Source: Nitrospirota bacterium (GTDB taxonomy: Bacteria; Nitrospirota; UBA9217). Taken from it: a stretch of DNA of 64,000 nt. The notes beneath the pieces were generated by a model. The model was not told the origin of the DNA. It ran no database searches and was given only the letters and a program-made list of their open reading frames with translations. The stretch spans positions 864,001-928,000 of the forward strand of contig CAWBNQ010000003.1 of the NCBI GenBank assembly GCA_963790205.1, in the 5' to 3' direction. Position numbers and translations under genes: made by a program. Positions 1-64,000 of this stretch are shown here, one piece after another (the first letter of the stretch is position 1; the number at the start of each line of letters is the position of its first letter).

Positions 1-570
1 ACCCGCGTCGGGCTCGTACCCGGGAGGGCAGGCAAGGGAAATGTGCATACCCGCCTTGACGCAGGCCTCTATGAGCGAGTGGGCCATGTTGTTTCCGTCG
101 CCCACGTATGAGAATTTCAGCCCCTTGAGATCGCCGCGTTTTTCCCTGATGGTAAAGAGATCAGCCAGCGCCTGACAGGGGTGATGGAGGTCTGTCAGGC
201 CGTTGATCACCGGGACAGAAGCATGGCGCGCCAGTTCTTCTGCCGTGGCCTGGGCGAAGGTGCGGATCATGATGCCGTCGAGGTATCGAGAAAGGGTCCG
301 TGCCGTGTCGGCAATAGGTTCACCACGGCCGATCTGGAGGTCGTTCGCGGACAGGAACAGGGCCTGGCCGCCGAGCTGGTACATGCCGACCTCGAAGGAC
401 ACCCGCGTTCTTGTCGACGACTTCTCAAAAATCATGCCGAGGGACTTGCCTTTGAGCGGCTGGTGCATCCTGCCCTGTTTCTGCATTTTTTTCAGGGACG
501 CGGACAGCTTGAGCACCTCATCGAGCTCCCTGGAGGTAAGGTCTGAAATGGCGAGCAAATCTTTTTTCAT
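1..570 (-). CDS. argF: Ornithine carbamoyltransferase (5' part; runs off window start)
   Basis: Manual translation from ATG at 570: [11 protein letters not shown]...[13 protein letters not shown]...HPCQALAD...GDGNN, the OTCase motifs; directly downstream of argD. Confidence 0.95.
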
Positions 571-591
571 TCGTTCTCCGGATAACGTCTT

Positions 592-637
592 TAGCTCATA
601 GCTCATGGCCCATAGAAAAATCTTCCCGCTATGAGCT
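592..637. repeat. Intergenic heptamer repeat element (TAGCTCA-like x3 with inverted CTATGAGCT)
   Basis: tagctca tagctca tggccca tag ... gctatgagct between argD and argF. Confidence 0.6.
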
Positions 638-640
638 TCA

Positions 641-1834
641 TTACCGCTTCGCGAATATCCCGTCAAGGGCATCAAGAAGCAGGTCGATCTCTTCCTCGGT
701 GATGATGAGCGGCGGCATGAACCGCAGCACCCGGTCCATGGTGCAGTTGATGAGGAAGCCTTCCCTGATACAGGAGGCGACGATGTCCTTGCCTTCGAAG
801 TCAAGCTCCATTCCGATGAGCAGGCCCTTGCCCCGCACGTTCTTCACGAAACCGTATTTTTTCTTGAGCGCGGCGAGCCCTTCCATGAACTGCCTGCCGA
901 GCTGGTCCACTGCCTGAATGATGATATTGTCTTCGAGCAGAGCGTCGAGAGAGGCCAGGGCCGCCGCGCAGGCGAGCGGGTTGCCGCCGAAGGTGGAACC
1001 GTGCGAGCCTGGGGTGAATGCCTGGGAAGCCTTGTCCGTAGCAATCAGTGCTCCGATGGCCATGCCGGCGCCGAGCCCCTTTGCGAGCGCGGCCGCATCC
1101 GGCGTAATGCCGGAATGTTCATAGGCATAGAGCCTTCCGGTCCGTCCCATGCCGGTCTGTACCTCATCGAGCATGAGCAGGATGTTGTGACGATCGCAAA
1201 TATCCCGGAGCGCTTTCAGATAGCCTTCAGAAGGCACGTTCACTCCGCCTTCGCCCTGCACGGGTTCGACCAGCACGGCGCAAGTCCGTTCGTTTACCGC
1301 CTCTTCGACGGCTTTCGCGTCGTTGAACGGCACGTATCGGAACCCGGCGACGAGCGGTTCAAAGGATTTGTGGATCTTTTCCTGGGCAGTGGCCGCAAGT
1401 GCGCCCATGGTCCGGCCATGAAACGAGCCGTGCATGGTGATGATTTCGTACCGGTCTTGTTTTAAAACCTCCCGGCTGTAGCGCCGCGCGAGCTTGATGG
1501 CGGCCTCGACGGCCTCGGTGCCCGAATTACAGAAAAACGCCTTGTCGGCGAAGGAATTCTTGACCAGCGCCTTTGCAAGGTTGATCTGCGGCTCGTTATG
1601 GTAGTGATTTGACACATGCATCAACCGCTGGGCCTGCTTCTGGAGCGCGACGACCACCCGCGGGTGGCAATGACCGAGATTATTCACGGCCACGCCGGAG
1701 ACGAAATCGAGGTACTCCCTGCCGTCGGAATCGTACACCTTTGCGCCACGGCCTTTAACAAACACGAGCGGCTGCCGCCCGTAGGTGTTCATGATATATT
1801 TTTGAGAGTCTGCAAGAATGTCGCTTGTAATCAT
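641..1834 (-). CDS. argD: Acetylornithine aminotransferase
   Basis: Class III PLP aminotransferase motifs [30 protein letters not shown]; next to argF; start taken at MITSDIL. Confidence 0.93.
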
Positions 1835-1878
1835 GGTGACCAACGTAGCATAATCATTATGAAAAATCAAATAAAAAC

Positions 1879-2062
1879 TGGCCCTGCAGCAGGAATGAGG
1901 ATCCTCGGTACGAAGCGAAGTGCCCCGGGGATCGTTGAGGCGCGTCGATCGTTAACGAGGCTGGAAAGCGCCCGGCGGGACCTTACTCCACCCGGGCCTG
2001 GCGACGAGGGGGCGCTGGCGCCCATTGCAACCCGGCTGCAGCCATGGGTCCCGTCTTTTTTT
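1879..2062 (+). ncRNA. Candidate structured non-coding RNA (or MITE-like element), family not recognised
   Basis: GC-rich block between AT-rich flanks; closing stem ctgcagc/gctgcag, internal hairpins gatcctcgg/ccggggatc and gcccgg/ccgggc; G-U pairs favour + strand; followed by T7. Confidence 0.45.
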
Positions 2063-2125
2063 GCAAAATTGTTTTATTTCCCGTTATTTTCAGCCCTGCC
2101 TGACAAGTATCCCGAGTATTTTTTA

Positions 2126-2154
2126 TTGACAAAACAGGGATACTGTTTTATTAT
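2126..2154 (+). promoter_or_regulatory. Sigma70-type promoter upstream of hom operon
   Basis: TTGACA-N17-TATTAT; overlapped by palindrome AAAACAG-N5-CTGTTTT. Confidence 0.7.
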
Positions 2155-2355
2155 CAATTTTACTTTTTAAATTGCGCGGTTAGATGAATAAACTGTTTGA
2201 TAAAGAAAGAGATAGCCATGTCTGAGCGCTTTGCCGGGAGCAAGAAGCTGCCGTCCTGCGTCTTTGCGATTGTTCTGTGTCAATCAGCGTCAAAAGATTT
2301 CCTCTGTGTCTGAGTGCCGTGGTAATATCTATTTCATAAATTTCAGGTGGAAGAG

Positions 2356-3669
2356 ATGACATCGAAGAAATCAATCAACGTCGGCATCATCGGTTTCGGC
2401 ACGGTCGGCACGGGAACGGCACGCATCCTGATCGAGAATGCAGACATCATCAAGCGCAGGCTCGGCGCGCCGGTCGTGCTCAAGATGATATCGGACCTCG
2501 ATGTAAAGCGCGATCGGGGCATAAATCTGAGCGGGGTTAAGCTCACGAGCGATGTGAAGGATATCATCAACAACCCCGGCATCGATATCGTCGTGGAGCT
2601 CATCGGCGGGTATAAACCGGCTAAAGAGTTCATCCTCGAGGCGATCAAGAACAAGAAACACGTGGTGACCGCGAACAAGGCGCTCCTGGCCGTCCATGGA
2701 GAGGAGATATACTCCGCAGCGGAGAAGGCCGGCGTCACCGTCGGATACGAAGCCTCTGTCGCGGGTGGAATCCCGATCCTCGCCGCCGTGAGGAGCGGAC
2801 TTGCAGCGAACAACATCAGGTCCATCTACGGCATCGTGAACGGCACCTGCAACTACATCCTGACGCTCATGACGAGCGCCGGCAGGAAGTTCGATGAGGT
2901 CTTGAAGGAAGCCCAGGCAAAAGGCTACGCCGAGGCCGATCCGACTTTCGATATCGAGGGCATCGATTCGGCTCACAAGCTTGCGGTCCTCACGATGCTC
3001 GCCTTCGGCACGCCGGTCAGGTTCGACGACATCTACACCGAGGGCATCTCAAAGATAACACCGCTCGATATCGATTTCGCGAGGGACCTCGGCTACAAGA
3101 TCAAACTCCTCGCCATTACCAAGACGGTGAATGACGAGATCGAAGCCCGCGTCCATCCGACCATGCTGCCCGAGACCTATCCCATTGCCACCGTTGACGG
3201 TGTGTTCAATGCGCTTTCGGTGGTCGGCGACGCGGTCGGCCCTACCATGTTCTACGGCCGGGGCGCCGGCGACATGCCCACGGGAAGCGCTGTGGTAAGC
3301 GATATCATCGACATCGGCAGGGACATCCTTGCGGGCTGTACTGACCGGTCGCCGGTCACGGCTTTCCGTGAGCGTAAGCCGCTTAAGATACGAAAGATGG
3401 ATGATATTACGTCGTGCTATTATCTCCGGTTCTCGGTTCTGGATAGACCGGGCGTTATGTCGCGCATTACGGGGGTGCTCGGCAGGAACAATATCAGCAT
3501 CTCCTCCATGATCCAGAAGGGACGCAAGGTGGACGAGGCCGTACCGGTCGTGATGATGACCCACGAAGCTATAGAACACAACGTTCGCAAGGCGCTCGCC
3601 GAGATCGATACCATGGACTGCGTGGCAGGGGCCACGGTCGTCATCAGGGTGGAAGAGGGAAAGCAGTAA
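2356..3669 (+). CDS. hom: Homoserine dehydrogenase with C-terminal ACT domain
   Basis: GFGTVG Rossmann motif, TANK, YEASVAGGIP, NGTCNYIL, GYAEADPTFD, DRPGV ACT. Confidence 0.96.
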   Translation: MTSKKSINVGIIGFGTVGTGTARILIENADIIKRRLGAPVVLKMISDLDVKRDRGINLSGVKLTSDVKDIINNPGIDIVVELIGGYKPAKEFILEAIKNKKHVVTANKALLAVHGEEIYSAAEKAGVTVGYEASVAGGIPILAAVRSGLAANNIRSIYGIVNGTCNYILTLMTSAGRKFDEVLKEAQAKGYAEADPTFDIEGIDSAHKLAVLTMLAFGTPVRFDDIYTEGISKITPLDIDFARDLGYKIKLLAITKTVNDEIEARVHPTMLPETYPIATVDGVFNALSVVGDAVGPTMFYGRGAGDMPTGSAVVSDIIDIGRDILAGCTDRSPVTAFRERKPLKIRKMDDITSCYYLRFSVLDRPGVMSRITGVLGRNNISISSMIQKGRKVDEAVPVVMMTHEAIEHNVRKALAEIDTMDCVAGATVVIRVEEGKQ

Positions 3670-3755
3670 TTGCGGATTTCAGATTTCGGATTTCGGATTG
3701 ACAGGCAAGCACGCTGCTTATAATATTCCGCAATTCGCAATGCGCAATCCGCAAT
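3669..3755. repeat. Inverted heptamer-array element (ATTTCGG-like / AATCCGC-like)
   Basis: attgcgg atttcag atttcgg atttcgg attg ... attccgc aattcgc aatgcgc aatccgc aat. Confidence 0.85.
3698..3726 (+). promoter_or_regulatory. Possible sigma70 promoter inside the repeat element
   Basis: TTGACA-N17-TAATAT (or N15-TATAAT). Confidence 0.45.
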
Positions 3756-3765
3756 GGAGGTTTCA

Positions 3766-4026
3766 ATGGCTGACGACATTAAAGTTGATAAGTCGCTCGA
3801 CATAAAAGGCCAGGTCTGCCCGTATACGTTTGTCCGTTCGAAGCTCGCCATCGAGAAAATGAACCTTGGCGAGGTCCTCGAGATCGTCACGGACCACAAA
3901 CCGGCATCGGAAAACGTTCCCCGGAGCATGGAGAACGAGGGCCAGAAAGTGTTGAAGATCGAGCAGACCGCTGAAAAAGAGTGGCACATTTTCGTGAGGA
4001 AGGACAAAGAAAAGAAAAAGGCATGA
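3766..4026 (+). CDS. TusA/SirA-family sulfurtransferase
   Basis: LDIKGQVCPY (CPxP-like) motif, GEVLEIVTD; GGAGG RBS. Confidence 0.9.
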   Translation: MADDIKVDKSLDIKGQVCPYTFVRSKLAIEKMNLGEVLEIVTDHKPASENVPRSMENEGQKVLKIEQTAEKEWHIFVRKDKEKKKA

Positions 4027-4096
4027 AATGTGAAGAGTGAAACGTGCATGATCAATTTCCAGAACCCTTTCCCGGTTCACGTTTCACGTATCACGA
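4022..4096. repeat. Inverted heptamer-array element (ACGTGAA-like / TTCACGT)
   Basis: atgtgaa gagtgaa acgtgca ... ttcacgt ttcacgt atcacga. Confidence 0.8.
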
Positions 4097-4104
4097 GGTA
4101 ATCT

Positions 4105-4908
4105 ATGGAATTTACCGAAGACCAGATACTGCGTTACAGCAGACATATTCTCTTACCCGAGGTCGGGGGCGACGGGCAGGAGAAGCTCCTGAACGCCAGG
4201 GTCGTGCTCGTGGGCGCCGGAGGGCTCGGCTCTCCGGTGGGGTACTACCTTGCCGCAGCAGGTGTGGGCACGATCGGCGTGATCGACAATGACCGCGTGG
4301 AGATATCGAACCTCCAGCGCCAGATCGCCCATAACACGAGCAGGATCGGGGTGTTCAAGGCGGACTCGGCGAAAGAGACCTACGAGACGCTGAACCACGA
4401 TGTTAAGGTCGTTACCCATAAGGAACGTCTCACGTCTGCGAACATCATGGATATCATCAAAGATTACGACATCGTGGTTGATGGAAGCGACAACTTCCCG
4501 ACGAGATATCTCGTGAACGATGCCTGCGTGATGCTCAAAAAGACGCTCGTGAGCGCAGCGGTCTTCCGGTTCGAGGGACAGGTGATGACCATCTTCCCGG
4601 GCCAGGGTCCGTGTTACCGCTGCCTGTTCGAGGTACCGCCTCCGCCCGGCATGGTGCCGTCCTGCCAGGAGGCGGGCATTCTCGGCGTGGTGACCGGTGT
4701 GATCGGGACCATCCAGGCCACCGAGGTCATTAAAGCGATCCTCGGCATCGGTCATCCGCTGAAGGGGAAGCTCCTGCTGTGGAACGCGCTTGACATGAGC
4801 TTCCGCACGGTCAAAGTGCCGCGGAACAAGGAATGCCCGGTGTGCGGAGAGAAACCTACCATAACGGAACTGATCGATTACGAATGGTTCTGCTCGATGA
4901 GCCATTGA
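4105..4908 (+). CDS. MoeB/ThiF-family E1-like adenylyltransferase (no rhodanese domain)
   Basis: RYSRH, GAGGLGS, SNLQRQ, DGSDNF, CYRC and CPVC zinc motifs. Confidence 0.93.
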   Translation: MEFTEDQILRYSRHILLPEVGGDGQEKLLNARVVLVGAGGLGSPVGYYLAAAGVGTIGVIDNDRVEISNLQRQIAHNTSRIGVFKADSAKETYETLNHDVKVVTHKERLTSANIMDIIKDYDIVVDGSDNFPTRYLVNDACVMLKKTLVSAAVFRFEGQVMTIFPGQGPCYRCLFEVPPPPGMVPSCQEAGILGVVTGVIGTIQATEVIKAILGIGHPLKGKLLLWNALDMSFRTVKVPRNKECPVCGEKPTITELIDYEWFCSMSH

Positions 4909-4980
4909 GAAATGCGGAATGCGGTATGTTTGGAACTCGCAAGGCGTTAATGGGCCGCGGCGTCCTCCCCGGAAAAAACG

Positions 4981-5391
4981 ATGTTGATATTAAGGAAATC
5001 CGATCTCCAAAGTATCTTCGAACATTGTGACCGTGAATTTCCTAATGAGGCATGTGGAATTCTCGCTGGCAGGGACAGGACGGTTGAAAAAATATATGCC
5101 CTCGCGAGCGAGAAGCCGAGTCCGATCGCTTACCGCATAGACTCGAAAGAGCATATTCGTGTTATACGGGAGATGCGCGACGAGGGGAGAGATCTGGTTG
5201 GCATCTATCACTCGCATACGGGCAGCCCGGCATACCCGTCTTCAACCGATGTAGAACTCGCGTACTATCCGGAAGCCGTGTATGTGATCGTATCGCTCCT
5301 GGACAGAAAGGACCCCGCAATAAAGGGGTTTCACATTATTGAAGGCGAGATCACGGAAGTGCCGGTGGATGTTATTTCGGAGGGGAAATAG
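4981..5391 (+). CDS. JAB/Mov34 (Mec-like, M67) metallopeptidase
   Basis: PNEACG and YHSH...PS..D JAMM motif. Confidence 0.92.
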   Translation: MLILRKSDLQSIFEHCDREFPNEACGILAGRDRTVEKIYALASEKPSPIAYRIDSKEHIRVIREMRDEGRDLVGIYHSHTGSPAYPSSTDVELAYYPEAVYVIVSLLDRKDPAIKGFHIIEGEITEVPVDVISEGK

Positions 5392-5394
5392 CAG

Positions 5395-6627
5395 ATGACG
5401 TACGTAAAAGGCTTGCGGTGTGTCGAGTGCGGCAGGGAATACAAGATCGACCCCATTTATGTGTGCGATTTCTGTTTTGGACCGCTTGAGGTGACCTACG
5501 ATTACGAGCGGATCAAGAAGGACATGACAAGGCAGAAGATCGAGTCGCGGCCGCACAATATGTGGCGGTACCGCGAGCTCCTCCCGATCGACGGAGATCC
5601 GGTCACGGGTTTCGATTCCGGCTTCACGCCGCTCATGAAAGCCAACAACCTGGCCAAGGCATGGGGCGTGAAGGAAATTTATATCAAGGACGACTCCGTG
5701 AACCACCCGACGTTGTCGTTCAAGGACCGGGTCGTGGCCGTGGCGGTCACCAAGGCCAGAGAGTTCGGGTTCGATACGGTGGCGTGCGCATCCACGGGCA
5801 ATCTGGCGAATTCCGTTGCAGCGCAGGCGGCCCGGGCGGGCATGAAGCGCTTTATTTTCACGCCGTCGGACCTTGAGCTGTCGAAGACCATCAGCTCCCT
5901 TATCTATCAGCCGAACCTGGTGACCGTGGACGGCAATTACGACGAGGTGAACCGGCTCTGCTCCGAGGTCGCGAACAAGTATCGGTGGGCCTTTGTGAAC
6001 ATCAACATCCGGCCGTTCTACGGCGAGGGTTCCAAGTCCCTCGGTTTCGAGGTCGCGGAACAGCTCGGCTGGAAGACGCCGCACAACATCGTTGTGCCCA
6101 ACGCCAGCGGTTCGCTCATGACGAAGATCTGGAAGTCCTTTAAGGAACTTGAAAAGCTCGGGCTTGTTCCGCCGGTGAAGACCAGGGTGTTTGCGGCACA
6201 AGCCACGGGTTGCAATCCGATCACCACGGCGATCAAGGAAGGGAGCGATGTCATCAAGCCGGTTAAGCCCAGGACGATCGCCAAGTCGCTCGCCATCGGG
6301 AACCCGGCTGACGGATACTATGCGACGAAGGTCACGCGGGACACCGGCGGGTATGGCGCCGATTCCTCGGACCAGGAGATCGTGGACGCGATGAAGCTCC
6401 TTGCCGAGACCGAAGGAGTGTTTGCCGAGACCGCGGGCGGCGTGACCGTGTCCGCCGCCAAAAAGCTCGTGGAGTCGGGAAGGATATCGAAGGACGAAAC
6501 GCTTGTCATCTGCATCACCGGCAACGGGCTCAAGACCACCGAGGCTGTCGTAGACCATCTTCGGAGGCCGACGCCGATCAAGCCGAACCTCGAGTCGTTC
6601 GAGGAACTGTTGAAGAAAATACAGTAG
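5395..6627 (+). CDS. thrC: Threonine synthase-family PLP enzyme (sulfur-carrier-associated subfamily)
   Basis: N-terminal CxxC/CxxC, PTLSFKDR PLP lysine, ASTGNL, ITGNGLKT. Confidence 0.85.
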   Translation: MTYVKGLRCVECGREYKIDPIYVCDFCFGPLEVTYDYERIKKDMTRQKIESRPHNMWRYRELLPIDGDPVTGFDSGFTPLMKANNLAKAWGVKEIYIKDDSVNHPTLSFKDRVVAVAVTKAREFGFDTVACASTGNLANSVAAQAARAGMKRFIFTPSDLELSKTISSLIYQPNLVTVDGNYDEVNRLCSEVANKYRWAFVNINIRPFYGEGSKSLGFEVAEQLGWKTPHNIVVPNASGSLMTKIWKSFKELEKLGLVPPVKTRVFAAQATGCNPITTAIKEGSDVIKPVKPRTIAKSLAIGNPADGYYATKVTRDTGGYGADSSDQEIVDAMKLLAETEGVFAETAGGVTVSAAKKLVESGRISKDETLVICITGNGLKTTEAVVDHLRRPTPIKPNLESFEELLKKIQ

Positions 6628-6633
6628 TTTTTT

Positions 6634-6715
6634 CGCCACAGAGAGCGGAGAAGAAGGACCGAAGGCTAAAACTCAGGATTTTAATTTCGGTGCTCTCAGC
6701 GTGCTCTGCGGTAAA
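6634..6715. repeat. Inverted ~9-mer repeat element (CCACAGAG... / ...CTCTGCGG)
   Basis: ccacagagagcggagaagaaggaccgaa pairs imperfectly with ttcggtgctctcagcgtgctctgcgg. Confidence 0.7.
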
Positions 6716-6745
6716 TTTTGAATGCTGTTTCAGGAGGAGTACCAG

Positions 6746-7024
6746 ATGGCAATTAAAGTAAGAATCCCGACCCCGCTGCAGAAACTCACGAACGGCAAGG
6801 CCGAGGTGGAGTGCAGCGCGAAGAACATCCTCGAACTCGTCGATGCCCTTGAAAAGGACTATCCCGGCATGAAAGAGCGTTTGTCGGACGGCGGGAAGAT
6901 CCGGCGGTTCATCAATATCTACGTGAACGAAGAGGACATCCGATTCGTGAACAAGGAAGAGACCACACTGAAAGACGGCGACAACGTCTCGATCGTACCT
7001 GCCATAGCAGGCGGACGCGGGTAA
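6746..7024 (+). CDS. MoaD/ThiS/CysO-like ubiquitin-fold sulfur carrier
   Basis: IPTPL...[14 protein letters not shown]...IVPAIAGG followed by RG; AGGAGG RBS. Confidence 0.93.
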
Positions 7025-7031
7025 GAAAGCC

Positions 7032-7120
7032 AGAAGAGGTGAAGATGAGAGGTTGAGAAGCTGAGCATTCGCAGCTTTCGTCGTATCGCGACTTCCCAAT
7101 TTCCCAGCTTCTTAATTTCT
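7032..7120. repeat. Inverted octamer-array element (AGAAGNTG / CANCTTCT)
   Basis: agaagagg tgaagatg agaggttg agaagctg ... cgacttcc caatttcc cagcttct taatttct. Confidence 0.8.
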
Positions 7121-7139
7121 GTTTTACCAAGGAGGGAAC

Positions 7140-7382
7140 ATGGCAACGAAGAGAGTCAAACTGACGTTTCCGCAGGAACTGATCAAAGAACCCGTGGTCT
7201 TCACCATGGCAAAAAAGTTCGACGTGATGCCGAATATCCGCCGTGCCAAAGTCACCGAGAGCGTGGGCGAAGTGGTGCTTGAGCTCGAAGGCGCTGAAAA
7301 GAAACTTGAAGAAGGTATTAAATATCTCAAAGAGCGCGGCGTAAAGGTTGAGGCGGTTGAGGGAGATGTCGTAAGTTCATGA
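7140..7382 (+). CDS. Stand-alone NIL domain protein
   Basis: LTFP...EPV...PNIRRAKV...G.VVLELEG pattern; AAGGAGG RBS. Confidence 0.85.
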   Translation: MATKRVKLTFPQELIKEPVVFTMAKKFDVMPNIRRAKVTESVGEVVLELEGAEKKLEEGIKYLKERGVKVEAVEGDVVSS

Positions 7383-7443
7383 TTGTGCCTTTGGTTGTTG
7401 TTTTCATGCTATAAACGATTGTGTCGCCCGGATGCTGGCGGTT

Positions 7444-7526
7444 TCAAATGCCAAAGCCCAAAGTGTAACTGTTTCGGATTTGAATTTTATTTTTGTGTTT
7501 GATGTGAACTTCGTTCTTTGCCATTT
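7444..7526. repeat. Degenerate inverted heptamer element
   Basis: tcaaatg ccaaagc ccaaagt ... gatttga atttt ... tttgccattt. Confidence 0.45.
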
Positions 7527-7537
7527 TTCTTTGAACT

Positions 7538-8767
7538 ATGAAATATATCATCTTACTCGGTGACGGGATGGCCGATAGGCCGCATGCGGAACTTGGAGGC
7601 AAAACATGCCTGCAGGCGGCAAGGACGCCGAACCTCGACCAGCTTGCGACCTTGGGGCAGGTGGGCATGGTGCATACGGTGCCCGAGGGGTTTCCGCCGG
7701 GCAGCGACGTGGCCAATCTCACGGTCATGGGCTATGACCCGAGAAAATACTATACCGGTCGTTCTCCACTTGAGGCGGCAAGCATCGGCGTGGAACTGGG
7801 GCTCGATGACGTGGCTTTCCGCTGCAATCTGGTTACACTCAGGATCAGCGGCGGGAAATCCGCAACCGGCGTTAAAGGGCGCCATGCGATCATGGAGGAC
7901 TTCAGCGCCGGCCACATTACCACGCAAGAGGCGCGTCTGCTTATAGAAGAGATCGACAGTAAACTCGGTTCCGATCGCATCCGTTTTTATCCCGGCGTAA
8001 GCTACCGGCACCTGATGGTCTGGAAGGGCGGGAAGGACAAGATCGAGTGCGCGCCTCCCCACGATATCCAGGACAAGGACATCCAGGACTATTTTCCGCG
8101 GGGTGAAGGCGATGAGACCATCAATTCCCTGATGGAAGCATCGACCGATATACTCATGGCCCACCCCATAAATAAGACGAGACTAGAAAACGGCAAGCGT
8201 CCCGCGAACAGCATCTGGCTCTGGGGCCAGGGAAAAAGACCGACCATGCCGACCTTCCGGGAAAAGTACGGTCTCGAAGGCGCCATGATCTCGGCGGTCG
8301 ACCTCACCAAGGGTATCGGCATCTACGCCGGGTTCGAGGTGATCACCGTGCCCGGCGCAACGGGTTGGCTCGACACGAACTACGTGGGCAAGGCCGAGCA
8401 CGCGCTCTGGGCGCTCAAAACAAAAGACATCGTGTATGTCCACGTCGAGGCTCCGGACGAAGCAGGCCACACCGGCGACCTCAAGAACAAGATCAAGGCC
8501 ATAGAGGATTTCGATGAATTCGTGGTCGGGAACATCATCCACGGGATGAAGCAGTTCGATGAATACCGGATCATGGTCCTCCCGGACCATCCGACGCCGG
8601 TCGAGATCAGGACACACTCGAGTGAACCGGTGCCGTTCGCTATCTATGCTAACACCGAAGAACGTAAAGGGGGTCCCGTGACCTACGACGAGCGGATCGC
8701 GTATCGGAAAGAAGCCCTGGTGTTCAAAGAGGGCTACAGGCTGATGGATTATTTTTTGAAGAAGTAA
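7538..8767 (+). CDS. Cofactor-independent phosphoglycerate mutase-like protein (ApgM family; proposed homoserine kinase subfamily)
   Basis: GDGMAD, GSDVAN, HVEAPDEAGH, PDHPTP, RTH motifs; inside aspartate-pathway operon. Confidence 0.88.
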   Translation: MKYIILLGDGMADRPHAELGGKTCLQAARTPNLDQLATLGQVGMVHTVPEGFPPGSDVANLTVMGYDPRKYYTGRSPLEAASIGVELGLDDVAFRCNLVTLRISGGKSATGVKGRHAIMEDFSAGHITTQEARLLIEEIDSKLGSDRIRFYPGVSYRHLMVWKGGKDKIECAPPHDIQDKDIQDYFPRGEGDETINSLMEASTDILMAHPINKTRLENGKRPANSIWLWGQGKRPTMPTFREKYGLEGAMISAVDLTKGIGIYAGFEVITVPGATGWLDTNYVGKAEHALWALKTKDIVYVHVEAPDEAGHTGDLKNKIKAIEDFDEFVVGNIIHGMKQFDEYRIMVLPDHPTPVEIRTHSSEPVPFAIYANTEERKGGPVTYDERIAYRKEALVFKEGYRLMDYFLKK

Positions 8768-8773
8768 CAAGTT

Positions 8774-8840
8774 TGCCACGAAGTAACACCGTTACGAAGC
8801 AGCCCCGGATTTCTTAGCGGCTTGGTGACTTAGCGGCGAA
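8774..8840. repeat. Inverted octamer element
   Basis: gccacgaagtaacaccgttacgaag ... cttagcgg cttggtga cttagcgg c. Confidence 0.65.
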
Positions 8841-8853
8841 AGTGAGGAAATAA

Positions 8854-10071
8854 GTGCTGATCGTTCAGAAATACGGCGGTACGTCGGTGGGAAACCCGGA
8901 GCGGATCAAGAACGTGGCAAAGCGTGTCGTCCGCACCAAGGAAGAGGGCCATGATGTTGTGGTGGTCCTCTCGGCCATGAGCGGCGAGACGGACAAACTG
9001 ATCAACCTTGCCAACCAAGTGAGTGAGAACCCGGATCCCCGTGAAATGGACATGCTGGTGTCCACGGGCGAGCGCGTGACCATCGCTCTTCTGGCCATGG
9101 CGATCCAGTCGCTCGGCCACAAGGCGCAGTCGTTTACCGGAAGGCAGGCGGGGATCGTCTCGGACAGCGTGCATACCAAGGCGCGGATAGAAAAGATCTC
9201 CGGTGAGCGGGTCAAACAGGCGATCAGGGAAGGGAAGATCGCCGTGGTCGCAGGATTCCAGGGCATCAACGAGCAGTCCGATGTAACGACGCTGGGCCGC
9301 GGAGGATCGGACCTTTCCGCCGTAGCAGTTGCGGCTGCGCTCAAGGCGGACCTCTGCGACATCTATACGGACGTGGACGGCGTGTATACGACGGACCCGA
9401 ACATGGTGCCGCAGGCCAGAAAACTCGACAAGATTTCCTATGACGAGATGCTTGAGCTGGCGAGCCTCGGGGCCAAGGTGCTCCAGACACGCTCTGTCGA
9501 GTTCGCTAAAAAATATAATGTTCCGGTAAGGGTACTCTCGAGTTTCAACGATAACCCGGGGACCCTCGTGACCAAGGAGGATCCTGATATGGAAAAAGTG
9601 GTGGTGTCCGGCGTGGCGTACGACAAGAACCAGGTAAAAGTGACGGTAACGGGCGTGCCGGACAAACCCGGCGTGGCAGCGAAAATATTCAACGAAATCT
9701 CGAACAACAATATCATCGTCGATATGATCATCCAGAACATCGGCGAGGGCGGGCTTACGGACATGTCCTTCACCGTGCCGAAGACGGATTCCAAAAAAAT
9801 CATGGAACTCATGAAGAAGGTCGTTGCCGAGATCGGCGCCAAGGGCGTTGCCGTGAAGGAAGATATAGCCAAGATATCGATCGTCGGCGTGGGTATGCGG
9901 TCCCACTCGGGCGTCGCCGCCAAGATGTTCTCCGCCATGGCCAAAGAGGGGATCAATATCATGATGATCAGCACGTCGGAGATCAAGATCTCCGTCGTGA
10001 TCGATGCCAAGTACACCGAACTCGCCGTCCGGGTGCTTCACGAAACCTTTGAGATGGACAAGGCCGCCTGA
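8854..10071 (+). CDS. lysC: Aspartate kinase
   Basis: [24 protein letters not shown], two ACT domains, STSEIKIS. Confidence 0.96.
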
Positions 10072-10152
10072 TTGCGGATTGTAGATTGCGAATTGCCGAA
10101 TAAAGACCTCTATTGATCGAAGCTTTTTAATCCGCATTCCGCAATTCGCAAT
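10071..10152. repeat. Inverted heptamer-array element (ATTGCGG / TCCGCAA type)
   Basis: attgcgg attgtag attgcga attgccg ... atccgca ttccgca attcgca. Confidence 0.85.
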
Positions 10153-10192
10153 GAGGATATTTGAAAAAGCGAATGATATTTCACAATACGAT

Positions 10193-11833
10193 ATGAAACC
10201 AAGCGTACAGCTCTACGATACCACGCTCCGCGACGGGGCGCAGGCCGAGGACGTGAACTTCTCGGTAGAGGACATGGTGCGCGTGGCCAGGAAACTTGAC
10301 CAGTTCGGGGTGCACTATATCGAAGGCGGATGGCCCGGATCCAACCCACGGGATGTGGAGTTTTTCAAGGAGATGCGTCGTGTCAAGCTGACGCGGGCCA
10401 AGCTCGTTGCCTTCGGGGCCACCCGGCGGGCCCGGCTCAAGGCACAGGAAGACCCCAGCCTGAAGGCCCTCGTTGCGTCCGGTGTCTCCGCGGCGACCAT
10501 CTTCGGCAAATCATGGGACCTCCATGTGCACAAGGCGCTCAGGACCACGCTCGACGAGAACCTTCATATGATCGCCGAATCGGTGGCGTTCCTGAAGAAG
10601 CATCTGGACAAAGTGTTTTATGACGCTGAGCACTTTTTCGACGGCTTTAAGGCGAATCCCGATTACGCAATCAAAAGCCTCCTGGCTGCGGAGCAGGCCG
10701 GGGCGGACTGCCTGGTGCTCTGCGATACGAACGGCGGCACATTGACGGCCGATCTCGAAAAGATTATCGCGATCGTCAAGCAGGGGATCAATGCGCCCTT
10801 CGGCATCCATGCCCATAACGATGCCGAGGTTGCGGTGGCAAATTCCCTTGCCGCCATCAGGCTGGGGGCGGTCCAAGTCCACGGGACGATCAACGGCTAT
10901 GGAGAGCGGTGCGGGAATGCCAACCTGTGTTCCATCATCCCGGCGCTTAAGCTTAAGATGGGGATGGACTGCATATCCGGAGCGAACCTCGCGAAGCTCC
11001 GGGATGTCTCCCGCTACGTCGATGAACTGGCAAACCTGCCCCATCGCAAGCGTCAGCCCTACATCGGCGACAGCGCCTTTGCGCACAAGGCAGGCGTTCA
11101 TGTCGATGCCGTGGCAAAGAGCCCGCTCACGTACGAGCACATCATTCCGGACCAGGTTGGGAACAAGAGGCGGATCCTCGTGTCCGACATGGCCGGGAAG
11201 AGCAACATCCTCCAGAAGGCCGCGGAACTGGGCATCCAACTTTCGAAGGACAGCCCGGAACTCGGCGCGATCCTCCGGAAGGTGAAGGAACTGGAGAACG
11301 AGGGCTACGAATTCGAAGGTGCCGAAGGGTCGCTCGAGCTCCTCATGCTGCGCGCAGGACACAATTACGAGTCTGTTTTTACCATGTTCGACCGCATCGA
11401 CTACCGTATCCTGACGGAAAAGCGGAAGGTCGACCCGCATCCCGTGAGCGAAGCGACCGTGACCGTCGAGGTGGGCGGGAAGGTGGAGCACACCGCTGCC
11501 TGGGGCAACGGGCCGGTGAACGCCCTGGACAAGGCGCTCCGCACGGTGCTGCCGAAATATTTCCCGGGCAGGGGCCTGGAGAACGTACGGCTGCTCGACT
11601 ATAAGGTGCGGGTGCTGACCGCTGCCGAGGGCACGGCCGCCCGGGTGCGGGTGCTCATCGAGTCCGGGGACGGCAAGAACAAATGGGGCACTGTCGGCGT
11701 GTCGGAAAACGTGATCGAGGCGAGCTGGCAAGCGCTCGTGGACAGCATCGAATACAAGCTTTTACGAACAGCGAAACAAACTTCAAAAAGAAAGCGGGTT
11801 CAGCCGCAAAGTCACAAAGCCACGAAGAAATAA
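10193..11833 (+). CDS. cimA: Citramalate synthase
   Basis: YDTTLRDGAQ, IEGGWPGSNP, DAEHFFDG, HAHND, GERCGN, AFAHKAG; LeuA-type regulatory domain. Confidence 0.9.
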   Translation: MKPSVQLYDTTLRDGAQAEDVNFSVEDMVRVARKLDQFGVHYIEGGWPGSNPRDVEFFKEMRRVKLTRAKLVAFGATRRARLKAQEDPSLKALVASGVSAATIFGKSWDLHVHKALRTTLDENLHMIAESVAFLKKHLDKVFYDAEHFFDGFKANPDYAIKSLLAAEQAGADCLVLCDTNGGTLTADLEKIIAIVKQGINAPFGIHAHNDAEVAVANSLAAIRLGAVQVHGTINGYGERCGNANLCSIIPALKLKMGMDCISGANLAKLRDVSRYVDELANLPHRKRQPYIGDSAFAHKAGVHVDAVAKSPLTYEHIIPDQVGNKRRILVSDMAGKSNILQKAAELGIQLSKDSPELGAILRKVKELENEGYEFEGAEGSLELLMLRAGHNYESVFTMFDRIDYRILTEKRKVDPHPVSEATVTVEVGGKVEHTAAWGNGPVNALDKALRTVLPKYFPGRGLENVRLLDYKVRVLTAAEGTAARVRVLIESGDGKNKWGTVGVSENVIEASWQALVDSIEYKLLRTAKQTSKRKRVQPQSHKATKK

Positions 11834-11875
11834 AAGGTTCGTTTTTAACTTAGTGTCTCGGCGTTTTTGCGGCTA
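11801..11875. repeat. Inverted octamer element overlapping cimA 3' end
   Basis: agccgcaa agtcacaa agccacga ... ttagtgtc tcggcgtt tttgcggct. Confidence 0.7.
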
Positions 11876-11891
11876 GGCTTGAGGTATTACC

Positions 11892-12320
11892 ATGATCGAA
11901 GAAGAAGGCATCGTTGCTGAAGTGGAAGGCGACCTCGCCAAAGTTGCGATTCTGACGAAGAGCGCCTGCGAGAAGTGCGCCGCGTCGGGGGTCTGCCATC
12001 CCGGCGACCAGGAGTTCATGGAGGCCGTAAATCCGCTCGGCGCAAAAAAAGGGCAAAAAGTCAAAGTGGTCGTTGCCCCTCAGCTCTACCTCAAGGCTTC
12101 CCTCATACTCTACGGCTTCCCCATGGCGGCGTTCATCAGCGGGGCCATCATTGCCAAGAACCTGGCCGTGAAATACGGGTCTGAAGCGAATTCCGACCTC
12201 TGGGCCTTTTTCGCGGGAGCGGCGTGCCTGCTGGTTTCTTTTATCTTCATACGAGCGTATAATAAAAAGGTCGAAAAGACCCAGACGTACAAACCGAGGA
12301 TCGTCGAGATACTTTCCTGA
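11892..12320 (+). CDS. RseC/MucC-family membrane protein
   Basis: MIEEEGIV, SACEKCAASGVC, two TM helices after LYGFP. Confidence 0.85.
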   Translation: MIEEEGIVAEVEGDLAKVAILTKSACEKCAASGVCHPGDQEFMEAVNPLGAKKGQKVKVVVAPQLYLKASLILYGFPMAAFISGAIIAKNLAVKYGSEANSDLWAFFAGAACLLVSFIFIRAYNKKVEKTQTYKPRIVEILS

Positions 12321-12353
12321 GGAAGTCCACATTCAAGATAGGGCAGTGCATTT

Positions 12354-12620
12354 ATGAGACTTATTAAAACTCCCGATGAGGCAAAGAGGCTCGCCCGTAC
12401 CATTCTCTCTGATATTTTGCTGTACAATCAGGCAAAAGTCAAAGAGGGAATAGAGAAAGACAGCCTTTTCCAGGTTCTGACTGAAGAGCTCGCCGAAGGG
12501 AAAAAATACTACGAGAGCATGGTGGACCAGGAGGTTCGTCAGGCGACCAATTTTTTCAACGAGGCGGTCGTCGACGTGCTGCTGAAACAGGGGGGGAAGA
12601 TAAAGTCCGAGATATGGTAG
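12354..12620 (+). CDS. Conserved hypothetical protein
   Basis: 88 aa ORF with host-like codon use; AKRLARTILSDILLYN motif. Confidence 0.7.
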   Translation: MRLIKTPDEAKRLARTILSDILLYNQAKVKEGIEKDSLFQVLTEELAEGKKYYESMVDQEVRQATNFFNEAVVDVLLKQGGKIKSEIW

Positions 12621-12668
12621 TCCCGTTCATAAGATAAACTAAAAAATATCAGCGAAAAGGAGCGTCTT

Positions 12669-14786
12669 ATGAAAAATACCGATATCAGGGAAATACGCAA
12701 CATCGCCATCCTGTCGCACGGCGCCGCGGGCAAGACGTCGCTTGCCGACGCCATGCTCTTCGCCGGGGGCGCGGTCGATCTTCAGGGCAGCGTCGACAAC
12801 AACACGTCGGTGTTCATGCACGAGCCCGAGGAGATCGCCAGAAAAATCACCATTACTGCGGCATTGGGCTTCGTCGACTGGAAGGGCGTGCGCATCAACA
12901 TTATCGACACTCCCGGCTATATCAACTTCCTCGAGGAAACCAAGGGTACGCTCCGCGCTGCTGACGGCGCTATCGTTATCGTGTCCGCGCTCTCCGGCGT
13001 CAAAGCCGAGACCGAGAAGATCTACAAATTCGCCTGCGACTACGAGATCCCCCGCATCGCCTTCGTGAGCAAACTCGACAAGGAGCGCGCCGATTTTTTC
13101 CGCGCCGTGGGCGACATGGAGAAATATTTCTGCAAAGGCTCCCTCATTCTTCAACTCCCCATCGGCCGCGAAGAGAATTTTATGGGCGTCATCGATCTGA
13201 TCAGGATGAAGGCGCTCTTCTTTGCCAAGGACGACAGCGGCAAGGTGGAGGAAAAAGAGATCCCCGGCACCATGAAGCAGGACGCCGCCGACTACCGGAA
13301 AAAACTGGTTGAACAGATCGCCGAGACGGAAGACAGTCTGCTCGAAAAATATCTGGAAAAGGGCGACCTCTCGCAAGAGGACCTGATCGCCGGGCTCAAG
13401 CACGGCACCCTGGGCGGCGGGCTCTTGCCGGTCCTGTGCGGCTCACCGGTCAGGAACATGGGCATACAGCAGCTCATGGATGCCGTGGTCATGTGCCTTC
13501 CGTCACCGGCTGAACGCGCCGGAATCGTGGCGATCAAAGGGAAGGACCCGAAAACCGACCAGGAGATCGCGCGCAAACCGAATCCCGATGAACCTCTCGC
13601 CGCGCTCGTTTTCAAGACCGTCATCGATCCCTTTGCCGGCAAGCTTTCCCTGGTACGGGTTTTTTCCGGTACGCTTAAGTCGGATTCCGCTGTTTATAAT
13701 TCGACGAAGCAGATAAAAGAAAAGATCGGGTCCTTGTTTCATGTCCAGGGGAAAAAGCAGGTTTCAGCGCAAGCGCTTTCCGCGGGACAGATCGGCGCCG
13801 TGGCCAAGCTCAAGGAAACATTGACCGGTGACACCCTCTGCGCCGAGGCCCAGCCGATCGTGCTCGATTTTGCGCATTTCATCGATCCGGTGATGTCTTT
13901 TGCCATCGAGCCGAAGTCACGGGGAGACGAAGACAAGGTAAGTTCGGGTCTCCACAAGCTTCTCGACGAAGACCCCACGCTCAGCTTTGCCTTTGACGAC
14001 CAGACCAAGGAAATGATCCTCTCGGGCATGGGCCAGGTGCATCTCGAGGTGACGCTCGAAAAGCTTAAGCGGAAATTCGGCGTTGACGTGAAGATGAAGA
14101 CCCCGAAGGTCCCTTACAAGGAAACCATCAGGACCAAAGCGAGCGCACAGGGCAAGTACAAAAAGCAGACCGGCGGCCACGGCCAGTACGGCGACGCGTG
14201 GCTCGAGATCGAGCCGCTGCCCCGCGGGAGCGGGTTCGAGTTCGTCGACCGGATCGTGGGCGGCGTGGTTCCCCGGCAGTATATACCGGCAGTTGAAAAG
14301 GGCGTGGCCGAGGCCATGCATGAAGGCGTGCTTGCGGGATATCCCATCGTGGACGTCAGGGTCGCGCTCTACGACGGCTCCTATCACACGGTGGATTCGT
14401 CCGAGATGGCGTTCAAAGTTGCCGCGTCCATGGCCTTCAAGAAAGCCATGGAAGCGGCCAAACCCGTCCTTCTCGAGCCCATTATGAGCGTCGAGGTGAT
14501 CGCGCCCGACGATACCCTGGGCGCCGTGATCGGAGACCTGAACTCGCGGCGCGGCAAAGTACAGGGAGTGGTCCCGCAGGCGAACGGGCAGACGATAAAA
14601 GCCATGGTCCCGATGTCCGAAATGCTTACCTACGCTCCCACGCTCAACTCTCTGACGAGCGGCAGGGGAATGTACTCCATGGAATACTTCGGCTATGAAG
14701 ACGTCCCGAGCCATCTGGCGCAAAAGATCATCCAGGAACGGGCCGCGCAACACGGCCACGCAAACCACAGCCAGAAAGAGAAATAA
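12669..14786 (+). CDS. fusA: Elongation factor G paralog (EF-G2-like)
   Basis: IRNIA, DTPG, KKQTGGHGQY, DGSYH.VDSS, LLEPIM; divergent G1 (SHGAAGKTS) and G4 (SKLD); not in str operon. Confidence 0.92.
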   Translation: MKNTDIREIRNIAILSHGAAGKTSLADAMLFAGGAVDLQGSVDNNTSVFMHEPEEIARKITITAALGFVDWKGVRINIIDTPGYINFLEETKGTLRAADGAIVIVSALSGVKAETEKIYKFACDYEIPRIAFVSKLDKERADFFRAVGDMEKYFCKGSLILQLPIGREENFMGVIDLIRMKALFFAKDDSGKVEEKEIPGTMKQDAADYRKKLVEQIAETEDSLLEKYLEKGDLSQEDLIAGLKHGTLGGGLLPVLCGSPVRNMGIQQLMDAVVMCLPSPAERAGIVAIKGKDPKTDQEIARKPNPDEPLAALVFKTVIDPFAGKLSLVRVFSGTLKSDSAVYNSTKQIKEKIGSLFHVQGKKQVSAQALSAGQIGAVAKLKETLTGDTLCAEAQPIVLDFAHFIDPVMSFAIEPKSRGDEDKVSSGLHKLLDEDPTLSFAFDDQTKEMILSGMGQVHLEVTLEKLKRKFGVDVKMKTPKVPYKETIRTKASAQGKYKKQTGGHGQYGDAWLEIEPLPRGSGFEFVDRIVGGVVPRQYIPAVEKGVAEAMHEGVLAGYPIVDVRVALYDGSYHTVDSSEMAFKVAASMAFKKAMEAAKPVLLEPIMSVEVIAPDDTLGAVIGDLNSRRGKVQGVVPQANGQTIKAMVPMSEMLTYAPTLNSLTSGRGMYSMEYFGYEDVPSHLAQKIIQERAAQHGHANHSQKEK

Positions 14787-16042
14787 TGTACAGAAAAGAC
14801 ACCCTCTCGAACGGCATACGGGTCGTGTCCGAAACCCTCCCGAAATCACGCTCCGTATCCATCGGCGTGTGGGTCAAGGTGGGCTCCCGGCATGAGCCGC
14901 CGGAGATCGGCGGCATATCACACTTCATCGAACATCTTTTTTTCAAAGGCACGCAGAAAAGGACCGCCAAGGACATCGCCATCGAGATGGATTCCATCGG
15001 CGGCGAGATGAATGCCTTCACTTCCCAGGAAACGACCACCTATTACGCAAAGGTGGTGGATGAGCACCTGCCCGTGGCCATCGATATCCTCTCCGATATT
15101 CTCCTCGGTTCCAAGTTCGATCCCGTGGAGATGGAGAAGGAGCGAAAGGTCATTCTTGAAGAGATCAAGGGGGTGGAAGATACGCCCGACGACTATATCC
15201 ACGAGCTCTTTACGAGCACGGTGTGGCCCGACAATCCGCTGGGCAGTCCCATCCTCGGGACCAAGGACACCATCAAGTCGCTTAAACACGAGAACATCAT
15301 AGCCTATATCGACAACTACTACAGCCCGAAAGAGATCGTGATCTCCGTGGCCGGCAATTTCGAGCATGCCCGTCTGATCGAGCTCCTGAACATGAGTTTC
15401 GGCAGGCTTTCGAGGACCGGTATTCCCAAAAAAGAGGGGACCCCGGCGTTCACCCGGGCAGTGGCGGTAAAGAAAAAACAGCTCGAACAGGTCCAGCTCT
15501 GCATCGGCTGCAAGGGTTTGAACTATACCCATGAAGACCGCTACGTGATCTCCGCGCTCAACACCGTGCTCGGGAACAGCATGAGCTCCCGTTTGTTCCA
15601 GGAAATTCGCGAGCAGAACGCGCTTGCCTACTCCATTTATTCTTACGTGACGTCTTACCGCGATACAGGACTCCTTACCGTGTATGCGGGAACTGATCCG
15701 TCGAACGCCCTTGAAGTGGCGCGGCTCGTTCTCAAGGAGTTTAAGAAAATAACCGAGGAGGGGATCACGCCCGCGGAAGAAACGAGGGTGAAGAACCAGA
15801 TCAAGGGGAGCCTCGTCCTCTCCCTCGAAAGCAGCAACAGCCACATGAGCCGGATCGCGCGGCAGGAAATGTATTACGGCAAATATGTGTCCATGGACGA
15901 CATCATCAGGGGAGTGGAGAAGGTCACCGCCGAGCAGGTGCAGCGCCTGGCGCAGCAGCTGTTCAGCCGGGAAAATCTTTCCCTGACCATCCTCGGACCG
16001 TTGAGCAGGGCTGATGTGCCGGATTCGGTGCTGGAGGTATAG
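14786..16042 (+). CDS. M16 family zinc peptidase
   Basis: HFIEH inverted HxxEH, NAFT, SSRLFQEIRE. Confidence 0.92.
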   Translation: MYRKDTLSNGIRVVSETLPKSRSVSIGVWVKVGSRHEPPEIGGISHFIEHLFFKGTQKRTAKDIAIEMDSIGGEMNAFTSQETTTYYAKVVDEHLPVAIDILSDILLGSKFDPVEMEKERKVILEEIKGVEDTPDDYIHELFTSTVWPDNPLGSPILGTKDTIKSLKHENIIAYIDNYYSPKEIVISVAGNFEHARLIELLNMSFGRLSRTGIPKKEGTPAFTRAVAVKKKQLEQVQLCIGCKGLNYTHEDRYVISALNTVLGNSMSSRLFQEIREQNALAYSIYSYVTSYRDTGLLTVYAGTDPSNALEVARLVLKEFKKITEEGITPAEETRVKNQIKGSLVLSLESSNSHMSRIARQEMYYGKYVSMDDIIRGVEKVTAEQVQRLAQQLFSRENLSLTILGPLSRADVPDSVLEV

Positions 16043-16049
16043 ATAATAA

Positions 16050-16085
16050 AGTCAGGAGTCTCTAGTCAGGAGTCAAGAGCCAGAA
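16050..16085 (+). repeat. Left heptamer array flanking four-helix-bundle gene
   Basis: agtcagg agtctct agtcagg agtcaag agccaga. Confidence 0.9.
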
Positions 16086-16096
16086 GATAAGAAAAA

Positions 16097-16487
16097 ATGG
16101 AAAAGGCGCAGATCAAAACATGTAGAGATTTGATCGTTTGGCGGAAGGCTCATGTACTTGCTAGAAAGGTTTTAGCGATAAGCAGAAACTTTCCAAAAAC
16201 TGAGGAAGCAAAAATCATTAGAACCCAACTTATCAAATCATCAACATCGGTCCCGGCGAATATAGCCGAGGGTTTTGGGGAGAATAAATAAAGGAAAGGT
16301 ATTTCAAAATTGTCTGACAATAGCCAGACGGGAGGCGGGTGAAACCGACTACTGGCTGTTGTTGAGCTTGGAGGAAGGATTTATTGAAGATAAAAGCATA
16401 CAGGAAGATACGGAAGGCGGCTATCGGGATGTCATCGCAATGTTATCCTCTTTAATTTCAAAAATGTCGAAGTTTTCCAACTCCTGA
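16097..16487 (+). pseudogene. Four-helix-bundle protein (23S rRNA IVS-protein / TIGR02436-like), frameshifted
   Basis: RDLIVWRKA...FPKTE...SSTSVPANIAEGFG then, in another frame, KVFQNCLTIARREAGETDYWL; break near 16277-16291. Confidence 0.85.
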
Positions 16488-16510
16488 CTTTTGACTCTTG
16501 ACTCCTGACT
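16480..16510 (-). repeat. Right heptamer array (reverse complement of left array)
   Basis: actcctg acttttg actcttg actcctg act. Confidence 0.9.
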
Positions 16511-16511
16511 T

Positions 16512-16964
16512 ATGAGTGATCACCTCGTTGTTCACATAACGCAGCTCAGGAATTCCAGCGGGCTCCCGATCCCTCACTATCAAACCGAACATTCCGCAGG
16601 CGTTGACCTCTACGCGGCAGTGGAAACCCAGGCGGTCATTGATGCGGGAACGTGGAAGCTCGTACCGACCGGGATTGCCATTGCCATCCCCGAGGGGTAT
16701 GAGGGGCAGGTGCGGCCCCGGAGCGGACTGGCGCTCAAGCACGGCATCGGCATGCTGAACGCGCCTGGCACCATTGACGCGGACTACCGCGGCGAGGTCA
16801 GCATAATCCTGTTCAATTTCAGCGATACGCCGTTTACGATCCATCGAGGAGATCGTATTGCGCAGCTTGTGTTTGCAAAGCTTGAAAAGGCGCGGTTCGA
16901 GATAGTCGATAACCTGTCCGCAACGGCGCGGGGCACAGGGGGGTTCGGGCATACGGGAAAGTAG
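16512..16964 (+). CDS. dut: dUTPase
   Basis: SAGVDL, RPRSGLA, PGTIDADYRGE, DRIAQ, RGTGGFGHTG. Confidence 0.97.
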   Translation: MSDHLVVHITQLRNSSGLPIPHYQTEHSAGVDLYAAVETQAVIDAGTWKLVPTGIAIAIPEGYEGQVRPRSGLALKHGIGMLNAPGTIDADYRGEVSIILFNFSDTPFTIHRGDRIAQLVFAKLEKARFEIVDNLSATARGTGGFGHTGK

Positions 16965-16993
16965 CATGTTCTCATTTCATCGCTGTATATTCG

Positions 16994-17022
16994 TTGACAG
17001 CTATGTTTACCTGTGGTAGAAA
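16994..17022 (+). promoter_or_regulatory. Possible sigma70 promoter for transglutaminase-fold gene
   Basis: TTGACA-N17-TAGAAA. Confidence 0.45.
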
Positions 17023-17069
17023 ACATAAGCTTGTTCATTCTTTCAATCAAACTGATTGGAGATCCAACT

Positions 17070-20000
17070 ATGCGGGCTTTCTTTAGGGCTTTGAAGACTG
17101 TATCCGTCATTACCCTGGTTTTCTTTTCGTGGACCTATCTGCCCCTTTATCAGATTGCTGCATATGCGGCAACGGAAAAGCAGGTGGCGGCAAACAGTGG
17201 GTTGGAGCCAATAGAAAAGCAAAAAACTAAAAAATCTGAGGAGAAAATCGAAAAAGCGCTTACTGACATTCGGGAGAAAACAACGAAGGTAGGCGATAAA
17301 GCTGCGCGGGGCGAAGATACGTCTGCTGAGATAGACGCGATCAAATCTCAAAAAACTGAAATAGAAGCGATAGACAGCGACCTCAGAAAAAATTTTGCCG
17401 CAACAGAGCAAAAACTCAAAGCAGCGAACCTTCCGAAAGAAATCCTCAGCCGTCATTATAAATTCGTCAAGAACTACGAGGATAATCTTGTCCAACTCAG
17501 GGCTAATATCGATACCATTGAGCAGGCAAAAACGCCTTCTGCCTTAACAACCGCAATTGCCAAAACCAATAAGTATCTCGATAAAGTGAAACCCCCGAAA
17601 AAAAGAAAGCCATTTGATCCGAACAAGCTTCCGAATAGAGGGCACCAGATAAAGCACGCTGCGCTAGAAGAGAAAAAGCCTGAGGGAAAAAAGATAAACT
17701 CCATTTCACCTTTAAGAAAAAGCTCAGGACTTAATCCCATAATTGAGCAGAAAACGGCTCAAGCTCGCCGTCCGATACTCGTCGCGTCAAATGGGCCGTT
17801 GGATGGTCTACTTTCAACCTCGCAGACAGAGGATCTGTCTTCACACGAACAACTTGCCAATCTTACCACAGACAGCCTCATAATGAATTCCGTAATCGCG
17901 GCCACGCAGCCTGCATCAGCAGCGGACCTTGCGGAAACCCCGGAAATCCAATTTACGCCGGCGATAAAAGCAAAAGCCCAGGAACTTGAGAACAAGCCAC
18001 TGAAAATATACGAATGGGTCAGAAACAACATCGAATTCGTTCCCACCTACGGCTCCATCCAGGGGGCCGATATGTGCTTCCAGACAAAACAGTGCAATGA
18101 CATTGACACAGCCTCGCTTCTTATCGCGCTTTTACGCGCTTCAAACATCTCCGCTCGTTACGTCTACGGAACCATAGAGATTCCAATAGATAAGGCTAAA
18201 AACTGGGTAGGCGGAGCAACCGATCCGAATATGGTCGGGACAATCCTAGCCACAAACGGCATACCCGCAAAAACACTAATTTCCGGCGGAACAGTCACCG
18301 CCGTACAACTTGAGCACGTTTGGGTAAATGCTTGGATAAATTACATACCCTCTCGTGGTGCAGTACACCGACCTGGGCATGAAGACACATGGATTCCGCT
18401 CGATGCAAGCTTCAAACAGTACGACTATACGCAGGGTATCGACATCTCATCGGCCGTACCATTTGACACCAACACCTTCGTAAATCAGATCCAATCAACG
18501 GCAACGATCAACCAAACTGATGGTTCAGTCACAAACGTAAACTCCACCTATGTCCAGCAGACCATGCAGGACTATCAGACTCAAGTACAGAATTACATAC
18601 AGCAGAACTATCCGAACGCCACAGTCGGAGACGTGATCGGCAAGAAGGAAATCATTCAGAAGAACTATCCAATTCTTGTTGGCACGCTTCCGTATAAAAC
18701 CATTCAGGTCAGCTCAGAATTTGCCCAAGTACCCGATAATCTGCGATACAAAGTAACTTTTGAAATCCGGGACTCAAACGCTACTGGGACTTCCCTTTCT
18801 TATACAATCGGCATCTCGGAATTAGATGGCAAAAGGGTTACTCTCTCCTATACGCCAGCCACTGCAAACGATGCCCAAGTTATAGACTCCTATAATGGGA
18901 TTTTTAATGTCCCCGCATATTTGGTTAACATGAAACCCCAGATAAAAATTGATGGAGTTGTAGCTGCGACCGGGAACCCAATCGGACTTGGAAACGATCA
19001 AACATTCAATATGCAATTTGTCAGTCCTGCTTACGGAACTGAAAGTGTATCAAATATTGTAACAGCAGGAGCGTATTATGGAATAGGAATCAATCCAAAC
19101 AAAGTGCCGCAAGAATTATTGGCTCAGAGAAAAACGAATCTGGAATCGGTCAAAGATACGACCTGTGTTAATAGCCCGTATGCTGATGAGTGCAGCGGTG
19201 AGTTACTTTATGCTACAGCGATGGGATACTTTTTTGTGGTCAATGGATTTGATGATATATTTGCACAGTCAAATGGCATAATCAAGATGAAAGACGTGTC
19301 AGAAGCCATCGTGTCAGATGGTGTAAGTGCGTCCAATTTATTTGGCATTCCCACGGGGATTACTGAGACCGGTTTGATGATTGATGTCGATAGAAATATA
19401 TATGTTGCTTTTCCCAAAGATGGTAATCAATCGAGGGTCCGTCAGTTCATGATGTCTGCTGGTCAGATGAGTTCTGCCATGGAGCATGGTATATTTGAAT
19501 CCATGTATCAGGAAAAAGGCGTTTCTACAGTACAAGTCTTGAAGCTTGCGAATGACCAAGGGATACCCATATATACCATTACCCAAAACAATATCTCCTC
19601 CATTTTACCTGCGTTACAGATTTCAGACGAAGTAATAAACGATATTCAAAATGCAGTCAATGCAGGCAAGACTGTTATTGTCCCGAAGCAAAATATCACA
19701 TACTACAATTGGACAGGCACCGGCTATGTCGTAATGGATTCACAAACGGGAGCGGGTGCTTATATGATTAGTACAAGCTTGGCAGGGGGAGGTTGTTGCA
19801 TTGCCGCTGGAGGATTGCCTGTTGGATGTACAATCATAGATCTCGAGCATAAAATGACTCCACTGTATTTTCTCGCCGTGATTGGAACCGCAATCGGGAC
19901 TGTGAGTATGTTGGTATGGGGCCTAGGGGCTTTGGTTAGTGCCGGATTATTTTTAGCTTTTGCCGTACTTGCTCCCATTGTACTGCTGATCGCTATTTTG

Positions 20001-20252
20001 GCGGCATTCATTATAGCTGCCATGGTTATGGCATTGATTGGCTATTATAGTAATCAAGCGGCCATCTTCCCAAGTAAAAGGAGAAAAAATGAAATTAGAA
20101 ATCAATTTGCACTTTGTCCTAATTATATTTTTGATAATGGTATGGCTTGGCGTAATATATATAAAAGCAGTGGTTCGTCAATTGAAAAAGCAGATAAACG
20201 CGGCAACCGATATAGAATATATAGGCAAATCACGGTGCGAATCTGCGGCTAA
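17070..20252 (+). CDS. Large secreted transglutaminase-like domain protein with hydrophobic C-terminal region
   Basis: Signal-peptide-like N-terminus; IYEWVRNNI...DTASLLIALLRASNISARYVYG...HVWV...WIPLD; TGAGAYMIS then Ala/Leu/Ile-rich TM segments; AT-rich codon use. Confidence 0.8.
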   Translation: MRAFFRALKTVSVITLVFFSWTYLPLYQIAAYAATEKQVAANSGLEPIEKQKTKKSEEKIEKALTDIREKTTKVGDKAARGEDTSAEIDAIKSQKTEIEAIDSDLRKNFAATEQKLKAANLPKEILSRHYKFVKNYEDNLVQLRANIDTIEQAKTPSALTTAIAKTNKYLDKVKPPKKRKPFDPNKLPNRGHQIKHAALEEKKPEGKKINSISPLRKSSGLNPIIEQKTAQARRPILVASNGPLDGLLSTSQTEDLSSHEQLANLTTDSLIMNSVIAATQPASAADLAETPEIQFTPAIKAKAQELENKPLKIYEWVRNNIEFVPTYGSIQGADMCFQTKQCNDIDTASLLIALLRASNISARYVYGTIEIPIDKAKNWVGGATDPNMVGTILATNGIPAKTLISGGTVTAVQLEHVWVNAWINYIPSRGAVHRPGHEDTWIPLDASFKQYDYTQGIDISSAVPFDTNTFVNQIQSTATINQTDGSVTNVNSTYVQQTMQDYQTQVQNYIQQNYPNATVGDVIGKKEIIQKNYPILVGTLPYKTIQVSSEFAQVPDNLRYKVTFEIRDSNATGTSLSYTIGISELDGKRVTLSYTPATANDAQVIDSYNGIFNVPAYLVNMKPQIKIDGVVAATGNPIGLGNDQTFNMQFVSPAYGTESVSNIVTAGAYYGIGINPNKVPQELLAQRKTNLESVKDTTCVNSPYADECSGELLYATAMGYFFVVNGFDDIFAQSNGIIKMKDVSEAIVSDGVSASNLFGIPTGITETGLMIDVDRNIYVAFPKDGNQSRVRQFMMSAGQMSSAMEHGIFESMYQEKGVSTVQVLKLANDQGIPIYTITQNNISSILPALQISDEVINDIQNAVNAGKTVIVPKQNITYYNWTGTGYVVMDSQTGAGAYMISTSLAGGGCCIAAGGLPVGCTIIDLEHKMTPLYFLAVIGTAIGTVSMLVWGLGALVSAGLFLAFAVLAPIVLLIAILAAFIIAAMVMALIGYYSNQAAIFPSKRRKNEIRNQFALCPNYIFDNGMAWRNIYKSSGSSIEKADKRGNRYRIYRQITVRICG

Positions 20253-20529
20253 GAATTCCAATGTAATGGCTAAGTTTCACAAAATTGTCGTCGCAGTCAT
20301 GCTTATTTTGATTGTTGTTTTTGTTGGCGATGAACTGGGGCGAATATTTGTTTTTTTTAGAAACTCGTCCGCGATAGATGAACCTAGTATCTCGAAACTG
20401 TCAAGACTTATTAACGTTAGTTGGTTGTTAGGCTTACTGGCCTATGGCGGGTTTTGGTATATGGTTCGTATTGTACGTGACTACAGCGTTGATCTCGTGA
20501 AAAAATGCAAAGAATTACAACAGCGATAA
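20089..20529 (+). CDS. Small multi-TM hypothetical protein (candidate immunity protein)
   Basis: AAGGAG RBS before MKLEINL; three hydrophobic segments. Confidence 0.65.
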   Translation: MKLEINLHFVLIIFLIMVWLGVIYIKAVVRQLKKQINAATDIEYIGKSRCESAAKNSNVMAKFHKIVVAVMLILIVVFVGDELGRIFVFFRNSSAIDEPSISKLSRLINVSWLLGLLAYGGFWYMVRIVRDYSVDLVKKCKELQQR

Positions 20530-20538
20530 GAGATATTC

Positions 20539-21225
20539 ATGGCTGTTCCTTATAATTTTTATACCGGGTTCAAATGTAAGACAACGTTCATGGCGGCCGG
20601 AACGGGTCTCTTGATGGGATATTTTGCGAGTATCTTTGTCCCGCTGCGGTCCCATCCTTTGGTCAGCTTCCTACCTGTGCCACTAGGTGGACTAGTGGCG
20701 ATGATTGCTAATCTGTGGGTTGTCAGAAGTTATATCAAGGGTAAAAAAAGAGGACTCTTTGAGTATGTTTACAGAGAGTCACATCTTGATCCCATACTAA
20801 AATCGAAAATTGCGAATGCCTGGCCGGGGGCGTTTAATGCAGTGGTTGAATTAGAGTCGCTGGCACTGTACAAAGCGCTGATGGCCCAAGCAGATCACCT
20901 GATCGACGACACACGTTTCCTGCTCTATATGGCTGCCGCGAGGGTTGCCTCAATTGGGAGCGAAGACAAAAATGCCATAGAAGCTCTCAAGCATGCTCTC
21001 ATGATTAAACCATATGATGTAATCGCAAATTTCAGACTTGCCAGATCATTCGAGCGAATCGATTCTGCTACGGAGGCGATAAAAGCATATGAAACTGCTC
21101 TTCTTGATCCAACTATCGATGCAGAAGAACTCAAGGCGTTTATTTCGGATCAGGTGCAGCGGGTAAGAGAAAAGGGGCCAGAACAGCGCTCGCCGATTCC
21201 CGGGCTTATATATCAATTAATGTAA
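20539..21225 (+). CDS. Membrane-anchored hypothetical protein with TPR-like C-terminus
   Basis: Two N-terminal TM segments; AIEALKHALMIKPYDVIANFRLA...EAIKAYETAL. Confidence 0.65.
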   Translation: MAVPYNFYTGFKCKTTFMAAGTGLLMGYFASIFVPLRSHPLVSFLPVPLGGLVAMIANLWVVRSYIKGKKRGLFEYVYRESHLDPILKSKIANAWPGAFNAVVELESLALYKALMAQADHLIDDTRFLLYMAAARVASIGSEDKNAIEALKHALMIKPYDVIANFRLARSFERIDSATEAIKAYETALLDPTIDAEELKAFISDQVQRVREKGPEQRSPIPGLIYQLM

Positions 21226-21255
21226 TTGTCGGACTTTAAGGAAGGAAATTGTGTG

Positions 21256-22578
21256 ATGAGATGTTTTGAGCATATTATTATTTCATTTCTACTCATATTG
21301 TTAGTTTATGCGAAGCCAGTGCCTGCCCAAGACCTCAAGGTCACCGAGAAGGTGCTGCCGAACGGGCTCAAGGTGCTGCTCAAGGAAGAGCACAAGGCCC
21401 CCGTGGTCACCTTCCAGGTATGGTACAAGGTCGGTTCGCGGAATGAAAAGCTCGGTACCACGGGGATGTCTCACCTCCTTGAGCACATGATGTTCAAAGG
21501 CACGAAGAAATACGGTCCCAAGACCTTTTCCCAGACCGTCATGCGGAACGGCGGGAACGATAACGCTTTTACGGGTAAGGATTACACGGCCTATTTTGAA
21601 ACGTTCGCGGCCGATCGTATTGCCATCTCGCTCGAGCTGGAGTCCGACCGCATGCAGAACCTGCTTCTTGATCCGAAGGAGTTCCGGTCCGAGCGGGAAG
21701 TGGTCAAGGAGGAACGCCGCATGAGGACGGACGACGACCCGACCGCGACCATGGTTGAACAGATGACTGCCGCGGCTTTTATCGCCCACCCCTATGAGTG
21801 GCCCGTGATCGGCTGGATGGCGGACATCAACAACATCACCCGCGACGATCTTTATAGTCATTACCGTCTGTATTATGCTCCGAACAACGCGACTATCGTT
21901 GTGGTCGGTGATTTCAATACACAGGCGCTGCTGCCGCAAATCGAAAAATACTTCGGCAGGATCCCACCAGGACCAAGGGTCCCCACAGTCGCGGCAATCG
22001 AGCCGAAACAGCTCGGCGAGCGCAGGATAATCGTCAAGAAACAGGCCGAGCTCCCGGCCGTTTTCGCCGGGTACCACACCCCTGACCTCAAACATCCCGA
22101 TTCCTACGCCCTTGAGGTCCTTCAAGGCGTCCTTTCATCGGGTAAGAGCTCTCGATTGTACAAGTCTCTCGTATACGAGAAACAGCTCGCGTCGTATGCC
22201 GGCGGAGATTACGATGACATCGCCAACGACCCGAACCTCTTCACCGTCTACGCCGGGGTGATGCCGGGCAAGACCGCCGACGAGGTGGAGAAGGCGCTGT
22301 ACGCGGAGCTTGAGAAGCTCAAATCAGCCCCCGTCACCGACGAAGAGCTGCAAAAAGCGAAGAACCAGATCGAGGCTTCCTTTATTATGGGGCAAGACTC
22401 CATATTTTACCAGGCCATGCTTCTGGGGCAGTACGAGACCGTTGCGAACTGGAGATTGCTCGAAAAATATGTGGACAACATCCGCGCGGTCACGAAGGAA
22501 GACGTCCAGCGGGTGGCAAAGGAATATTTCTCCGAGGACAACAGGACGGTGGGGATATTGGTCCCGATAAAACAATAA
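21256..22578 (+). CDS. Secreted M16B peptidase, catalytic subunit
   Basis: Signal peptide, HLLEH, NAFT, EERR. Confidence 0.92.
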   Translation: MRCFEHIIISFLLILLVYAKPVPAQDLKVTEKVLPNGLKVLLKEEHKAPVVTFQVWYKVGSRNEKLGTTGMSHLLEHMMFKGTKKYGPKTFSQTVMRNGGNDNAFTGKDYTAYFETFAADRIAISLELESDRMQNLLLDPKEFRSEREVVKEERRMRTDDDPTATMVEQMTAAAFIAHPYEWPVIGWMADINNITRDDLYSHYRLYYAPNNATIVVVGDFNTQALLPQIEKYFGRIPPGPRVPTVAAIEPKQLGERRIIVKKQAELPAVFAGYHTPDLKHPDSYALEVLQGVLSSGKSSRLYKSLVYEKQLASYAGGDYDDIANDPNLFTVYAGVMPGKTADEVEKALYAELEKLKSAPVTDEELQKAKNQIEASFIMGQDSIFYQAMLLGQYETVANWRLLEKYVDNIRAVTKEDVQRVAKEYFSEDNRTVGILVPIKQ

Positions 22579-22661
22579 AGGTGAAAGGTACCCTGCTCTT
22601 GCTTGCGGCCGCGATAGGGCAACGGCAGGCCACGAAAGCACGGGCATAAACGGAGTGCGGA

Positions 22662-24008
22662 ATGCGAAATATACATCAAAGAAGAAAAGCCAGAACCTGT
22701 GTAATCATCCTTTTTGCCATGCTGATGTCGGCAACGGTATCGTTCGCCGCGGAGCCGCTCGGCAAGCGCATCCTGCTCGAGAACGGCATGGTCCTTCTGC
22801 TTTCCGAAAAGCACGACATCCCGATGGTAACGGTGAACATGGCGATCAAGGCGGGCAACACGGCGGTTCCGGGCGACAAACCAGGGCTCGCATCGATTAC
22901 CGCTTCGCTCCTCACGCAGGGGACAACAAGGCGCACGGCGAACCAGATCAGCCGCGAGATCGATTTCATCGGAGGATCGCTTTCGACCTCAGGCGGAGAT
23001 GACTTCGCCTCAGCGGGCCTGCGGGTTCTCAAAAAAGACATCCGTACCGGCCTGGACCTGCTCTCGGACGTGCTGCTGAATCCGGTTTTTGATCAGAAAG
23101 AAATAGACCGCAAAGTCAGGGAAACGCTTGCCGAAATCGAGCGGCAGAAAGAAGAGCCCGGCACGGTGGCCCAGGAAGCGTTCCAAAAGGCGGTATACGG
23201 CGGTCATGCCTACGGCATCAGTAGTGAGGAGGTCGCCGCCTATTTGCCGAAGCTGACGCGACCGGACGTCCTTGATTTTTACAAGGCGAGGTACAGCCCG
23301 AACAATACGATCATTGCCGTGGTCGGCGATGTGACCGAGAAAGAAATTGTTTCGCTTTTGAACGATTATTTCAAGGGCTGGAAACGGAACGATACGCCTC
23401 TGCCCGCCGCGGTGCAGCCTCCCGTCATGAATACGCTTGTTGTGAAGAAGATCGACAAAAACATCACCCAGGCGAACATCGACATGGGGCATATCGGCGT
23501 CAGCAGGGAAAACCCCGATTTTTATTCCATCATGGTCATGAACTATATCCTGGGCGGCGGCGGATTTTCCTCCCGGCTTATGGATAATATCCGGGATAAC
23601 AAAGGCCTGGCCTATGACGTGCGCAGCGGCTTTGCCGCAGAGAAAGAGACAGGCGCCTTCGAGGTGAGCATCCAGACCAAGAACGAGTCGGCGAATGAGG
23701 TTATTGCCGAAACCCTGAAGGAGCTGAAAAGGATGCAGGCCGAACTTGTCTCGGAAAAGGAACTTGCCGATGCCAAGGCATACCTGACCGGAAGTTTTCC
23801 TCTGAGAATGGATACTTCATCCAAGATAGCCGGCCTGCTTGCCTCCATCGAAATCTACAACCTTGGCCTCGACTATCCGCAAAAATATGCCAGCCTGATA
23901 AATTCCATTACCCGGGAAGATATTCAGCGCGTGGCGAAAAAGTATCTTCATCCCGACAAACTGGTGATCGTCGTAGTCGCGAACCAGGAGAAGGCGAAAC
24001 TGAAATAG
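22662..24008 (+). CDS. Secreted M16B peptidase, non-catalytic partner subunit
   Basis: No HxxEH; GGGGFSSRL...IR..KGLAY; paired with upstream M16 gene. Confidence 0.88.
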   Translation: MRNIHQRRKARTCVIILFAMLMSATVSFAAEPLGKRILLENGMVLLLSEKHDIPMVTVNMAIKAGNTAVPGDKPGLASITASLLTQGTTRRTANQISREIDFIGGSLSTSGGDDFASAGLRVLKKDIRTGLDLLSDVLLNPVFDQKEIDRKVRETLAEIERQKEEPGTVAQEAFQKAVYGGHAYGISSEEVAAYLPKLTRPDVLDFYKARYSPNNTIIAVVGDVTEKEIVSLLNDYFKGWKRNDTPLPAAVQPPVMNTLVVKKIDKNITQANIDMGHIGVSRENPDFYSIMVMNYILGGGGFSSRLMDNIRDNKGLAYDVRSGFAAEKETGAFEVSIQTKNESANEVIAETLKELKRMQAELVSEKELADAKAYLTGSFPLRMDTSSKIAGLLASIEIYNLGLDYPQKYASLINSITREDIQRVAKKYLHPDKLVIVVVANQEKAKLK

Positions 24009-24055
24009 TAATGAATCTCCGTGGTGACCGAAGCGCCCTTGGGAAAGCGGACGTT

Positions 24056-25287
24056 GTGAAAATAAAGGCTTGGACTGCTATACTGCTGAGAAAGAAAGCG
24101 GGCGTTCCCGTTTTTTTCGTAGTCCTTTTGGGTCTGGTGTTGATCTCGGGATGCGCCCGTCCCCGGTCACTATCGGTGCTCGACGACGACGCCCTGAACC
24201 GTGAGCAGGGATTTGAGTCCGTTGTCTTCTGGCGTGTGAAGGTACTGGATAAGACCGGCACGATCACTTCGCGGCCGCGCTTCTTAATCTACCGGCCAGG
24301 ACCCTCGAAAGAGGGAGGACCGAACTTCGATAAGCCGATTCCGGAACATACCGGGGTGGACGGGGAGTGGACAAAACGGGACGTATTCCCGTGTTCGAGA
24401 GCATGGTTGCTGCCGCCTCAAAGCCGGAAACGTATCTGTTTAAAAACGCCACCTTTTTCCTCTATACCGATTATCTGCCGAACTACTTTACGGGACGCTA
24501 CGAGGAAAGAAGCGTGTTTTTCACGGTGCCGCTGAACAGGCTCTGCACCATACCATCCGGCAAACTGGTCTATCTCGGAGAGATTTTGATCGAATTCCTG
24601 AAAGAGGAAAAAGCCGGGTATTCCTATCGCGTAACCATTGTGCAGGATAGCGATAATTTCAACGATGCGGTGAAGCAATTTCGCGAGTCCTATCCCGGCC
24701 TGTTCAAGAGGTTCGACAGATCTGTCGAGCCGGTTTCCTGGAAGATCCTGCTCGTCGATAATTTTAACGCAAACGAGAACGCCTGGGCTGTCCCGTCGGG
24801 CGACAAGCACGTTTATGCCGGGTTCAGCAATGGGGAATATAGTATCCAGTCCAAAAATGATGAATGTCACTGGGCGGGAATTACTCCTTCATTTAACAGA
24901 CCCCACAATTTCGACATTGAACTCGTGAGCGCAGGCACATCGAAAGCAGATGTGCAAGGGTACGGGCTTGCTCTGGGGAACGACCGTGAAAATGCGTACA
25001 ATTTTCTTTTTACCGGAAGCGGGCAGGCAATAATCGAGCTTTATAAAAACGGGGACTCTCAGCCGTCGCTCGTGACCGGGAAAGAAGGGGCTGTCGAAAA
25101 ATCGTTTGATAGCCCGATCATTCGGCAGAAAATCGAAGCGCGCGGTGATATACTCCGGTATTATTTAAATGATCGTTTGATCGGAGAAATAAAGAATGAG
25201 CTCGACATGAAAGCGTGGTATCTCGGTCTCGCGGTATGCGGGAAACAAACGGTCGAGTTCGATCAGTTCAAACTGATCGAGCGCTGA
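24056..25287 (+). pseudogene. Hypothetical lipoprotein split by a frameshift near 24383
   Basis: Lipobox LISG-C in first frame; downstream beta-rich ORF 24367..25287 in a different frame. Confidence 0.55.
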
Positions 25288-25347
25288 GAGCTCAAGAGCA
25301 GGATGCGTGTGCGGCATCTTATGCCGATCGCATGATAGAGTCCCTGT

Positions 25348-27156
25348 ATGAACCAGAAGATCAAAATACTTCCCGAGCACGTCATCAATAAGATAGCCGC
25401 CGGCGAAGTGGTGGAACGGCCGGCATCGGTTGTCAAGGAGTTGATCGAGAACTCGATTGACGCCGGCGCGACCCGGATCTTCATCGACATTGAACAGGCC
25501 GGCAGACGTTTCATCCGCCTTACGGACAACGGCGGCGGCATGTCGAAAGAAGACGCGCAGATTGCGTTTGAACGTCACGCAACAAGCAAAATAACGAGCG
25601 ATTCCGACCTCGAAGCCATCAAAACGATGGGATTTCGCGGAGAGGCGCTTTCAAGCATAGCCTCGGTCGCCCAGGTCCGGATGCTTACAGCCGAAGGGGA
25701 AGCGTCCTCGGGCACGATGGTCGAAATCGAGGGCGGCAGCGTCAAGACAGTGTCCGATGCGGCCGCTTCGCAGGGCACGTCCCTCGAAATAAGCCACCTG
25801 TTCTACAACACGCCCGCCCGGCTTAAGTTTTTGAAAAGCCCGGCAACCGAGTTTTCTCATATCCTGACCGCCGTATCGCGCCAGGCCATGGCCCATCCCT
25901 CCATCCGGTTCAAGCTCACGAACAACAAAAAAATAGTGCTCGATCTGCCGGCCTCGTCGAACGTGAAGGAGCGGGCGTTTCAGTTATACGGTGGAGAGAT
26001 CGCGGAAAACCTGGTCGGGTTTTCGGGCGGGAGAGATGCGATACGGATAGAGGGTCTTCTCGGCCGTCCCGGTTTTACCCGTGCGGACAAGACCTATCAG
26101 GATTTTTATGTAAACCGCCGCGCAGTGAAGAACCCTTCGCTCACTCATGCGCTTTATGCCGCGTACGGCGACATGCTTATGCGCGATCGCCATCCTGTCG
26201 GCTTCATCTTTATCGAGATCGATCCGTCCTTTGTGGATGTGAACGTGCATCCGGCCAAGACGGAAGTGCGTTTTCGAAACCAGTCACAGGTTCATGATCT
26301 CGTCCGGGACGTGATCAGGGAGAGTCTGCGTGCGCAGGGCCTGCCCGGACAAGGGAGGACGGTATCTGCACGATTTGATCCGGAAGGCGTAAGGGAGGCG
26401 CTCTCGGAGTATTTCCAGATGGAGCCGGCTGCAAGCAGTATAGCGGACTCAAGGAAATCCTCGATCCTGTTCGGCCGGCGAAAGAGCGACGTGAGGGCTC
26501 TTGACATGCAATTCGACGAAGAGAGACCTCAACAACAAGCCCCTTCTTCGAAGTCGGCTCCTCCTGTCATAACGCCCGCCGTTTTTTTATCGCCTCTTGC
26601 GCAGGTCCATGATTCCTTTATTATCACCCAGTCGCGGGACGGCATGGCGATCATCGATCAGCATGCGGCGCACGAACGCGTGCTTTTCGAGGAACTCCAG
26701 GACCAATTCGGGAGCGAGAACCTCGCCATCCAGCATCTTCTTATCCCGCAGCAGATTGAACTGGGCCCTGCTCAAAGCCATCTGCTTTCAGAATATTTGC
26801 CCGACATCAATAAACTCGGCATTGCCGTCGAGGACTTCGGCAACGGCACGTTCATGATCAAGGCCGTTCCGTCGCTTCTCGTCGGCGCGGATTATAAGAA
26901 ACTGCTCCTCGACATCCTCGATGAAATATTCGTCCACGGAAAGAGCAGAAAGATGGACGACATGCGCAACGAGGTCCTGAGCGTCATGGCCTGTCATCCG
27001 GCGGTCAAGGTCCATCGAAAACTGGATATGCGGGAAATGGAAAAATTGATCGAGGACCTTTTTAAATGCCGCATGCCGCACACCTGTCCTCACGGCAGGC
27101 CTACGGTGGTAAGGTTTTCAATAGAAGAGATAAAAAAAATGTTCAAGCGGGTATAG
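25348..27156 (+). CDS. mutL: DNA mismatch repair protein MutL
   Basis: IAAGEVVERPASVVKEL, GFRGEAL, DVNVHP, DQHAAHER, CPHGRP. Confidence 0.97.
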   Translation: MNQKIKILPEHVINKIAAGEVVERPASVVKELIENSIDAGATRIFIDIEQAGRRFIRLTDNGGGMSKEDAQIAFERHATSKITSDSDLEAIKTMGFRGEALSSIASVAQVRMLTAEGEASSGTMVEIEGGSVKTVSDAAASQGTSLEISHLFYNTPARLKFLKSPATEFSHILTAVSRQAMAHPSIRFKLTNNKKIVLDLPASSNVKERAFQLYGGEIAENLVGFSGGRDAIRIEGLLGRPGFTRADKTYQDFYVNRRAVKNPSLTHALYAAYGDMLMRDRHPVGFIFIEIDPSFVDVNVHPAKTEVRFRNQSQVHDLVRDVIRESLRAQGLPGQGRTVSARFDPEGVREALSEYFQMEPAASSIADSRKSSILFGRRKSDVRALDMQFDEERPQQQAPSSKSAPPVITPAVFLSPLAQVHDSFIITQSRDGMAIIDQHAAHERVLFEELQDQFGSENLAIQHLLIPQQIELGPAQSHLLSEYLPDINKLGIAVEDFGNGTFMIKAVPSLLVGADYKKLLLDILDEIFVHGKSRKMDDMRNEVLSVMACHPAVKVHRKLDMREMEKLIEDLFKCRMPHTCPHGRPTVVRFSIEEIKKMFKRV

Positions 27157-27193
27157 GATATTGAGACGTTACCTTGAAAAGTGAGAATGCTCT

Positions 27194-27927
27194 ATGGATT
27201 GGCTTCTTGACCCCCAAGCATGGATTGCGCTCCTGACGCTTACGGCACTGGAGATCGTTCTCGGTGTCGACAATATCATTTTTATTTCCATCCTTGTGGG
27301 AAAATTGCCGCAACGACAGCAGAGCAAGGCGCGAGTTCTGGGGCTTGGGCTCGCTATGCTCACCCGCATCGCCCTCCTGTTGGCCATTGTGTGGGTGATG
27401 AAGCTGACGGCGCCGCTCTTCAACGCTTTTTCTCGGGAAATTTCCGGCCGGGACATCATCCTGATCACCGGCGGCCTGTTTCTGCTCTGGAAAAGCACCA
27501 TTGAAATTCATGACAGCCTCGAAGGCGCGGCCGGAGAAAAAAAGGGAGGGTGGTCGCCGGGTTCGGCGCCGTCCTGGCGCAGATCGCGATCCTCGACATC
27601 GTTTTTTCGCTCGATTCAGTGATTACGGCCGTCGGATTGGCGAGTGAGGTCGCGGTGATGATCATCGCCATTGTTCTTGCCGTGATCGTGATGATGTTTT
27701 CAGCCGGGGCCATCGGCGCTTTCGTTGACAAGCATCCCGCCATCAAGATGCTCGCCCTGAGCTTTCTCGTCCTTATCGGAGTCACCCTGATCGCGGAGGG
27801 CTTCGGGCTCCATGTCCCGCAGGGCTACGTCTATTTCGCCATTGCATTCTCCGTTGCCGTAGAACTGCTGAACATGAAGGTCCGAAAGAATGCCCGCCCG
27901 GTGAAGCTCCACAAGTCAGTTGACTGA
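27194..27927 (+). pseudogene. TerC-family membrane protein, split by frameshift at A7 run
   Basis: LEIVLGVDN in frame 1; DIVFSLDSVITAVG in second frame; break at 27537-27544. Confidence 0.85.
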
Positions 27928-27937
27928 TTCCGGGGTA

Positions 27938-28888
27938 ATGATGTCCACTAAAAAACCTATCCTTATTATTGCCGGGCCGACGGCCGTTGGCAAGACCGAT
28001 GCCTCCATTCTCCTGGCCCAGGAACTCGGGGCGGAGATCGTGAGCGCTGACTCCATGCAGATCTATCGCGGGATGGACATCGGCACGGCCAAACCCACCA
28101 AAGCGCAGCGGAAGCTCATTTATCACCATATGATCGACATCGCGGAGCCGGACCAGCCCTACAGTGTCGGTGACTATCTCCGAGACGCGCGGACGTCGAT
28201 CGACGGCATTATTTCATCGGGCGGGATTCCCATCGTTGTCGGCGGGACCGGGCTTTACCTACGCGCGCTCACACGAGGACTCTTTCACGGCCCGCCGGCA
28301 GACCTCGAACTGCGCGAGCGGTTGCTTCAGCGGGAGTCCGAGGGCGAGCCGGGCGGACTTTATTCTGAGCTGGTGAAAGTCGATCCCGAGTCGGCGATCA
28401 AGATACACCCAAACGATCTCCGGCGCACGGTCAGGGCACTTGAGGTGTTTTACCTCAGAGACCGGAAACTATCCGAGTATCAGCGCGAACACGGATTTAA
28501 GGACAGGCTGTATGCTTTTCGTTTCCTCTTTCTCGTACGAAGCAGGAGCGAACTCTATCCCAGGATCGAGCAGCGCGTGGACCAGATGCTCGAGGAGGGC
28601 CTCGAAGCGGAAGTGAGGGCGCTGATGGAACGGGGGTACCGTCCGGATAGTTCCTCCATGCAGGGGCTTGGGTATAAGCACTTCTTCGATCATTTTCTCG
28701 GCAAGACGACGCGGGACGAGGCTGTGACGCTGCTCAAACGCGATACCAAGCGTTATGCCAAGCGCCAGTTCACCTGGTTCCGGCGAGAGCCCGCGGCGAT
28801 CTGGGTGGACATCACCGGCCTCTCAAAAACAGGAGAAATTGTGCAGCGTATAAAGAAAAACATTGAAATTTCAAATAAGTTGGTATAA
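27938..28888 (+). CDS. miaA: tRNA dimethylallyltransferase
   Basis: [35 protein letters not shown]; upstream of hfq. Confidence 0.96.
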
Positions 28889-28958
28889 AATCAAAAAAAT
28901 ATTTGGTTTGAAGCAGGAGCAGATTTTGCTGCTCTTGCCGCTGCTTCACGGAGGGTGG

Positions 28959-29225
28959 ATGGGAAAGTCGCAGGTGAATCTTCAGGACATATTCTTGAAC
29001 CAGATGCGCAAGGAAAAGATCCCGGTAACCATGTATCTCGTGAATGGCGCGAGACTCACGGGAACGATCAAGGGATTCGACAACTTCGTGATTCTCATGA
29101 AGCAGGAAAATCAGCAGCTCGTGTATAAACATGCCATCTCCACCATCATCCCGGAAAAACCCGTGGAAATCCTGGAGCCCCTAGAAGTGAAGAAGCCCGA
29201 ACAGGAGCAGCCAGCGCAAGGGTAG
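28959..29225 (+). CDS. hfq: RNA chaperone Hfq
   Basis: [25 protein letters not shown]. Confidence 0.97.
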
Positions 29226-29384
29226 GTCGAAAGCGGATTTTACCTGCTCTTGCGATAACGCGGGTACAAGCGGATTGCGGAACGCGGAATAAAAATCGAG
29301 AACCGCAGGAATAAGAGTGCGGATGCCTTCATCGACTCCGTCTCTAAAAATGCGCTTCTTCAGTTTATTAAGGAATAATCAAGA

Positions 29385-30275
29385 ATGGCGAAGCGGAGTG
29401 CGAAGACGGACACAATAAGCATCGGCGTGATCGGCGGCAGCGGTTTGTACGAAATGGACGGGCTAACGCAGGTCAAAACCGTAAAGATCGCGACGCCCTT
29501 CGGTAAGCCTTCGGATGATTACATCATCGGCATTCTTCACGGCAAACGGGTGGCATTCCTTCCCCGACATGGCCGTGGTCACCGCCTCCTTCCCACGGAC
29601 ATCAATTACCGGGCAAACATCTACGGCATGAAAAAGCTCGGCGTGGAACGCATCATCTCGGTCAGCGCCGTGGGCAGCATGAAGGAAGAAATCAAACCGG
29701 GCGATATCGTTATCCCGGACCAGTTCTACGATCATACGAAACACCGGCGAAGCACTTTTTTCGGGAACGGTGTCGTCGCACACGTGGGGATGGCCGATCC
29801 GGTCTGCGCCGGGCTGTGCAAGGTATTGATAGAGGCGGGGAGGCACGTCGGGGCCGCAATCCACCGGGACGGGACCTATCTCTGCATGGAAGGACCGCAG
29901 TTCTCGACGAAGGCAGAGTCGCTCACCTACCGCACATGGAACGTGGACGTGATCGGCATGACGAACGCAACCGAGGCCAAGCTTGCCCGCGAAGCCGAAA
30001 TCTGCTACAGCACGATCGCCCTGGCAACGGACTATGACTGCTGGCACCATAGCGAAGAACCGGTAACCGTCGAGGCCGTGCTCGCCGTTATGAAACACAA
30101 CATAGAGACGTCGAAATCAATGATCCGCGAGGCCGTGCGCAGGCTGACGGGACCCCGGGGCTGCAGGTGCGGAGAAGCGCTCCGGAATACGATCATGACG
30201 CCGGAAAAGATGATCCCGGCAAAGACGAAGAAAGACCTCGCGCCGATCATCGGGAAGTACATGAAAAAGATATAA
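29385..30275 (+). CDS. mtnP: S-methyl-5'-thioadenosine phosphorylase
   Basis: IGGSG, RHG.GH, EGPQFST.AES, GMT, TDYDCW. Confidence 0.93.
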   Translation: MAKRSAKTDTISIGVIGGSGLYEMDGLTQVKTVKIATPFGKPSDDYIIGILHGKRVAFLPRHGRGHRLLPTDINYRANIYGMKKLGVERIISVSAVGSMKEEIKPGDIVIPDQFYDHTKHRRSTFFGNGVVAHVGMADPVCAGLCKVLIEAGRHVGAAIHRDGTYLCMEGPQFSTKAESLTYRTWNVDVIGMTNATEAKLAREAEICYSTIALATDYDCWHHSEEPVTVEAVLAVMKHNIETSKSMIREAVRRLTGPRGCRCGEALRNTIMTPEKMIPAKTKKDLAPIIGKYMKKI

Positions 30276-30280
30276 CAAAT

Positions 30281-30367
30281 TTTACCACAGAGATCGCAGA
30301 AGGAATCCTTCAGCAAATAATATTTCAGCTCGTATGACTTTTTTGATGTTCTCTGTACTCCCTGTGA
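30281..30367. repeat. Inverted ~9-mer element (ACCACAGAG type)
   Basis: accacagagatcgcagaag ... ttctctgtactccctgtg. Confidence 0.6.
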
Positions 30368-30396
30368 TGAATGAGTTTTATTTTTTGGAGGTTTGC

Positions 30397-31305
30397 GTGA
30401 GTCTGCTCGTTGTCGGTACGGTAGCCCTCGATTCGGTCAAAACGCCTTTCGGGAAGGTTGATAATGCACTCGGCGGTTCAGCCACCTATTTTTCCACCTC
30501 TGCCAGTTATTTCACCGATGTGCGGCTCGTGGCCGTAATAGGCGAGGACTTCCCCCGGGAACATATACAGTTTCTCAAGAGCAAGAACATTGACACGCGC
30601 GGTCTTGAAGTCCAGAAGGGAGAAACCTTCCGCTGGAAAGGCGAGTACGGGTATGATCTGAATGAGGCCCATACGCTCGCCACGCACCTGAATGTCCTGG
30701 CGACGTTCAAGCCGGCAATTGTCGAGGACTACAAGAACACCGATGTCGTGTTTCTGGCGAATGTGGACCCGGAGATACAACTGGACGTCCTCAGGCAGGT
30801 CAAGAAGCCTCAGTTGGTAGCCTGCGATACGATGAACTACTGGATATCGAGCAAACCCGAGGCCCTTAAACGAACGCTGAAAGAAGTAAATCTGCTGACC
30901 ATCAATGAAGCGGAGATCAGGCAGCTTGCCGGCGAAGCCAGCCTGGTCAAAGCCGCAAAGATCGTGCAGGCCATGGGACCGAAGACGCTCGTTGTGAAGC
31001 AGGGGAGTTACGGCGCGCTCATGTTCAACGGCCACAGCGTTTTCAGCGCGCCCGCGTATCCACTGGAGTCCGTATTCGATCCCACGGGCGCCGGGGACAC
31101 GTTCGCGGGCGGCTTCATGGGTTATCTTGCCAGCACCATGAACTTTTCCGAAGAGAGCATGAGAAAGGCCGTTGTTTTCGGCAGCGTCATGGCGTCTCTG
31201 AACGTAGAGGCCTTCAGCCTCGACCGGCTCAGGAGTCTGGACTACAAGGAGATCGAGGGAAGATACAGGGAGTTCAAGCGCCTTACACACTTTGAAGATA
31301 TATAA
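30397..31305 (+). CDS. PfkB-family carbohydrate/nucleoside kinase
   Basis: GGSA, DPTGAGDTFAGG; GGAGG RBS before GTG. Confidence 0.9.
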   Translation: MSLLVVGTVALDSVKTPFGKVDNALGGSATYFSTSASYFTDVRLVAVIGEDFPREHIQFLKSKNIDTRGLEVQKGETFRWKGEYGYDLNEAHTLATHLNVLATFKPAIVEDYKNTDVVFLANVDPEIQLDVLRQVKKPQLVACDTMNYWISSKPEALKRTLKEVNLLTINEAEIRQLAGEASLVKAAKIVQAMGPKTLVVKQGSYGALMFNGHSVFSAPAYPLESVFDPTGAGDTFAGGFMGYLASTMNFSEESMRKAVVFGSVMASLNVEAFSLDRLRSLDYKEIEGRYREFKRLTHFEDI

Positions 31306-31311
31306 TTTACT

Positions 31312-31378
31312 GCAAATCCTGACATCGAATAACGAAATTCTAAATGTTTAGGATTTAGAGCTTCGTATTGAGAACTTG
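31312..31378. repeat. Degenerate inverted heptamer element
   Basis: gcaaatc ctgacat cgaataa cgaaatt ctaaa / tttagga tttagag cttcgta ttgagaa. Confidence 0.55.
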
Positions 31379-31388
31379 CATCCCATTT

Positions 31389-32240
31389 ATGTTTACCATC
31401 GATACCAATATAGCTGATCTGAAAATCAAAGAGCGGAACCTGCACAAGGTGCTCTTCTCCGTGAACATTCATCAGGTTGCCACGCCGGAACTGAACGCTG
31501 AGGACGCCAAAAGTTACATTTTCTTCTTCCGGGAAGGCGGTAGGTATCTGTCCTATATCGGTCTCCACTTCCTTTATACCGACCGTAAGATGTATTACAG
31601 CTATTCCGCGAATCCCTTCGCCGAGAGCGAGTTACCGGCTGTCGAGGACGAGGCGCGGAGTTTTACCGAGGACATGGGCGCGATGCTGGATGAATTAGGC
31701 CTCGCAAAAATGTCCGATATGGAAAAAGACCGCTGGATAGATGAACAGGACATATTTTCCTTAAAGAAGAAGGCGGACGAGCAACCGGCAGCTGCAGGTG
31801 TCGCTCAACACCGGCAAGCAGAAGAATCAGCGCCTGCCGTGCAGCCGGCCCCTGCTCCACAGCCTGCGCCTGCGGTCCAGTCCGCACCACCGGAAAAGAG
31901 CGCGCCGGTCCAACAGACGCCTGTCCCGCTGCCTGGACCTCTCGTGCCATCGATGCCGGACCCAGGAACCGCTCCCGCCGGTCAATCCAAGGTCGAGGCG
32001 ACTGTGCAGTCACCGCCGCCGTCTCGTCCCCAGAAAAAACAGGCGGCTGCACCGCGCCAGCCTGCGGATCGGCCGAAGACCTCCGGCCCGCAACCCTTTG
32101 TGGATGACGTCATGGAACAGGCTGTAAAGGCCGGCATTGTAAAAGCGCCGAAGCAGCCGCTCAAGAAAGATATTCGCAGTTCCTCCGGCGTCACGAGCAG
32201 GGATAAAGAAGCCCTTGCGCGCCTTTTGGCTTCGTTTTGA
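31389..32240 (+). CDS. Hypothetical protein with Pro/Ala/Gln-rich linker
   Basis: Long ORF; globular N-terminus, low-complexity linker, terminal ALARLLASF; upstream of PilF-like gene. Confidence 0.7.
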   Translation: MFTIDTNIADLKIKERNLHKVLFSVNIHQVATPELNAEDAKSYIFFFREGGRYLSYIGLHFLYTDRKMYYSYSANPFAESELPAVEDEARSFTEDMGAMLDELGLAKMSDMEKDRWIDEQDIFSLKKKADEQPAAAGVAQHRQAEESAPAVQPAPAPQPAPAVQSAPPEKSAPVQQTPVPLPGPLVPSMPDPGTAPAGQSKVEATVQSPPPSRPQKKQAAAPRQPADRPKTSGPQPFVDDVMEQAVKAGIVKAPKQPLKKDIRSSSGVTSRDKEALARLLASF

Positions 32241-32254
32241 AAGGAGCGTTGTCC

Positions 32255-32998
32255 ATGAAACGATTTTCAATTATTATGCTTCTCTTCCTAACGGGGTGCG
32301 CGACCACCTCGGGACCGCCTGTAGACAAGTCCAAAATGGCGGAAGGGTATTATTTAAAAGGGATTTCACTTTTTCAGGCGAAAAATTATGAGCTTGCGTC
32401 TGTTGAATTTAACCGTTCTCTTCAGACAGACAACAACTACAAACAGTCCTATTATATGCTCGGCATCATCAGCTCGGACCAGGGAAAGCTGGATGACGCT
32501 GTAAAATATTACAAAGAAGCCATCGACAGAGACCCTAACTATTCCGAGGCGTACAACGCACTCGGGACCGTGTATTCCAGACAACAAAAATGGAAAGAGG
32601 CGCTTAAGTATTTCAAAAAAGCCCTGGAAAACAAGCTCTACCCCACTCCTCACGTGCCTTACCTTAATATCGGACGCCTGTACATGGCGCAGAAAGACTA
32701 TAATAAGGCTGTGGACGCCTATCGTGAAGCAAAACGGTACGCAAATCAGGATTTTATTATTTATGAGCTGGGCACGGCCCTGTTCGAGGCCGGGAGAATT
32801 AAAGAGGCGCTGCACGAGTTCCAGGAGGGAGTGGGGCTTGCGCCGCAGAATGCAAATTTACGGTACAGTTTAGCGCTTGCTCTCTTGAAGGACGGCAACA
32901 AAAAAGCCGCTCTTGCCGAGTTTAAAAAGACGTCTGAACTTGCTCCGGGGAGTGACGTCGCGCTAAAGGCAAAAGATTATATACGAACCCTGAGGTGA
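32255..32998 (+). CDS. TPR lipoprotein (PilF/PilW/Tgl-like)
   Basis: Lipobox LTGC; multiple TPRs; ALENKLYPTP; precedes RodZ-like gene. Confidence 0.8.
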   Translation: MKRFSIIMLLFLTGCATTSGPPVDKSKMAEGYYLKGISLFQAKNYELASVEFNRSLQTDNNYKQSYYMLGIISSDQGKLDDAVKYYKEAIDRDPNYSEAYNALGTVYSRQQKWKEALKYFKKALENKLYPTPHVPYLNIGRLYMAQKDYNKAVDAYREAKRYANQDFIIYELGTALFEAGRIKEALHEFQEGVGLAPQNANLRYSLALALLKDGNKKAALAEFKKTSELAPGSDVALKAKDYIRTLR

Positions 32999-33951
32999 TG
33001 GTAATGGGGACATTAGGGCAGTATTTGCTCAACGCACGGCTGGTCAAGAACATAGATTTACGTGATGCAGCGCAACAGACCCGTATCAGCATTCAATACC
33101 TGAAGGCCCTGGAAAATGAGGATTTTTCGAAACTTCCCGGTGAAGTGTTCGTGAAGGGTTTTCTCAAGAGTTACGGCCGCTTTTTAAACCTCGACGAATC
33201 CGAGGTGATGAAGAAATACGCGCAGCTCAAGCCCCACCCGGCGTCTCCTTCGACCCCCACTCCGAACGCAGACAATGCCGTTGTGCCCGGCGAACGCGCG
33301 GAGACCCCGAAGGAAACTCCTATCGAGCCCTTTGTGTGGGGCGCCGTAATCCTCATATTGCTCCTGGTTTTCCTGTTCTCTTCTCTGCCTTCGAGGCTCT
33401 CAAAAAATGGTCAGCAACCGGCCGGTTCTGCCGTCCCGGCTGTCTTGTCTCGGGAAACCGCGTCGTCCCAGGGCGTAAAACCGGAAAAGCTGTATCTCGA
33501 AGTCATTGCAATCGAAGATACCTGGCTCCTGGTCAGGACCGATGACAGCCCGCAGAAAAAGGCCGTGCTCAAACGGGGCGAAAGTCTTACCTGGAGCGCC
33601 GATGAGAGGTTCTTGCTCAGCTATGGACGTAGTGGAGCTTTAAAACTTGTCCTGAACGGCGGAGAACTTACGGTAAACGGGACGAAAGATGCCGTGGTCA
33701 GAGACCTCGTCATCACCCGTGCCGGCGTTCTGAACCAGCCTGCTCCGGTGAGACAGGCCAGGCCGATGAAGCCGAAGCCGCAGCCTGTGGCCGGACCTCA
33801 GCAATCACAGCCTCAGCAATCACAGCCTCAACAATCACAGCCTCAACAACCACAACTACAGGGCAAGCAAAAACCCGTGGTCCCCCAGACGCCACCGCCT
33901 CCTGCGCCGGTACAAGCTGATCCCCTGGCGCCCTTGAAGCCCGCAGAATAA
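32998..33951 (+). CDS. RodZ-like HTH membrane protein (DUF4115-type C-terminus)
   Basis: LGQYL..AR...TRI...YLKALE..DF..LPG.VFVKGF.KSY, single TM. Confidence 0.85.
   Translation: MVMGTLGQYLLNARLVKNIDLRDAAQQTRISIQYLKALENEDFSKLPGEVFVKGFLKSYGRFLNLDESEVMKKYAQLKPHPASPSTPTPNADNAVVPGERAETPKETPIEPFVWGAVILILLLVFLFSSLPSRLSKNGQQPAGSAVPAVLSRETASSQGVKPEKLYLEVIAIEDTWLLVRTDDSPQKKAVLKRGESLTWSADERFLLSYGRSGALKLVLNGGELTVNGTKDAVVRDLVITRAGVLNQPAPVRQARPMKPKPQPVAGPQQSQPQQSQPQQSQPQQPQLQGKQKPVVPQTPPPPAPVQADPLAPLKPAE
33796..33855 (+). repeat. 15-bp tandem repeat x4 encoding PQQSQ
   Basis: cctcagcaatcacag x2, cctcaacaatcacag, cctcaacaaccacaa. Confidence 0.9.
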
Positions 33952-34062
33952 CGAGAGAGAAGAATCGGAGAGGACGGATGTCTCGCTCTCGCTAAAGAGA
34001 AGAGGTGATTTGCCCGGTTGGGGCAGGGCTGAATTACTCTTTTCGGAATATGATTATTGTTA

Positions 34063-34542
34063 CTAAGGCCCGGACCTGTTTGAGGAACCGGGCACTTTTT
34101 TATTCGTCTCCGTCAATCCCATCCTCCCGACATGCGTTCCCATCCAATACACCCTTTTACAGGTCATGCACTGTAAAAACGTCTCATGCTTTTCGTAGAC
34201 ATAGAACGGCACGAGGTCCTTTACTTTTTTTCGGGAAATTGCGGCGAGCGGTTCATTGCATACGGAACAGCGGGTGAGGGGCTGCGGAAGCACGCTTCGT
34301 GGAAAAGCGGCAAGGACTTGCCGCATTTGCGCGCGGCTATCGTCGTTGGTAATCAAGAGGTGGTTGGCTGCCAGGGGACGTTCGGCAAGGGCGGTATCCC
34401 GCGTCAGGATTACCCGGTCCTGCTCGAGAGAAAGGCGGATAACTTCGTTGTCATCGTTCGTCCTGTCATAGAGGACGTCGAATCCGAGCAGTCTCATCCG
34501 CTTCGCGAGCCTGCCCAGCATGACATCGGCGATGAATTTCAT
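34063..34542 (-). CDS. Mut7-C (PIN-like) RNase domain protein
   Basis: MKFIADVMLGRLAK..R..G.D, LTRD, RC..CN, C..C..VYW.GTH. Confidence 0.9.
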   Translation of the reverse strand: MKFIADVMLGRLAKRMRLLGFDVLYDRTNDDNEVIRLSLEQDRVILTRDTALAERPLAANHLLITNDDSRAQMRQVLAAFPRSVLPQPLTRCSVCNEPLAAISRKKVKDLVPFYVYEKHETFLQCMTCKRVYWMGTHVGRMGLTETNKKVPGSSNRSGP

Positions 34543-34547
34543 AAAAG

Positions 34548-34632
34548 CGAGTAGGCAGTAGGCGGTAGGCAGTAGTCAGGGGTATGACAGGTTTAAGCAT
34601 TCCCTGTATGCTGTCTACTGTATATCGTATAC
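34548..34632. repeat. Inverted heptamer element (GCAGTAG / CTACTG)
   Basis: gagtagg cagtagg cggtagg cagtag ... ctgtcta ctgtata. Confidence 0.7.
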
Positions 34633-37074
34633 TTACGAAAATCTTCTCAATCTTAACGAGTTCGACACCACGCTCACCGAGCTGAAGGCCATGGCCGCCG
34701 AAGCGTACATGGGATTCAGAAGCCCAGCGGTTCCCAGAAAAGGGTAAAGCGCTCCCGCCGCCACGGGGATCCCGATCACGTTATAGAAGAAGGCCCAGAA
34801 CAGGTTCATCTTGATCGTCTGCATGGTCCGGCGGGAAAGGCGCATAGCGGCAGCCACCACGCGCAGGTCGTCCTTGAGCAGGGTGACGTCCGAGGCCTCG
34901 ATGGCCACATCCGTGCCGGTGCCGATGGCGATGCCCACATCAGCCTGGGTAAGGGCGGGAGCGTCGTTGATGCCGTCGCCGACCATGGCCACGACGCGGC
35001 CCTCGGCCTGCAGGATCTTTATTGTCTCCATTTTGTCCTCGGGAAGCACCTCGGCAAGGACGCGGGTGATGCCGAGCTCTTCGGCGATGGCCTGGGCCGT
35101 GCGGCGGTTGTCTCCGGTGAGCATGACGACCTCGATCCCGAGCGCTGTGAGCCCGATCACGGCCTCTTTTGAATGTTCTTTGATCGTGTCCGCGACCGCG
35201 ATGACGCCGGCGGCCTTATTATCAATCGCAACGAACATGGGAGTTTTGCCGCGGGAAGAGAACTGCTCCGCCCTGGCATGGAACATTCCGAAGTCAATAT
35301 GTCTCTCCGACATCAACCGCTCATTGCCGACTATCACCTCTTTGCCTTGGAGCGCTGCCCTGATCCCATGGCCCGGGAGCGCTTCGAATTCGTCCACCTG
35401 CTCAGGCCTGATCCCTTTTTCGAGCGCCCCGCGCACGATCGCTTCGCCGAGCGGGTGTTCGGATCCTTTTTCCGCGGACCCTGCGAAGAAAAGGAGCTCC
35501 TGTTCGCTCATGGTGTTCCGGATAACATCCGTCATTGTCGGCTCGCCGCGCGTGAGCGTGCCGGTCTTGTCGAGCACGACCGTATCGATCTTCTGGGCCC
35601 GTTCGAGGCTTTCCGCGTTCTTGAACAGGATGCCCTGCTCGGCGCCTTTTCCGGTCCCGACCATGATCGCCGTCGGCGTTGCCAGACCCATTGCGCAGGG
35701 GCAGGCGATGATCAACACGGCGATGAAATTGACGAGCGCGAAGGTAAATTTTGTCTCTGCGGGGCCGAAGAAATACCAGAGGCCGAAGGTTATGATCCCC
35801 AGGCCGATGACGGTGGGGACGAAAATACTCGAGATGTAATCCGCGAGACGCTGGATGGGCGCCTTGGAGCCTTGGGCCTCCTGCACCATGCGGATGATCT
35901 GGGAGAGCATCGTGTCTTTGCCGACCTTGGTGGCTTCGAAGGTAAACGTTCCGGTCCTGTTGATCGTCGCGCCGATGACCGGGTCCCCGTCTTTCTTGTC
36001 AACAGGCAGGCTCTCGCCGGTCAGCATGGATTCATCTATGGATGAATAGCCGTTCCGGATGACGCCATCCACGGGTATCTTTTCTCCCGGCCGCACGATG
36101 ATGAGCTCGCCTGATTCGACGTCTTCGATCGGGATGTCCAGCTCTTTGCCGTCGCGCATTACCCGCGCCGTGCGCGGCTGGAGCCCCATGAGCTTTTTGA
36201 TGGCCTCGCCCGCCCGTGTCTTGGCCCTGGCTTCGAGGTACTTGCCGAAGAGGATAAGGGTTATGATGACCGCCGCCGTATCATAGTAGGCGCCCCCGTG
36301 CGCCCCGTAGTGGCCCAGTGCCGAGGGGAAAAAGGTGAGTACGGCGCTATAGCCGTACGCGGCCGAGGTGCCCACGACCACGAGCGTGTTCATGTTCGTG
36401 CTGCCGTGTTTGAGCGACGCCCAGGCGTTCTGGTAGAAGTGTCTGCCCGCCCAGAACTGGACAGGCGTGCACAGGAGGAACAGGATGAGCCACATGGTCT
36501 GACGGGGGACGAGCGCGAAGAAGGGGAGCATGTCCTGAAAGCTGCCGATAAGCACGAGGGCCGAAAGCACGGCGCTCGTGATGAGCTTGGTCCGCAGTTC
36601 GGCAAGCTCTTTTTCACGGGCCTCTTTTTCGATGTCGAGCGCGGAGCGGCCTTCTGCCTGTTGGGGCAAACGGAACCCGGACTTTTCGATCGTCCTCCTG
36701 ATATCGCGCAGGCCTATCTGGCCGGGAACATATTCAACATCGACTGTCTCCGCACCCGCGTTGACGCGGGCCTTGAGGACGCCGTCGATCGCGGAAACAA
36801 TATGCTCAAGTTCCTGTGACCGTGACGCGTCAAGGTCGATGATCGGGATCGTCACCGTTTCCGTGACCGCCCGGTACCCGAGCTCATGAATGCTGGAGAT
36901 GAACTTGTCCAATCCGACGGAAGTGGGATCGAACTCGACGACTGCCTTTTCATTCGCATAGTTGACGTTCGCGCTTATCACGCCCGCGAGCTTTGAAATG
37001 TCCTTCTGGATGGCCGCCGCGCAGTTGACGCAGGTCATGCCTTTTACGGGGATGATTGCTTTTTTAGTTTCCAT
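34633..37074 (-). CDS. copA: Cu(I)-translocating P1B-type ATPase
   Basis: [36 protein letters not shown]. Confidence 0.93.
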
Positions 37075-37461
37075 GGACGCATTTTACCACAAAGTCTGCC
37101 GGGGACAAAGGGGGAAGAGGGGGATACTTTTGGAATAAAACGGTTTTTGATTGTGAAGGGGTTAACGACGAAGATCTATGATATAAAGCCTGTCAGGTCA
37201 AAAGGCGCTCAAGTGAGTGCAAACTTCATCATAGGATCTTGCACTGTTAAACAGTGAGACCATCGATTGCTTCACCTTCAAACAGGCTTCAACAGATTGA
37301 AACTCTCACGATCGCTCTTCGGAACATTCACAAGAGCGGTCCATCGTTGATTGAGGTGCCCTGGATGTAATTTCTCCCTGCGAGCTCTCCAGCGGGAACC
37401 GGCGGTATCATGTGGACAAACTCAACTAAAAGAATGAACGTTGTTGCATGTGCAAGAAAGG

Positions 37462-40400
37462 CTATTTGCCGTCGGGACTTTTACTATTTTCATCATTCAC
37501 TTCAAACCTTCCGTACTTCAGTGCAAGAATCGGGAGCACCAGAAGATTGAGCGCCGTAGAGGTCACAAGACCGCCGAGTATGACGAGGGCCATGGGACCT
37601 TCGATCTCGCGGCCCGGCGCTTCGCTGCCGATAGCGAGAGGGAGCAGTCCCAAAGCCGTGACGAGAGCAGTCATAAGAATGGGCGCGAGCCGTTCCCGCG
37701 CGCCGCGCTCCGCTGCTTCGGGTCCCCAGGTCATGCCTTCTGCCGTCACCAGGTGCTCATAGTGCGAGACCATCATGATGGAATTTCGCAGGGTGATGCC
37801 GAAGAGCGTGACAAAGCCGATCATCGAGCCGAGGGACACCATGCCGCCGGAGCCGAATACTGCAAGCACTCCCCCGACAAGGGCAAAGGGAAGGTTCGCC
37901 AACGTGAGCAGCAGGCCCCGGCCGCTGCCGATGACGATTGACAGGAGCAGTAGGATCCCCGTCCCTGCCAGAAGGGAATGCATGACGAGTTCCCGCGTGG
38001 ACCGGGTTTGGGCCGCCGCTGTGCCGGTGAATTCCAGATAGTTCCCTGCGGGCAGGACGACCCCGGCAGCGATCTTTCTTTTCGCCTCGTCCGTAAAGGA
38101 ACTGACGCTTCGTCCCGTCACATTGCACGTCACGGTCTGGACGCGCCGCGCACCCTGATGCAGGACCACGTACCGGCCCGAAGTCTCCCGGACGTCGGCC
38201 AGCTCCCGCAACCGCACGTACATGCCCGCGGGATTGCGCAAGGGGAGAGCGCCCACGTCCGCGATGGTCCGGCGCTCACGAGGGTCAAGGATTACAGAGA
38301 CGTCGAAGACCCGGTTCCCTTCGTACACCTGGCCGACGATGTCGCCCTCGTATGCGGTGCGTACGGCATCCAGGACCTGGACCGGGTCGAAACCCCAGTA
38401 ATCGAGCCTCTCTTTTTTCAGACGCACGGTGAGCTGCGGTGTGCCGGGCGGGGACTGGACCCTGAGATCGACGATCCCGGACAGTGTGCCGAGCACCCGG
38501 GCGACCTCCCGGGCCTTTTTGTCCAGAAGGTCGAGATCATTCCCGAAGATGTTGATGACCACCGCAGCCGAATATCCGGAGAGCGTTTCTTCGACCCGTT
38601 CCGTAAGAAACGTGTTGACGGAAAAATCGGCGCCGACGAACCGGGACAGCGCACGCCGGATCTGGGCCTGGGCGAGATCGGCCTGGTTCCCGCTGAGCGG
38701 CTTGAGATCCACCTCGAACTCGCTGTCCTGGGTCCCGAGAATATCATCGGCCGTCTCGGCCCTTCCCGTCCGCTGGGCAACTGAGCGGACGGCGGGTATT
38801 TTTAAAAGCTCGGCAGTCACCCTGCGTCCGATCTGCATCGATTCCGCAAGCGAGGTCCCGGGGACGGCGGACATATGAACGATGAAGTGTCCTTCCTTCA
38901 GCTCCGGCAGGAAGCTGCCGCTGAAAAAGGGGATTGCCGAGATTCCCGCCGCAGCCAGAAGCACCACGCCAAGAATGGTTGGGCGCGGTCGGCGAAACAG
39001 GCCCTGAAGGAGAGCTCCGTAGCGCGCCTGGAGCCAGTGCGCCAGCGGCGGTTCCCGGAACTCCCGGCCGCGCAGGAGTGCCAGACACATTGCCGGCGTT
39101 ACCGTCAAAGCTACGAGCAGTGAAGCGAGCGTGGCGAGGATGAAGGCAATGCCCAGCGGTGCGAAAAGCCTGCCCGCGAGCCCGGACATGGTCAACACGG
39201 GAACGAAGACCAGCGCCACCGCCAGGCTTGCGTAGGCAACGGCGTGCCGTACCTCAAGGGAGGCATCGAGCACGACCTGGATCGCCGGCAGGGGATTCCG
39301 GAGGGCACGGTTCTCGCGAAGGCGCCTCAGGATGTTTTCCACGTCGATAACGGCGTCATCCACGACGATTCCTACTGCAATTGCCAGCCCTCCCAGGGTC
39401 ATGGTGTTGAGGGACATGCCCAGCCGTTCCAGGACCGATACCGCCGCGAGCAATGACAGAGGAATGGCGACTACGGAGATGGCCGCCGTGCGGAGGTTAA
39501 AGAGAAAGAGCGCCAGTATTATAACCACCAGGACCGTTCCGATGAGCAGTGACGACCGTATATTGCCGATGGCCGTCTCGATGAAGTTCGCGGGCCTGAA
39601 GATGTTCGGGTGGATGGCCACACCCTGTGCGTTCAGCGCGGGGCGGAGCTCTTCCAGGGCCTGATCGATCTTCTCCGTTACTTCCCGGGTGTTTGCTCCG
39701 TACTGCGCCGAGATCATGAAGATGACGCCGGGTTGACCCATGATCTCAGCGGCGCCGATGGGCGGCTCCGGCGCCTCCGTCACTTCGGCCACATCCCCAA
39801 GGGTCACGTTCACGCTCACGTCGGCGCCGCTTCCCCGGATTAAAGCGGTCCCGGCAAGCTCCGCCGCGGTCAGGGACTGCGCCTGGGTCTGAAGCACGAT
39901 CCTCTGGTTGACGCTGTCGATAAAGCCTGCTCCACGTATGCCGGTGGCCCGACGCGCGGCATCGAGCACGTCAGCGAGCGCAAGGCCGTACTCTACCAGC
40001 TTCCGCGGTCGAAACCGTATCTGAAACTGCTTCACCTCGCCGCCGAAGACTGCTGCCTTCGCTACACCCGGCACGGCAAGAAGCCGCTGTTTTACGGTCC
40101 AATCGGCGATGGTCCTGAGCGCCATGAGTGAAAGCCGGTCGGAGGTCAGTCCCACCGCCAGAACGATGCTCGTGGAACTGGTCAGCGGAGTCATGACCGG
40201 AGCCTGCACTTCCCGCGGCAATTGGCCTGCGAGCGTCGTCAGCCGCTCGGCAACCATCTGGCGATCAAGGTAGATGTCCGTGTCGGGACGGAACGTGATC
40301 GTGATGAATGACAGGCCCTGGATCGACCCGGAGCGGAGGGACTCGATTCCTGCCACACCGTTCACGGCATTTTCGATCGGCTTGGTGACGAGGACCTCGA

Positions 40401-40581
40401 CCTGTTCGGAAGAAAGTCCCGGGGCCTCGGTCTGGATCACCACCTGGGGCGGCGCAAACTCGGGAAACACGTCGTACTTGGCCCGCGAGAGCGAATAGAT
40501 CCCGTAGCCGGCGAGTATGAAGGCCAGGGCGATGATCACGCCCCGAAAGCGGAGCGCAAACCGGACAATTGCAGTCAACAT
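37462..40581 (-). CDS. RND efflux permease (CusA/CzcA-like)
   Basis: DVFPEF, GIVVDDA..DVEN, R.APILMTA, GGL.TST. Confidence 0.92.
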   Translation of the reverse strand: MLTAIVRFALRFRGVIIALAFILAGYGIYSLSRAKYDVFPEFAPPQVVIQTEAPGLSSEQVEVLVTKPIENAVNGVAGIESLRSGSIQGLSFITITFRPDTDIYLDRQMVAERLTTLAGQLPREVQAPVMTPLTSSTSIVLAVGLTSDRLSLMALRTIADWTVKQRLLAVPGVAKAAVFGGEVKQFQIRFRPRKLVEYGLALADVLDAARRATGIRGAGFIDSVNQRIVLQTQAQSLTAAELAGTALIRGSGADVSVNVTLGDVAEVTEAPEPPIGAAEIMGQPGVIFMISAQYGANTREVTEKIDQALEELRPALNAQGVAIHPNIFRPANFIETAIGNIRSSLLIGTVLVVIILALFLFNLRTAAISVVAIPLSLLAAVSVLERLGMSLNTMTLGGLAIAVGIVVDDAVIDVENILRRLRENRALRNPLPAIQVVLDASLEVRHAVAYASLAVALVFVPVLTMSGLAGRLFAPLGIAFILATLASLLVALTVTPAMCLALLRGREFREPPLAHWLQARYGALLQGLFRRPRPTILGVVLLAAAGISAIPFFSGSFLPELKEGHFIVHMSAVPGTSLAESMQIGRRVTAELLKIPAVRSVAQRTGRAETADDILGTQDSEFEVDLKPLSGNQADLAQAQIRRALSRFVGADFSVNTFLTERVEETLSGYSAAVVINIFGNDLDLLDKKAREVARVLGTLSGIVDLRVQSPPGTPQLTVRLKKERLDYWGFDPVQVLDAVRTAYEGDIVGQVYEGNRVFDVSVILDPRERRTIADVGALPLRNPAGMYVRLRELADVRETSGRYVVLHQGARRVQTVTCNVTGRSVSSFTDEAKRKIAAGVVLPAGNYLEFTGTAAAQTRSTRELVMHSLLAGTGILLLLSIVIGSGRGLLLTLANLPFALVGGVLAVFGSGGMVSLGSMIGFVTLFGITLRNSIMMVSHYEHLVTAEGMTWGPEAAERGARERLAPILMTALVTALGLLPLAIGSEAPGREIEGPMALVILGGLVTSTALNLLVLPILALKYGRFEVNDENSKSPDGK

Positions 40582-40685
40582 GCTGTTATCCCTGTTCTTG
40601 GTATTATCCAGATCTCTTATCGCTGAGAAGCGCGAAGTGAAGAGCGGTTTAAATCCCGAACTATGTCAGCGTCCGCAGCTTCTCG

Positions 40686-41210
40686 TTAATCACTGATCCG
40701 GATCTGTGACCGGAATTCCTCGGATAGTAACAGTTGTGCTCCCTCCACCGCCACCCGGTCGCCGGCTGAAAAGTTCTTCATTACGAGCCAGCCTTCCCCC
40801 GTTCGATGCTTCTGAGAGACCTTGTGTCGGACAAATCGGTCCGGGCCTTCCTGTACGTAGGCCCAGGCCTTGCCTTCCAGCCAGACTACGGCGGAGTCGG
40901 GCACGATGGCCCCGGATATCCGCTCCTGTCCCGGATAGGGGGCCTCACCATATCCGGGCTCCTTTTTTCCGATGAAGCCGGGAGCGAGGGCTTTGGTAAC
41001 AATGCCGTTTAACCTCTGCGTTGCCTTATCCAGACGGATCACGGTCTCGCCGTGTGAAACAGAAACGCGGGAGGCGGCGCTGACGGGCCGCTCGCCTTCC
41101 TGTTCCACGGCCATTTCCTTTTTTCCCTGGAGAAAGGACCAGACCAGGAAACCGATTACGGCGCAGAGTGCGAGCACCGTTGCGATGGTGTTCAGCCGGG
41201 AAAGTCTCAT
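40686..41210 (-). CDS. Unusually short membrane fusion protein-like gene
   Basis: N-terminal TM anchor; C-terminal VP.SAVV...AYV...GDRVAVEGAQLL typical of MFP membrane-proximal region; between OMF and RND genes. Confidence 0.7.
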   Translation of the reverse strand: MRLSRLNTIATVLALCAVIGFLVWSFLQGKKEMAVEQEGERPVSAASRVSVSHGETVIRLDKATQRLNGIVTKALAPGFIGKKEPGYGEAPYPGQERISGAIVPDSAVVWLEGKAWAYVQEGPDRFVRHKVSQKHRTGEGWLVMKNFSAGDRVAVEGAQLLLSEEFRSQIRISD

Positions 41211-42622
41211 GGCTCCCTCCCTTGTTCCGGCCGCGGATTCTCTTCTTGCGTTGTCGGGGCCGGGCCCGGCTGATCCAGTGGACGCCGGAGAGCGTCCTGC
41301 AGCAATCCCAGGGCCTGCTGCGCCTTGACAAGCGCGTCCAGGTGCGAAAGCTCGGCGGAGATGAGGGAGACCTCGGCGCTCACCAGGGTGAAACGGGAGG
41401 CCTCACCGGGCCTGAGCCTAAGCCGCAGGGTCTTTTGTCGGGCGCGTTCGGCATCGAGAAGGTCTCGGGCGGTCTCGAAGGTTTTTTGCGCGGCCCCATA
41501 GCCGGCGAAAGTGCGGTCGATCTCGTTGATGACGTTCGCCTGAAGCGCAGTAAAGCCGGCTGCGGCCTGCTGCCTTCGAGCTTCGGCCTCGGCGATAGGG
41601 CCCTTGTTGCGGTTGAATACCGGCAGGGTCAGAGACAGCCCGATGGACCACTTGTTCTCCCCCTGGTCCCAGGTATAGCCGGGGCCTGCCTGGATATCGG
41701 GGTACTGTTTGGCAATTTCAAGCTGGAGTGCCGACTGGCTTGCAGCGTATTCGGCGAGGCTGGACAGGATATCAGGACGGTTCAATAGTGCCTGTCTCCG
41801 TGCCTCCTCTCCCGGCAAATCCTTAAGAAGGACGGCGATAAAATCGAAGTCAAGGTCGATGCCCGCCAGCGCGCGGACCGGAAGACCGAGACTCGCTGCA
41901 AGCTCTCCATATGCCTCGGTTTCCTGCTTTTTTGCCTCATCCAGGGCGAGACGGGCCCGGTCCCGGGCAATGCGCGCCTCGGTCACGATGGGCAGGCTGA
42001 TCATGCCCGAGGAGAAGCGCTGCTCAAGCATTCGCGTAAACGTGTCCCGGACTTCGAGCTGTTTTTTGAGCAGGGCTTCCCGCTGCTTGGCGGCGTAGAG
42101 GCTGATGAGGCTTTGGCGCACACGGCTGCGCACCAGCCAGGCGGCATTCGCGATTTGAAGACGCGCCGCCTCGGAAAGCGCGCCTGCACGGGCGATGCGG
42201 TACCCTCGCTTGCCCGCGGTCTCGACGGGGACGGTGAAATTGAGCCCCAAGGTCCAGGGAGAAAAGCCGGCAGCCGGATTGGCATCGTACTGGAACAGGG
42301 TCCCCAGATTCGGATTGGGGCGAGCTCCTGCGGTGATCACTCCCGCTCTGGCAACAGCCCACTCCGCGCGCGCCACGTCCATGTCCGGATGGTAATAAAG
42401 AGCCGCGAGGGTGAGCATGATGAAATCCCAGGATTTCGGAGGAAAAGGCGCAATCTCTTTTCGGAGATTCTTCTCCATGAACCCTTTGAGATCCCGATTG
42501 TCCAGCGTGCGGGCCTCAAAAACAGAGATCGTACCGGCAGGCTCGATTGGTTTCGGATGAAAGGACGCGCATCCCGCCACGATCAATAAAAACAGTGCGC
42601 CGCCGAAATGTCTTTTCAGCAT
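41207..42622 (-). CDS. TolC-family outer membrane factor lipoprotein
   Basis: Lipobox VAGC, ETAGKR, LPVFNRN.G.I..AEA. Confidence 0.9.
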   Translation of the reverse strand: MLKRHFGGALFLLIVAGCASFHPKPIEPAGTISVFEARTLDNRDLKGFMEKNLRKEIAPFPPKSWDFIMLTLAALYYHPDMDVARAEWAVARAGVITAGARPNPNLGTLFQYDANPAAGFSPWTLGLNFTVPVETAGKRGYRIARAGALSEAARLQIANAAWLVRSRVRQSLISLYAAKQREALLKKQLEVRDTFTRMLEQRFSSGMISLPIVTEARIARDRARLALDEAKKQETEAYGELAASLGLPVRALAGIDLDFDFIAVLLKDLPGEEARRQALLNRPDILSSLAEYAASQSALQLEIAKQYPDIQAGPGYTWDQGENKWSIGLSLTLPVFNRNKGPIAEAEARRQQAAAGFTALQANVINEIDRTFAGYGAAQKTFETARDLLDAERARQKTLRLRLRPGEASRFTLVSAEVSLISAELSHLDALVKAQQALGLLQDALRRPLDQPGPAPTTQEENPRPEQGREP

Positions 42623-43047
42623 TTCAGATCTCCTTCGGATTGATTCCGTAGAGAGTTTGCGCGTGAATACATGCAGAAACGGTTCCGGATAGCCTTATTT
42701 CTGGTCCTTTTTCGAGAGCCGAAAGCGACAGAAAGGTCCCATACTGCGCCGTTGCTCGTGCACAACGTTTGAGCGACATCGTCCGGTGTGCTCTCACCGA
42801 AGATCGGTCGTACGAAGAACGATCGTTTAGGGTGGCAGGAAAACGATGCAATTCACATAACCCGGCTTTGTCTGATAACACTATCAATTGATGAATGTAC
42901 TCTTTACGAAGCCCTTAGCTGTGAGCAGACTTCGGTAAGTACTTTTTGCCAAGCAGGCATATCGTACTCCGAGATTTCAAACAGCATTTTCAATCGGTCA
43001 TCGTGCAAGAAGAGAGCATAATTTTGTGCCAAAGCAGGCGGAATGGT

Positions 43048-44139
43048 TTATTTTTTTCGGTAGAACGGCAGCTCGACGATCTTGGCGGCGATCTCCCGGT
43101 CCTTGACCTCGATCTCGATTTCCTGTCCCGGCTGCGAGTACCTGCTCACGACGTAGCCGAGGCCGATCCCGTTCCGAAGGTAGGGGGAGTGGCCGCCGCT
43201 GGTAACGACGCCGATCTCGCGGTTTTCCGAGAAGATGCTGCCCCCGGTCTTCGGCACGCCCTTGTCGAGGAGCACGAACCCCGCGAGTTTCTGTTTTATG
43301 CCCTCAGCCTTCTGTTTCAACAATGCGTCCCTGCCGATGAAGTCCTTCTTAAGATCGACAAAGGCCTCGAGTCCTGTTTCAAGGGGAGTGTGCGTCTCGT
43401 CTACATCGCTTCCGTAGAGGAGATATCCCATTTCCAATCGCAGGGTGTCCCGGCAGGCAAGTCCGCAGGGGAGGAGACCCGATCCGCGTCCGGCATTCAG
43501 GAGCGCCTCCCAGAAAGCCTCTGCGCGGTCCGCGGGGAGGAAGAACTCGTAACCATGCTCTCCGGTGTAGCCGGTCCGGAAAACCAGCACGGGAATGCCG
43601 AGGACGGTCAACTCTCTCATGGACCTCACTTTTATCTTTTTGAGTCGGACCTCTGCAAGTTTTTCGAGGATCGGGAACGACTGGGGGCCCTGGAGGGAAA
43701 GGTGGGCGGTGCTTTCCGTCACGTCCGATATTTGCACCTGCGCGGAGGCATGCTGCGTGAGCCAGAGCAGGATCTTTTCGGCGTTCAGCGCGTTGGTTGA
43801 AAGGATGTAGCGGTTGCCTGCCTGCTCTTCAGGGAGACGGAAGAGGACCGTGTCATCGAGGATGAAGCCTGATTCGTTGCAGATGAATCCGTAGTGCGCC
43901 GACCCTGCCGCCATTTTCCCCGTGTTCCGGGTAAATACGCTCTGAAGGAAGGCGGCCGCTCCCTGGCCGGAGATCTCGATGCGTCCGAGGGAGCTGATAT
44001 CGAACAGGCCCGCGGCCGTTCGCACCGCATGGTACTCGTCCATCGCATCGGTATACTGGAGCGGGACCTGCCACCCCTGGAAGTCCGTCATTTTCGCTTT
44101 TAGCTGGATATGCTTTTGATGGAGAACGGTCTGTTTCAT
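43048..44139 (-). CDS. gcvT: Glycine cleavage T aminomethyltransferase
   Basis: FQGW..P..Y, RTGYTGE.GYE, CGL..RDTLRLE.G, G.VTSG. Confidence 0.9.
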   Translation of the reverse strand: MKQTVLHQKHIQLKAKMTDFQGWQVPLQYTDAMDEYHAVRTAAGLFDISSLGRIEISGQGAAAFLQSVFTRNTGKMAAGSAHYGFICNESGFILDDTVLFRLPEEQAGNRYILSTNALNAEKILLWLTQHASAQVQISDVTESTAHLSLQGPQSFPILEKLAEVRLKKIKVRSMRELTVLGIPVLVFRTGYTGEHGYEFFLPADRAEAFWEALLNAGRGSGLLPCGLACRDTLRLEMGYLLYGSDVDETHTPLETGLEAFVDLKKDFIGRDALLKQKAEGIKQKLAGFVLLDKGVPKTGGSIFSENREIGVVTSGGHSPYLRNGIGLGYVVSRYSQPGQEIEIEVKDREIAAKIVELPFYRKK

Positions 44140-44235
44140 GCAGCCCTCCTCATAGCAACGAGAGTACGGGGTACAGAGTCCTTAGTCCAAAAAGTTTCTT
44201 AAAATGGGCGGCTCATGCAGGTTGACGCGGTGACG

Positions 44236-45297
44236 CTACTTTATTCTGATTTTTTCAGGGTCGGTCTTGCCGTCGGCAAGTTTGTGGATGTCCTTCGGGT
44301 GGAACGCGCCCTTTTCGGTGATAATGGCGGTAATGTAGCGGGCGGGCGTTACGTCGAATGCCGGGTTGGCGACTTTTACTCCGTCCGGAGCTATCTGCAC
44401 TTTTCCGAACACATGGGTGACCTCGCGGGGATCACGCTCCTCGATGGGGATCAGGAAACCCGATTCCATCTTGAAATCGACGGTGGAAAGCGGGGCCGCC
44501 ACATAGAAGGGGATGCCGTGCTCTTTGCAGAGGACGGCGAGACTATACGTGCCGATCTTGTTGGCAACGTCGCCGTTTGCGGCGATGCGGTCCGCACCGA
44601 CGATCGCGAGGTCGACCATATCGTGGTACATGAAGTAACCGGCCATATTGTCGGTTATCAGGGTGCAGGGAATATTTTCCTGCATGAGTTCCCAGGCCGT
44701 CAGGCGCGCGCCCTGGAGCACGGGGCGCGTCTCGTCGACGTAGACATGGATCTTTTTGCCCGCCTCTACAGCCGCGCGCATGACGCCTTCCGCGGTCCCG
44801 TAGCCCGCCGTGGCGATCGCGCCCGCGTTGCAATGGGTGATGATGTTGTCCTCGCTGGACACGAACACGGCCCCATAGCCGCCGAGCTTCTTATTGGTCG
44901 CGATGTCCTCGTCCAGCATGCGCTGGGATTCCTCGACGAGGAGATTCCGGATGTCGTCGAGGGCCCGGTCTTTGTGGTCCTGCGCGAACTTCTTGATCCG
45001 CTCGATGGCCCAGAAGAGGTTCACCGCCGTTGGCCTTGTCGCTGCCATGGAGGCGCAGATCTCCTCGAACCCGGGCCAGAATTCGTCGAAGGTAGATGCC
45101 GGGACCTGTCGCGCGCCGAGGGCGAGCCCCATGGCGGCGGAGACCCCGATCGCGGGCGCGCCGCGCACCCATAGCTCTTTAATGCCGCGCGCCACGGTCT
45201 GATAATCTTTGCAGTCATTGTAGACGACTTCAAGCGGCAGTTTTGTCTGATCCAGCATCCGAACGATGCCGTCTTTCCATTCGACGGTCGGGATCAT
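44236..45297 (-). CDS. mtnA: S-methyl-5-thioribose-1-phosphate isomerase
   Basis: [44 protein letters not shown]. Confidence 0.95.
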
Positions 45298-45350
45298 GCG
45301 GGTCTCCTTAGGGGTTGGCGGTTGTAAAAGGCGAGCAAATTCTTTCTTTA

Positions 45351-45379
45351 AATATAATGGAACGGATGTTGATTGTCAA
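45351..45379 (-). promoter_or_regulatory. Sigma70-type promoter for mtnA-gcvT
   Basis: TTGACA-N17-TATATT on minus strand. Confidence 0.6.
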
Positions 45380-45454
45380 AAAGAATTTAAAGGTTTTTCA
45401 GGCAAATAGCCTGTTTGGGCGGGTTTCCGTGACGCAGCAAAGCGGGCCGGGCGA

Positions 45455-46366
45455 TCAATTGGCTTTGCATGATTGTACGGCAAGCGCGCCGCTGCGGCCG
45501 TCGATCGTTCCGGGGGTCAGATCGCACACGGGAATGCTTTCCGGGTTCTTTAAAAGTTCTCGCGCCAGGTCGTCCAGTTTTACGACCCGCATTGATTGCG
45601 TTTTCATTTGTGTCAGGAAGGATTCGAAGTAGGAAAGCTGCCGCATGCCCTCAAGCTCGGCATGGATGGTGAGCACGTTCAGCTTGCCGGGGAGCACGAG
45701 GGAACGATAATGGTCCGCGATGCGCGCAACGGGATATTCAGGCCTTCCCAGCAGCTCGTCGAGCGTCGGGAGCGTGGTCGGTATCTGCAGGGTCTTATAC
45801 ACGACGCCTTCCACACGGGGGAAAAAGGGGTGCGTCCCGCGGCAGTCGCTCGCGTAGCGCAGGTCCGCCTCGTCATAGGCCGCAAGGCTGAAGCCGTTCG
45901 CCTGCCAGCCCGCTGATCCGGCGGTCTTTGCAGGGGTCCTGAAAATGCGCTCGAACTCTTTTCGCGCTTTGCCGAATTCGATAAACACTTCGTCGCGTGT
46001 CATGCTTGCGAGCCCGTCCTGCCAGCGGATGTGATCGTAGCAGTGGATGCCGACCTCGTGGCCCTTGTCGCGCGCCATGCGCATCACACCTTCGTTCCGG
46101 CGGCCCACGTGCGGACCGGGGAGCAGGACCCCGTTCAGGAGCGTGCGGACCCCGTAAGTGGATACCACGCTGGTACGGCTCACCTTGCTCAGGAATCCGG
46201 GACGAAAGATACGCTTGATGGCGCGGCCGGTATTGTCCGGTCCGAGGGAAAAGAGAAAAGTAGCCGGCACCGCGAACTCGTCGAAAAGAGCAACGAGATT
46301 CGGCACGCCGATACGCGTGCCCCGGTCGGTGTCAACGTCCACTTTAATGGCGAGGGTGGTTTGCAT
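45455..46366 (-). CDS. arnD: ArnD-like deformylase (polysaccharide deacetylase family)
   Basis: KVDVDT.RGT, GPDNTG, H.YDH..WQD, TLPTLDE, HAELEG; last gene of arn operon. Confidence 0.85.
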   Translation of the reverse strand: MQTTLAIKVDVDTDRGTRIGVPNLVALFDEFAVPATFLFSLGPDNTGRAIKRIFRPGFLSKVSRTSVVSTYGVRTLLNGVLLPGPHVGRRNEGVMRMARDKGHEVGIHCYDHIRWQDGLASMTRDEVFIEFGKARKEFERIFRTPAKTAGSAGWQANGFSLAAYDEADLRYASDCRGTHPFFPRVEGVVYKTLQIPTTLPTLDELLGRPEYPVARIADHYRSLVLPGKLNVLTIHAELEGMRQLSYFESFLTQMKTQSMRVVKLDDLARELLKNPESIPVCDLTPGTIDGRSGALAVQSCKAN

Positions 46367-46481
46367 AGTTCGTAGTCAGGAGTTCGTAGTCCAGAGCCCG
46401 GAGTGCGGAGTCCGGAGCGCAGGGTCGTTCGCAGCGCAGCATAGGGTTTTACTACGAACTCCAGCTCTACACTCCCAACTG
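46367..46481. repeat. Inverted heptamer-array element (AGTNCGG / ACTNCAG type)
   Basis: agttcgt agtcagg agttcgt agtccag agcccgg agtgcgg agtccgg ... actacga actccag. Confidence 0.8.
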
Positions 46482-46484
46482 TAT

Positions 46485-47527
46485 TTAAACGTCCAGTTCC
46501 TTTGACGGCCTGCCGAGATGATAGTCGAGGGTCTTCCGGAGCGCGGTCTTGAGGTCTGTGGTCGGTTTCCAGCCGAGGTACTTTGCGGCGTTCTCGACGG
46601 ACGGTACGCGGGTCAGGATGTCCTGGTATCCTTCACCGTAGTACTCTTTGGATTGCACGTTCACGAGCTTGACGCTTTCGGCGAGCTTCGCGTACTTCGG
46701 ATAGGTCTTGATGAGGGCGATCAGCGTCTCCGCCAGTTCCCGGATCGACATGTCGTTGGCGGGATTGCCGATATTGAAGATGCGGCCATCCGCGGCAGTT
46801 GTCCCTGTTCTCGATGATGCGGATGAGCGCATCGATGCCGTCGTCGATATAGGTGAAGCTCCGCCGCTGGGCCCCGCCGTCCACGAGCTGGATGTCCTTG
46901 CCGCGCAGGATATTGCCGATGAATTGGGTGAGCACGCGCGAGCTGCCTTCCTTGGGCTCCAGGATGTTGTCGAGCTTGGGGCCGATCCAGTTGAAAGGAC
47001 GGAAGAGGGTGTACCTGAGCCCCTCCTTCATGCCGTAGGCGTGGATCACGCGGTCCATGAGCTGCTTGGAACAGGAATAGATCCAGCGCGGCTTGTTGAT
47101 CGGGCCGAGCACGAGGTTCGACGTCTCTTCGTTGAACTCGCGGTCCGCGCTCATGCCGTAGACCTCGGACGTGGACGGGAAGAGCACTCGTCTTTTTGTA
47201 CCGTACGCATTGCCGCACGATCTCGAGGTTGGCCTCGAAGTCGAGCTCGAAAACGCGCAGGGGGTCCAGGACATAGGTCGCCGGCGTCGCGATGGCCACC
47301 AGAGGAAGGACCACGTCGCATTTCTTGACGTGATACTCGATCCATTCCCGGTTGATGGTGATGTCGCCCTCGACAAAATGAAAGCGTTCATGCCCCAGGC
47401 ACTGGTCGAGTTTGTCTGCGGCCATGTCCATGCCATAGACCTCCCAGTCCTTGTGCTTGAGGATATACTCGGTCAGGCTGTTCCCGATAAAGCCGTTTAC
47501 GCCGAGGATCAAAACTTTCAGACTCAT
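46485..47527 (-). pseudogene. UDP-glucuronate oxidase/decarboxylase (ArnA C-terminal-domain-like), two apparent frameshifts
   Basis: [35 protein letters not shown] across three frames; breaks near 47195 and 46795. Confidence 0.85.
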
Positions 47528-47560
47528 GGTTGTTCTCTCCATTTTTGGTTGATACGTGCG

Positions 47561-47612
47561 GTCATTCCGGGTTTGCAAGCCTGCTCTGCAGGAGTAACGC
47601 AGCGGGAATGAC
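47561..47612. repeat. GTCATTCC...GGAATGAC palindromic element
   Basis: Perfect 8-bp terminal inverted repeat, intergenic. Confidence 0.7.
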
Positions 47613-47638
47613 GAATAAAATGACTTACACTTCGTATT

Positions 47639-48562
47639 CTACGTTCCGAGAACCTGCCCGACTTTCAATCCCGTCGCTTCCGCCGGCGCATCATCTTCAT
47701 CGGCGTCATCCCATTCCATATTGATGATCTCAAGGCTTCCTGAACCCGTTGTCACCAGCAGCGGATCGAGTGAAAGGACCTCTCCCGGTGCTCCCGTTGC
47801 CGGTCCGGCCGGCTTTGCCCACCAGATGAAAAGCCGTTTCCCCCCGACCTCGGTGAAAGCCCCGGGGTAGGGCTCGGTCACGGCGCGGATGAGATTATAT
47901 ATCGTTTCCGCGCTCTCTGTCCAGTCGATTCGGCCGTCTTCGGGTTTGCGGCCGCCGAACGTGGTGGCCAGCGTCTCGTCCTGTTTACGCCGCGGCGCTG
48001 TGCCCTGCGTCAGCGCGGCGAGCTGACGCTCAAGCACGAGGCGCGCTGCCTTCACACATTTGTTGAAAACATCCTGTGAAGTGTCCTCGTATCCGATAGG
48101 GACCGTTTCCTGGTCCACGATGTCGCCGGCATCGGCGCGCTTTACCATATGGTGCAGCGTTACGCCGGTCTCTGTTTCTCCGCTGCAGTACGGCCCAGTT
48201 GATCGGGAGCGCGGCCGCGGTATTTCGGGAGGAGCGAACCGTGCATGTTGAAGGCCCCGAGGCGCGGGATGTTCAGGATCTCCTCCTTGATCATGTTCCG
48301 GTAGTAGAAGGAGAAGATAAGGTCCGGCTCCCATGCTTTGATCCGCTCGATCCATTCCGGGGTGTTTACCGACTCGGGCGCATACACGGGGATGCCGTAG
48401 TGGCGCGCAAGACCGGCCACCGACCGGAACCAGATCTCTTCGCTCCGGGTTGTCCTCATGGGTGATGACGGCGAGTATGTACTCGTCATTCTGGATCAGC
48501 ACATCCAGACACTCATAGCCGACGTCGTGGTACGCGAAAACCAATATGGCGGGTTTACTCAT
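47639..48562 (-). pseudogene. Formyltransferase (ArnA N-terminal-domain-like), frameshifted
   Basis: [33 protein letters not shown]...DAG, PYPGAF across frames. Confidence 0.85.
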
Positions 48563-49503
48563 TCTTCGATCCTCTCATAGACCTTACGGATAACGAAGCG
48601 GGGCCGCCGCCTGCACTTCCTTGTAGATACGGCCGATGTATTCGCCGATGATGCCGAGTCCCATGATGCCGACGCCGACGAGGAAGTACAGGATCGCGAA
48701 GAGGGTGAATACGCCCTCGGCCTCGGGTCCCACGATCAACCGCCGGATGAACAGGTAGATCACGAACAGCGTGCTCAGGATCGATACGACCATGCCGAAG
48801 AGCGTGAACACCTGAAGCGGCACCACGGAGAAGCCGGTCATAAGGTCGAAGTTCAGCCGGATCAGGTCATACAGACCGGTACTTGGACTCTCCCGCCGCG
48901 CGCGCCGCGTGCTCGACCTCCACTTCCGTCGGTTTGGCGGCATAGCTGTACGCGAGCGCCGGGATGAAGGTCGAGGTCTCCTGGCTCGCCACGATGCTCT
49001 CGATGATGTTCTTCCGGTAGGCCCGGAGCATGCAGCCCTGGTCCTTCATCCGGATGTTCGTGATCTTCGCGCGAATGCCGTTGATGATCTTCGATGCGTA
49101 CTTTCCGGAAGAAGGAGTCGTGACGGTTCTTGCGATAGCCGCCGACCACGTCGTGCCCCGCCTCGATGGCGGCGAGCAGTTTGGGGATCTCTTCGGGCGG
49201 GTTCTGCAGGTCGGCATCGAGCGTCACGACCACCTCGCCGCGCACCCGCTCGAAGGCGGCCATGATCGCCATGTGCTGGCCGAAATTGCCGTTAAAGTCG
49301 ATGAAGCGGACCTGTCCCGGGCGCTGCTTGTGGAACTCTTCGAGCATGGCGCCGGACCGATCGCGGCTCCCGTCGTTCGTGAACAGAATTTCATAGGGCT
49401 TGCCGAGCTTGTCCATGACCGTGGTCAGGCGCGTAAAAAGGGCATGCAGGTTTTCCTGCTCGTTGTAGACCGGGATGACGATGCTTACGTAAGGTTTGCT
49501 CAT
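48559..49503 (-). pseudogene. arnC: ArnC-like GT2 undecaprenyl-phosphate glycosyltransferase, frameshifted
   Basis: IPVYNE, NDGSRD, DADLQNPPEEI, two C-terminal TMs, GEYIGRIY; about three frame breaks. Confidence 0.82.
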
Positions 49504-49505
49504 GA

Positions 49506-50666
49506 TCATTTCCTCTGGAACAGGTCGGCCATGGCCGCGATCACCCGGTCCTGGTCCGCGTCGGTCATTACCGGGAAGAGCGGCAGGCTCACGATGCGGT
49601 CGGAAATGGTCTCGGCATTCGGAAAATCGCCGCGTTTGAAGCCGAAGTGTTCGCGGTAGTAGGGATAGAGATGGACGGCCCGGTAGTGGAGGCCGGTCCC
49701 GATGTTGCGCTCTTTCATCCCCTGCATGAAAGCGTCCCGGTCCATGCCCGCGGCATCGGGATTGACGAGCGGCGTGTAGAGGTGCCAGGCATGGAGGTGC
49801 GAATAGGCCGGGGCCGCGGGCAGCGATACCTGGGGCCAGCCGGCAAGGAGCTTCTGGTAGCGGAGGGCGAGCTCGGTGCGTCGCTTGATGAAACCGTCGA
49901 GTTGTTTCAGCTGATGGAGCCCGAGCGCCGCCTGGATGTCCATCATATTGTACTTGTATCCCGGCGCGATGATCTCGTAGTGCTGGCTTCCCTTTTTGCC
50001 GAAGCGGTTCCAGGCCTCGCGGTCCATGCCGTGGAACCGCAGGAGCGCCACCGCCTCCGCCATCTTGTCGTCGCGGGTGACCACGCAGCCGCCTTCGCCG
50101 GTCGTCATGTTCTTGTTGGGGTGGAAGCTGAAGACCTGGACGTCGCCGAAGCTCCCGATGCGTTGCCCCTTGTACTCCGTGCCGATGGCGTGCGCCGCGT
50201 CCTCGATCACGCGGAGGTTGTGCTTCTTCGCAATGTCGTACAGCGGGTCAAGGTCCACGGGAAGGCCCGCAAAGTGCACGGGCATGATCGCGCGGGTGTG
50301 TTTGGTGATCGCCTTTTCGAGCTTTGCCACATCCATATTATAGGTGCCCGGCTCGACGTCGACGAGCACGGGCTTGCCGCCCGTGAGCACGATCGTGTTC
50401 AGGGTCGCGGCAAAGGTCATCGGCGTGGTGATCACCTCGTCACCGGGCTTGAGCTCAAGCGCGGCCAGCACCAGGTGCAGCCCCGCCGTGGCCGACGAGA
50501 GCGCCAGGGCGTGGGGGGCCTGGCAGTAGGCCTTGAGGTCGTCCTCGAACTGCTTGACCCGGGGGCCGGTGGTTATCCATCCGGACTTGAGGCACGCCAC
50601 GACCTCGTCAATGGCGTCCTGGCTGATGGACGGCCGGGAAAAGGGGAGAAATTCTTCGTTCGACAT
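49506..50666 (-). CDS. arnB: ArnB-like DegT/DnrJ aminotransferase
   Basis: SGWITTGP, EDAAHA, SFHPNKNMTTGEGG, GYKYNM. Confidence 0.88.
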   Translation of the reverse strand: MSNEEFLPFSRPSISQDAIDEVVACLKSGWITTGPRVKQFEDDLKAYCQAPHALALSSATAGLHLVLAALELKPGDEVITTPMTFAATLNTIVLTGGKPVLVDVEPGTYNMDVAKLEKAITKHTRAIMPVHFAGLPVDLDPLYDIAKKHNLRVIEDAAHAIGTEYKGQRIGSFGDVQVFSFHPNKNMTTGEGGCVVTRDDKMAEAVALLRFHGMDREAWNRFGKKGSQHYEIIAPGYKYNMMDIQAALGLHQLKQLDGFIKRRTELALRYQKLLAGWPQVSLPAAPAYSHLHAWHLYTPLVNPDAAGMDRDAFMQGMKERNIGTGLHYRAVHLYPYYREHFGFKRGDFPNAETISDRIVSLPLFPVMTDADQDRVIAAMADLFQRK

Positions 50667-50720
50667 TTGGCATCCTCGTTATTAATTAATAAAAAATAAG
50701 TAGAAAAAAATCTAAGGCAT

Positions 50721-50798
50721 CTCTCGCAAAGGGCGCCAAGAACGCCAAGAAAACCGATGCTTGATTTAAAACCTTTGCGACCTTTGCGCCTTGGCGAG
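50721..50798. repeat. Inverted 8-9-mer element (CGCCAAG / CTTTGCG)
   Basis: tctcgcaaagggcgccaagaacgccaag ... ctttgcgacctttgcgccttggcgaga. Confidence 0.8.
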
Positions 50799-50816
50799 AA
50801 AAATGCTTTGTATTTC

Positions 50817-51182
50817 TCAGCTTTTCGTCACAAAATACACTCCCACGCAGATGATCAGGATCCCGGTGATGCGCGAGAGGGAAAGGTTCTCCTGGAACAG
50901 GTAGTACCCCGCCACGGCGTTCACGATGTATCCCACGGAGAGCAGGGGATAGGCGAAGCTCACCTCGACGCGGGACAGGACCAAAAGCCAGACCGCGACG
51001 CTGACCACGTAGCAGGCCAGGCCGCCCAGGATGAAGAAGTTCCCGGCGACCTGTACGGCGATGGGGAAGAAGTTGGCCCAGACAAACTCGAAGTGGCCGA
51101 TCCGGCGCATGCCTTCTTTCAGGAACAGCTGGGCCGCGGCATTCAGCATGACGCCGAGCATGATGAGGGGAAGATAGCTCAT
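50817..51182 (-). CDS. SMR/EamA-like flippase (ArnE/ArnF-like)
   Basis: Four TMs, WL.VLSRVEVS.AYP. Confidence 0.85.
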   Translation of the reverse strand: MSYLPLIMLGVMLNAAAQLFLKEGMRRIGHFEFVWANFFPIAVQVAGNFFILGGLACYVVSVAVWLLVLSRVEVSFAYPLLSVGYIVNAVAGYYLFQENLSLSRITGILIICVGVYFVTKS

Positions 51183-52861
51183 TGTTTGACCTCTTTGTTG
51201 GAAAGCACGATATTATTTTCGTCCCGCATGACCGGATACAGTTTGACGTGCGGATTCAAGGTCCTCACAATGTCATAGTTCTTAACTTCCATCAGCAGGT
51301 ATATCGTCTCCGGGCCCATCCAGCGTTTCCAGAACGCGGCCGAGTCCATCATCCAGGCTTTCGTATCTTCAACCTCGGTCCCGAAATCGAGCTCGCCCTT
51401 CCAGTCCACGACGATGATGCGCCGCTCAAGGTAGACCGGCAGGTCCTGGTAATAGTCCAGATAACTGGCGACCTCATCGCCGGGTTTGAGCATCGGCTTG
51501 AGGCTGACAGCCAGCGTCTTGATCGATTTGGTATCGATACGGGGGGCGGCCGCATTCAGTTCGATCAGGAACAGCGCGGCAAAGATCGCCACCACTATGA
51601 AGGCAAAACGAATGCCCCGAAAACGGGCCAGGGCCCCGGTAAGCGCGGCCCCGACCAGGAGGGTGCATCCCGCGGCGGCGGGATAAAGACCGAGGGCCCG
51701 CACATCAGGTGTTCGCCAGACGAACGGCAGGGCGAGCATGGCTGCGCCGAGAAGGACCTGAGCAACGAGGAGCATAGCATACCCTGCCCGGATGCCAGGG
51801 AATTCGCGGCTGTCCCAGGCATCGCTGAAGTACCTGCCGATCAACAGGGCGAGCGCCGGAAAGACCGGCAGGATATAGGGCACCAGCTTCGAATCCGAGG
51901 CGGAGAAAAAGAGGAACACCAACCCTGCCCAGAGAATGAGGAAGAGCGCGTCGCGATGTTCATGCCGTTCGCGCCAGCTCGACGGGAGACTGTGCTTGAT
52001 CGCCTGGACCAGAAAGGCGCTCCAGGGGAAGAGGCCGAGGAGTATGACGGGAATAAAGAACCAGGGAGGCTGATACCGGCTGTGCATGGTGGTCAAATAC
52101 CGCAAAAAGTGCTCCTGGATGAAATAAAAATGGAAAAACTCGGGGTTGGTCCGCATGACCATGACATGCCACGGCGCCGCGATCAGCAGGAACAACGCCA
52201 GGCCCGTGGGGAGATACATGGTCTTGAGCACGCGCCATTCCCCGAGGATCATGATCCAGGCGCCGATGATCATGCCCGGGATGAATATGCCGATCAGTCC
52301 TTTGGCCAGGACCGCCAGTGCTGAAAAAGCGTAGAAGCTCCAGAGGTAGAGCCTGCGCCGGGGGCCGGGCACTTCGTGCATGCCGACGAGAAAGGAGAGG
52401 AGCGCCGCGGTGAGCAGGACCGAGACCGGCATGTCCAGGATGATCGCGCGGCCCAGGCCGTAGTAGAGCAGGTTGGTGGCAAGCACCACTGCGGCAATCA
52501 AGCCGCTCCGCCGCCCGTACAGCCGTCTTCCGGCGCCGTAAACGGCAAGGCACCCGAAGAGGGCGAACAACGCGGGCCAGAGCCGGAGGGTGAACTCCCG
52601 GAGGCCGAACAGCTTGATCGAGAAGCTCTCGAGCCAGTAGAACAGCACCGGTTTTTCAAAGTATTTGACGCCGTTGAGGCGCGGGGTGATGTAGTCTCCC
52701 GTGCTTACCATTTCGCGGGGGATTTCGACGTAGCGGCCTTCATCGGGCACGGACAGGGCGCGGTTCCCGAGCATGAAGGCGAAGAACATGCCGATCAGGA
52801 TGGAGAGCACGAGGACGTCGAGTAAAACCTGCCGGCTATTTTGTTTATTGTCCGTTTTCAT
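51179..52861 (-). CDS. arnT: ArnT-like GT83/GT39 L-Ara4N transferase
   Basis: PDEGRY.EI.REM, YFEKP...YW, AKG, SKL..YILP; polytopic membrane protein. Confidence 0.85.
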   Translation of the reverse strand: MKTDNKQNSRQVLLDVLVLSILIGMFFAFMLGNRALSVPDEGRYVEIPREMVSTGDYITPRLNGVKYFEKPVLFYWLESFSIKLFGLREFTLRLWPALFALFGCLAVYGAGRRLYGRRSGLIAAVVLATNLLYYGLGRAIILDMPVSVLLTAALLSFLVGMHEVPGPRRRLYLWSFYAFSALAVLAKGLIGIFIPGMIIGAWIMILGEWRVLKTMYLPTGLALFLLIAAPWHVMVMRTNPEFFHFYFIQEHFLRYLTTMHSRYQPPWFFIPVILLGLFPWSAFLVQAIKHSLPSSWRERHEHRDALFLILWAGLVFLFFSASDSKLVPYILPVFPALALLIGRYFSDAWDSREFPGIRAGYAMLLVAQVLLGAAMLALPFVWRTPDVRALGLYPAAAGCTLLVGAALTGALARFRGIRFAFIVVAIFAALFLIELNAAAPRIDTKSIKTLAVSLKPMLKPGDEVASYLDYYQDLPVYLERRIIVVDWKGELDFGTEVEDTKAWMMDSAAFWKRWMGPETIYLLMEVKNYDIVRTLNPHVKLYPVMRDENNIVLSNKEVKQ

Positions 52862-53048
52862 GAATTCCGGAGTGAGCGCATTCCCCGCGGATGCCTATAC
52901 GAACCTTCACTTGCTGCGGGGAGCCTCAATAATCTTTCCGCGGGTAATCTTGAGAAGCGTAGCCGGGGGGTCGATACGAGGATATATCGCCTTTTCTCCG
53001 GCCGTTTTATCGTGATGACCGAGCTTTTGTTATGGTTTTGAAAGGAAG

Positions 53049-53077
53049 ATTCTACATCGCATGGTGCGGTTTGTCAA
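53049..53077 (-). promoter_or_regulatory. Sigma70-type promoter for arn operon
   Basis: TTGACA-N17-TAGAAT on minus strand. Confidence 0.6.
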
Positions 53078-53255
53078 ACATTTTATCTTTGTGCTCAATG
53101 GGTTGCCAAGTGTGCGCGGCATCCCCGGAGGGGGAGGGAGGACACAGAGGAAGTTACCCCATACCTTCAAAATCTTTTCTGTGCGCTTTGCGGTTCATTC
53201 TTGACATTACGAGGGGCAAAGGGGAGAGCGGCGCGCGGGCGATGTCCTGCCTCAT

Positions 53256-53939
53256 TCAGCGTTGCGGCGTTTTGCGCGCGGCCTCGCAGGCCATATGGCG
53301 GATGACCTTCCCCTTGACCATGTACACGACCATTTCGGCGATGTTGGTGGCGTGGTCGGCGATGCGCTCCAGGTACTTTGCGATATAGGTGAGGCGCACG
53401 GCGCGGGCAATGTTCTTGGGGTCTTTGAGCATATAGAGCAGCAGCTCGTTGAAGATCTGCTGGTTCAGGTTGTCCACGAAGTCATCGCTTTCGCAGACCC
53501 GGAGGGCGAGGTCCGCGTCCTTTGCCACGAAGGCATCGAGGCTGTCCTTCAGCATCTTTTGCGCCGCCTCGGCCATGCGGGGGATGTCGATGTAGGGCTT
53601 GAGCGGCGGCTCGTCGAGCATTTCCACGGCGCGTTCGCAGGTGTCCACGGCCATGTCGCCTATGCGTTCGATATCGGTGATGATCTTGATGGCGGTCGTC
53701 ACGAAGCGGAGGTTGCTGCCCGTCGGCTGCCAGAGGGCCAGAAAACGGATGCACAGCTCCTCGATCTCGACGTCGAAATTATTGACAATGGCGTCGCCGT
53801 CGATCACGGCGATCGCAAGTTCCCGGTCGCGCTCGACAAGGGCTTTGATGGACTTCCGGATGGCGTCCTCGACGAAGCCACCCATTTTGAGGATCTGTTC
53901 TTTTATATTTTCAAGGTCCTGTTCTTTCTGAGCGGGCAT
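53256..53939 (-). CDS. phoU: Phosphate signalling protein PhoU
   Basis: QP...LR, DIERIGD, LERIADHATNIAE. Confidence 0.96.
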   Translation of the reverse strand: MPAQKEQDLENIKEQILKMGGFVEDAIRKSIKALVERDRELAIAVIDGDAIVNNFDVEIEELCIRFLALWQPTGSNLRFVTTAIKIITDIERIGDMAVDTCERAVEMLDEPPLKPYIDIPRMAEAAQKMLKDSLDAFVAKDADLALRVCESDDFVDNLNQQIFNELLLYMLKDPKNIARAVRLTYIAKYLERIADHATNIAEMVVYMVKGKVIRHMACEAARKTPQR

Positions 53940-53955
53940 GGGGTTCTCCTTTAAG

Positions 53956-54021
53956 ATAGTCGAAAACAGTCAGCAGTCATCAGTCGGCAGTCAAAGACTA
54001 TCGACCGCGGACTATCGACTG
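53956..54021. repeat. Inverted heptamer element (CAGTCNN / GACTATC)
   Basis: cagtcag cagtcat cagtcgg cagtcaa / gactatc gaccgcg gactatc gactg. Confidence 0.8.
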
Positions 54022-54023
54022 GT

Positions 54024-54788
54024 TTATCCGAATCGACCGGTTATGTAATCGTCGGTCTGTTTTTTGTCGGGATTCGTGAAGATCTTCTCCGTGGTCCCGT
54101 ATTCGATGAGTTCTCCCAGGTAGAGAAAGCCCGTCATGTCCGACACGCGCGCCGCCTGCTGCATGTTGTGCGTCACGATGATGATGGTAATGTCCTTCTT
54201 CAGGCCCGCGACAAGCTCCTCGATCTTCGCCGTTGAAATGGGGTCGAGCGCGGAGGTGGGCTCGTCGAAGAGCAGCACCTCGGGGTCAACGGCCAGGGCG
54301 CGGGCGATGACGAGCCGCTGCTGCTGTCCGCCGGAGAGATCATAGGCGCTGGCGTTCAGCTTGTCCCTGACCTCCTCCCAGAGCGCCGCGTGCTTCAGCG
54401 CCTGTTCGATGCGGCCTACCAGCTCGGATTTGTTCCTGATGCCCTTCAGCCGGAGGCCATAGGCAATGTTTTCGGCGATGGACATGGGGAAGGGCGTCGG
54501 CTTCTGGAACACCATGCCGATGCGGCTCCTGAGATTGATAAGGTCAATGTCGCTTGCCAGGATGTTCTTGTCCTGAAAGAGTATTTCTCCTCCATACCGG
54601 TGGTTGGGGTACAGATCGTGCATCCGGTTGAAGCAGCGGAGCAGCGTGGTCTTGCCGCAGCCCGAGGGGCCGATGAGCGCCGTGACGTTATTCTTGCCGA
54701 TCGGCAGAGATATCCCCCTGAGGGCATGGATGTTCCCGTTATAGTAAAAGTCCAGGCCCTTGACCTCGATCTCGATAGTTCCCGTCAA
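54024..54788 (-). CDS. pstB: Phosphate ABC transporter ATPase
   Basis: [32 protein letters not shown]. Confidence 0.97.
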
Positions 54789-55627
54789 CGCTTATACCTC
54801 CACCGGATGATGAGTCTCCCTGCGATCGTGAGCGCGAGTATGAACAGGGTGATCACGAACGATGCTCCCCACGCCTGTGAATGCCAGTTTTTGTAAGGGC
54901 CCATGGCATACTGAAAAATCGTGACCGTCAGCGACGCCATGGGACCGTTCATGTTTCCCGAGAAAAAATTGTTGTTGAACGACGTAAAAAGGAGCGGCGC
55001 GGTCTCGCCCGCAACGCGGGCGATCGAAAGCAGAATGCCGGTCAGGATGCCCGCGGCCGCGCCGCGGTACACGACCTGGATGATCACCTTATAGTACGGC
55101 GCGCCGAGCGCAAAGGCCGCTTCGCGCAGGGTCCAGGGCACGAGGGACAGCATGTTCTCCGTGGTCCGGAGCACCACGGGTATCATGATGATCGCGAGGG
55201 CGACCGCGCCCGACCAGCCGCTGAAATGATGGAGGGGCCGGACGAGGACCGCGTAAATAAAGGCGCCTATCACGATCGAGGGAACGCTGACCATGATGTC
55301 GGAAAGAACGCTGATGACCCGGCTGATCTTTGTCCCCCGCGCGTATTCGGCCAGGAACGTCCCCCCGAGCACGCCGACGGGAACCCCGATCAAGGTGGCG
55401 GCGCCGGTGATCATCAACTGGCCGACAAAGGCGTTTTTGAGCCCTCCGCCCTCGACGCCGGCGGGAGCGGGATCGTTGAAGAACAGATCCAGGTTGAGCG
55501 CTCCGATGCCGTGGATGAGGACGTCTGACAGGATGTAGACGAGCCAGAAGAGGCCGACCGCCGCGGCAAGACCGGAAAGGCTCAATGCGATGACGCTTTC
55601 TATTTTACGTTTCTGTTCGTAGGTCAT
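54785..55627 (-). CDS. pstA: Phosphate ABC transporter permease PstA
   Basis: [25 protein letters not shown]. Confidence 0.95.
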
Positions 55628-55640
55628 GATCGCAAACAAA

Positions 55641-55814
55641 TTTACCACAGAGGCACACCCTGCACTCGCGGTTCCATTCGTAAACGCTGGGCGCAGGCTG
55701 AGGCGCCGAGAAAATAATAAGCTCTTATGCTGAGAAACGTATGATACAAATATTCAGGTTCTTCCTTGATACTAAACTTGTTGCTTTGGAGTTACTCTCT
55801 GCGTCTCCGTGGCT
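55641..55814. repeat. Widely spaced ACCACAGAG...CTCTGCGTCTCCGTGG element
   Basis: Same arm type as 6634 and 30281 elements, with a longer AT-rich spacer. Confidence 0.55.
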
Positions 55815-55820
55815 GACGTG

Positions 55821-56762
55821 TCATCTTGAATATTTTCTCTCGGCCTTGAGAAGAAAGAACTTCGCCATCGCCAAAATGATGAAGCTCATCACGAACAGCA
55901 CGAGCGCCAGATAATAGAGAGAGGAAAGATAGAGCGCGCTGTCCGCTTCCGTGAATTCATTGGCAAGGCTGACCGTAATGGTGGAGGCCGCGTCAAAAAG
56001 CGACGTGGCGATCTTGTGGTTGTTCCCGAGCACGAAGGCCACCGCCATGGTCTCACCCAGCGCCCGCCCCAGGGACAGGGCCGCGCCGCCGAACACGCCG
56101 AGCTTTGAGTAGGGGAGGACGACGTTCTTGACCACTTCCCACTTTGTTGCGCCGACGGCGTAGGCCGACTCCTTGACCACGGCGGGGGTGAGATTAAACG
56201 CGTCGCGCGCGATGCTCGCCGTGAACGGAATAACCATAATGGCGAGAATGACGCTTGCCGTCAGCAGGTCGATGCCCATGGGAGTGCCCTTAAACAGGAT
56301 GCCGACGAGGGGCAGTTTCCCGATGGTGCCCTGGAGCGCAGGTTCGATGTACTGCGACATGATGGGCGCCAGGGTGAATAGTCCCCACATGCCGTAAATG
56401 ATGCTCGGGATAGCGGCCAAAAGCTCGATAGCGACCCCGATGGGGCCTTTGAGGAAATTCGGCGCGATCTCGGTGACGAACACGGCTATGCCTATGGCAA
56501 TGGGTATGGCGAAGACCAGGGCAAGTGCGGTTGTGACAAAGGTGCCGTAAATCGTGGTCGCCGCCCCGAAGATGCCCGTCACGGGGTTCCAGGCCGTGGA
56601 GGTCAGAAACCGTACAAGCCCGAACTTCCCTATCGCGAGTGAAGACTCCTTCAAAAGCACTGCTATGATGCCGATGATAAAAATGACGACGGTAAAGGAC
56701 GCGACCGCGGTAAGGGAGGAAAAAAGCAGCTCAGGGATGTTTTTCCTGAAAGATATGGCCAA
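55821..56762 (-). CDS. pstC: Phosphate ABC transporter permease PstC
   Basis: ELLAAIPSIIYGMWG, GRALGETMAV. Confidence 0.95.
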   Translation of the reverse strand: MAISFRKNIPELLFSSLTAVASFTVVIFIIGIIAVLLKESSLAIGKFGLVRFLTSTAWNPVTGIFGAATTIYGTFVTTALALVFAIPIAIGIAVFVTEIAPNFLKGPIGVAIELLAAIPSIIYGMWGLFTLAPIMSQYIEPALQGTIGKLPLVGILFKGTPMGIDLLTASVILAIMVIPFTASIARDAFNLTPAVVKESAYAVGATKWEVVKNVVLPYSKLGVFGGAALSLGRALGETMAVAFVLGNNHKIATSLFDAASTITVSLANEFTEADSALYLSSLYYLALVLFVMSFIILAMAKFFLLKAERKYSR

Positions 56763-56803
56763 AGCACGGACCTTTCTGCTCTAAAGAAGGATGAAGAGAA
56801 ATG

Positions 56804-56844
56804 CAACGGGTCAGATATGAGCAGTATATATACCTGACCCGTTG
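56804..56844 (-). terminator. Stem-loop between pstS and pstC (terminator/mRNA stabiliser)
   Basis: caacgggtcag ... ctgacccgttg perfect 11-bp stem. Confidence 0.6.
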
Positions 56845-56872
56845 ATTTCAACTGTTTTTTTACGCCGCTGTG

Positions 56873-57883
56873 TTAATACTTGATGCCGTGCGACTTCCAG
56901 TAAGCGCGGATTTTGTCTTTCAGCGATTTCGGGAGAGGAACATAGATGAGCTCCTCCGCCTTTTTGTCGCCGTTGGTAAACGCCCAGTTGTAGAACTTGG
57001 TCACCTTCATGTTCGAGTCCTGCTTTTCCTTGCCGAGCAGGATGAACGTGGCGCCGGCGATGGGCCAGGCCTTCTTGCCCGGAGCATTATTCAGCCAGAG
57101 GTAGAAGTCCTTTTTCGGGTCGAAGCTCGCCGTTGCAGCCGCGTCCTCGAAGGTCTTGAAGCTCGGCGCCACGAACGCGCCCGCATGGTTCTTGAGGAGC
57201 GTGTAGGTCAGGTTGTTCTGCTGCGCATAGGCGAACTCCACGTAGCCGATGGAGTTTTTCTGCTGCTGCACATAGTTGGCAACGCCCTCGTTCCCTTTGC
57301 CTCCTATTCCCGCGGGCCAGCTCACGGAGGTGCCGGTGCCGACCTTCTCTTTCCAGGCAGGGCAGACATCGTTCAGGTAGCCGGTGAAGATGGCGGTCGT
57401 CCCGGACCCGTCGGAGCGATGGACCACCGTGATGTCGCTGTCCGGGAGGTTGACTTTGGGGTTCAGCCCCTTGATCTTCGGGTCGCTCCACTTTGTGATC
57501 TCACCCAGGTACATTTTGCAGACCGCTTCGGAATCGAGTCTCAGCTCTCCCGCTTTTATACCGGGAATATTGACGACCAGAACGACGCCGCCCATCACCG
57601 CCGGGAACTGGAGCAGATTGTTTTTTGCCAGGAACTCGGGCGTTTGGGGCGCGTCGGATGCGCCGAAGTCGACCGTCCGCTCCGTGATCTGCTTGATGCC
57701 GCCGCCTGAACCGATGGACTGGTAGTTCAGCTTCACGCCGGTGATCTTGTTGTACTCGTTGGCCCACGCGGAATAAACGGGATACGGGAACGTGGCGCCT
57801 GCGCCGTTCAACATCTCCTCCGCGAGAGCTGTTGTTGCCAGGGCCAGTACGGCGATTAATGCTAGTGCTGCGATTTTTTTCAT
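56873..57883 (-). CDS. pstS: Phosphate-binding protein PstS
   Basis: Signal peptide, GAGATFP, GSGGG, DFGASD, RSDGSGTT, GNEGV. Confidence 0.97.
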   Translation of the reverse strand: MKKIAALALIAVLALATTALAEEMLNGAGATFPYPVYSAWANEYNKITGVKLNYQSIGSGGGIKQITERTVDFGASDAPQTPEFLAKNNLLQFPAVMGGVVLVVNIPGIKAGELRLDSEAVCKMYLGEITKWSDPKIKGLNPKVNLPDSDITVVHRSDGSGTTAIFTGYLNDVCPAWKEKVGTGTSVSWPAGIGGKGNEGVANYVQQQKNSIGYVEFAYAQQNNLTYTLLKNHAGAFVAPSFKTFEDAAATASFDPKKDFYLWLNNAPGKKAWPIAGATFILLGKEKQDSNMKVTKFYNWAFTNGDKKAEELIYVPLPKSLKDKIRAYWKSHGIKY

Positions 57884-57926
57884 TGTGTGTCTCCTCCTTT
57901 AGAGTGTTGTGCTTTAATGTTCGCCA

Positions 57927-57970
57927 AATATACCATGGCGATGTTACAATACTGTTACAATTATATTAAA
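57927..57970 (-). promoter_or_regulatory. Pho-box-like direct repeats plus -10 element upstream of pstS
   Basis: Minus strand TTGTAACA-gta-TTGTAACA (11-bp period), then 9 nt, then TATATT. Confidence 0.7.
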
Positions 57971-58383
57971 TTATCATGAATCGTGCCGTGTTCCTCATCA
58001 GCGCCGGCAGGCAGGTTGAGATACTGGTTTACACTTTTTTTCAGATTGTTGATGTCCCCCTTGCAGATATATCCCCGCACGCCATGGGTCGCAACGCATT
58101 CACGCAGGCTGTCCTCGTCATTGGAGGAATAAAAGACTATCGGAACATGACTGGTATCGCTGTTGGAGCGGAGCAGGGTCGTCAGCTTGTCGCCGGAGAG
58201 GGCAGGCATGTTGATGTCGAGCAGAACAAGATCGGGTTGCAACTGTTTCATGAGACTCGTCACCCCGAACCCGTGCTGATGGGTGATCACGTCGAATCGA
58301 TCATCCTTGAGCAGCTCCCTGGCCGTGTAGAGATGCAATTCATCATCATCGACCACCAGTACCTTCTTTTTATTCCGTGTCAT
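57961..58383 (-). CDS. Single-domain response regulator
   Basis: VVDDD, LLDINMP, YICK. Confidence 0.88.
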   Translation of the reverse strand: MTRNKKKVLVVDDDELHLYTARELLKDDRFDVITHQHGFGVTSLMKQLQPDLVLLDINMPALSGDKLTTLLRSNSDTSHVPIVFYSSNDEDSLRECVATHGVRGYICKGDINNLKKSVNQYLNLPAGADEEHGTIHDNLI

Positions 58384-59572
58384 ATAATCCTCCCTGTTCG
58401 ATATTCTGTAGCGGCAAGGAAAGGGTAAACGTCGTTCCCCTGCCGAAGGCGCTCGCTGCCGAGATGGATCCGCCGATGAGCCCGGCAAGGTTTTTACTGA
58501 TTGCCAGGCCGAGGCCCGTACCCTGGTGCATTTTGGTCTTGGCGTCCTCGATCTGGCTGAATGCGATGAACAGCTTGTCGAGGTCCTCTTCTTTAATGCC
58601 GAGGCCCGTGTCGCTGACCGTGATTTCCAGCCGGCTCCCCGCGATGGCGAGCGTTATGACGATCCTGCCGGATTCCGTGAATTTTGCCGCATTGCTCGCC
58701 AGGTTCGTAACGATCTGGCGCAGCTTGATCGGGTCCGTGGTGATCATGATCGGCAGGGAGGGTGCTGAGACCTCGACCGTCACCGGTTTGTTCCCGACCA
58801 GGATGCGCGTCGTCTCCGCAATTTCAGAAATGAGCGGCACTACGGCAACCTGCCGGTTCGTTACCTCCATCTTCCCCGCTTCCATTTTGGACAGATCGAG
58901 AATGTTGGTGATGATGGCCCTGAGGCCGGTTGCGCTCGAGATCATGAACGAGAGCCGTTCTTTTATCTGTTCGATCGAGTCCTTTTCCGCCGCCATGCGC
59001 AACAGCTCGGCCAGCCCGATAATGGCATTTACCGGCGACCTGAGCTCATGGGTGACGTTCGCGAGGAACTGCGACTTCACCAGGCTGATTTTTTCGAGCT
59101 CCTGCGCGCGGGCGCTCGCCATCTCCTTCTGGAGCACGCTGCTGGCCAGGGCGTTGCTTTGCTGGATCACGAGTTGCTTGACCGACAGGAGGCCCCGGTA
59201 CATCCCCTTGGGGCAGGTCACGATGATCTCATCGTAGATGTCCTGCGGCGGCCGCTCCAGGGCCTTGTCGATGACCACATCGAGCCGTTCATCCTCGGGC
59301 ACGATGAGCGGGGCGGTGTCGGCAATGACGATGATCGGGTGCTTTCCGTAGAGCTCGAAGCCGAACCTTCGAAACAGGGTGAAAAGCAGTTTTGTCCGCG
59401 TCACGAGGCCCACGGGTTCCTTCCCCTCGACCACGGCGATCGCATCCAGCCCGGTGGTCGTAAAGAACCGCTCGGCCACGCTGTTCACGATGGCCTGCGG
59501 CGCTGCCCGCTCTTCCGAGGTGATGAGCTTCCCCACGGGAAGCACGTTGTCAGGTACGGTTACCGTCTGCAT
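58370..59572 (-). CDS. Cytoplasmic histidine kinase with N-terminal CBS-like pair
   Basis: PVGLVTR / Y.GLLSV CBS-like strands; THELRSP H-box; NAAKFT, DTGLG, GTGLGL. Confidence 0.85.
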   Translation of the reverse strand: MQTVTVPDNVLPVGKLITSEERAAPQAIVNSVAERFFTTTGLDAIAVVEGKEPVGLVTRTKLLFTLFRRFGFELYGKHPIIVIADTAPLIVPEDERLDVVIDKALERPPQDIYDEIIVTCPKGMYRGLLSVKQLVIQQSNALASSVLQKEMASARAQELEKISLVKSQFLANVTHELRSPVNAIIGLAELLRMAAEKDSIEQIKERLSFMISSATGLRAIITNILDLSKMEAGKMEVTNRQVAVVPLISEIAETTRILVGNKPVTVEVSAPSLPIMITTDPIKLRQIVTNLASNAAKFTESGRIVITLAIAGSRLEITVSDTGLGIKEEDLDKLFIAFSQIEDAKTKMHQGTGLGLAISKNLAGLIGGSISAASAFGRGTTFTLSLPLQNIEQGGLYDTE

Positions 59573-59853
59573 ACTGCCTCCTTTTTTTCTTCGTTCAGGC
59601 TCCGTTTTTTAAGGGCCTGGAGATTTCCGACCCGGACGATCAGTTCGTCCATTTCGTCTGTCGCGCTGTTCAAAATTCCCGCAATCTCCGCGCATCGGTC
59701 TTCTCCGGCCGCCGTCTTTATGATTTCCCGTGTAGCCCAGACCTTGTTGATCACGATATCCGTAACGCAGTCAAGATGCTTGGCATTGGTGATAAAGCAT
59801 CCGGCAGTGTCGTTTCCGCAGATGGTTTTGCATCTTTTCACCAGGTCATCCAT
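59560..59853 (-). CDS. Small hypothetical protein
   Basis: GAGGAGG RBS, operonic overlap with downstream kinase. Confidence 0.6.
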   Translation of the reverse strand: MDDLVKRCKTICGNDTAGCFITNAKHLDCVTDIVINKVWATREIIKTAAGEDRCAEIAGILNSATDEMDELIVRVGNLQALKKRSLNEEKKEAVCRR

Positions 59854-59873
59854 CGGCACCTCCTCTTGCGTGC

Positions 59874-60965
59874 TCAGGCCACATCCTGAGCAGGGTGGAG
59901 CGCTGCATCGCTCGCTCTTATGAACGACACCGTAAAGGTACTGCCCGAGCCCGGGTTGCTGGCAACCGTGACTTTGCCTCCCATGGCTTCCATGAGGAGC
60001 TTTACGATGTAGAGCCCGAGACCCGCGCCTTTCGAGTTTTTGCTCCCGGCGACACGGTAAAACTTTTCAAAGATCCGGGAAAGCTCGTCGTGCGGGATGC
60101 CGCCTCCCTCGTCCTTGACGGAGATATCGATCCAGTTGAACATGCTGTCAAAACGGATACAGATCTTTCCTCCATCGCTGCTGTACTTTACGGCGTTGGA
60201 AAGGACGTTGACGAGCACCTGACGCACGGCGGTCTTGTTGCCTTTGACGAGGGCGTCGCCGGCGTTCACCGTGACGATCTCGATCCGCCGTATTTTTGCC
60301 TGATCACGAAAGAGGTCGGCAACTTCCGAGACCAGGGCGGTAATATCGACCGGTTCCACGGGCAGGGTCCCGCCCGTTTTCTCCAGCCGGGCAAGGAGCG
60401 AGGCGTCATTGAGAAGGCTTTGAACGTGAGCGGCGGACATTTTGATCGTTCTCAGGTATTTTGCGGGATTTTCCTTCTGGAGAGCCAGCGAGGAAAAACC
60501 GCCGATCACGGTCATTGCATTCTGCAGTTCGTGGACCAGATAGCTGAGGGACGTATCCTGCTCCTGTTCCCGGGCCCGGAGATACTTGATCATCTGCTGC
60601 CGGTCGATATGGTTTCTGATCTTGAGCAAGAGCTCCTTCAGGGAAAAGGGCTTGGTGAGATAATCATCGGCTCCGAGGGTGAGTCCCTTGATGCGAGACT
60701 GTTCGTCCGAAAGGGCCGTGATCATGATGATCGGCACTGACTTGCCTTTTACGCTCTCCCGCATCATTTTGCACACTTCCCACCCGTTCAGTTCCGGAAG
60801 CATGATGTCAAGGAGCACGAGGTCAGGGACGTAGCATTGTATCGCGTCAAGGGCCGCCTCCCCGTTCAGAGCAACGAGCGTTTCGTAGTTTTCTTTCTCA
60901 AGATTATACCGGAGGAGTTCCACCGTATCTTTTTCATCTTCGACAATAAGGATCTGTTTTTTCAT
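59874..60965 (-). CDS. Hybrid receiver-histidine kinase
   Basis: PhoB/OmpR-like REC (VEDE, LDIMLP, GADDY.TKPF) fused to HELQN H-box, NAVKYS, GAGLGL. Confidence 0.88.
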   Translation of the reverse strand: MKKQILIVEDEKDTVELLRYNLEKENYETLVALNGEAALDAIQCYVPDLVLLDIMLPELNGWEVCKMMRESVKGKSVPIIMITALSDEQSRIKGLTLGADDYLTKPFSLKELLLKIRNHIDRQQMIKYLRAREQEQDTSLSYLVHELQNAMTVIGGFSSLALQKENPAKYLRTIKMSAAHVQSLLNDASLLARLEKTGGTLPVEPVDITALVSEVADLFRDQAKIRRIEIVTVNAGDALVKGNKTAVRQVLVNVLSNAVKYSSDGGKICIRFDSMFNWIDISVKDEGGGIPHDELSRIFEKFYRVAGSKNSKGAGLGLYIVKLLMEAMGGKVTVASNPGSGSTFTVSFIRASDAALHPAQDVA

Positions 60966-61097
60966 AATGCGTTTGTCCTGAGCTTTGCTGTTATCGTTGC
61001 AGGTACTATAGTGCGGCTTTGTTCCATATATAGATGGTACGGCTGCATTACCTGTTTGGTAAACCGGTCCGGATGCGACCTGCCCCCGTGATCACGG

Positions 61098-61979
61098 CTA
61101 CCGTGGTCCGTCTGAGGTCGCCGGCGACTGCTGTTCCGTCCACCTGCGTGAACATGCCGCGTTTTCCTGCGGCTCCAGCGGGAGCGTAACCTCGACGATC
61201 GTTCCCCCCCTTGTTTTACTCGCTACGGAGATGCTGCCGTTCAGCTGTTTCACGAGTTTTTTGACGATCCTGAGGCCAAGACCGGTTGCCGCCGTGCCGT
61301 TCACCTCATCGTCATATCCATGGTCTGAGGACGTAAAGACCGCATCGATCTGTTCCAGGGACATCCCGCTGCCGGTGTCCGTCACGGTGAGCCTGATCCG
61401 GTCATCATCCTTGTTCAGGATCACGGCGATCCTTCCGCGGTCCGTGAACTTGACCGCATTGCTCATGAGACCCGTCATGATCCGCCTGATCTTGGAGGGG
61501 TCCGACACAATGACCACGGGGCCGGTTGCGGAGGCATCGATCACGGTGACAGGCTTGTTCCCGGCCATGGACCGCGCCGCATCCGAAATTTCATGAAGCA
61601 GCGCAACGATATCGAAGGGTTGGCAGGCCGTCCCGGCGGGTTCCGATTCGATCTTCATGAATTCGAGCAGTGTGGAAAATGTTGATGACAGTGCGGCCGC
61701 CTCCGACAGGATGATCGAGAGCCGGTCCTGAACGCTTACCAGCTCTCCCTTCTCATAGGCCACCCGCATGAGTTCCGCCATGCCGAGCAGCTCGTACAGC
61801 TTCGACCCGGCTTCCCGCATGGCCCTGGCCATGGCCGGTGATTTGGACCGGGACGGCGGCGCCGGAGCCTGCTTGCCGGCAGGGGTGACCGTTCCTGCTG
61901 AAGAAAGGCGCGAAAGAGCGGGACGCGCGCGGCGGAACGGCTTTTTTGCGAACTGAACCTTATTCGGTACTGTCTCCAT
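61098..61979 (-). CDS. Histidine kinase-like ATPase with degenerate H-box
   Basis: NAVKFT, DTGSG, TGLGL present; no H-box histidine. Confidence 0.75.
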   Translation of the reverse strand: METVPNKVQFAKKPFRRARPALSRLSSAGTVTPAGKQAPAPPSRSKSPAMARAMREAGSKLYELLGMAELMRVAYEKGELVSVQDRLSIILSEAAALSSTFSTLLEFMKIESEPAGTACQPFDIVALLHEISDAARSMAGNKPVTVIDASATGPVVIVSDPSKIRRIMTGLMSNAVKFTDRGRIAVILNKDDDRIRLTVTDTGSGMSLEQIDAVFTSSDHGYDDEVNGTAATGLGLRIVKKLVKQLNGSISVASKTRGGTIVEVTLPLEPQENAACSRRWTEQQSPATSDGPR

Positions 61980-62075
61980 GATTGTCTCCTTTGCCGACGT
62001 TCTTCCTGATCTTGAGCATGCCCGTCTATTTTGTCCTGACAGTGTTTCGTGTTGAACAGCGCTTCGCTTCCTCTC

Positions 62076-63206
62076 TCAACGATCCATGACGCGGTGCACC
62101 CCGTTTTGTTCAGGCGCAGCAACGGTCTCTTCCATAGCACCCGGCGTTTCTTGCGGTCCCCTCCTGAACAAGAGGAAGAGAACGGCAGCCACGAGCACAA
62201 GAAAATAAAACATGAGGAAGCGCCATGCAGCCGTCACCACTCCGATGGCGCCGGCGGGCAGAAATGCGCGATAGAGGAGAGAGAACACCGCCTCCGCCCC
62301 GCCGGCCCCGCCCGGCGTCGGAATGAATGTTATCAGGGCAAAAACGATCACCTGGAGCGCCATGAACAGCAGCGGCCGCGCGGGAATGCCCATACCGGCC
62401 AGAAGCAGCGAAATAACGGAGTAGCGACACAGCCATTGGAACGAAGTCAAGGCCATGGTAAGCGCAAAAATGCTTTTTCCGCGGAGTACAATGATATGAA
62501 AAGTTGTTATAAAATTGCCGTATGAAGACCTGATCGTTCCCGCGAGTGTGCGCAGAACAGGCGCCTTCCGTATCCATCGCTCTGATCGACGCCGCACCAG
62601 CGCCGTGACAATGCAGAGAACAGCCGCGATACCCGCCAACAACACCCAGAGCGACGGATTCCCGAGCCCTTTCATGCCGTCTTGTACGGCAGGCAGTCCC
62701 CATGATGACGAGAGGGTAAGGGCGATCGGGACCATGATGATGAAAAAGATGCTGTCCTCCAGGCTTTCCAGCACGGAAAGGGACAGGGCGGCGCCGCCGG
62801 TGAATCCCCGGCGCATGAGCATGCTGATCTTCACGGCGCTGCCCGCGATCAGCGGCGGGCTTACGGCTGCTCCGAGCTCGGCGCTGATCGCTATCCTGAA
62901 CATGTCCCAATAGCGTATTTTCCCGCCGAGAAACCCGCTCCAGATGAACAGCCGGAGCGAACCGGTGAACCAGGGCACGAGACTCAGGAGCGCAGCAAGG
63001 ACGAAGTAGCCCGGTGCAACATGCACAACGGAACGGACCATGGCGCGATCGGTGACGGCAAAGGAAAAAATGAGGTTGCCGATGATCCCCAGCGGGATGA
63101 GAAAGACCAGTTTTCCGAACAACGTATTCGTCCGCGCTTCCAGAGCGGCCGCCGGCGCGGATGGCCCGGTGCTTATTTGTGTCCCGGTTTCATGCGCAGG
63201 TTGCAT
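62076..63206 (-). CDS. Lysylphosphatidylglycerol synthase TM (flippase-like) protein
   Basis: Polytopic; PTPGGAGGAE and WRF motifs. Confidence 0.82.
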   Translation of the reverse strand: MQPAHETGTQISTGPSAPAAALEARTNTLFGKLVFLIPLGIIGNLIFSFAVTDRAMVRSVVHVAPGYFVLAALLSLVPWFTGSLRLFIWSGFLGGKIRYWDMFRIAISAELGAAVSPPLIAGSAVKISMLMRRGFTGGAALSLSVLESLEDSIFFIIMVPIALTLSSSWGLPAVQDGMKGLGNPSLWVLLAGIAAVLCIVTALVRRRSERWIRKAPVLRTLAGTIRSSYGNFITTFHIIVLRGKSIFALTMALTSFQWLCRYSVISLLLAGMGIPARPLLFMALQVIVFALITFIPTPGGAGGAEAVFSLLYRAFLPAGAIGVVTAAWRFLMFYFLVLVAAVLFLLFRRGPQETPGAMEETVAAPEQNGVHRVMDR

Positions 63207-64000
63207 GGCGTTCCCGGCTCACTGCCTGATGATAACCCAGAAATCGGCGAGCGCCGTCCCTGCCCATATACCGTTCCAGCATCCGCGGTTCGGTCCTCGT
63301 CAGGTCGACGATGATCAAGCCATCGAGGACATTGCCGAAGGAGGGATCAATATTGAAACCGGCGATCTCTCCTCCCAGTTTAAGATACTGTTTCAGCAGG
63401 ACCGGGACCCCCTTACGGTCAGTTTCCACGCTGGATATCAGCTCGGATAGGCTCTCAATATCATCCTTCAGAAGACGGACCGTCGCATCGACGTCCCAGC
63501 CTTTCAATCGCTTCGCAGGGAGCGGCTTTTTAGGTATGACGTAACCGGCCATTTCGTCGCAGTATCTGGCCTTTTTCAGATAACCGACCAGCAACTGCTT
63601 CGACAGCGCCTGATACTCGTCTGTAATGCTCACAGGACCGAAGAGGGTCCTGTACTGTTGATTTTCGACAAGGAACCTGCCGATGCCTTTCCAGAGGAGC
63701 AGGAGGGGAGCAAAGGACCTTTGATATTCCGGCCGGATGAACGAGCGTCCCATTTCCAGGGCAGGCCCCAGGTGTTCGAAAAATCCCGGTCTATAGCGAA
63801 AAAGCGTGCTCGTATAGAGGCCGCGTACGCCCTTTTGTCTCAGGATCTCATCGGTCCTGCCGAGGCGATAGGCGCCGACCACTTCTTTCTTTTCCCGGTT
63901 CCAGAGAAAGAGGTGGATATAGGAGTGATCGAACCGGTCAAGGTCAACGGCCTTTCCGGTCCCTTCGCCCACGGCCCGAAAGGTGCTCTCCCGCAGCCTG
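63190..64000 (-). CDS. GNAT-fold N-acyltransferase (OlsB-like / putative hemolysin family), 5' end outside window
   Basis: GEGTG...DLD.FD, VGAYR, LEMGRSF, LLWKGI, PVLLKQY..LG, DPSF...LD. Confidence 0.8.
   Translation of the reverse strand, partial: RLRESTFRAVGEGTGKAVDLDRFDHSYIHLFLWNREKKEVVGAYRLGRTDEILRQKGVRGLYTSTLFRYRPGFFEHLGPALEMGRSFIRPEYQRSFAPLLLLWKGIGRFLVENQQYRTLFGPVSITDEYQALSKQLLVGYLKKARYCDEMAGYVIPKKPLPAKRLKGWDVDATVRLLKDDIESLSELISSVETDRKGVPVLLKQYLKLGGEIAGFNIDPSFGNVLDGLIIVDLTRTEPRMLERYMGRDGARRFLGYHQAVSRERHATCA

Follow-up and report, generated by a model that had tools for sequence, protein, structure and literature searches.

What kind of genetic unit is the small AT-rich gene that, in a Nitrospirota genome, is found between two housekeeping genes and enclosed by two inverted arrays of heptamers? 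The window analysed here, a stretch of 64,000 nucleotides (positions 864,001 to 928,000 of contig CAWBNQ010000003.1), carries on its forward strand a peptidase M16 gene (14786..16042) and the dUTPase gene dut (16512..16964), both recognised from their open reading frames and a family scan. The cassette lying between these two host genes, about 461 nt long, starts 7 nt after the M16 stop with a left arm of five forward-strand heptamer units (16050..16084), which read AGTCAGG, AGTCTCT, AGTCAGG, AGTCAAG and AGCCAGA in this order, the clade consensus being AGTCA-NN; it continues with a forward-strand gene of the four-helix-bundle family TIGR02436/PF05635, identified by profile search (16097..16487), and ends with an inverted right arm (16476..16510, reverse strand) composed of four clear units, in reverse complement (16483-16510), and a degenerate fifth one (16476-16482). 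The TGA stop of the gene (16485-16487) falls within the right arm, which ends 1 nt before the dut ATG (16512); the best inverted pairs between the two arms are of 31 nt at 81% and of 23 nt at 91%. The GC content of the gene is 41.7%, against 54-57% for the contigs. The initial annotation had described inverted heptamer arms flanking an AT-rich gene, the right one overlapping the stop and falling one nucleotide short of dut, and the coordinates confirm both points, with five units on each side when the degenerate one is counted.

The gene itself, initially taken for the content of a filled cassette, is a pseudogene; a frame-shifting 4-nt tandem duplication (16283..16292, forward strand) brings in a premature TAA at 16289-16291 and splits it into a first frame (16097-16291) and a second one ending at 16487. 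Both halves pass the TIGR02436 cut-off of 24 bits (50.1 and 34.1 bits), while PF05635 is passed by the N-terminal half, the match of the C-terminal half lying under the cut-off; intact homologues exist (P0002-P0005), the pseudogene being up to 85% identical to them (85% to P0002). Since the window copy also deviates from these homologues at the conserved columns 9, 16 and 62, gene decay fits the sequence better than a lone sequencing error. A search of sequencing runs for words of the window listed no RNA run, and no run of any kind with half of the words (best share 0.28); three peat-metagenome runs from a single study do contain contigs of a related strain with the same cassette at the same junction. 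The peat allele lacks the 4-nt duplication and carries a 1-nt deletion of its own at 16324, and its counterpart of 16459-16506 is replaced by 15 nt with two heptamer units. In the piece compared, for which 40 of the 43 differences are listed, 28 listed substitutions fall in the gene, 16 of them synonymous and 12 non-synonymous. For a neutral gene, between about a quarter and a third of the differences would be expected to be synonymous; as the observed share is higher, purifying selection likely acted on the gene at the M16-dut junction before it broke twice independently. Internal stops are seen in 17 of the 219 loci of the protein family. Along window positions 15400-17200 the related strain of run X1 differs from the window at 1 of 454 bases in the M16 piece but by 7-10% across cassette and dut. 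This contrast suggests a patch acquired by recombination, the M16 and cassette/dut pieces being on separate contigs.

No enzyme that could move the cassette was recognised in it or beside it. The absence of an adjacent transposase or integrase, already noted in the initial annotation, holds for the six proteins scanned around the cassette, none of which matches a transposase or integrase family, and the sole profile matches between the arms are PF05635 and TIGR02436, with neither a transposase nor an HUH (Y1) domain. The neighbours are EF-G, the peptidase M16, the dUTPase and a transglutaminase-domain gene. No pair of template and variable repeats was found within 15800-16800, and a search of Rfam at E up to 1 gave just three weak chance matches, the cassette not being located in an rRNA gene. 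Downstream of dut an island (17013-21225) separates it from a second M16 gene (21319); it contains the 1079-aa transglutaminase-domain gene (44% GC) and a small open reading frame, and in most of the relatives examined from the same family of bacteria the second M16 gene follows dut directly, without this island.

As regards the encoded protein, a structure model of the intact homologue P0002 (pLDDT 89) has four helices and superposes with a TM score of 0.81 on 2GSC and of 0.73 on Avd (PDB 4DWL, 14% identity); the link to the Avd fold proposed initially thus holds in the model comparison for Xcc0516, BT_0352 and Avd, and the likeness of PF05635 to Avd is already in print (PMC10053308, partial text). 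Because of the homology to Avd and to 2GSC and 2RLD, which have five chains each, the protein of the cassette clade is predicted to form a homopentameric ring. Avd is a pentamer which binds an RNA stem-loop, with bases flipped and inserted between protomers, and which assists its reverse transcriptase (RT) without taking part in the chemistry (10.1101/2023.10.23.563531, in its available part).

The arms are a feature of the whole protein family. When the flanks of TIGR02436/PF05635 genes were inspected, as the initial annotation had proposed, a period-7 or period-8 array was found on at least one side of 189 of 219 distinct full-length loci, and period-7 arrays on both sides of 101 of the 219, compared with 22 of the 3822 genes called in the genome as background. 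In the 103 loci kept for an arm-partner test (8 of 111 were dropped), an inverted match of at least 17/21 was found in 75% with the arm's own partner and in 13% with swapped partners. Moreover, among 95 loci with concordant arms, the units of proteins that are 55-75% identical agree at 4.9-5.4 of 7 positions (baseline 3.7), at distances at which four-fold degenerate sites have fallen to chance level (0.26-0.28), with the qualification that these pairs are not independent and that four-fold identity is lowered by differences in host GC; the arm units track the protein clade past the saturation of synonymous sites. With units picked at a match of at least 4/7 to a reference, the conserved positions are AGTCA-NN in the clade of the window gene (14 loci, 136 units) and A-N-N-CAG-N in another clade (37 loci), and unit types are clade-specific across phyla; no single-residue code for the unit was seen by eye on the tree. 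In the same 95 loci, four, five and six units are present in 20, 44 and 14 left arms and in 25, 45 and 9 right arms, the mode of five coming from a count biased against arms of fewer than four units.

How exceptional the arms are in their own genome is a different matter. Judged against rough gene calls, the genome contains 377 period-7 arrays, 303 of them mostly intergenic, at 269 of 3808 called junctions; period 8 gives 70 arrays, the harmonic period 14 gives 217, and periods 4, 5, 10, 11 and 13 give 22-36. The cassette, which had appeared nearly unique, belongs instead, as a pseudogene copy, to a class that is very common, and at least four gene-less pairs are present in the window alone (3666-3759, 10068-10158, 34542-34632 and about 46367-46480). 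The last one (46367..46480, no strand assigned; fold -45.2 kcal/mol) had been singled out initially as a related element without cargo: it is a real gene-less hairpin of the same class as the cassette arms, but with AGTTCGG-like units of another family, so that it is one of the 377 arrays and not the same element. Around it, window positions 45455-52861 on the reverse strand look, from the starts of their open reading frames, like an arn-type operon of lipid A modification, apparently broken into several short frames around 46482-48459. The three intact family genes of the genome are also armed, each with a different unit; four weak TIGR02436 matches (profile 4-69; G000 C1:76852, C1:993051, C1:658769 and C1:770467), lying inside open frames of 189-300 aa, were left out of the family-gene counts.

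Such an abundance of arrays is what would be expected if the heptamers were simple repeats made by slippage, one of which happened to receive a sporadic AT-rich gene; indeed, polymerase slippage has been proposed for the heptamer excess (as cited in the accessible text of PMC4692102). A coincidence of this kind is highly improbable: the two-sided arrays of the family loci far exceed the background given above, the units are clade-specific across phyla, and, as far as sequence comparison can tell, the match between arm partners, the conservation of units and the clade-specific positions largely refute it. At least 10 matches to two array patterns were found in 18 of 19 genomes with a family gene and in 2 of 11 without, a comparison of 30 genomes in which weak matches to profile positions 4-69 were not counted as genes, kin are not independent, assemblies are incomplete and three genomes break the correlation, so that its P value is overstated.

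The placement of the arrays raises another explanation, namely that of a host regulatory network in which the ring binds the arrays at gene junctions and tunes translation, termination or mRNA decay, its own arms being autoregulatory and any movement being due to ordinary recombination between arms. The median distance from the stop of the preceding gene to the start of a G-rich arm is 2 nt; of 244 arrays at co-oriented junctions, 123 are near an inverted partner, compared with 26 of 1220 controls; few divergent junctions carry an array (13 of 385, compared with 228 of 3037 co-oriented ones); the TAACTGA repeats of Beggiatoaceae, for which translational control was proposed by MacGregor in 2015, most often end 1 nt before start codons (PMC4679880, in the part available). 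We consider this explanation unlikely: a genome with four family genes displays dozens of unit types, the window gene apparently broke twice, and the behaviour of the junction and the footprints at CRISPR repeats, described below, fit it poorly.

A further question is whether the arms act as RNA. The initial annotation had supposed that they pair in mRNA or ssDNA to loop out the gene, and one can imagine the cassette as an mRNA intervening sequence, the stem being cut by RNase III and the RNA of the gene released, so that processing would be the purpose of the arms. The region 16030-16530 does fold with the arms paired (-139.1 kcal/mol; z -2.66; 1 of 100 shuffles as good), with an arm duplex of -42.9 kcal/mol, and in Coxiella the intervening sequence (IVS) of the 23S rRNA has 5' heptamer repeats at which RNase III cuts (PMC4990558, partial text). 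The antisense duplex is however as stable (-43.5 kcal/mol), and selection for pairing finds no support in the mismatches: these are mostly transversions (253 of 419), and no sense-strand excess of G-U was found in 95 filled cassettes (85 vs 81) or in 100 empty hairpins (88 vs 106), the M16-dut hairpins alone leaning to sense-strand G-U (20 vs 13). The mirror-order match of the arms is 23.0 of 28, compared with 22.3 for unit-shuffled arms (of 75 loci, 56 score above and 16 below their shuffled arms), a result to which little weight is given since the test is biased upward by ragged end units. Processing as the purpose of the arms is accordingly a quite improbable reading in our judgement. Because the mismatches are mostly transversions and sense-strand G-U is not in excess, the arms bear a closer resemblance to a pair of inverted sets of putative binding sites than to a selected RNA helix; cutting of the stem by RNase III is possible, and may represent a by-product or a step of mobilisation.

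Whether the unit is mobile can be approached from the M16-dut junction of related bacteria, a check that had been suggested at the outset. The dut loci of 57 other genomes of the family were collected, and 53 were retained after dropping four with no upstream M16 gene on the locus. The four-helix-bundle gene is present at the junction in none of the 53, and the unit therefore comes and goes; the junction measures 7-257 nt, being shorter than 50 nt in 10 of the 53, and carries a gene-less hairpin in 26 and an AGTCAGG-type array in 8. The alternative that the initial annotation had set against its own proposal, a gene in stable synteny whose homologues generally lack arms, is not what is observed, given this absence and the arms at 189 of 219 loci. 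On an M16 tree of 51 rows (three of 54, with short M16 matches, were dropped), the near-identical sisters L263 and L264 (branches 0.004 and 0.011) carry different types of hairpin at M16-dut. The content of the junction thus appears to be exchanged quickly, which recombination between congeners could bring about as well as mobility; this switch between sisters, as well as the 10 short junctions, speaks against a regulatory role of the arrays. Palindromic repeats other than heptamer arrays occupy the junction in L013, L235 and L259. Downstream of dut, one left-arm array with units of the GCGGAAT/TTCGGAG family begins at or near the stop in L012-L014, L017-L020, L023, L024, L029 and L030, its unit family being different from the one found before dut; each junction seems to retain a family of units that it prefers. 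With the N-terminal part as query, no close homologue of the window gene was found in 63 genomes of the family (best 52%), and for this reason the sequences favour a recent arrival of the gene over its ancestral presence; an ancestral filled site which was emptied in the other lineages is, formally, an alternative history.

Indications of insertion come from relatives of the window copy in metagenomes. The 27 best metagenome loci for the window clade and its nearest neighbours, some of them near-duplicates, are at unrelated sites, among them gaps separating cytochrome genes or tRNA genes; seven loci lie in cas operons and six beside CRISPR repeats or pieces of them. Sister-clade cassettes with GTGATTA-type arms (L169-L171, L174) lie between two tRNA-like genes, by eye tRNA-Pro and tRNA-Arg. 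At CRISPR arrays the order is a full repeat, the unit, and then the 3' 25 nt of the host repeat, lacking its first 11-12 nt, the unit itself consisting of a small GC hairpin, the left arm, the gene or an empty loop, and the right arm. This pattern was found in seven loci (L163, L166, L341-L344 and L366), which have units of 141-499 nt and represent five distinct repeat cores; seven of their repeat-piece boundaries agree at 24-25 of 25 nt, and in five others the piece is shorter or degenerate. No full repeat is present on the contig of L344, nor on that of L160, which has an additional 25-nt repeat piece. In L366 the duplicated piece is followed by a stretch of spacer length and then by a full repeat; in L167 an 11-nt repeat piece is followed by a spacer-length stretch and a full repeat, and in the middle of the array four empty units, a filled one and another empty one are found with 11-nt duplications. 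The CRISPR-resident units occupy L163:1523-2182, L166:350-1300, L167:211-1440, L341-L344 and, on the reverse strand, L366:1430-1975. With L163 and L166 belonging to the clade of the window gene, and L341-L344, L366 and the first gene of L167 to other clades, residence at CRISPR repeats, which are type III-like, is seen in at least three protein clades, some units being in tandem.

Since in each host the duplicated piece corresponds to the resident repeat, insertion by staggered duplication of the target is indicated, and these footprints constitute good sequence evidence of insertion, in relatives rather than in the window copy; the proposal of a mobile unit made in the initial annotation gains from both the footprints and the 53 junctions that lack the gene, and the 25-nt duplications are left unexplained by a regulatory network. 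Full spacer acquisition by Cas1 would duplicate the whole repeat; as just a part of it is duplicated, the mechanism, judging from these sequences, is not plain spacer acquisition. At the cassette in the window no bracketing direct repeat that would represent a target-site duplication is seen, and the small GC hairpins that terminate CRISPR-resident units are missing; the window copy could for these reasons have come by recombination into a pre-existing AGTCA hairpin.

The cas loci bear also on the published observation that the protein family occurs beside cas1/cas2, in CRISPR adaptation modules (2023, PMC10910872, in the part available). The cassette lies between the RT gene and cas1 in L154, L157 and L158, while in L270 and L271, whose RT is 63-66% identical to that of L156, the junction is naive, the RT stop directly abutting the cas1 ATG. 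Because such naive junctions exist and some copies are broken, these positions suggest that family copies near cas1/cas2 are passenger insertions. An obligate accessory role for RT-Cas1 was considered and rejected, given the abutting genes of L270 and L271, four RT-Cas1 fusions (L272-L275) with no family gene between their domains, and the stop in the copy of L154. An unfused RT-cas1-cas2 module with a cassette at the RT-cas1 junction is found in L154, L156-L159 and L161; the RT frame runs into the left arm in L157 and L158, and a HicB-like gene and a repeat remnant precede the cassette in L156. In L168 (2870-2995) the right arm is missing, and the sequence after the gene resembles what we take to be an IS21-type end. 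In the genome under study, an intact family gene is located about 6 kb from cas1, which belongs to an operon read as type I-C, and is separated from the array by another gene. No RT is present in the window, the two RT matches of the genome (C3:663501 and C5:292679) being a 440-aa frame with the look of a group II intron RT and a short partial one, and most loci of the protein family have no linked mobilising enzyme.

Taken as a whole, it is somewhat probable in our view that the window element represents a decayed copy of a cassette made of gene and arms and likely mobile, in which the predicted pentamer ring binds the arms and a host enzyme acts in trans. The pentamer would read the AGTCA-NN units, one per subunit, and the ring, being non-catalytic, would mark the cassette or a gene-less derivative of it for the enzyme, the first guess for which would be a reverse transcriptase, because Avd partners an RT, and the second a Cas1-type integration. 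Insertion would take place just behind stop codons or repeat ends, at transcribed junctions, where it would be tolerated given that the unit points the same way as its neighbours and preserves the start codon that follows; afterwards the gene would decay or be deleted between the arms, giving empty hairpins either left behind or mobilised in turn. A wider version, according to which there is a class of mobile elements without any enzyme of their own, whose Avd-like ring reads five repeats by a clade code, recruits a host RT or Cas1-type integrase and copies filled and empty units into gene junctions and into the 3' ends of type III repeats with duplication of 25 nt, is tentative and rather doubtful.

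Several known systems share features with such a cassette. One is the helix-45 IVS of Coxiella burnetii, which encodes S23p of the same protein family and is of similar size (428-444 nt). Like the cassette, it is bounded by terminal inverted repeats, carries tandem heptamers before its ATG and has a decaying reading frame; the available text of PMC4990558 treats the heptamers as a local and not a family-wide feature. In effect the cassette is the counterpart, outside rRNA, of an ORF-bearing rRNA intervening sequence: the stem of terminal inverted repeats that marks 23S IVSs is present, but the location is that of a unit between protein genes, M16 and dut, with relatives in cas operons, CRISPR arrays and tRNA clusters. 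Diversity-generating retroelements (DGRs) share with it the Avd fold, whereas the cassette has neither an adjacent RT nor template and variable repeats, and its arms are periodic. Intergenic heptamers such as TAACTGA of Beggiatoaceae (PMC4679880) and GGGAATC of Xanthomonas, with about 70 inverted pairs (PMC4692102), hug stop or start codons as the cassette arms do; for the former an unidentified repeat-binding protein was suggested as a possible mobile element, four-helix/S23 proteins are absent from the accessible text of that paper, and no partner protein is named in that of the latter.

MITE/IS and REP/RAYT systems consist of many gene-less inverted-repeat copies and of few gene-bearing ones. 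The cassette resembles them in its many empty and few filled units and in the target duplication of its CRISPR-resident relatives, but differs in that it has no transposase or HUH cargo and in that its ends consist of degenerate periodic arrays, with units of many types; none of the enzymes that define DGRs, IS/MITE or REP/RAYT is found in the window cassette. Within the literature searched, for the most part openly accessible main texts, no paper was found on a unit of gene and heptamer arms outside rRNA or at CRISPR repeats, nor one that joins a reverse transcriptase, Cas1 and a four-helix bundle; heptamer arms of this family appear to be published, in the texts available, for the Coxiella rRNA IVS alone, and the figure legend on the cas1/cas2 link in PMC10910872 mentions neither arms nor a repeat duplication. 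The single pieces, that is the Coxiella heptamers, the orphan intergenic heptamers, the likeness of PF05635 to Avd and the link of the family to CRISPR, have been published separately, and their joining appears new with respect to the sources seen.

The window copy, being a pseudogene, is a poor experimental subject, and the intact natural homologues P0002-P0005 are at hand; the clade-specific units open a direct test, the binding of cognate compared with non-cognate arms, and rings with different specificities for short repeats could serve as binding modules. A CRISPR array, for its part, is a natural reporter of insertion, since its state before insertion is known. The cassette ties together three open items, namely the function of the PF05635-type family, the excess of intergenic heptamers and the origin of ORF-bearing rRNA intervening sequences; if the class of elements without an enzyme of their own were real, much of the heptamer-repeat excess of bacteria would be explained, and the Avd of DGRs would be a domesticated member of it.
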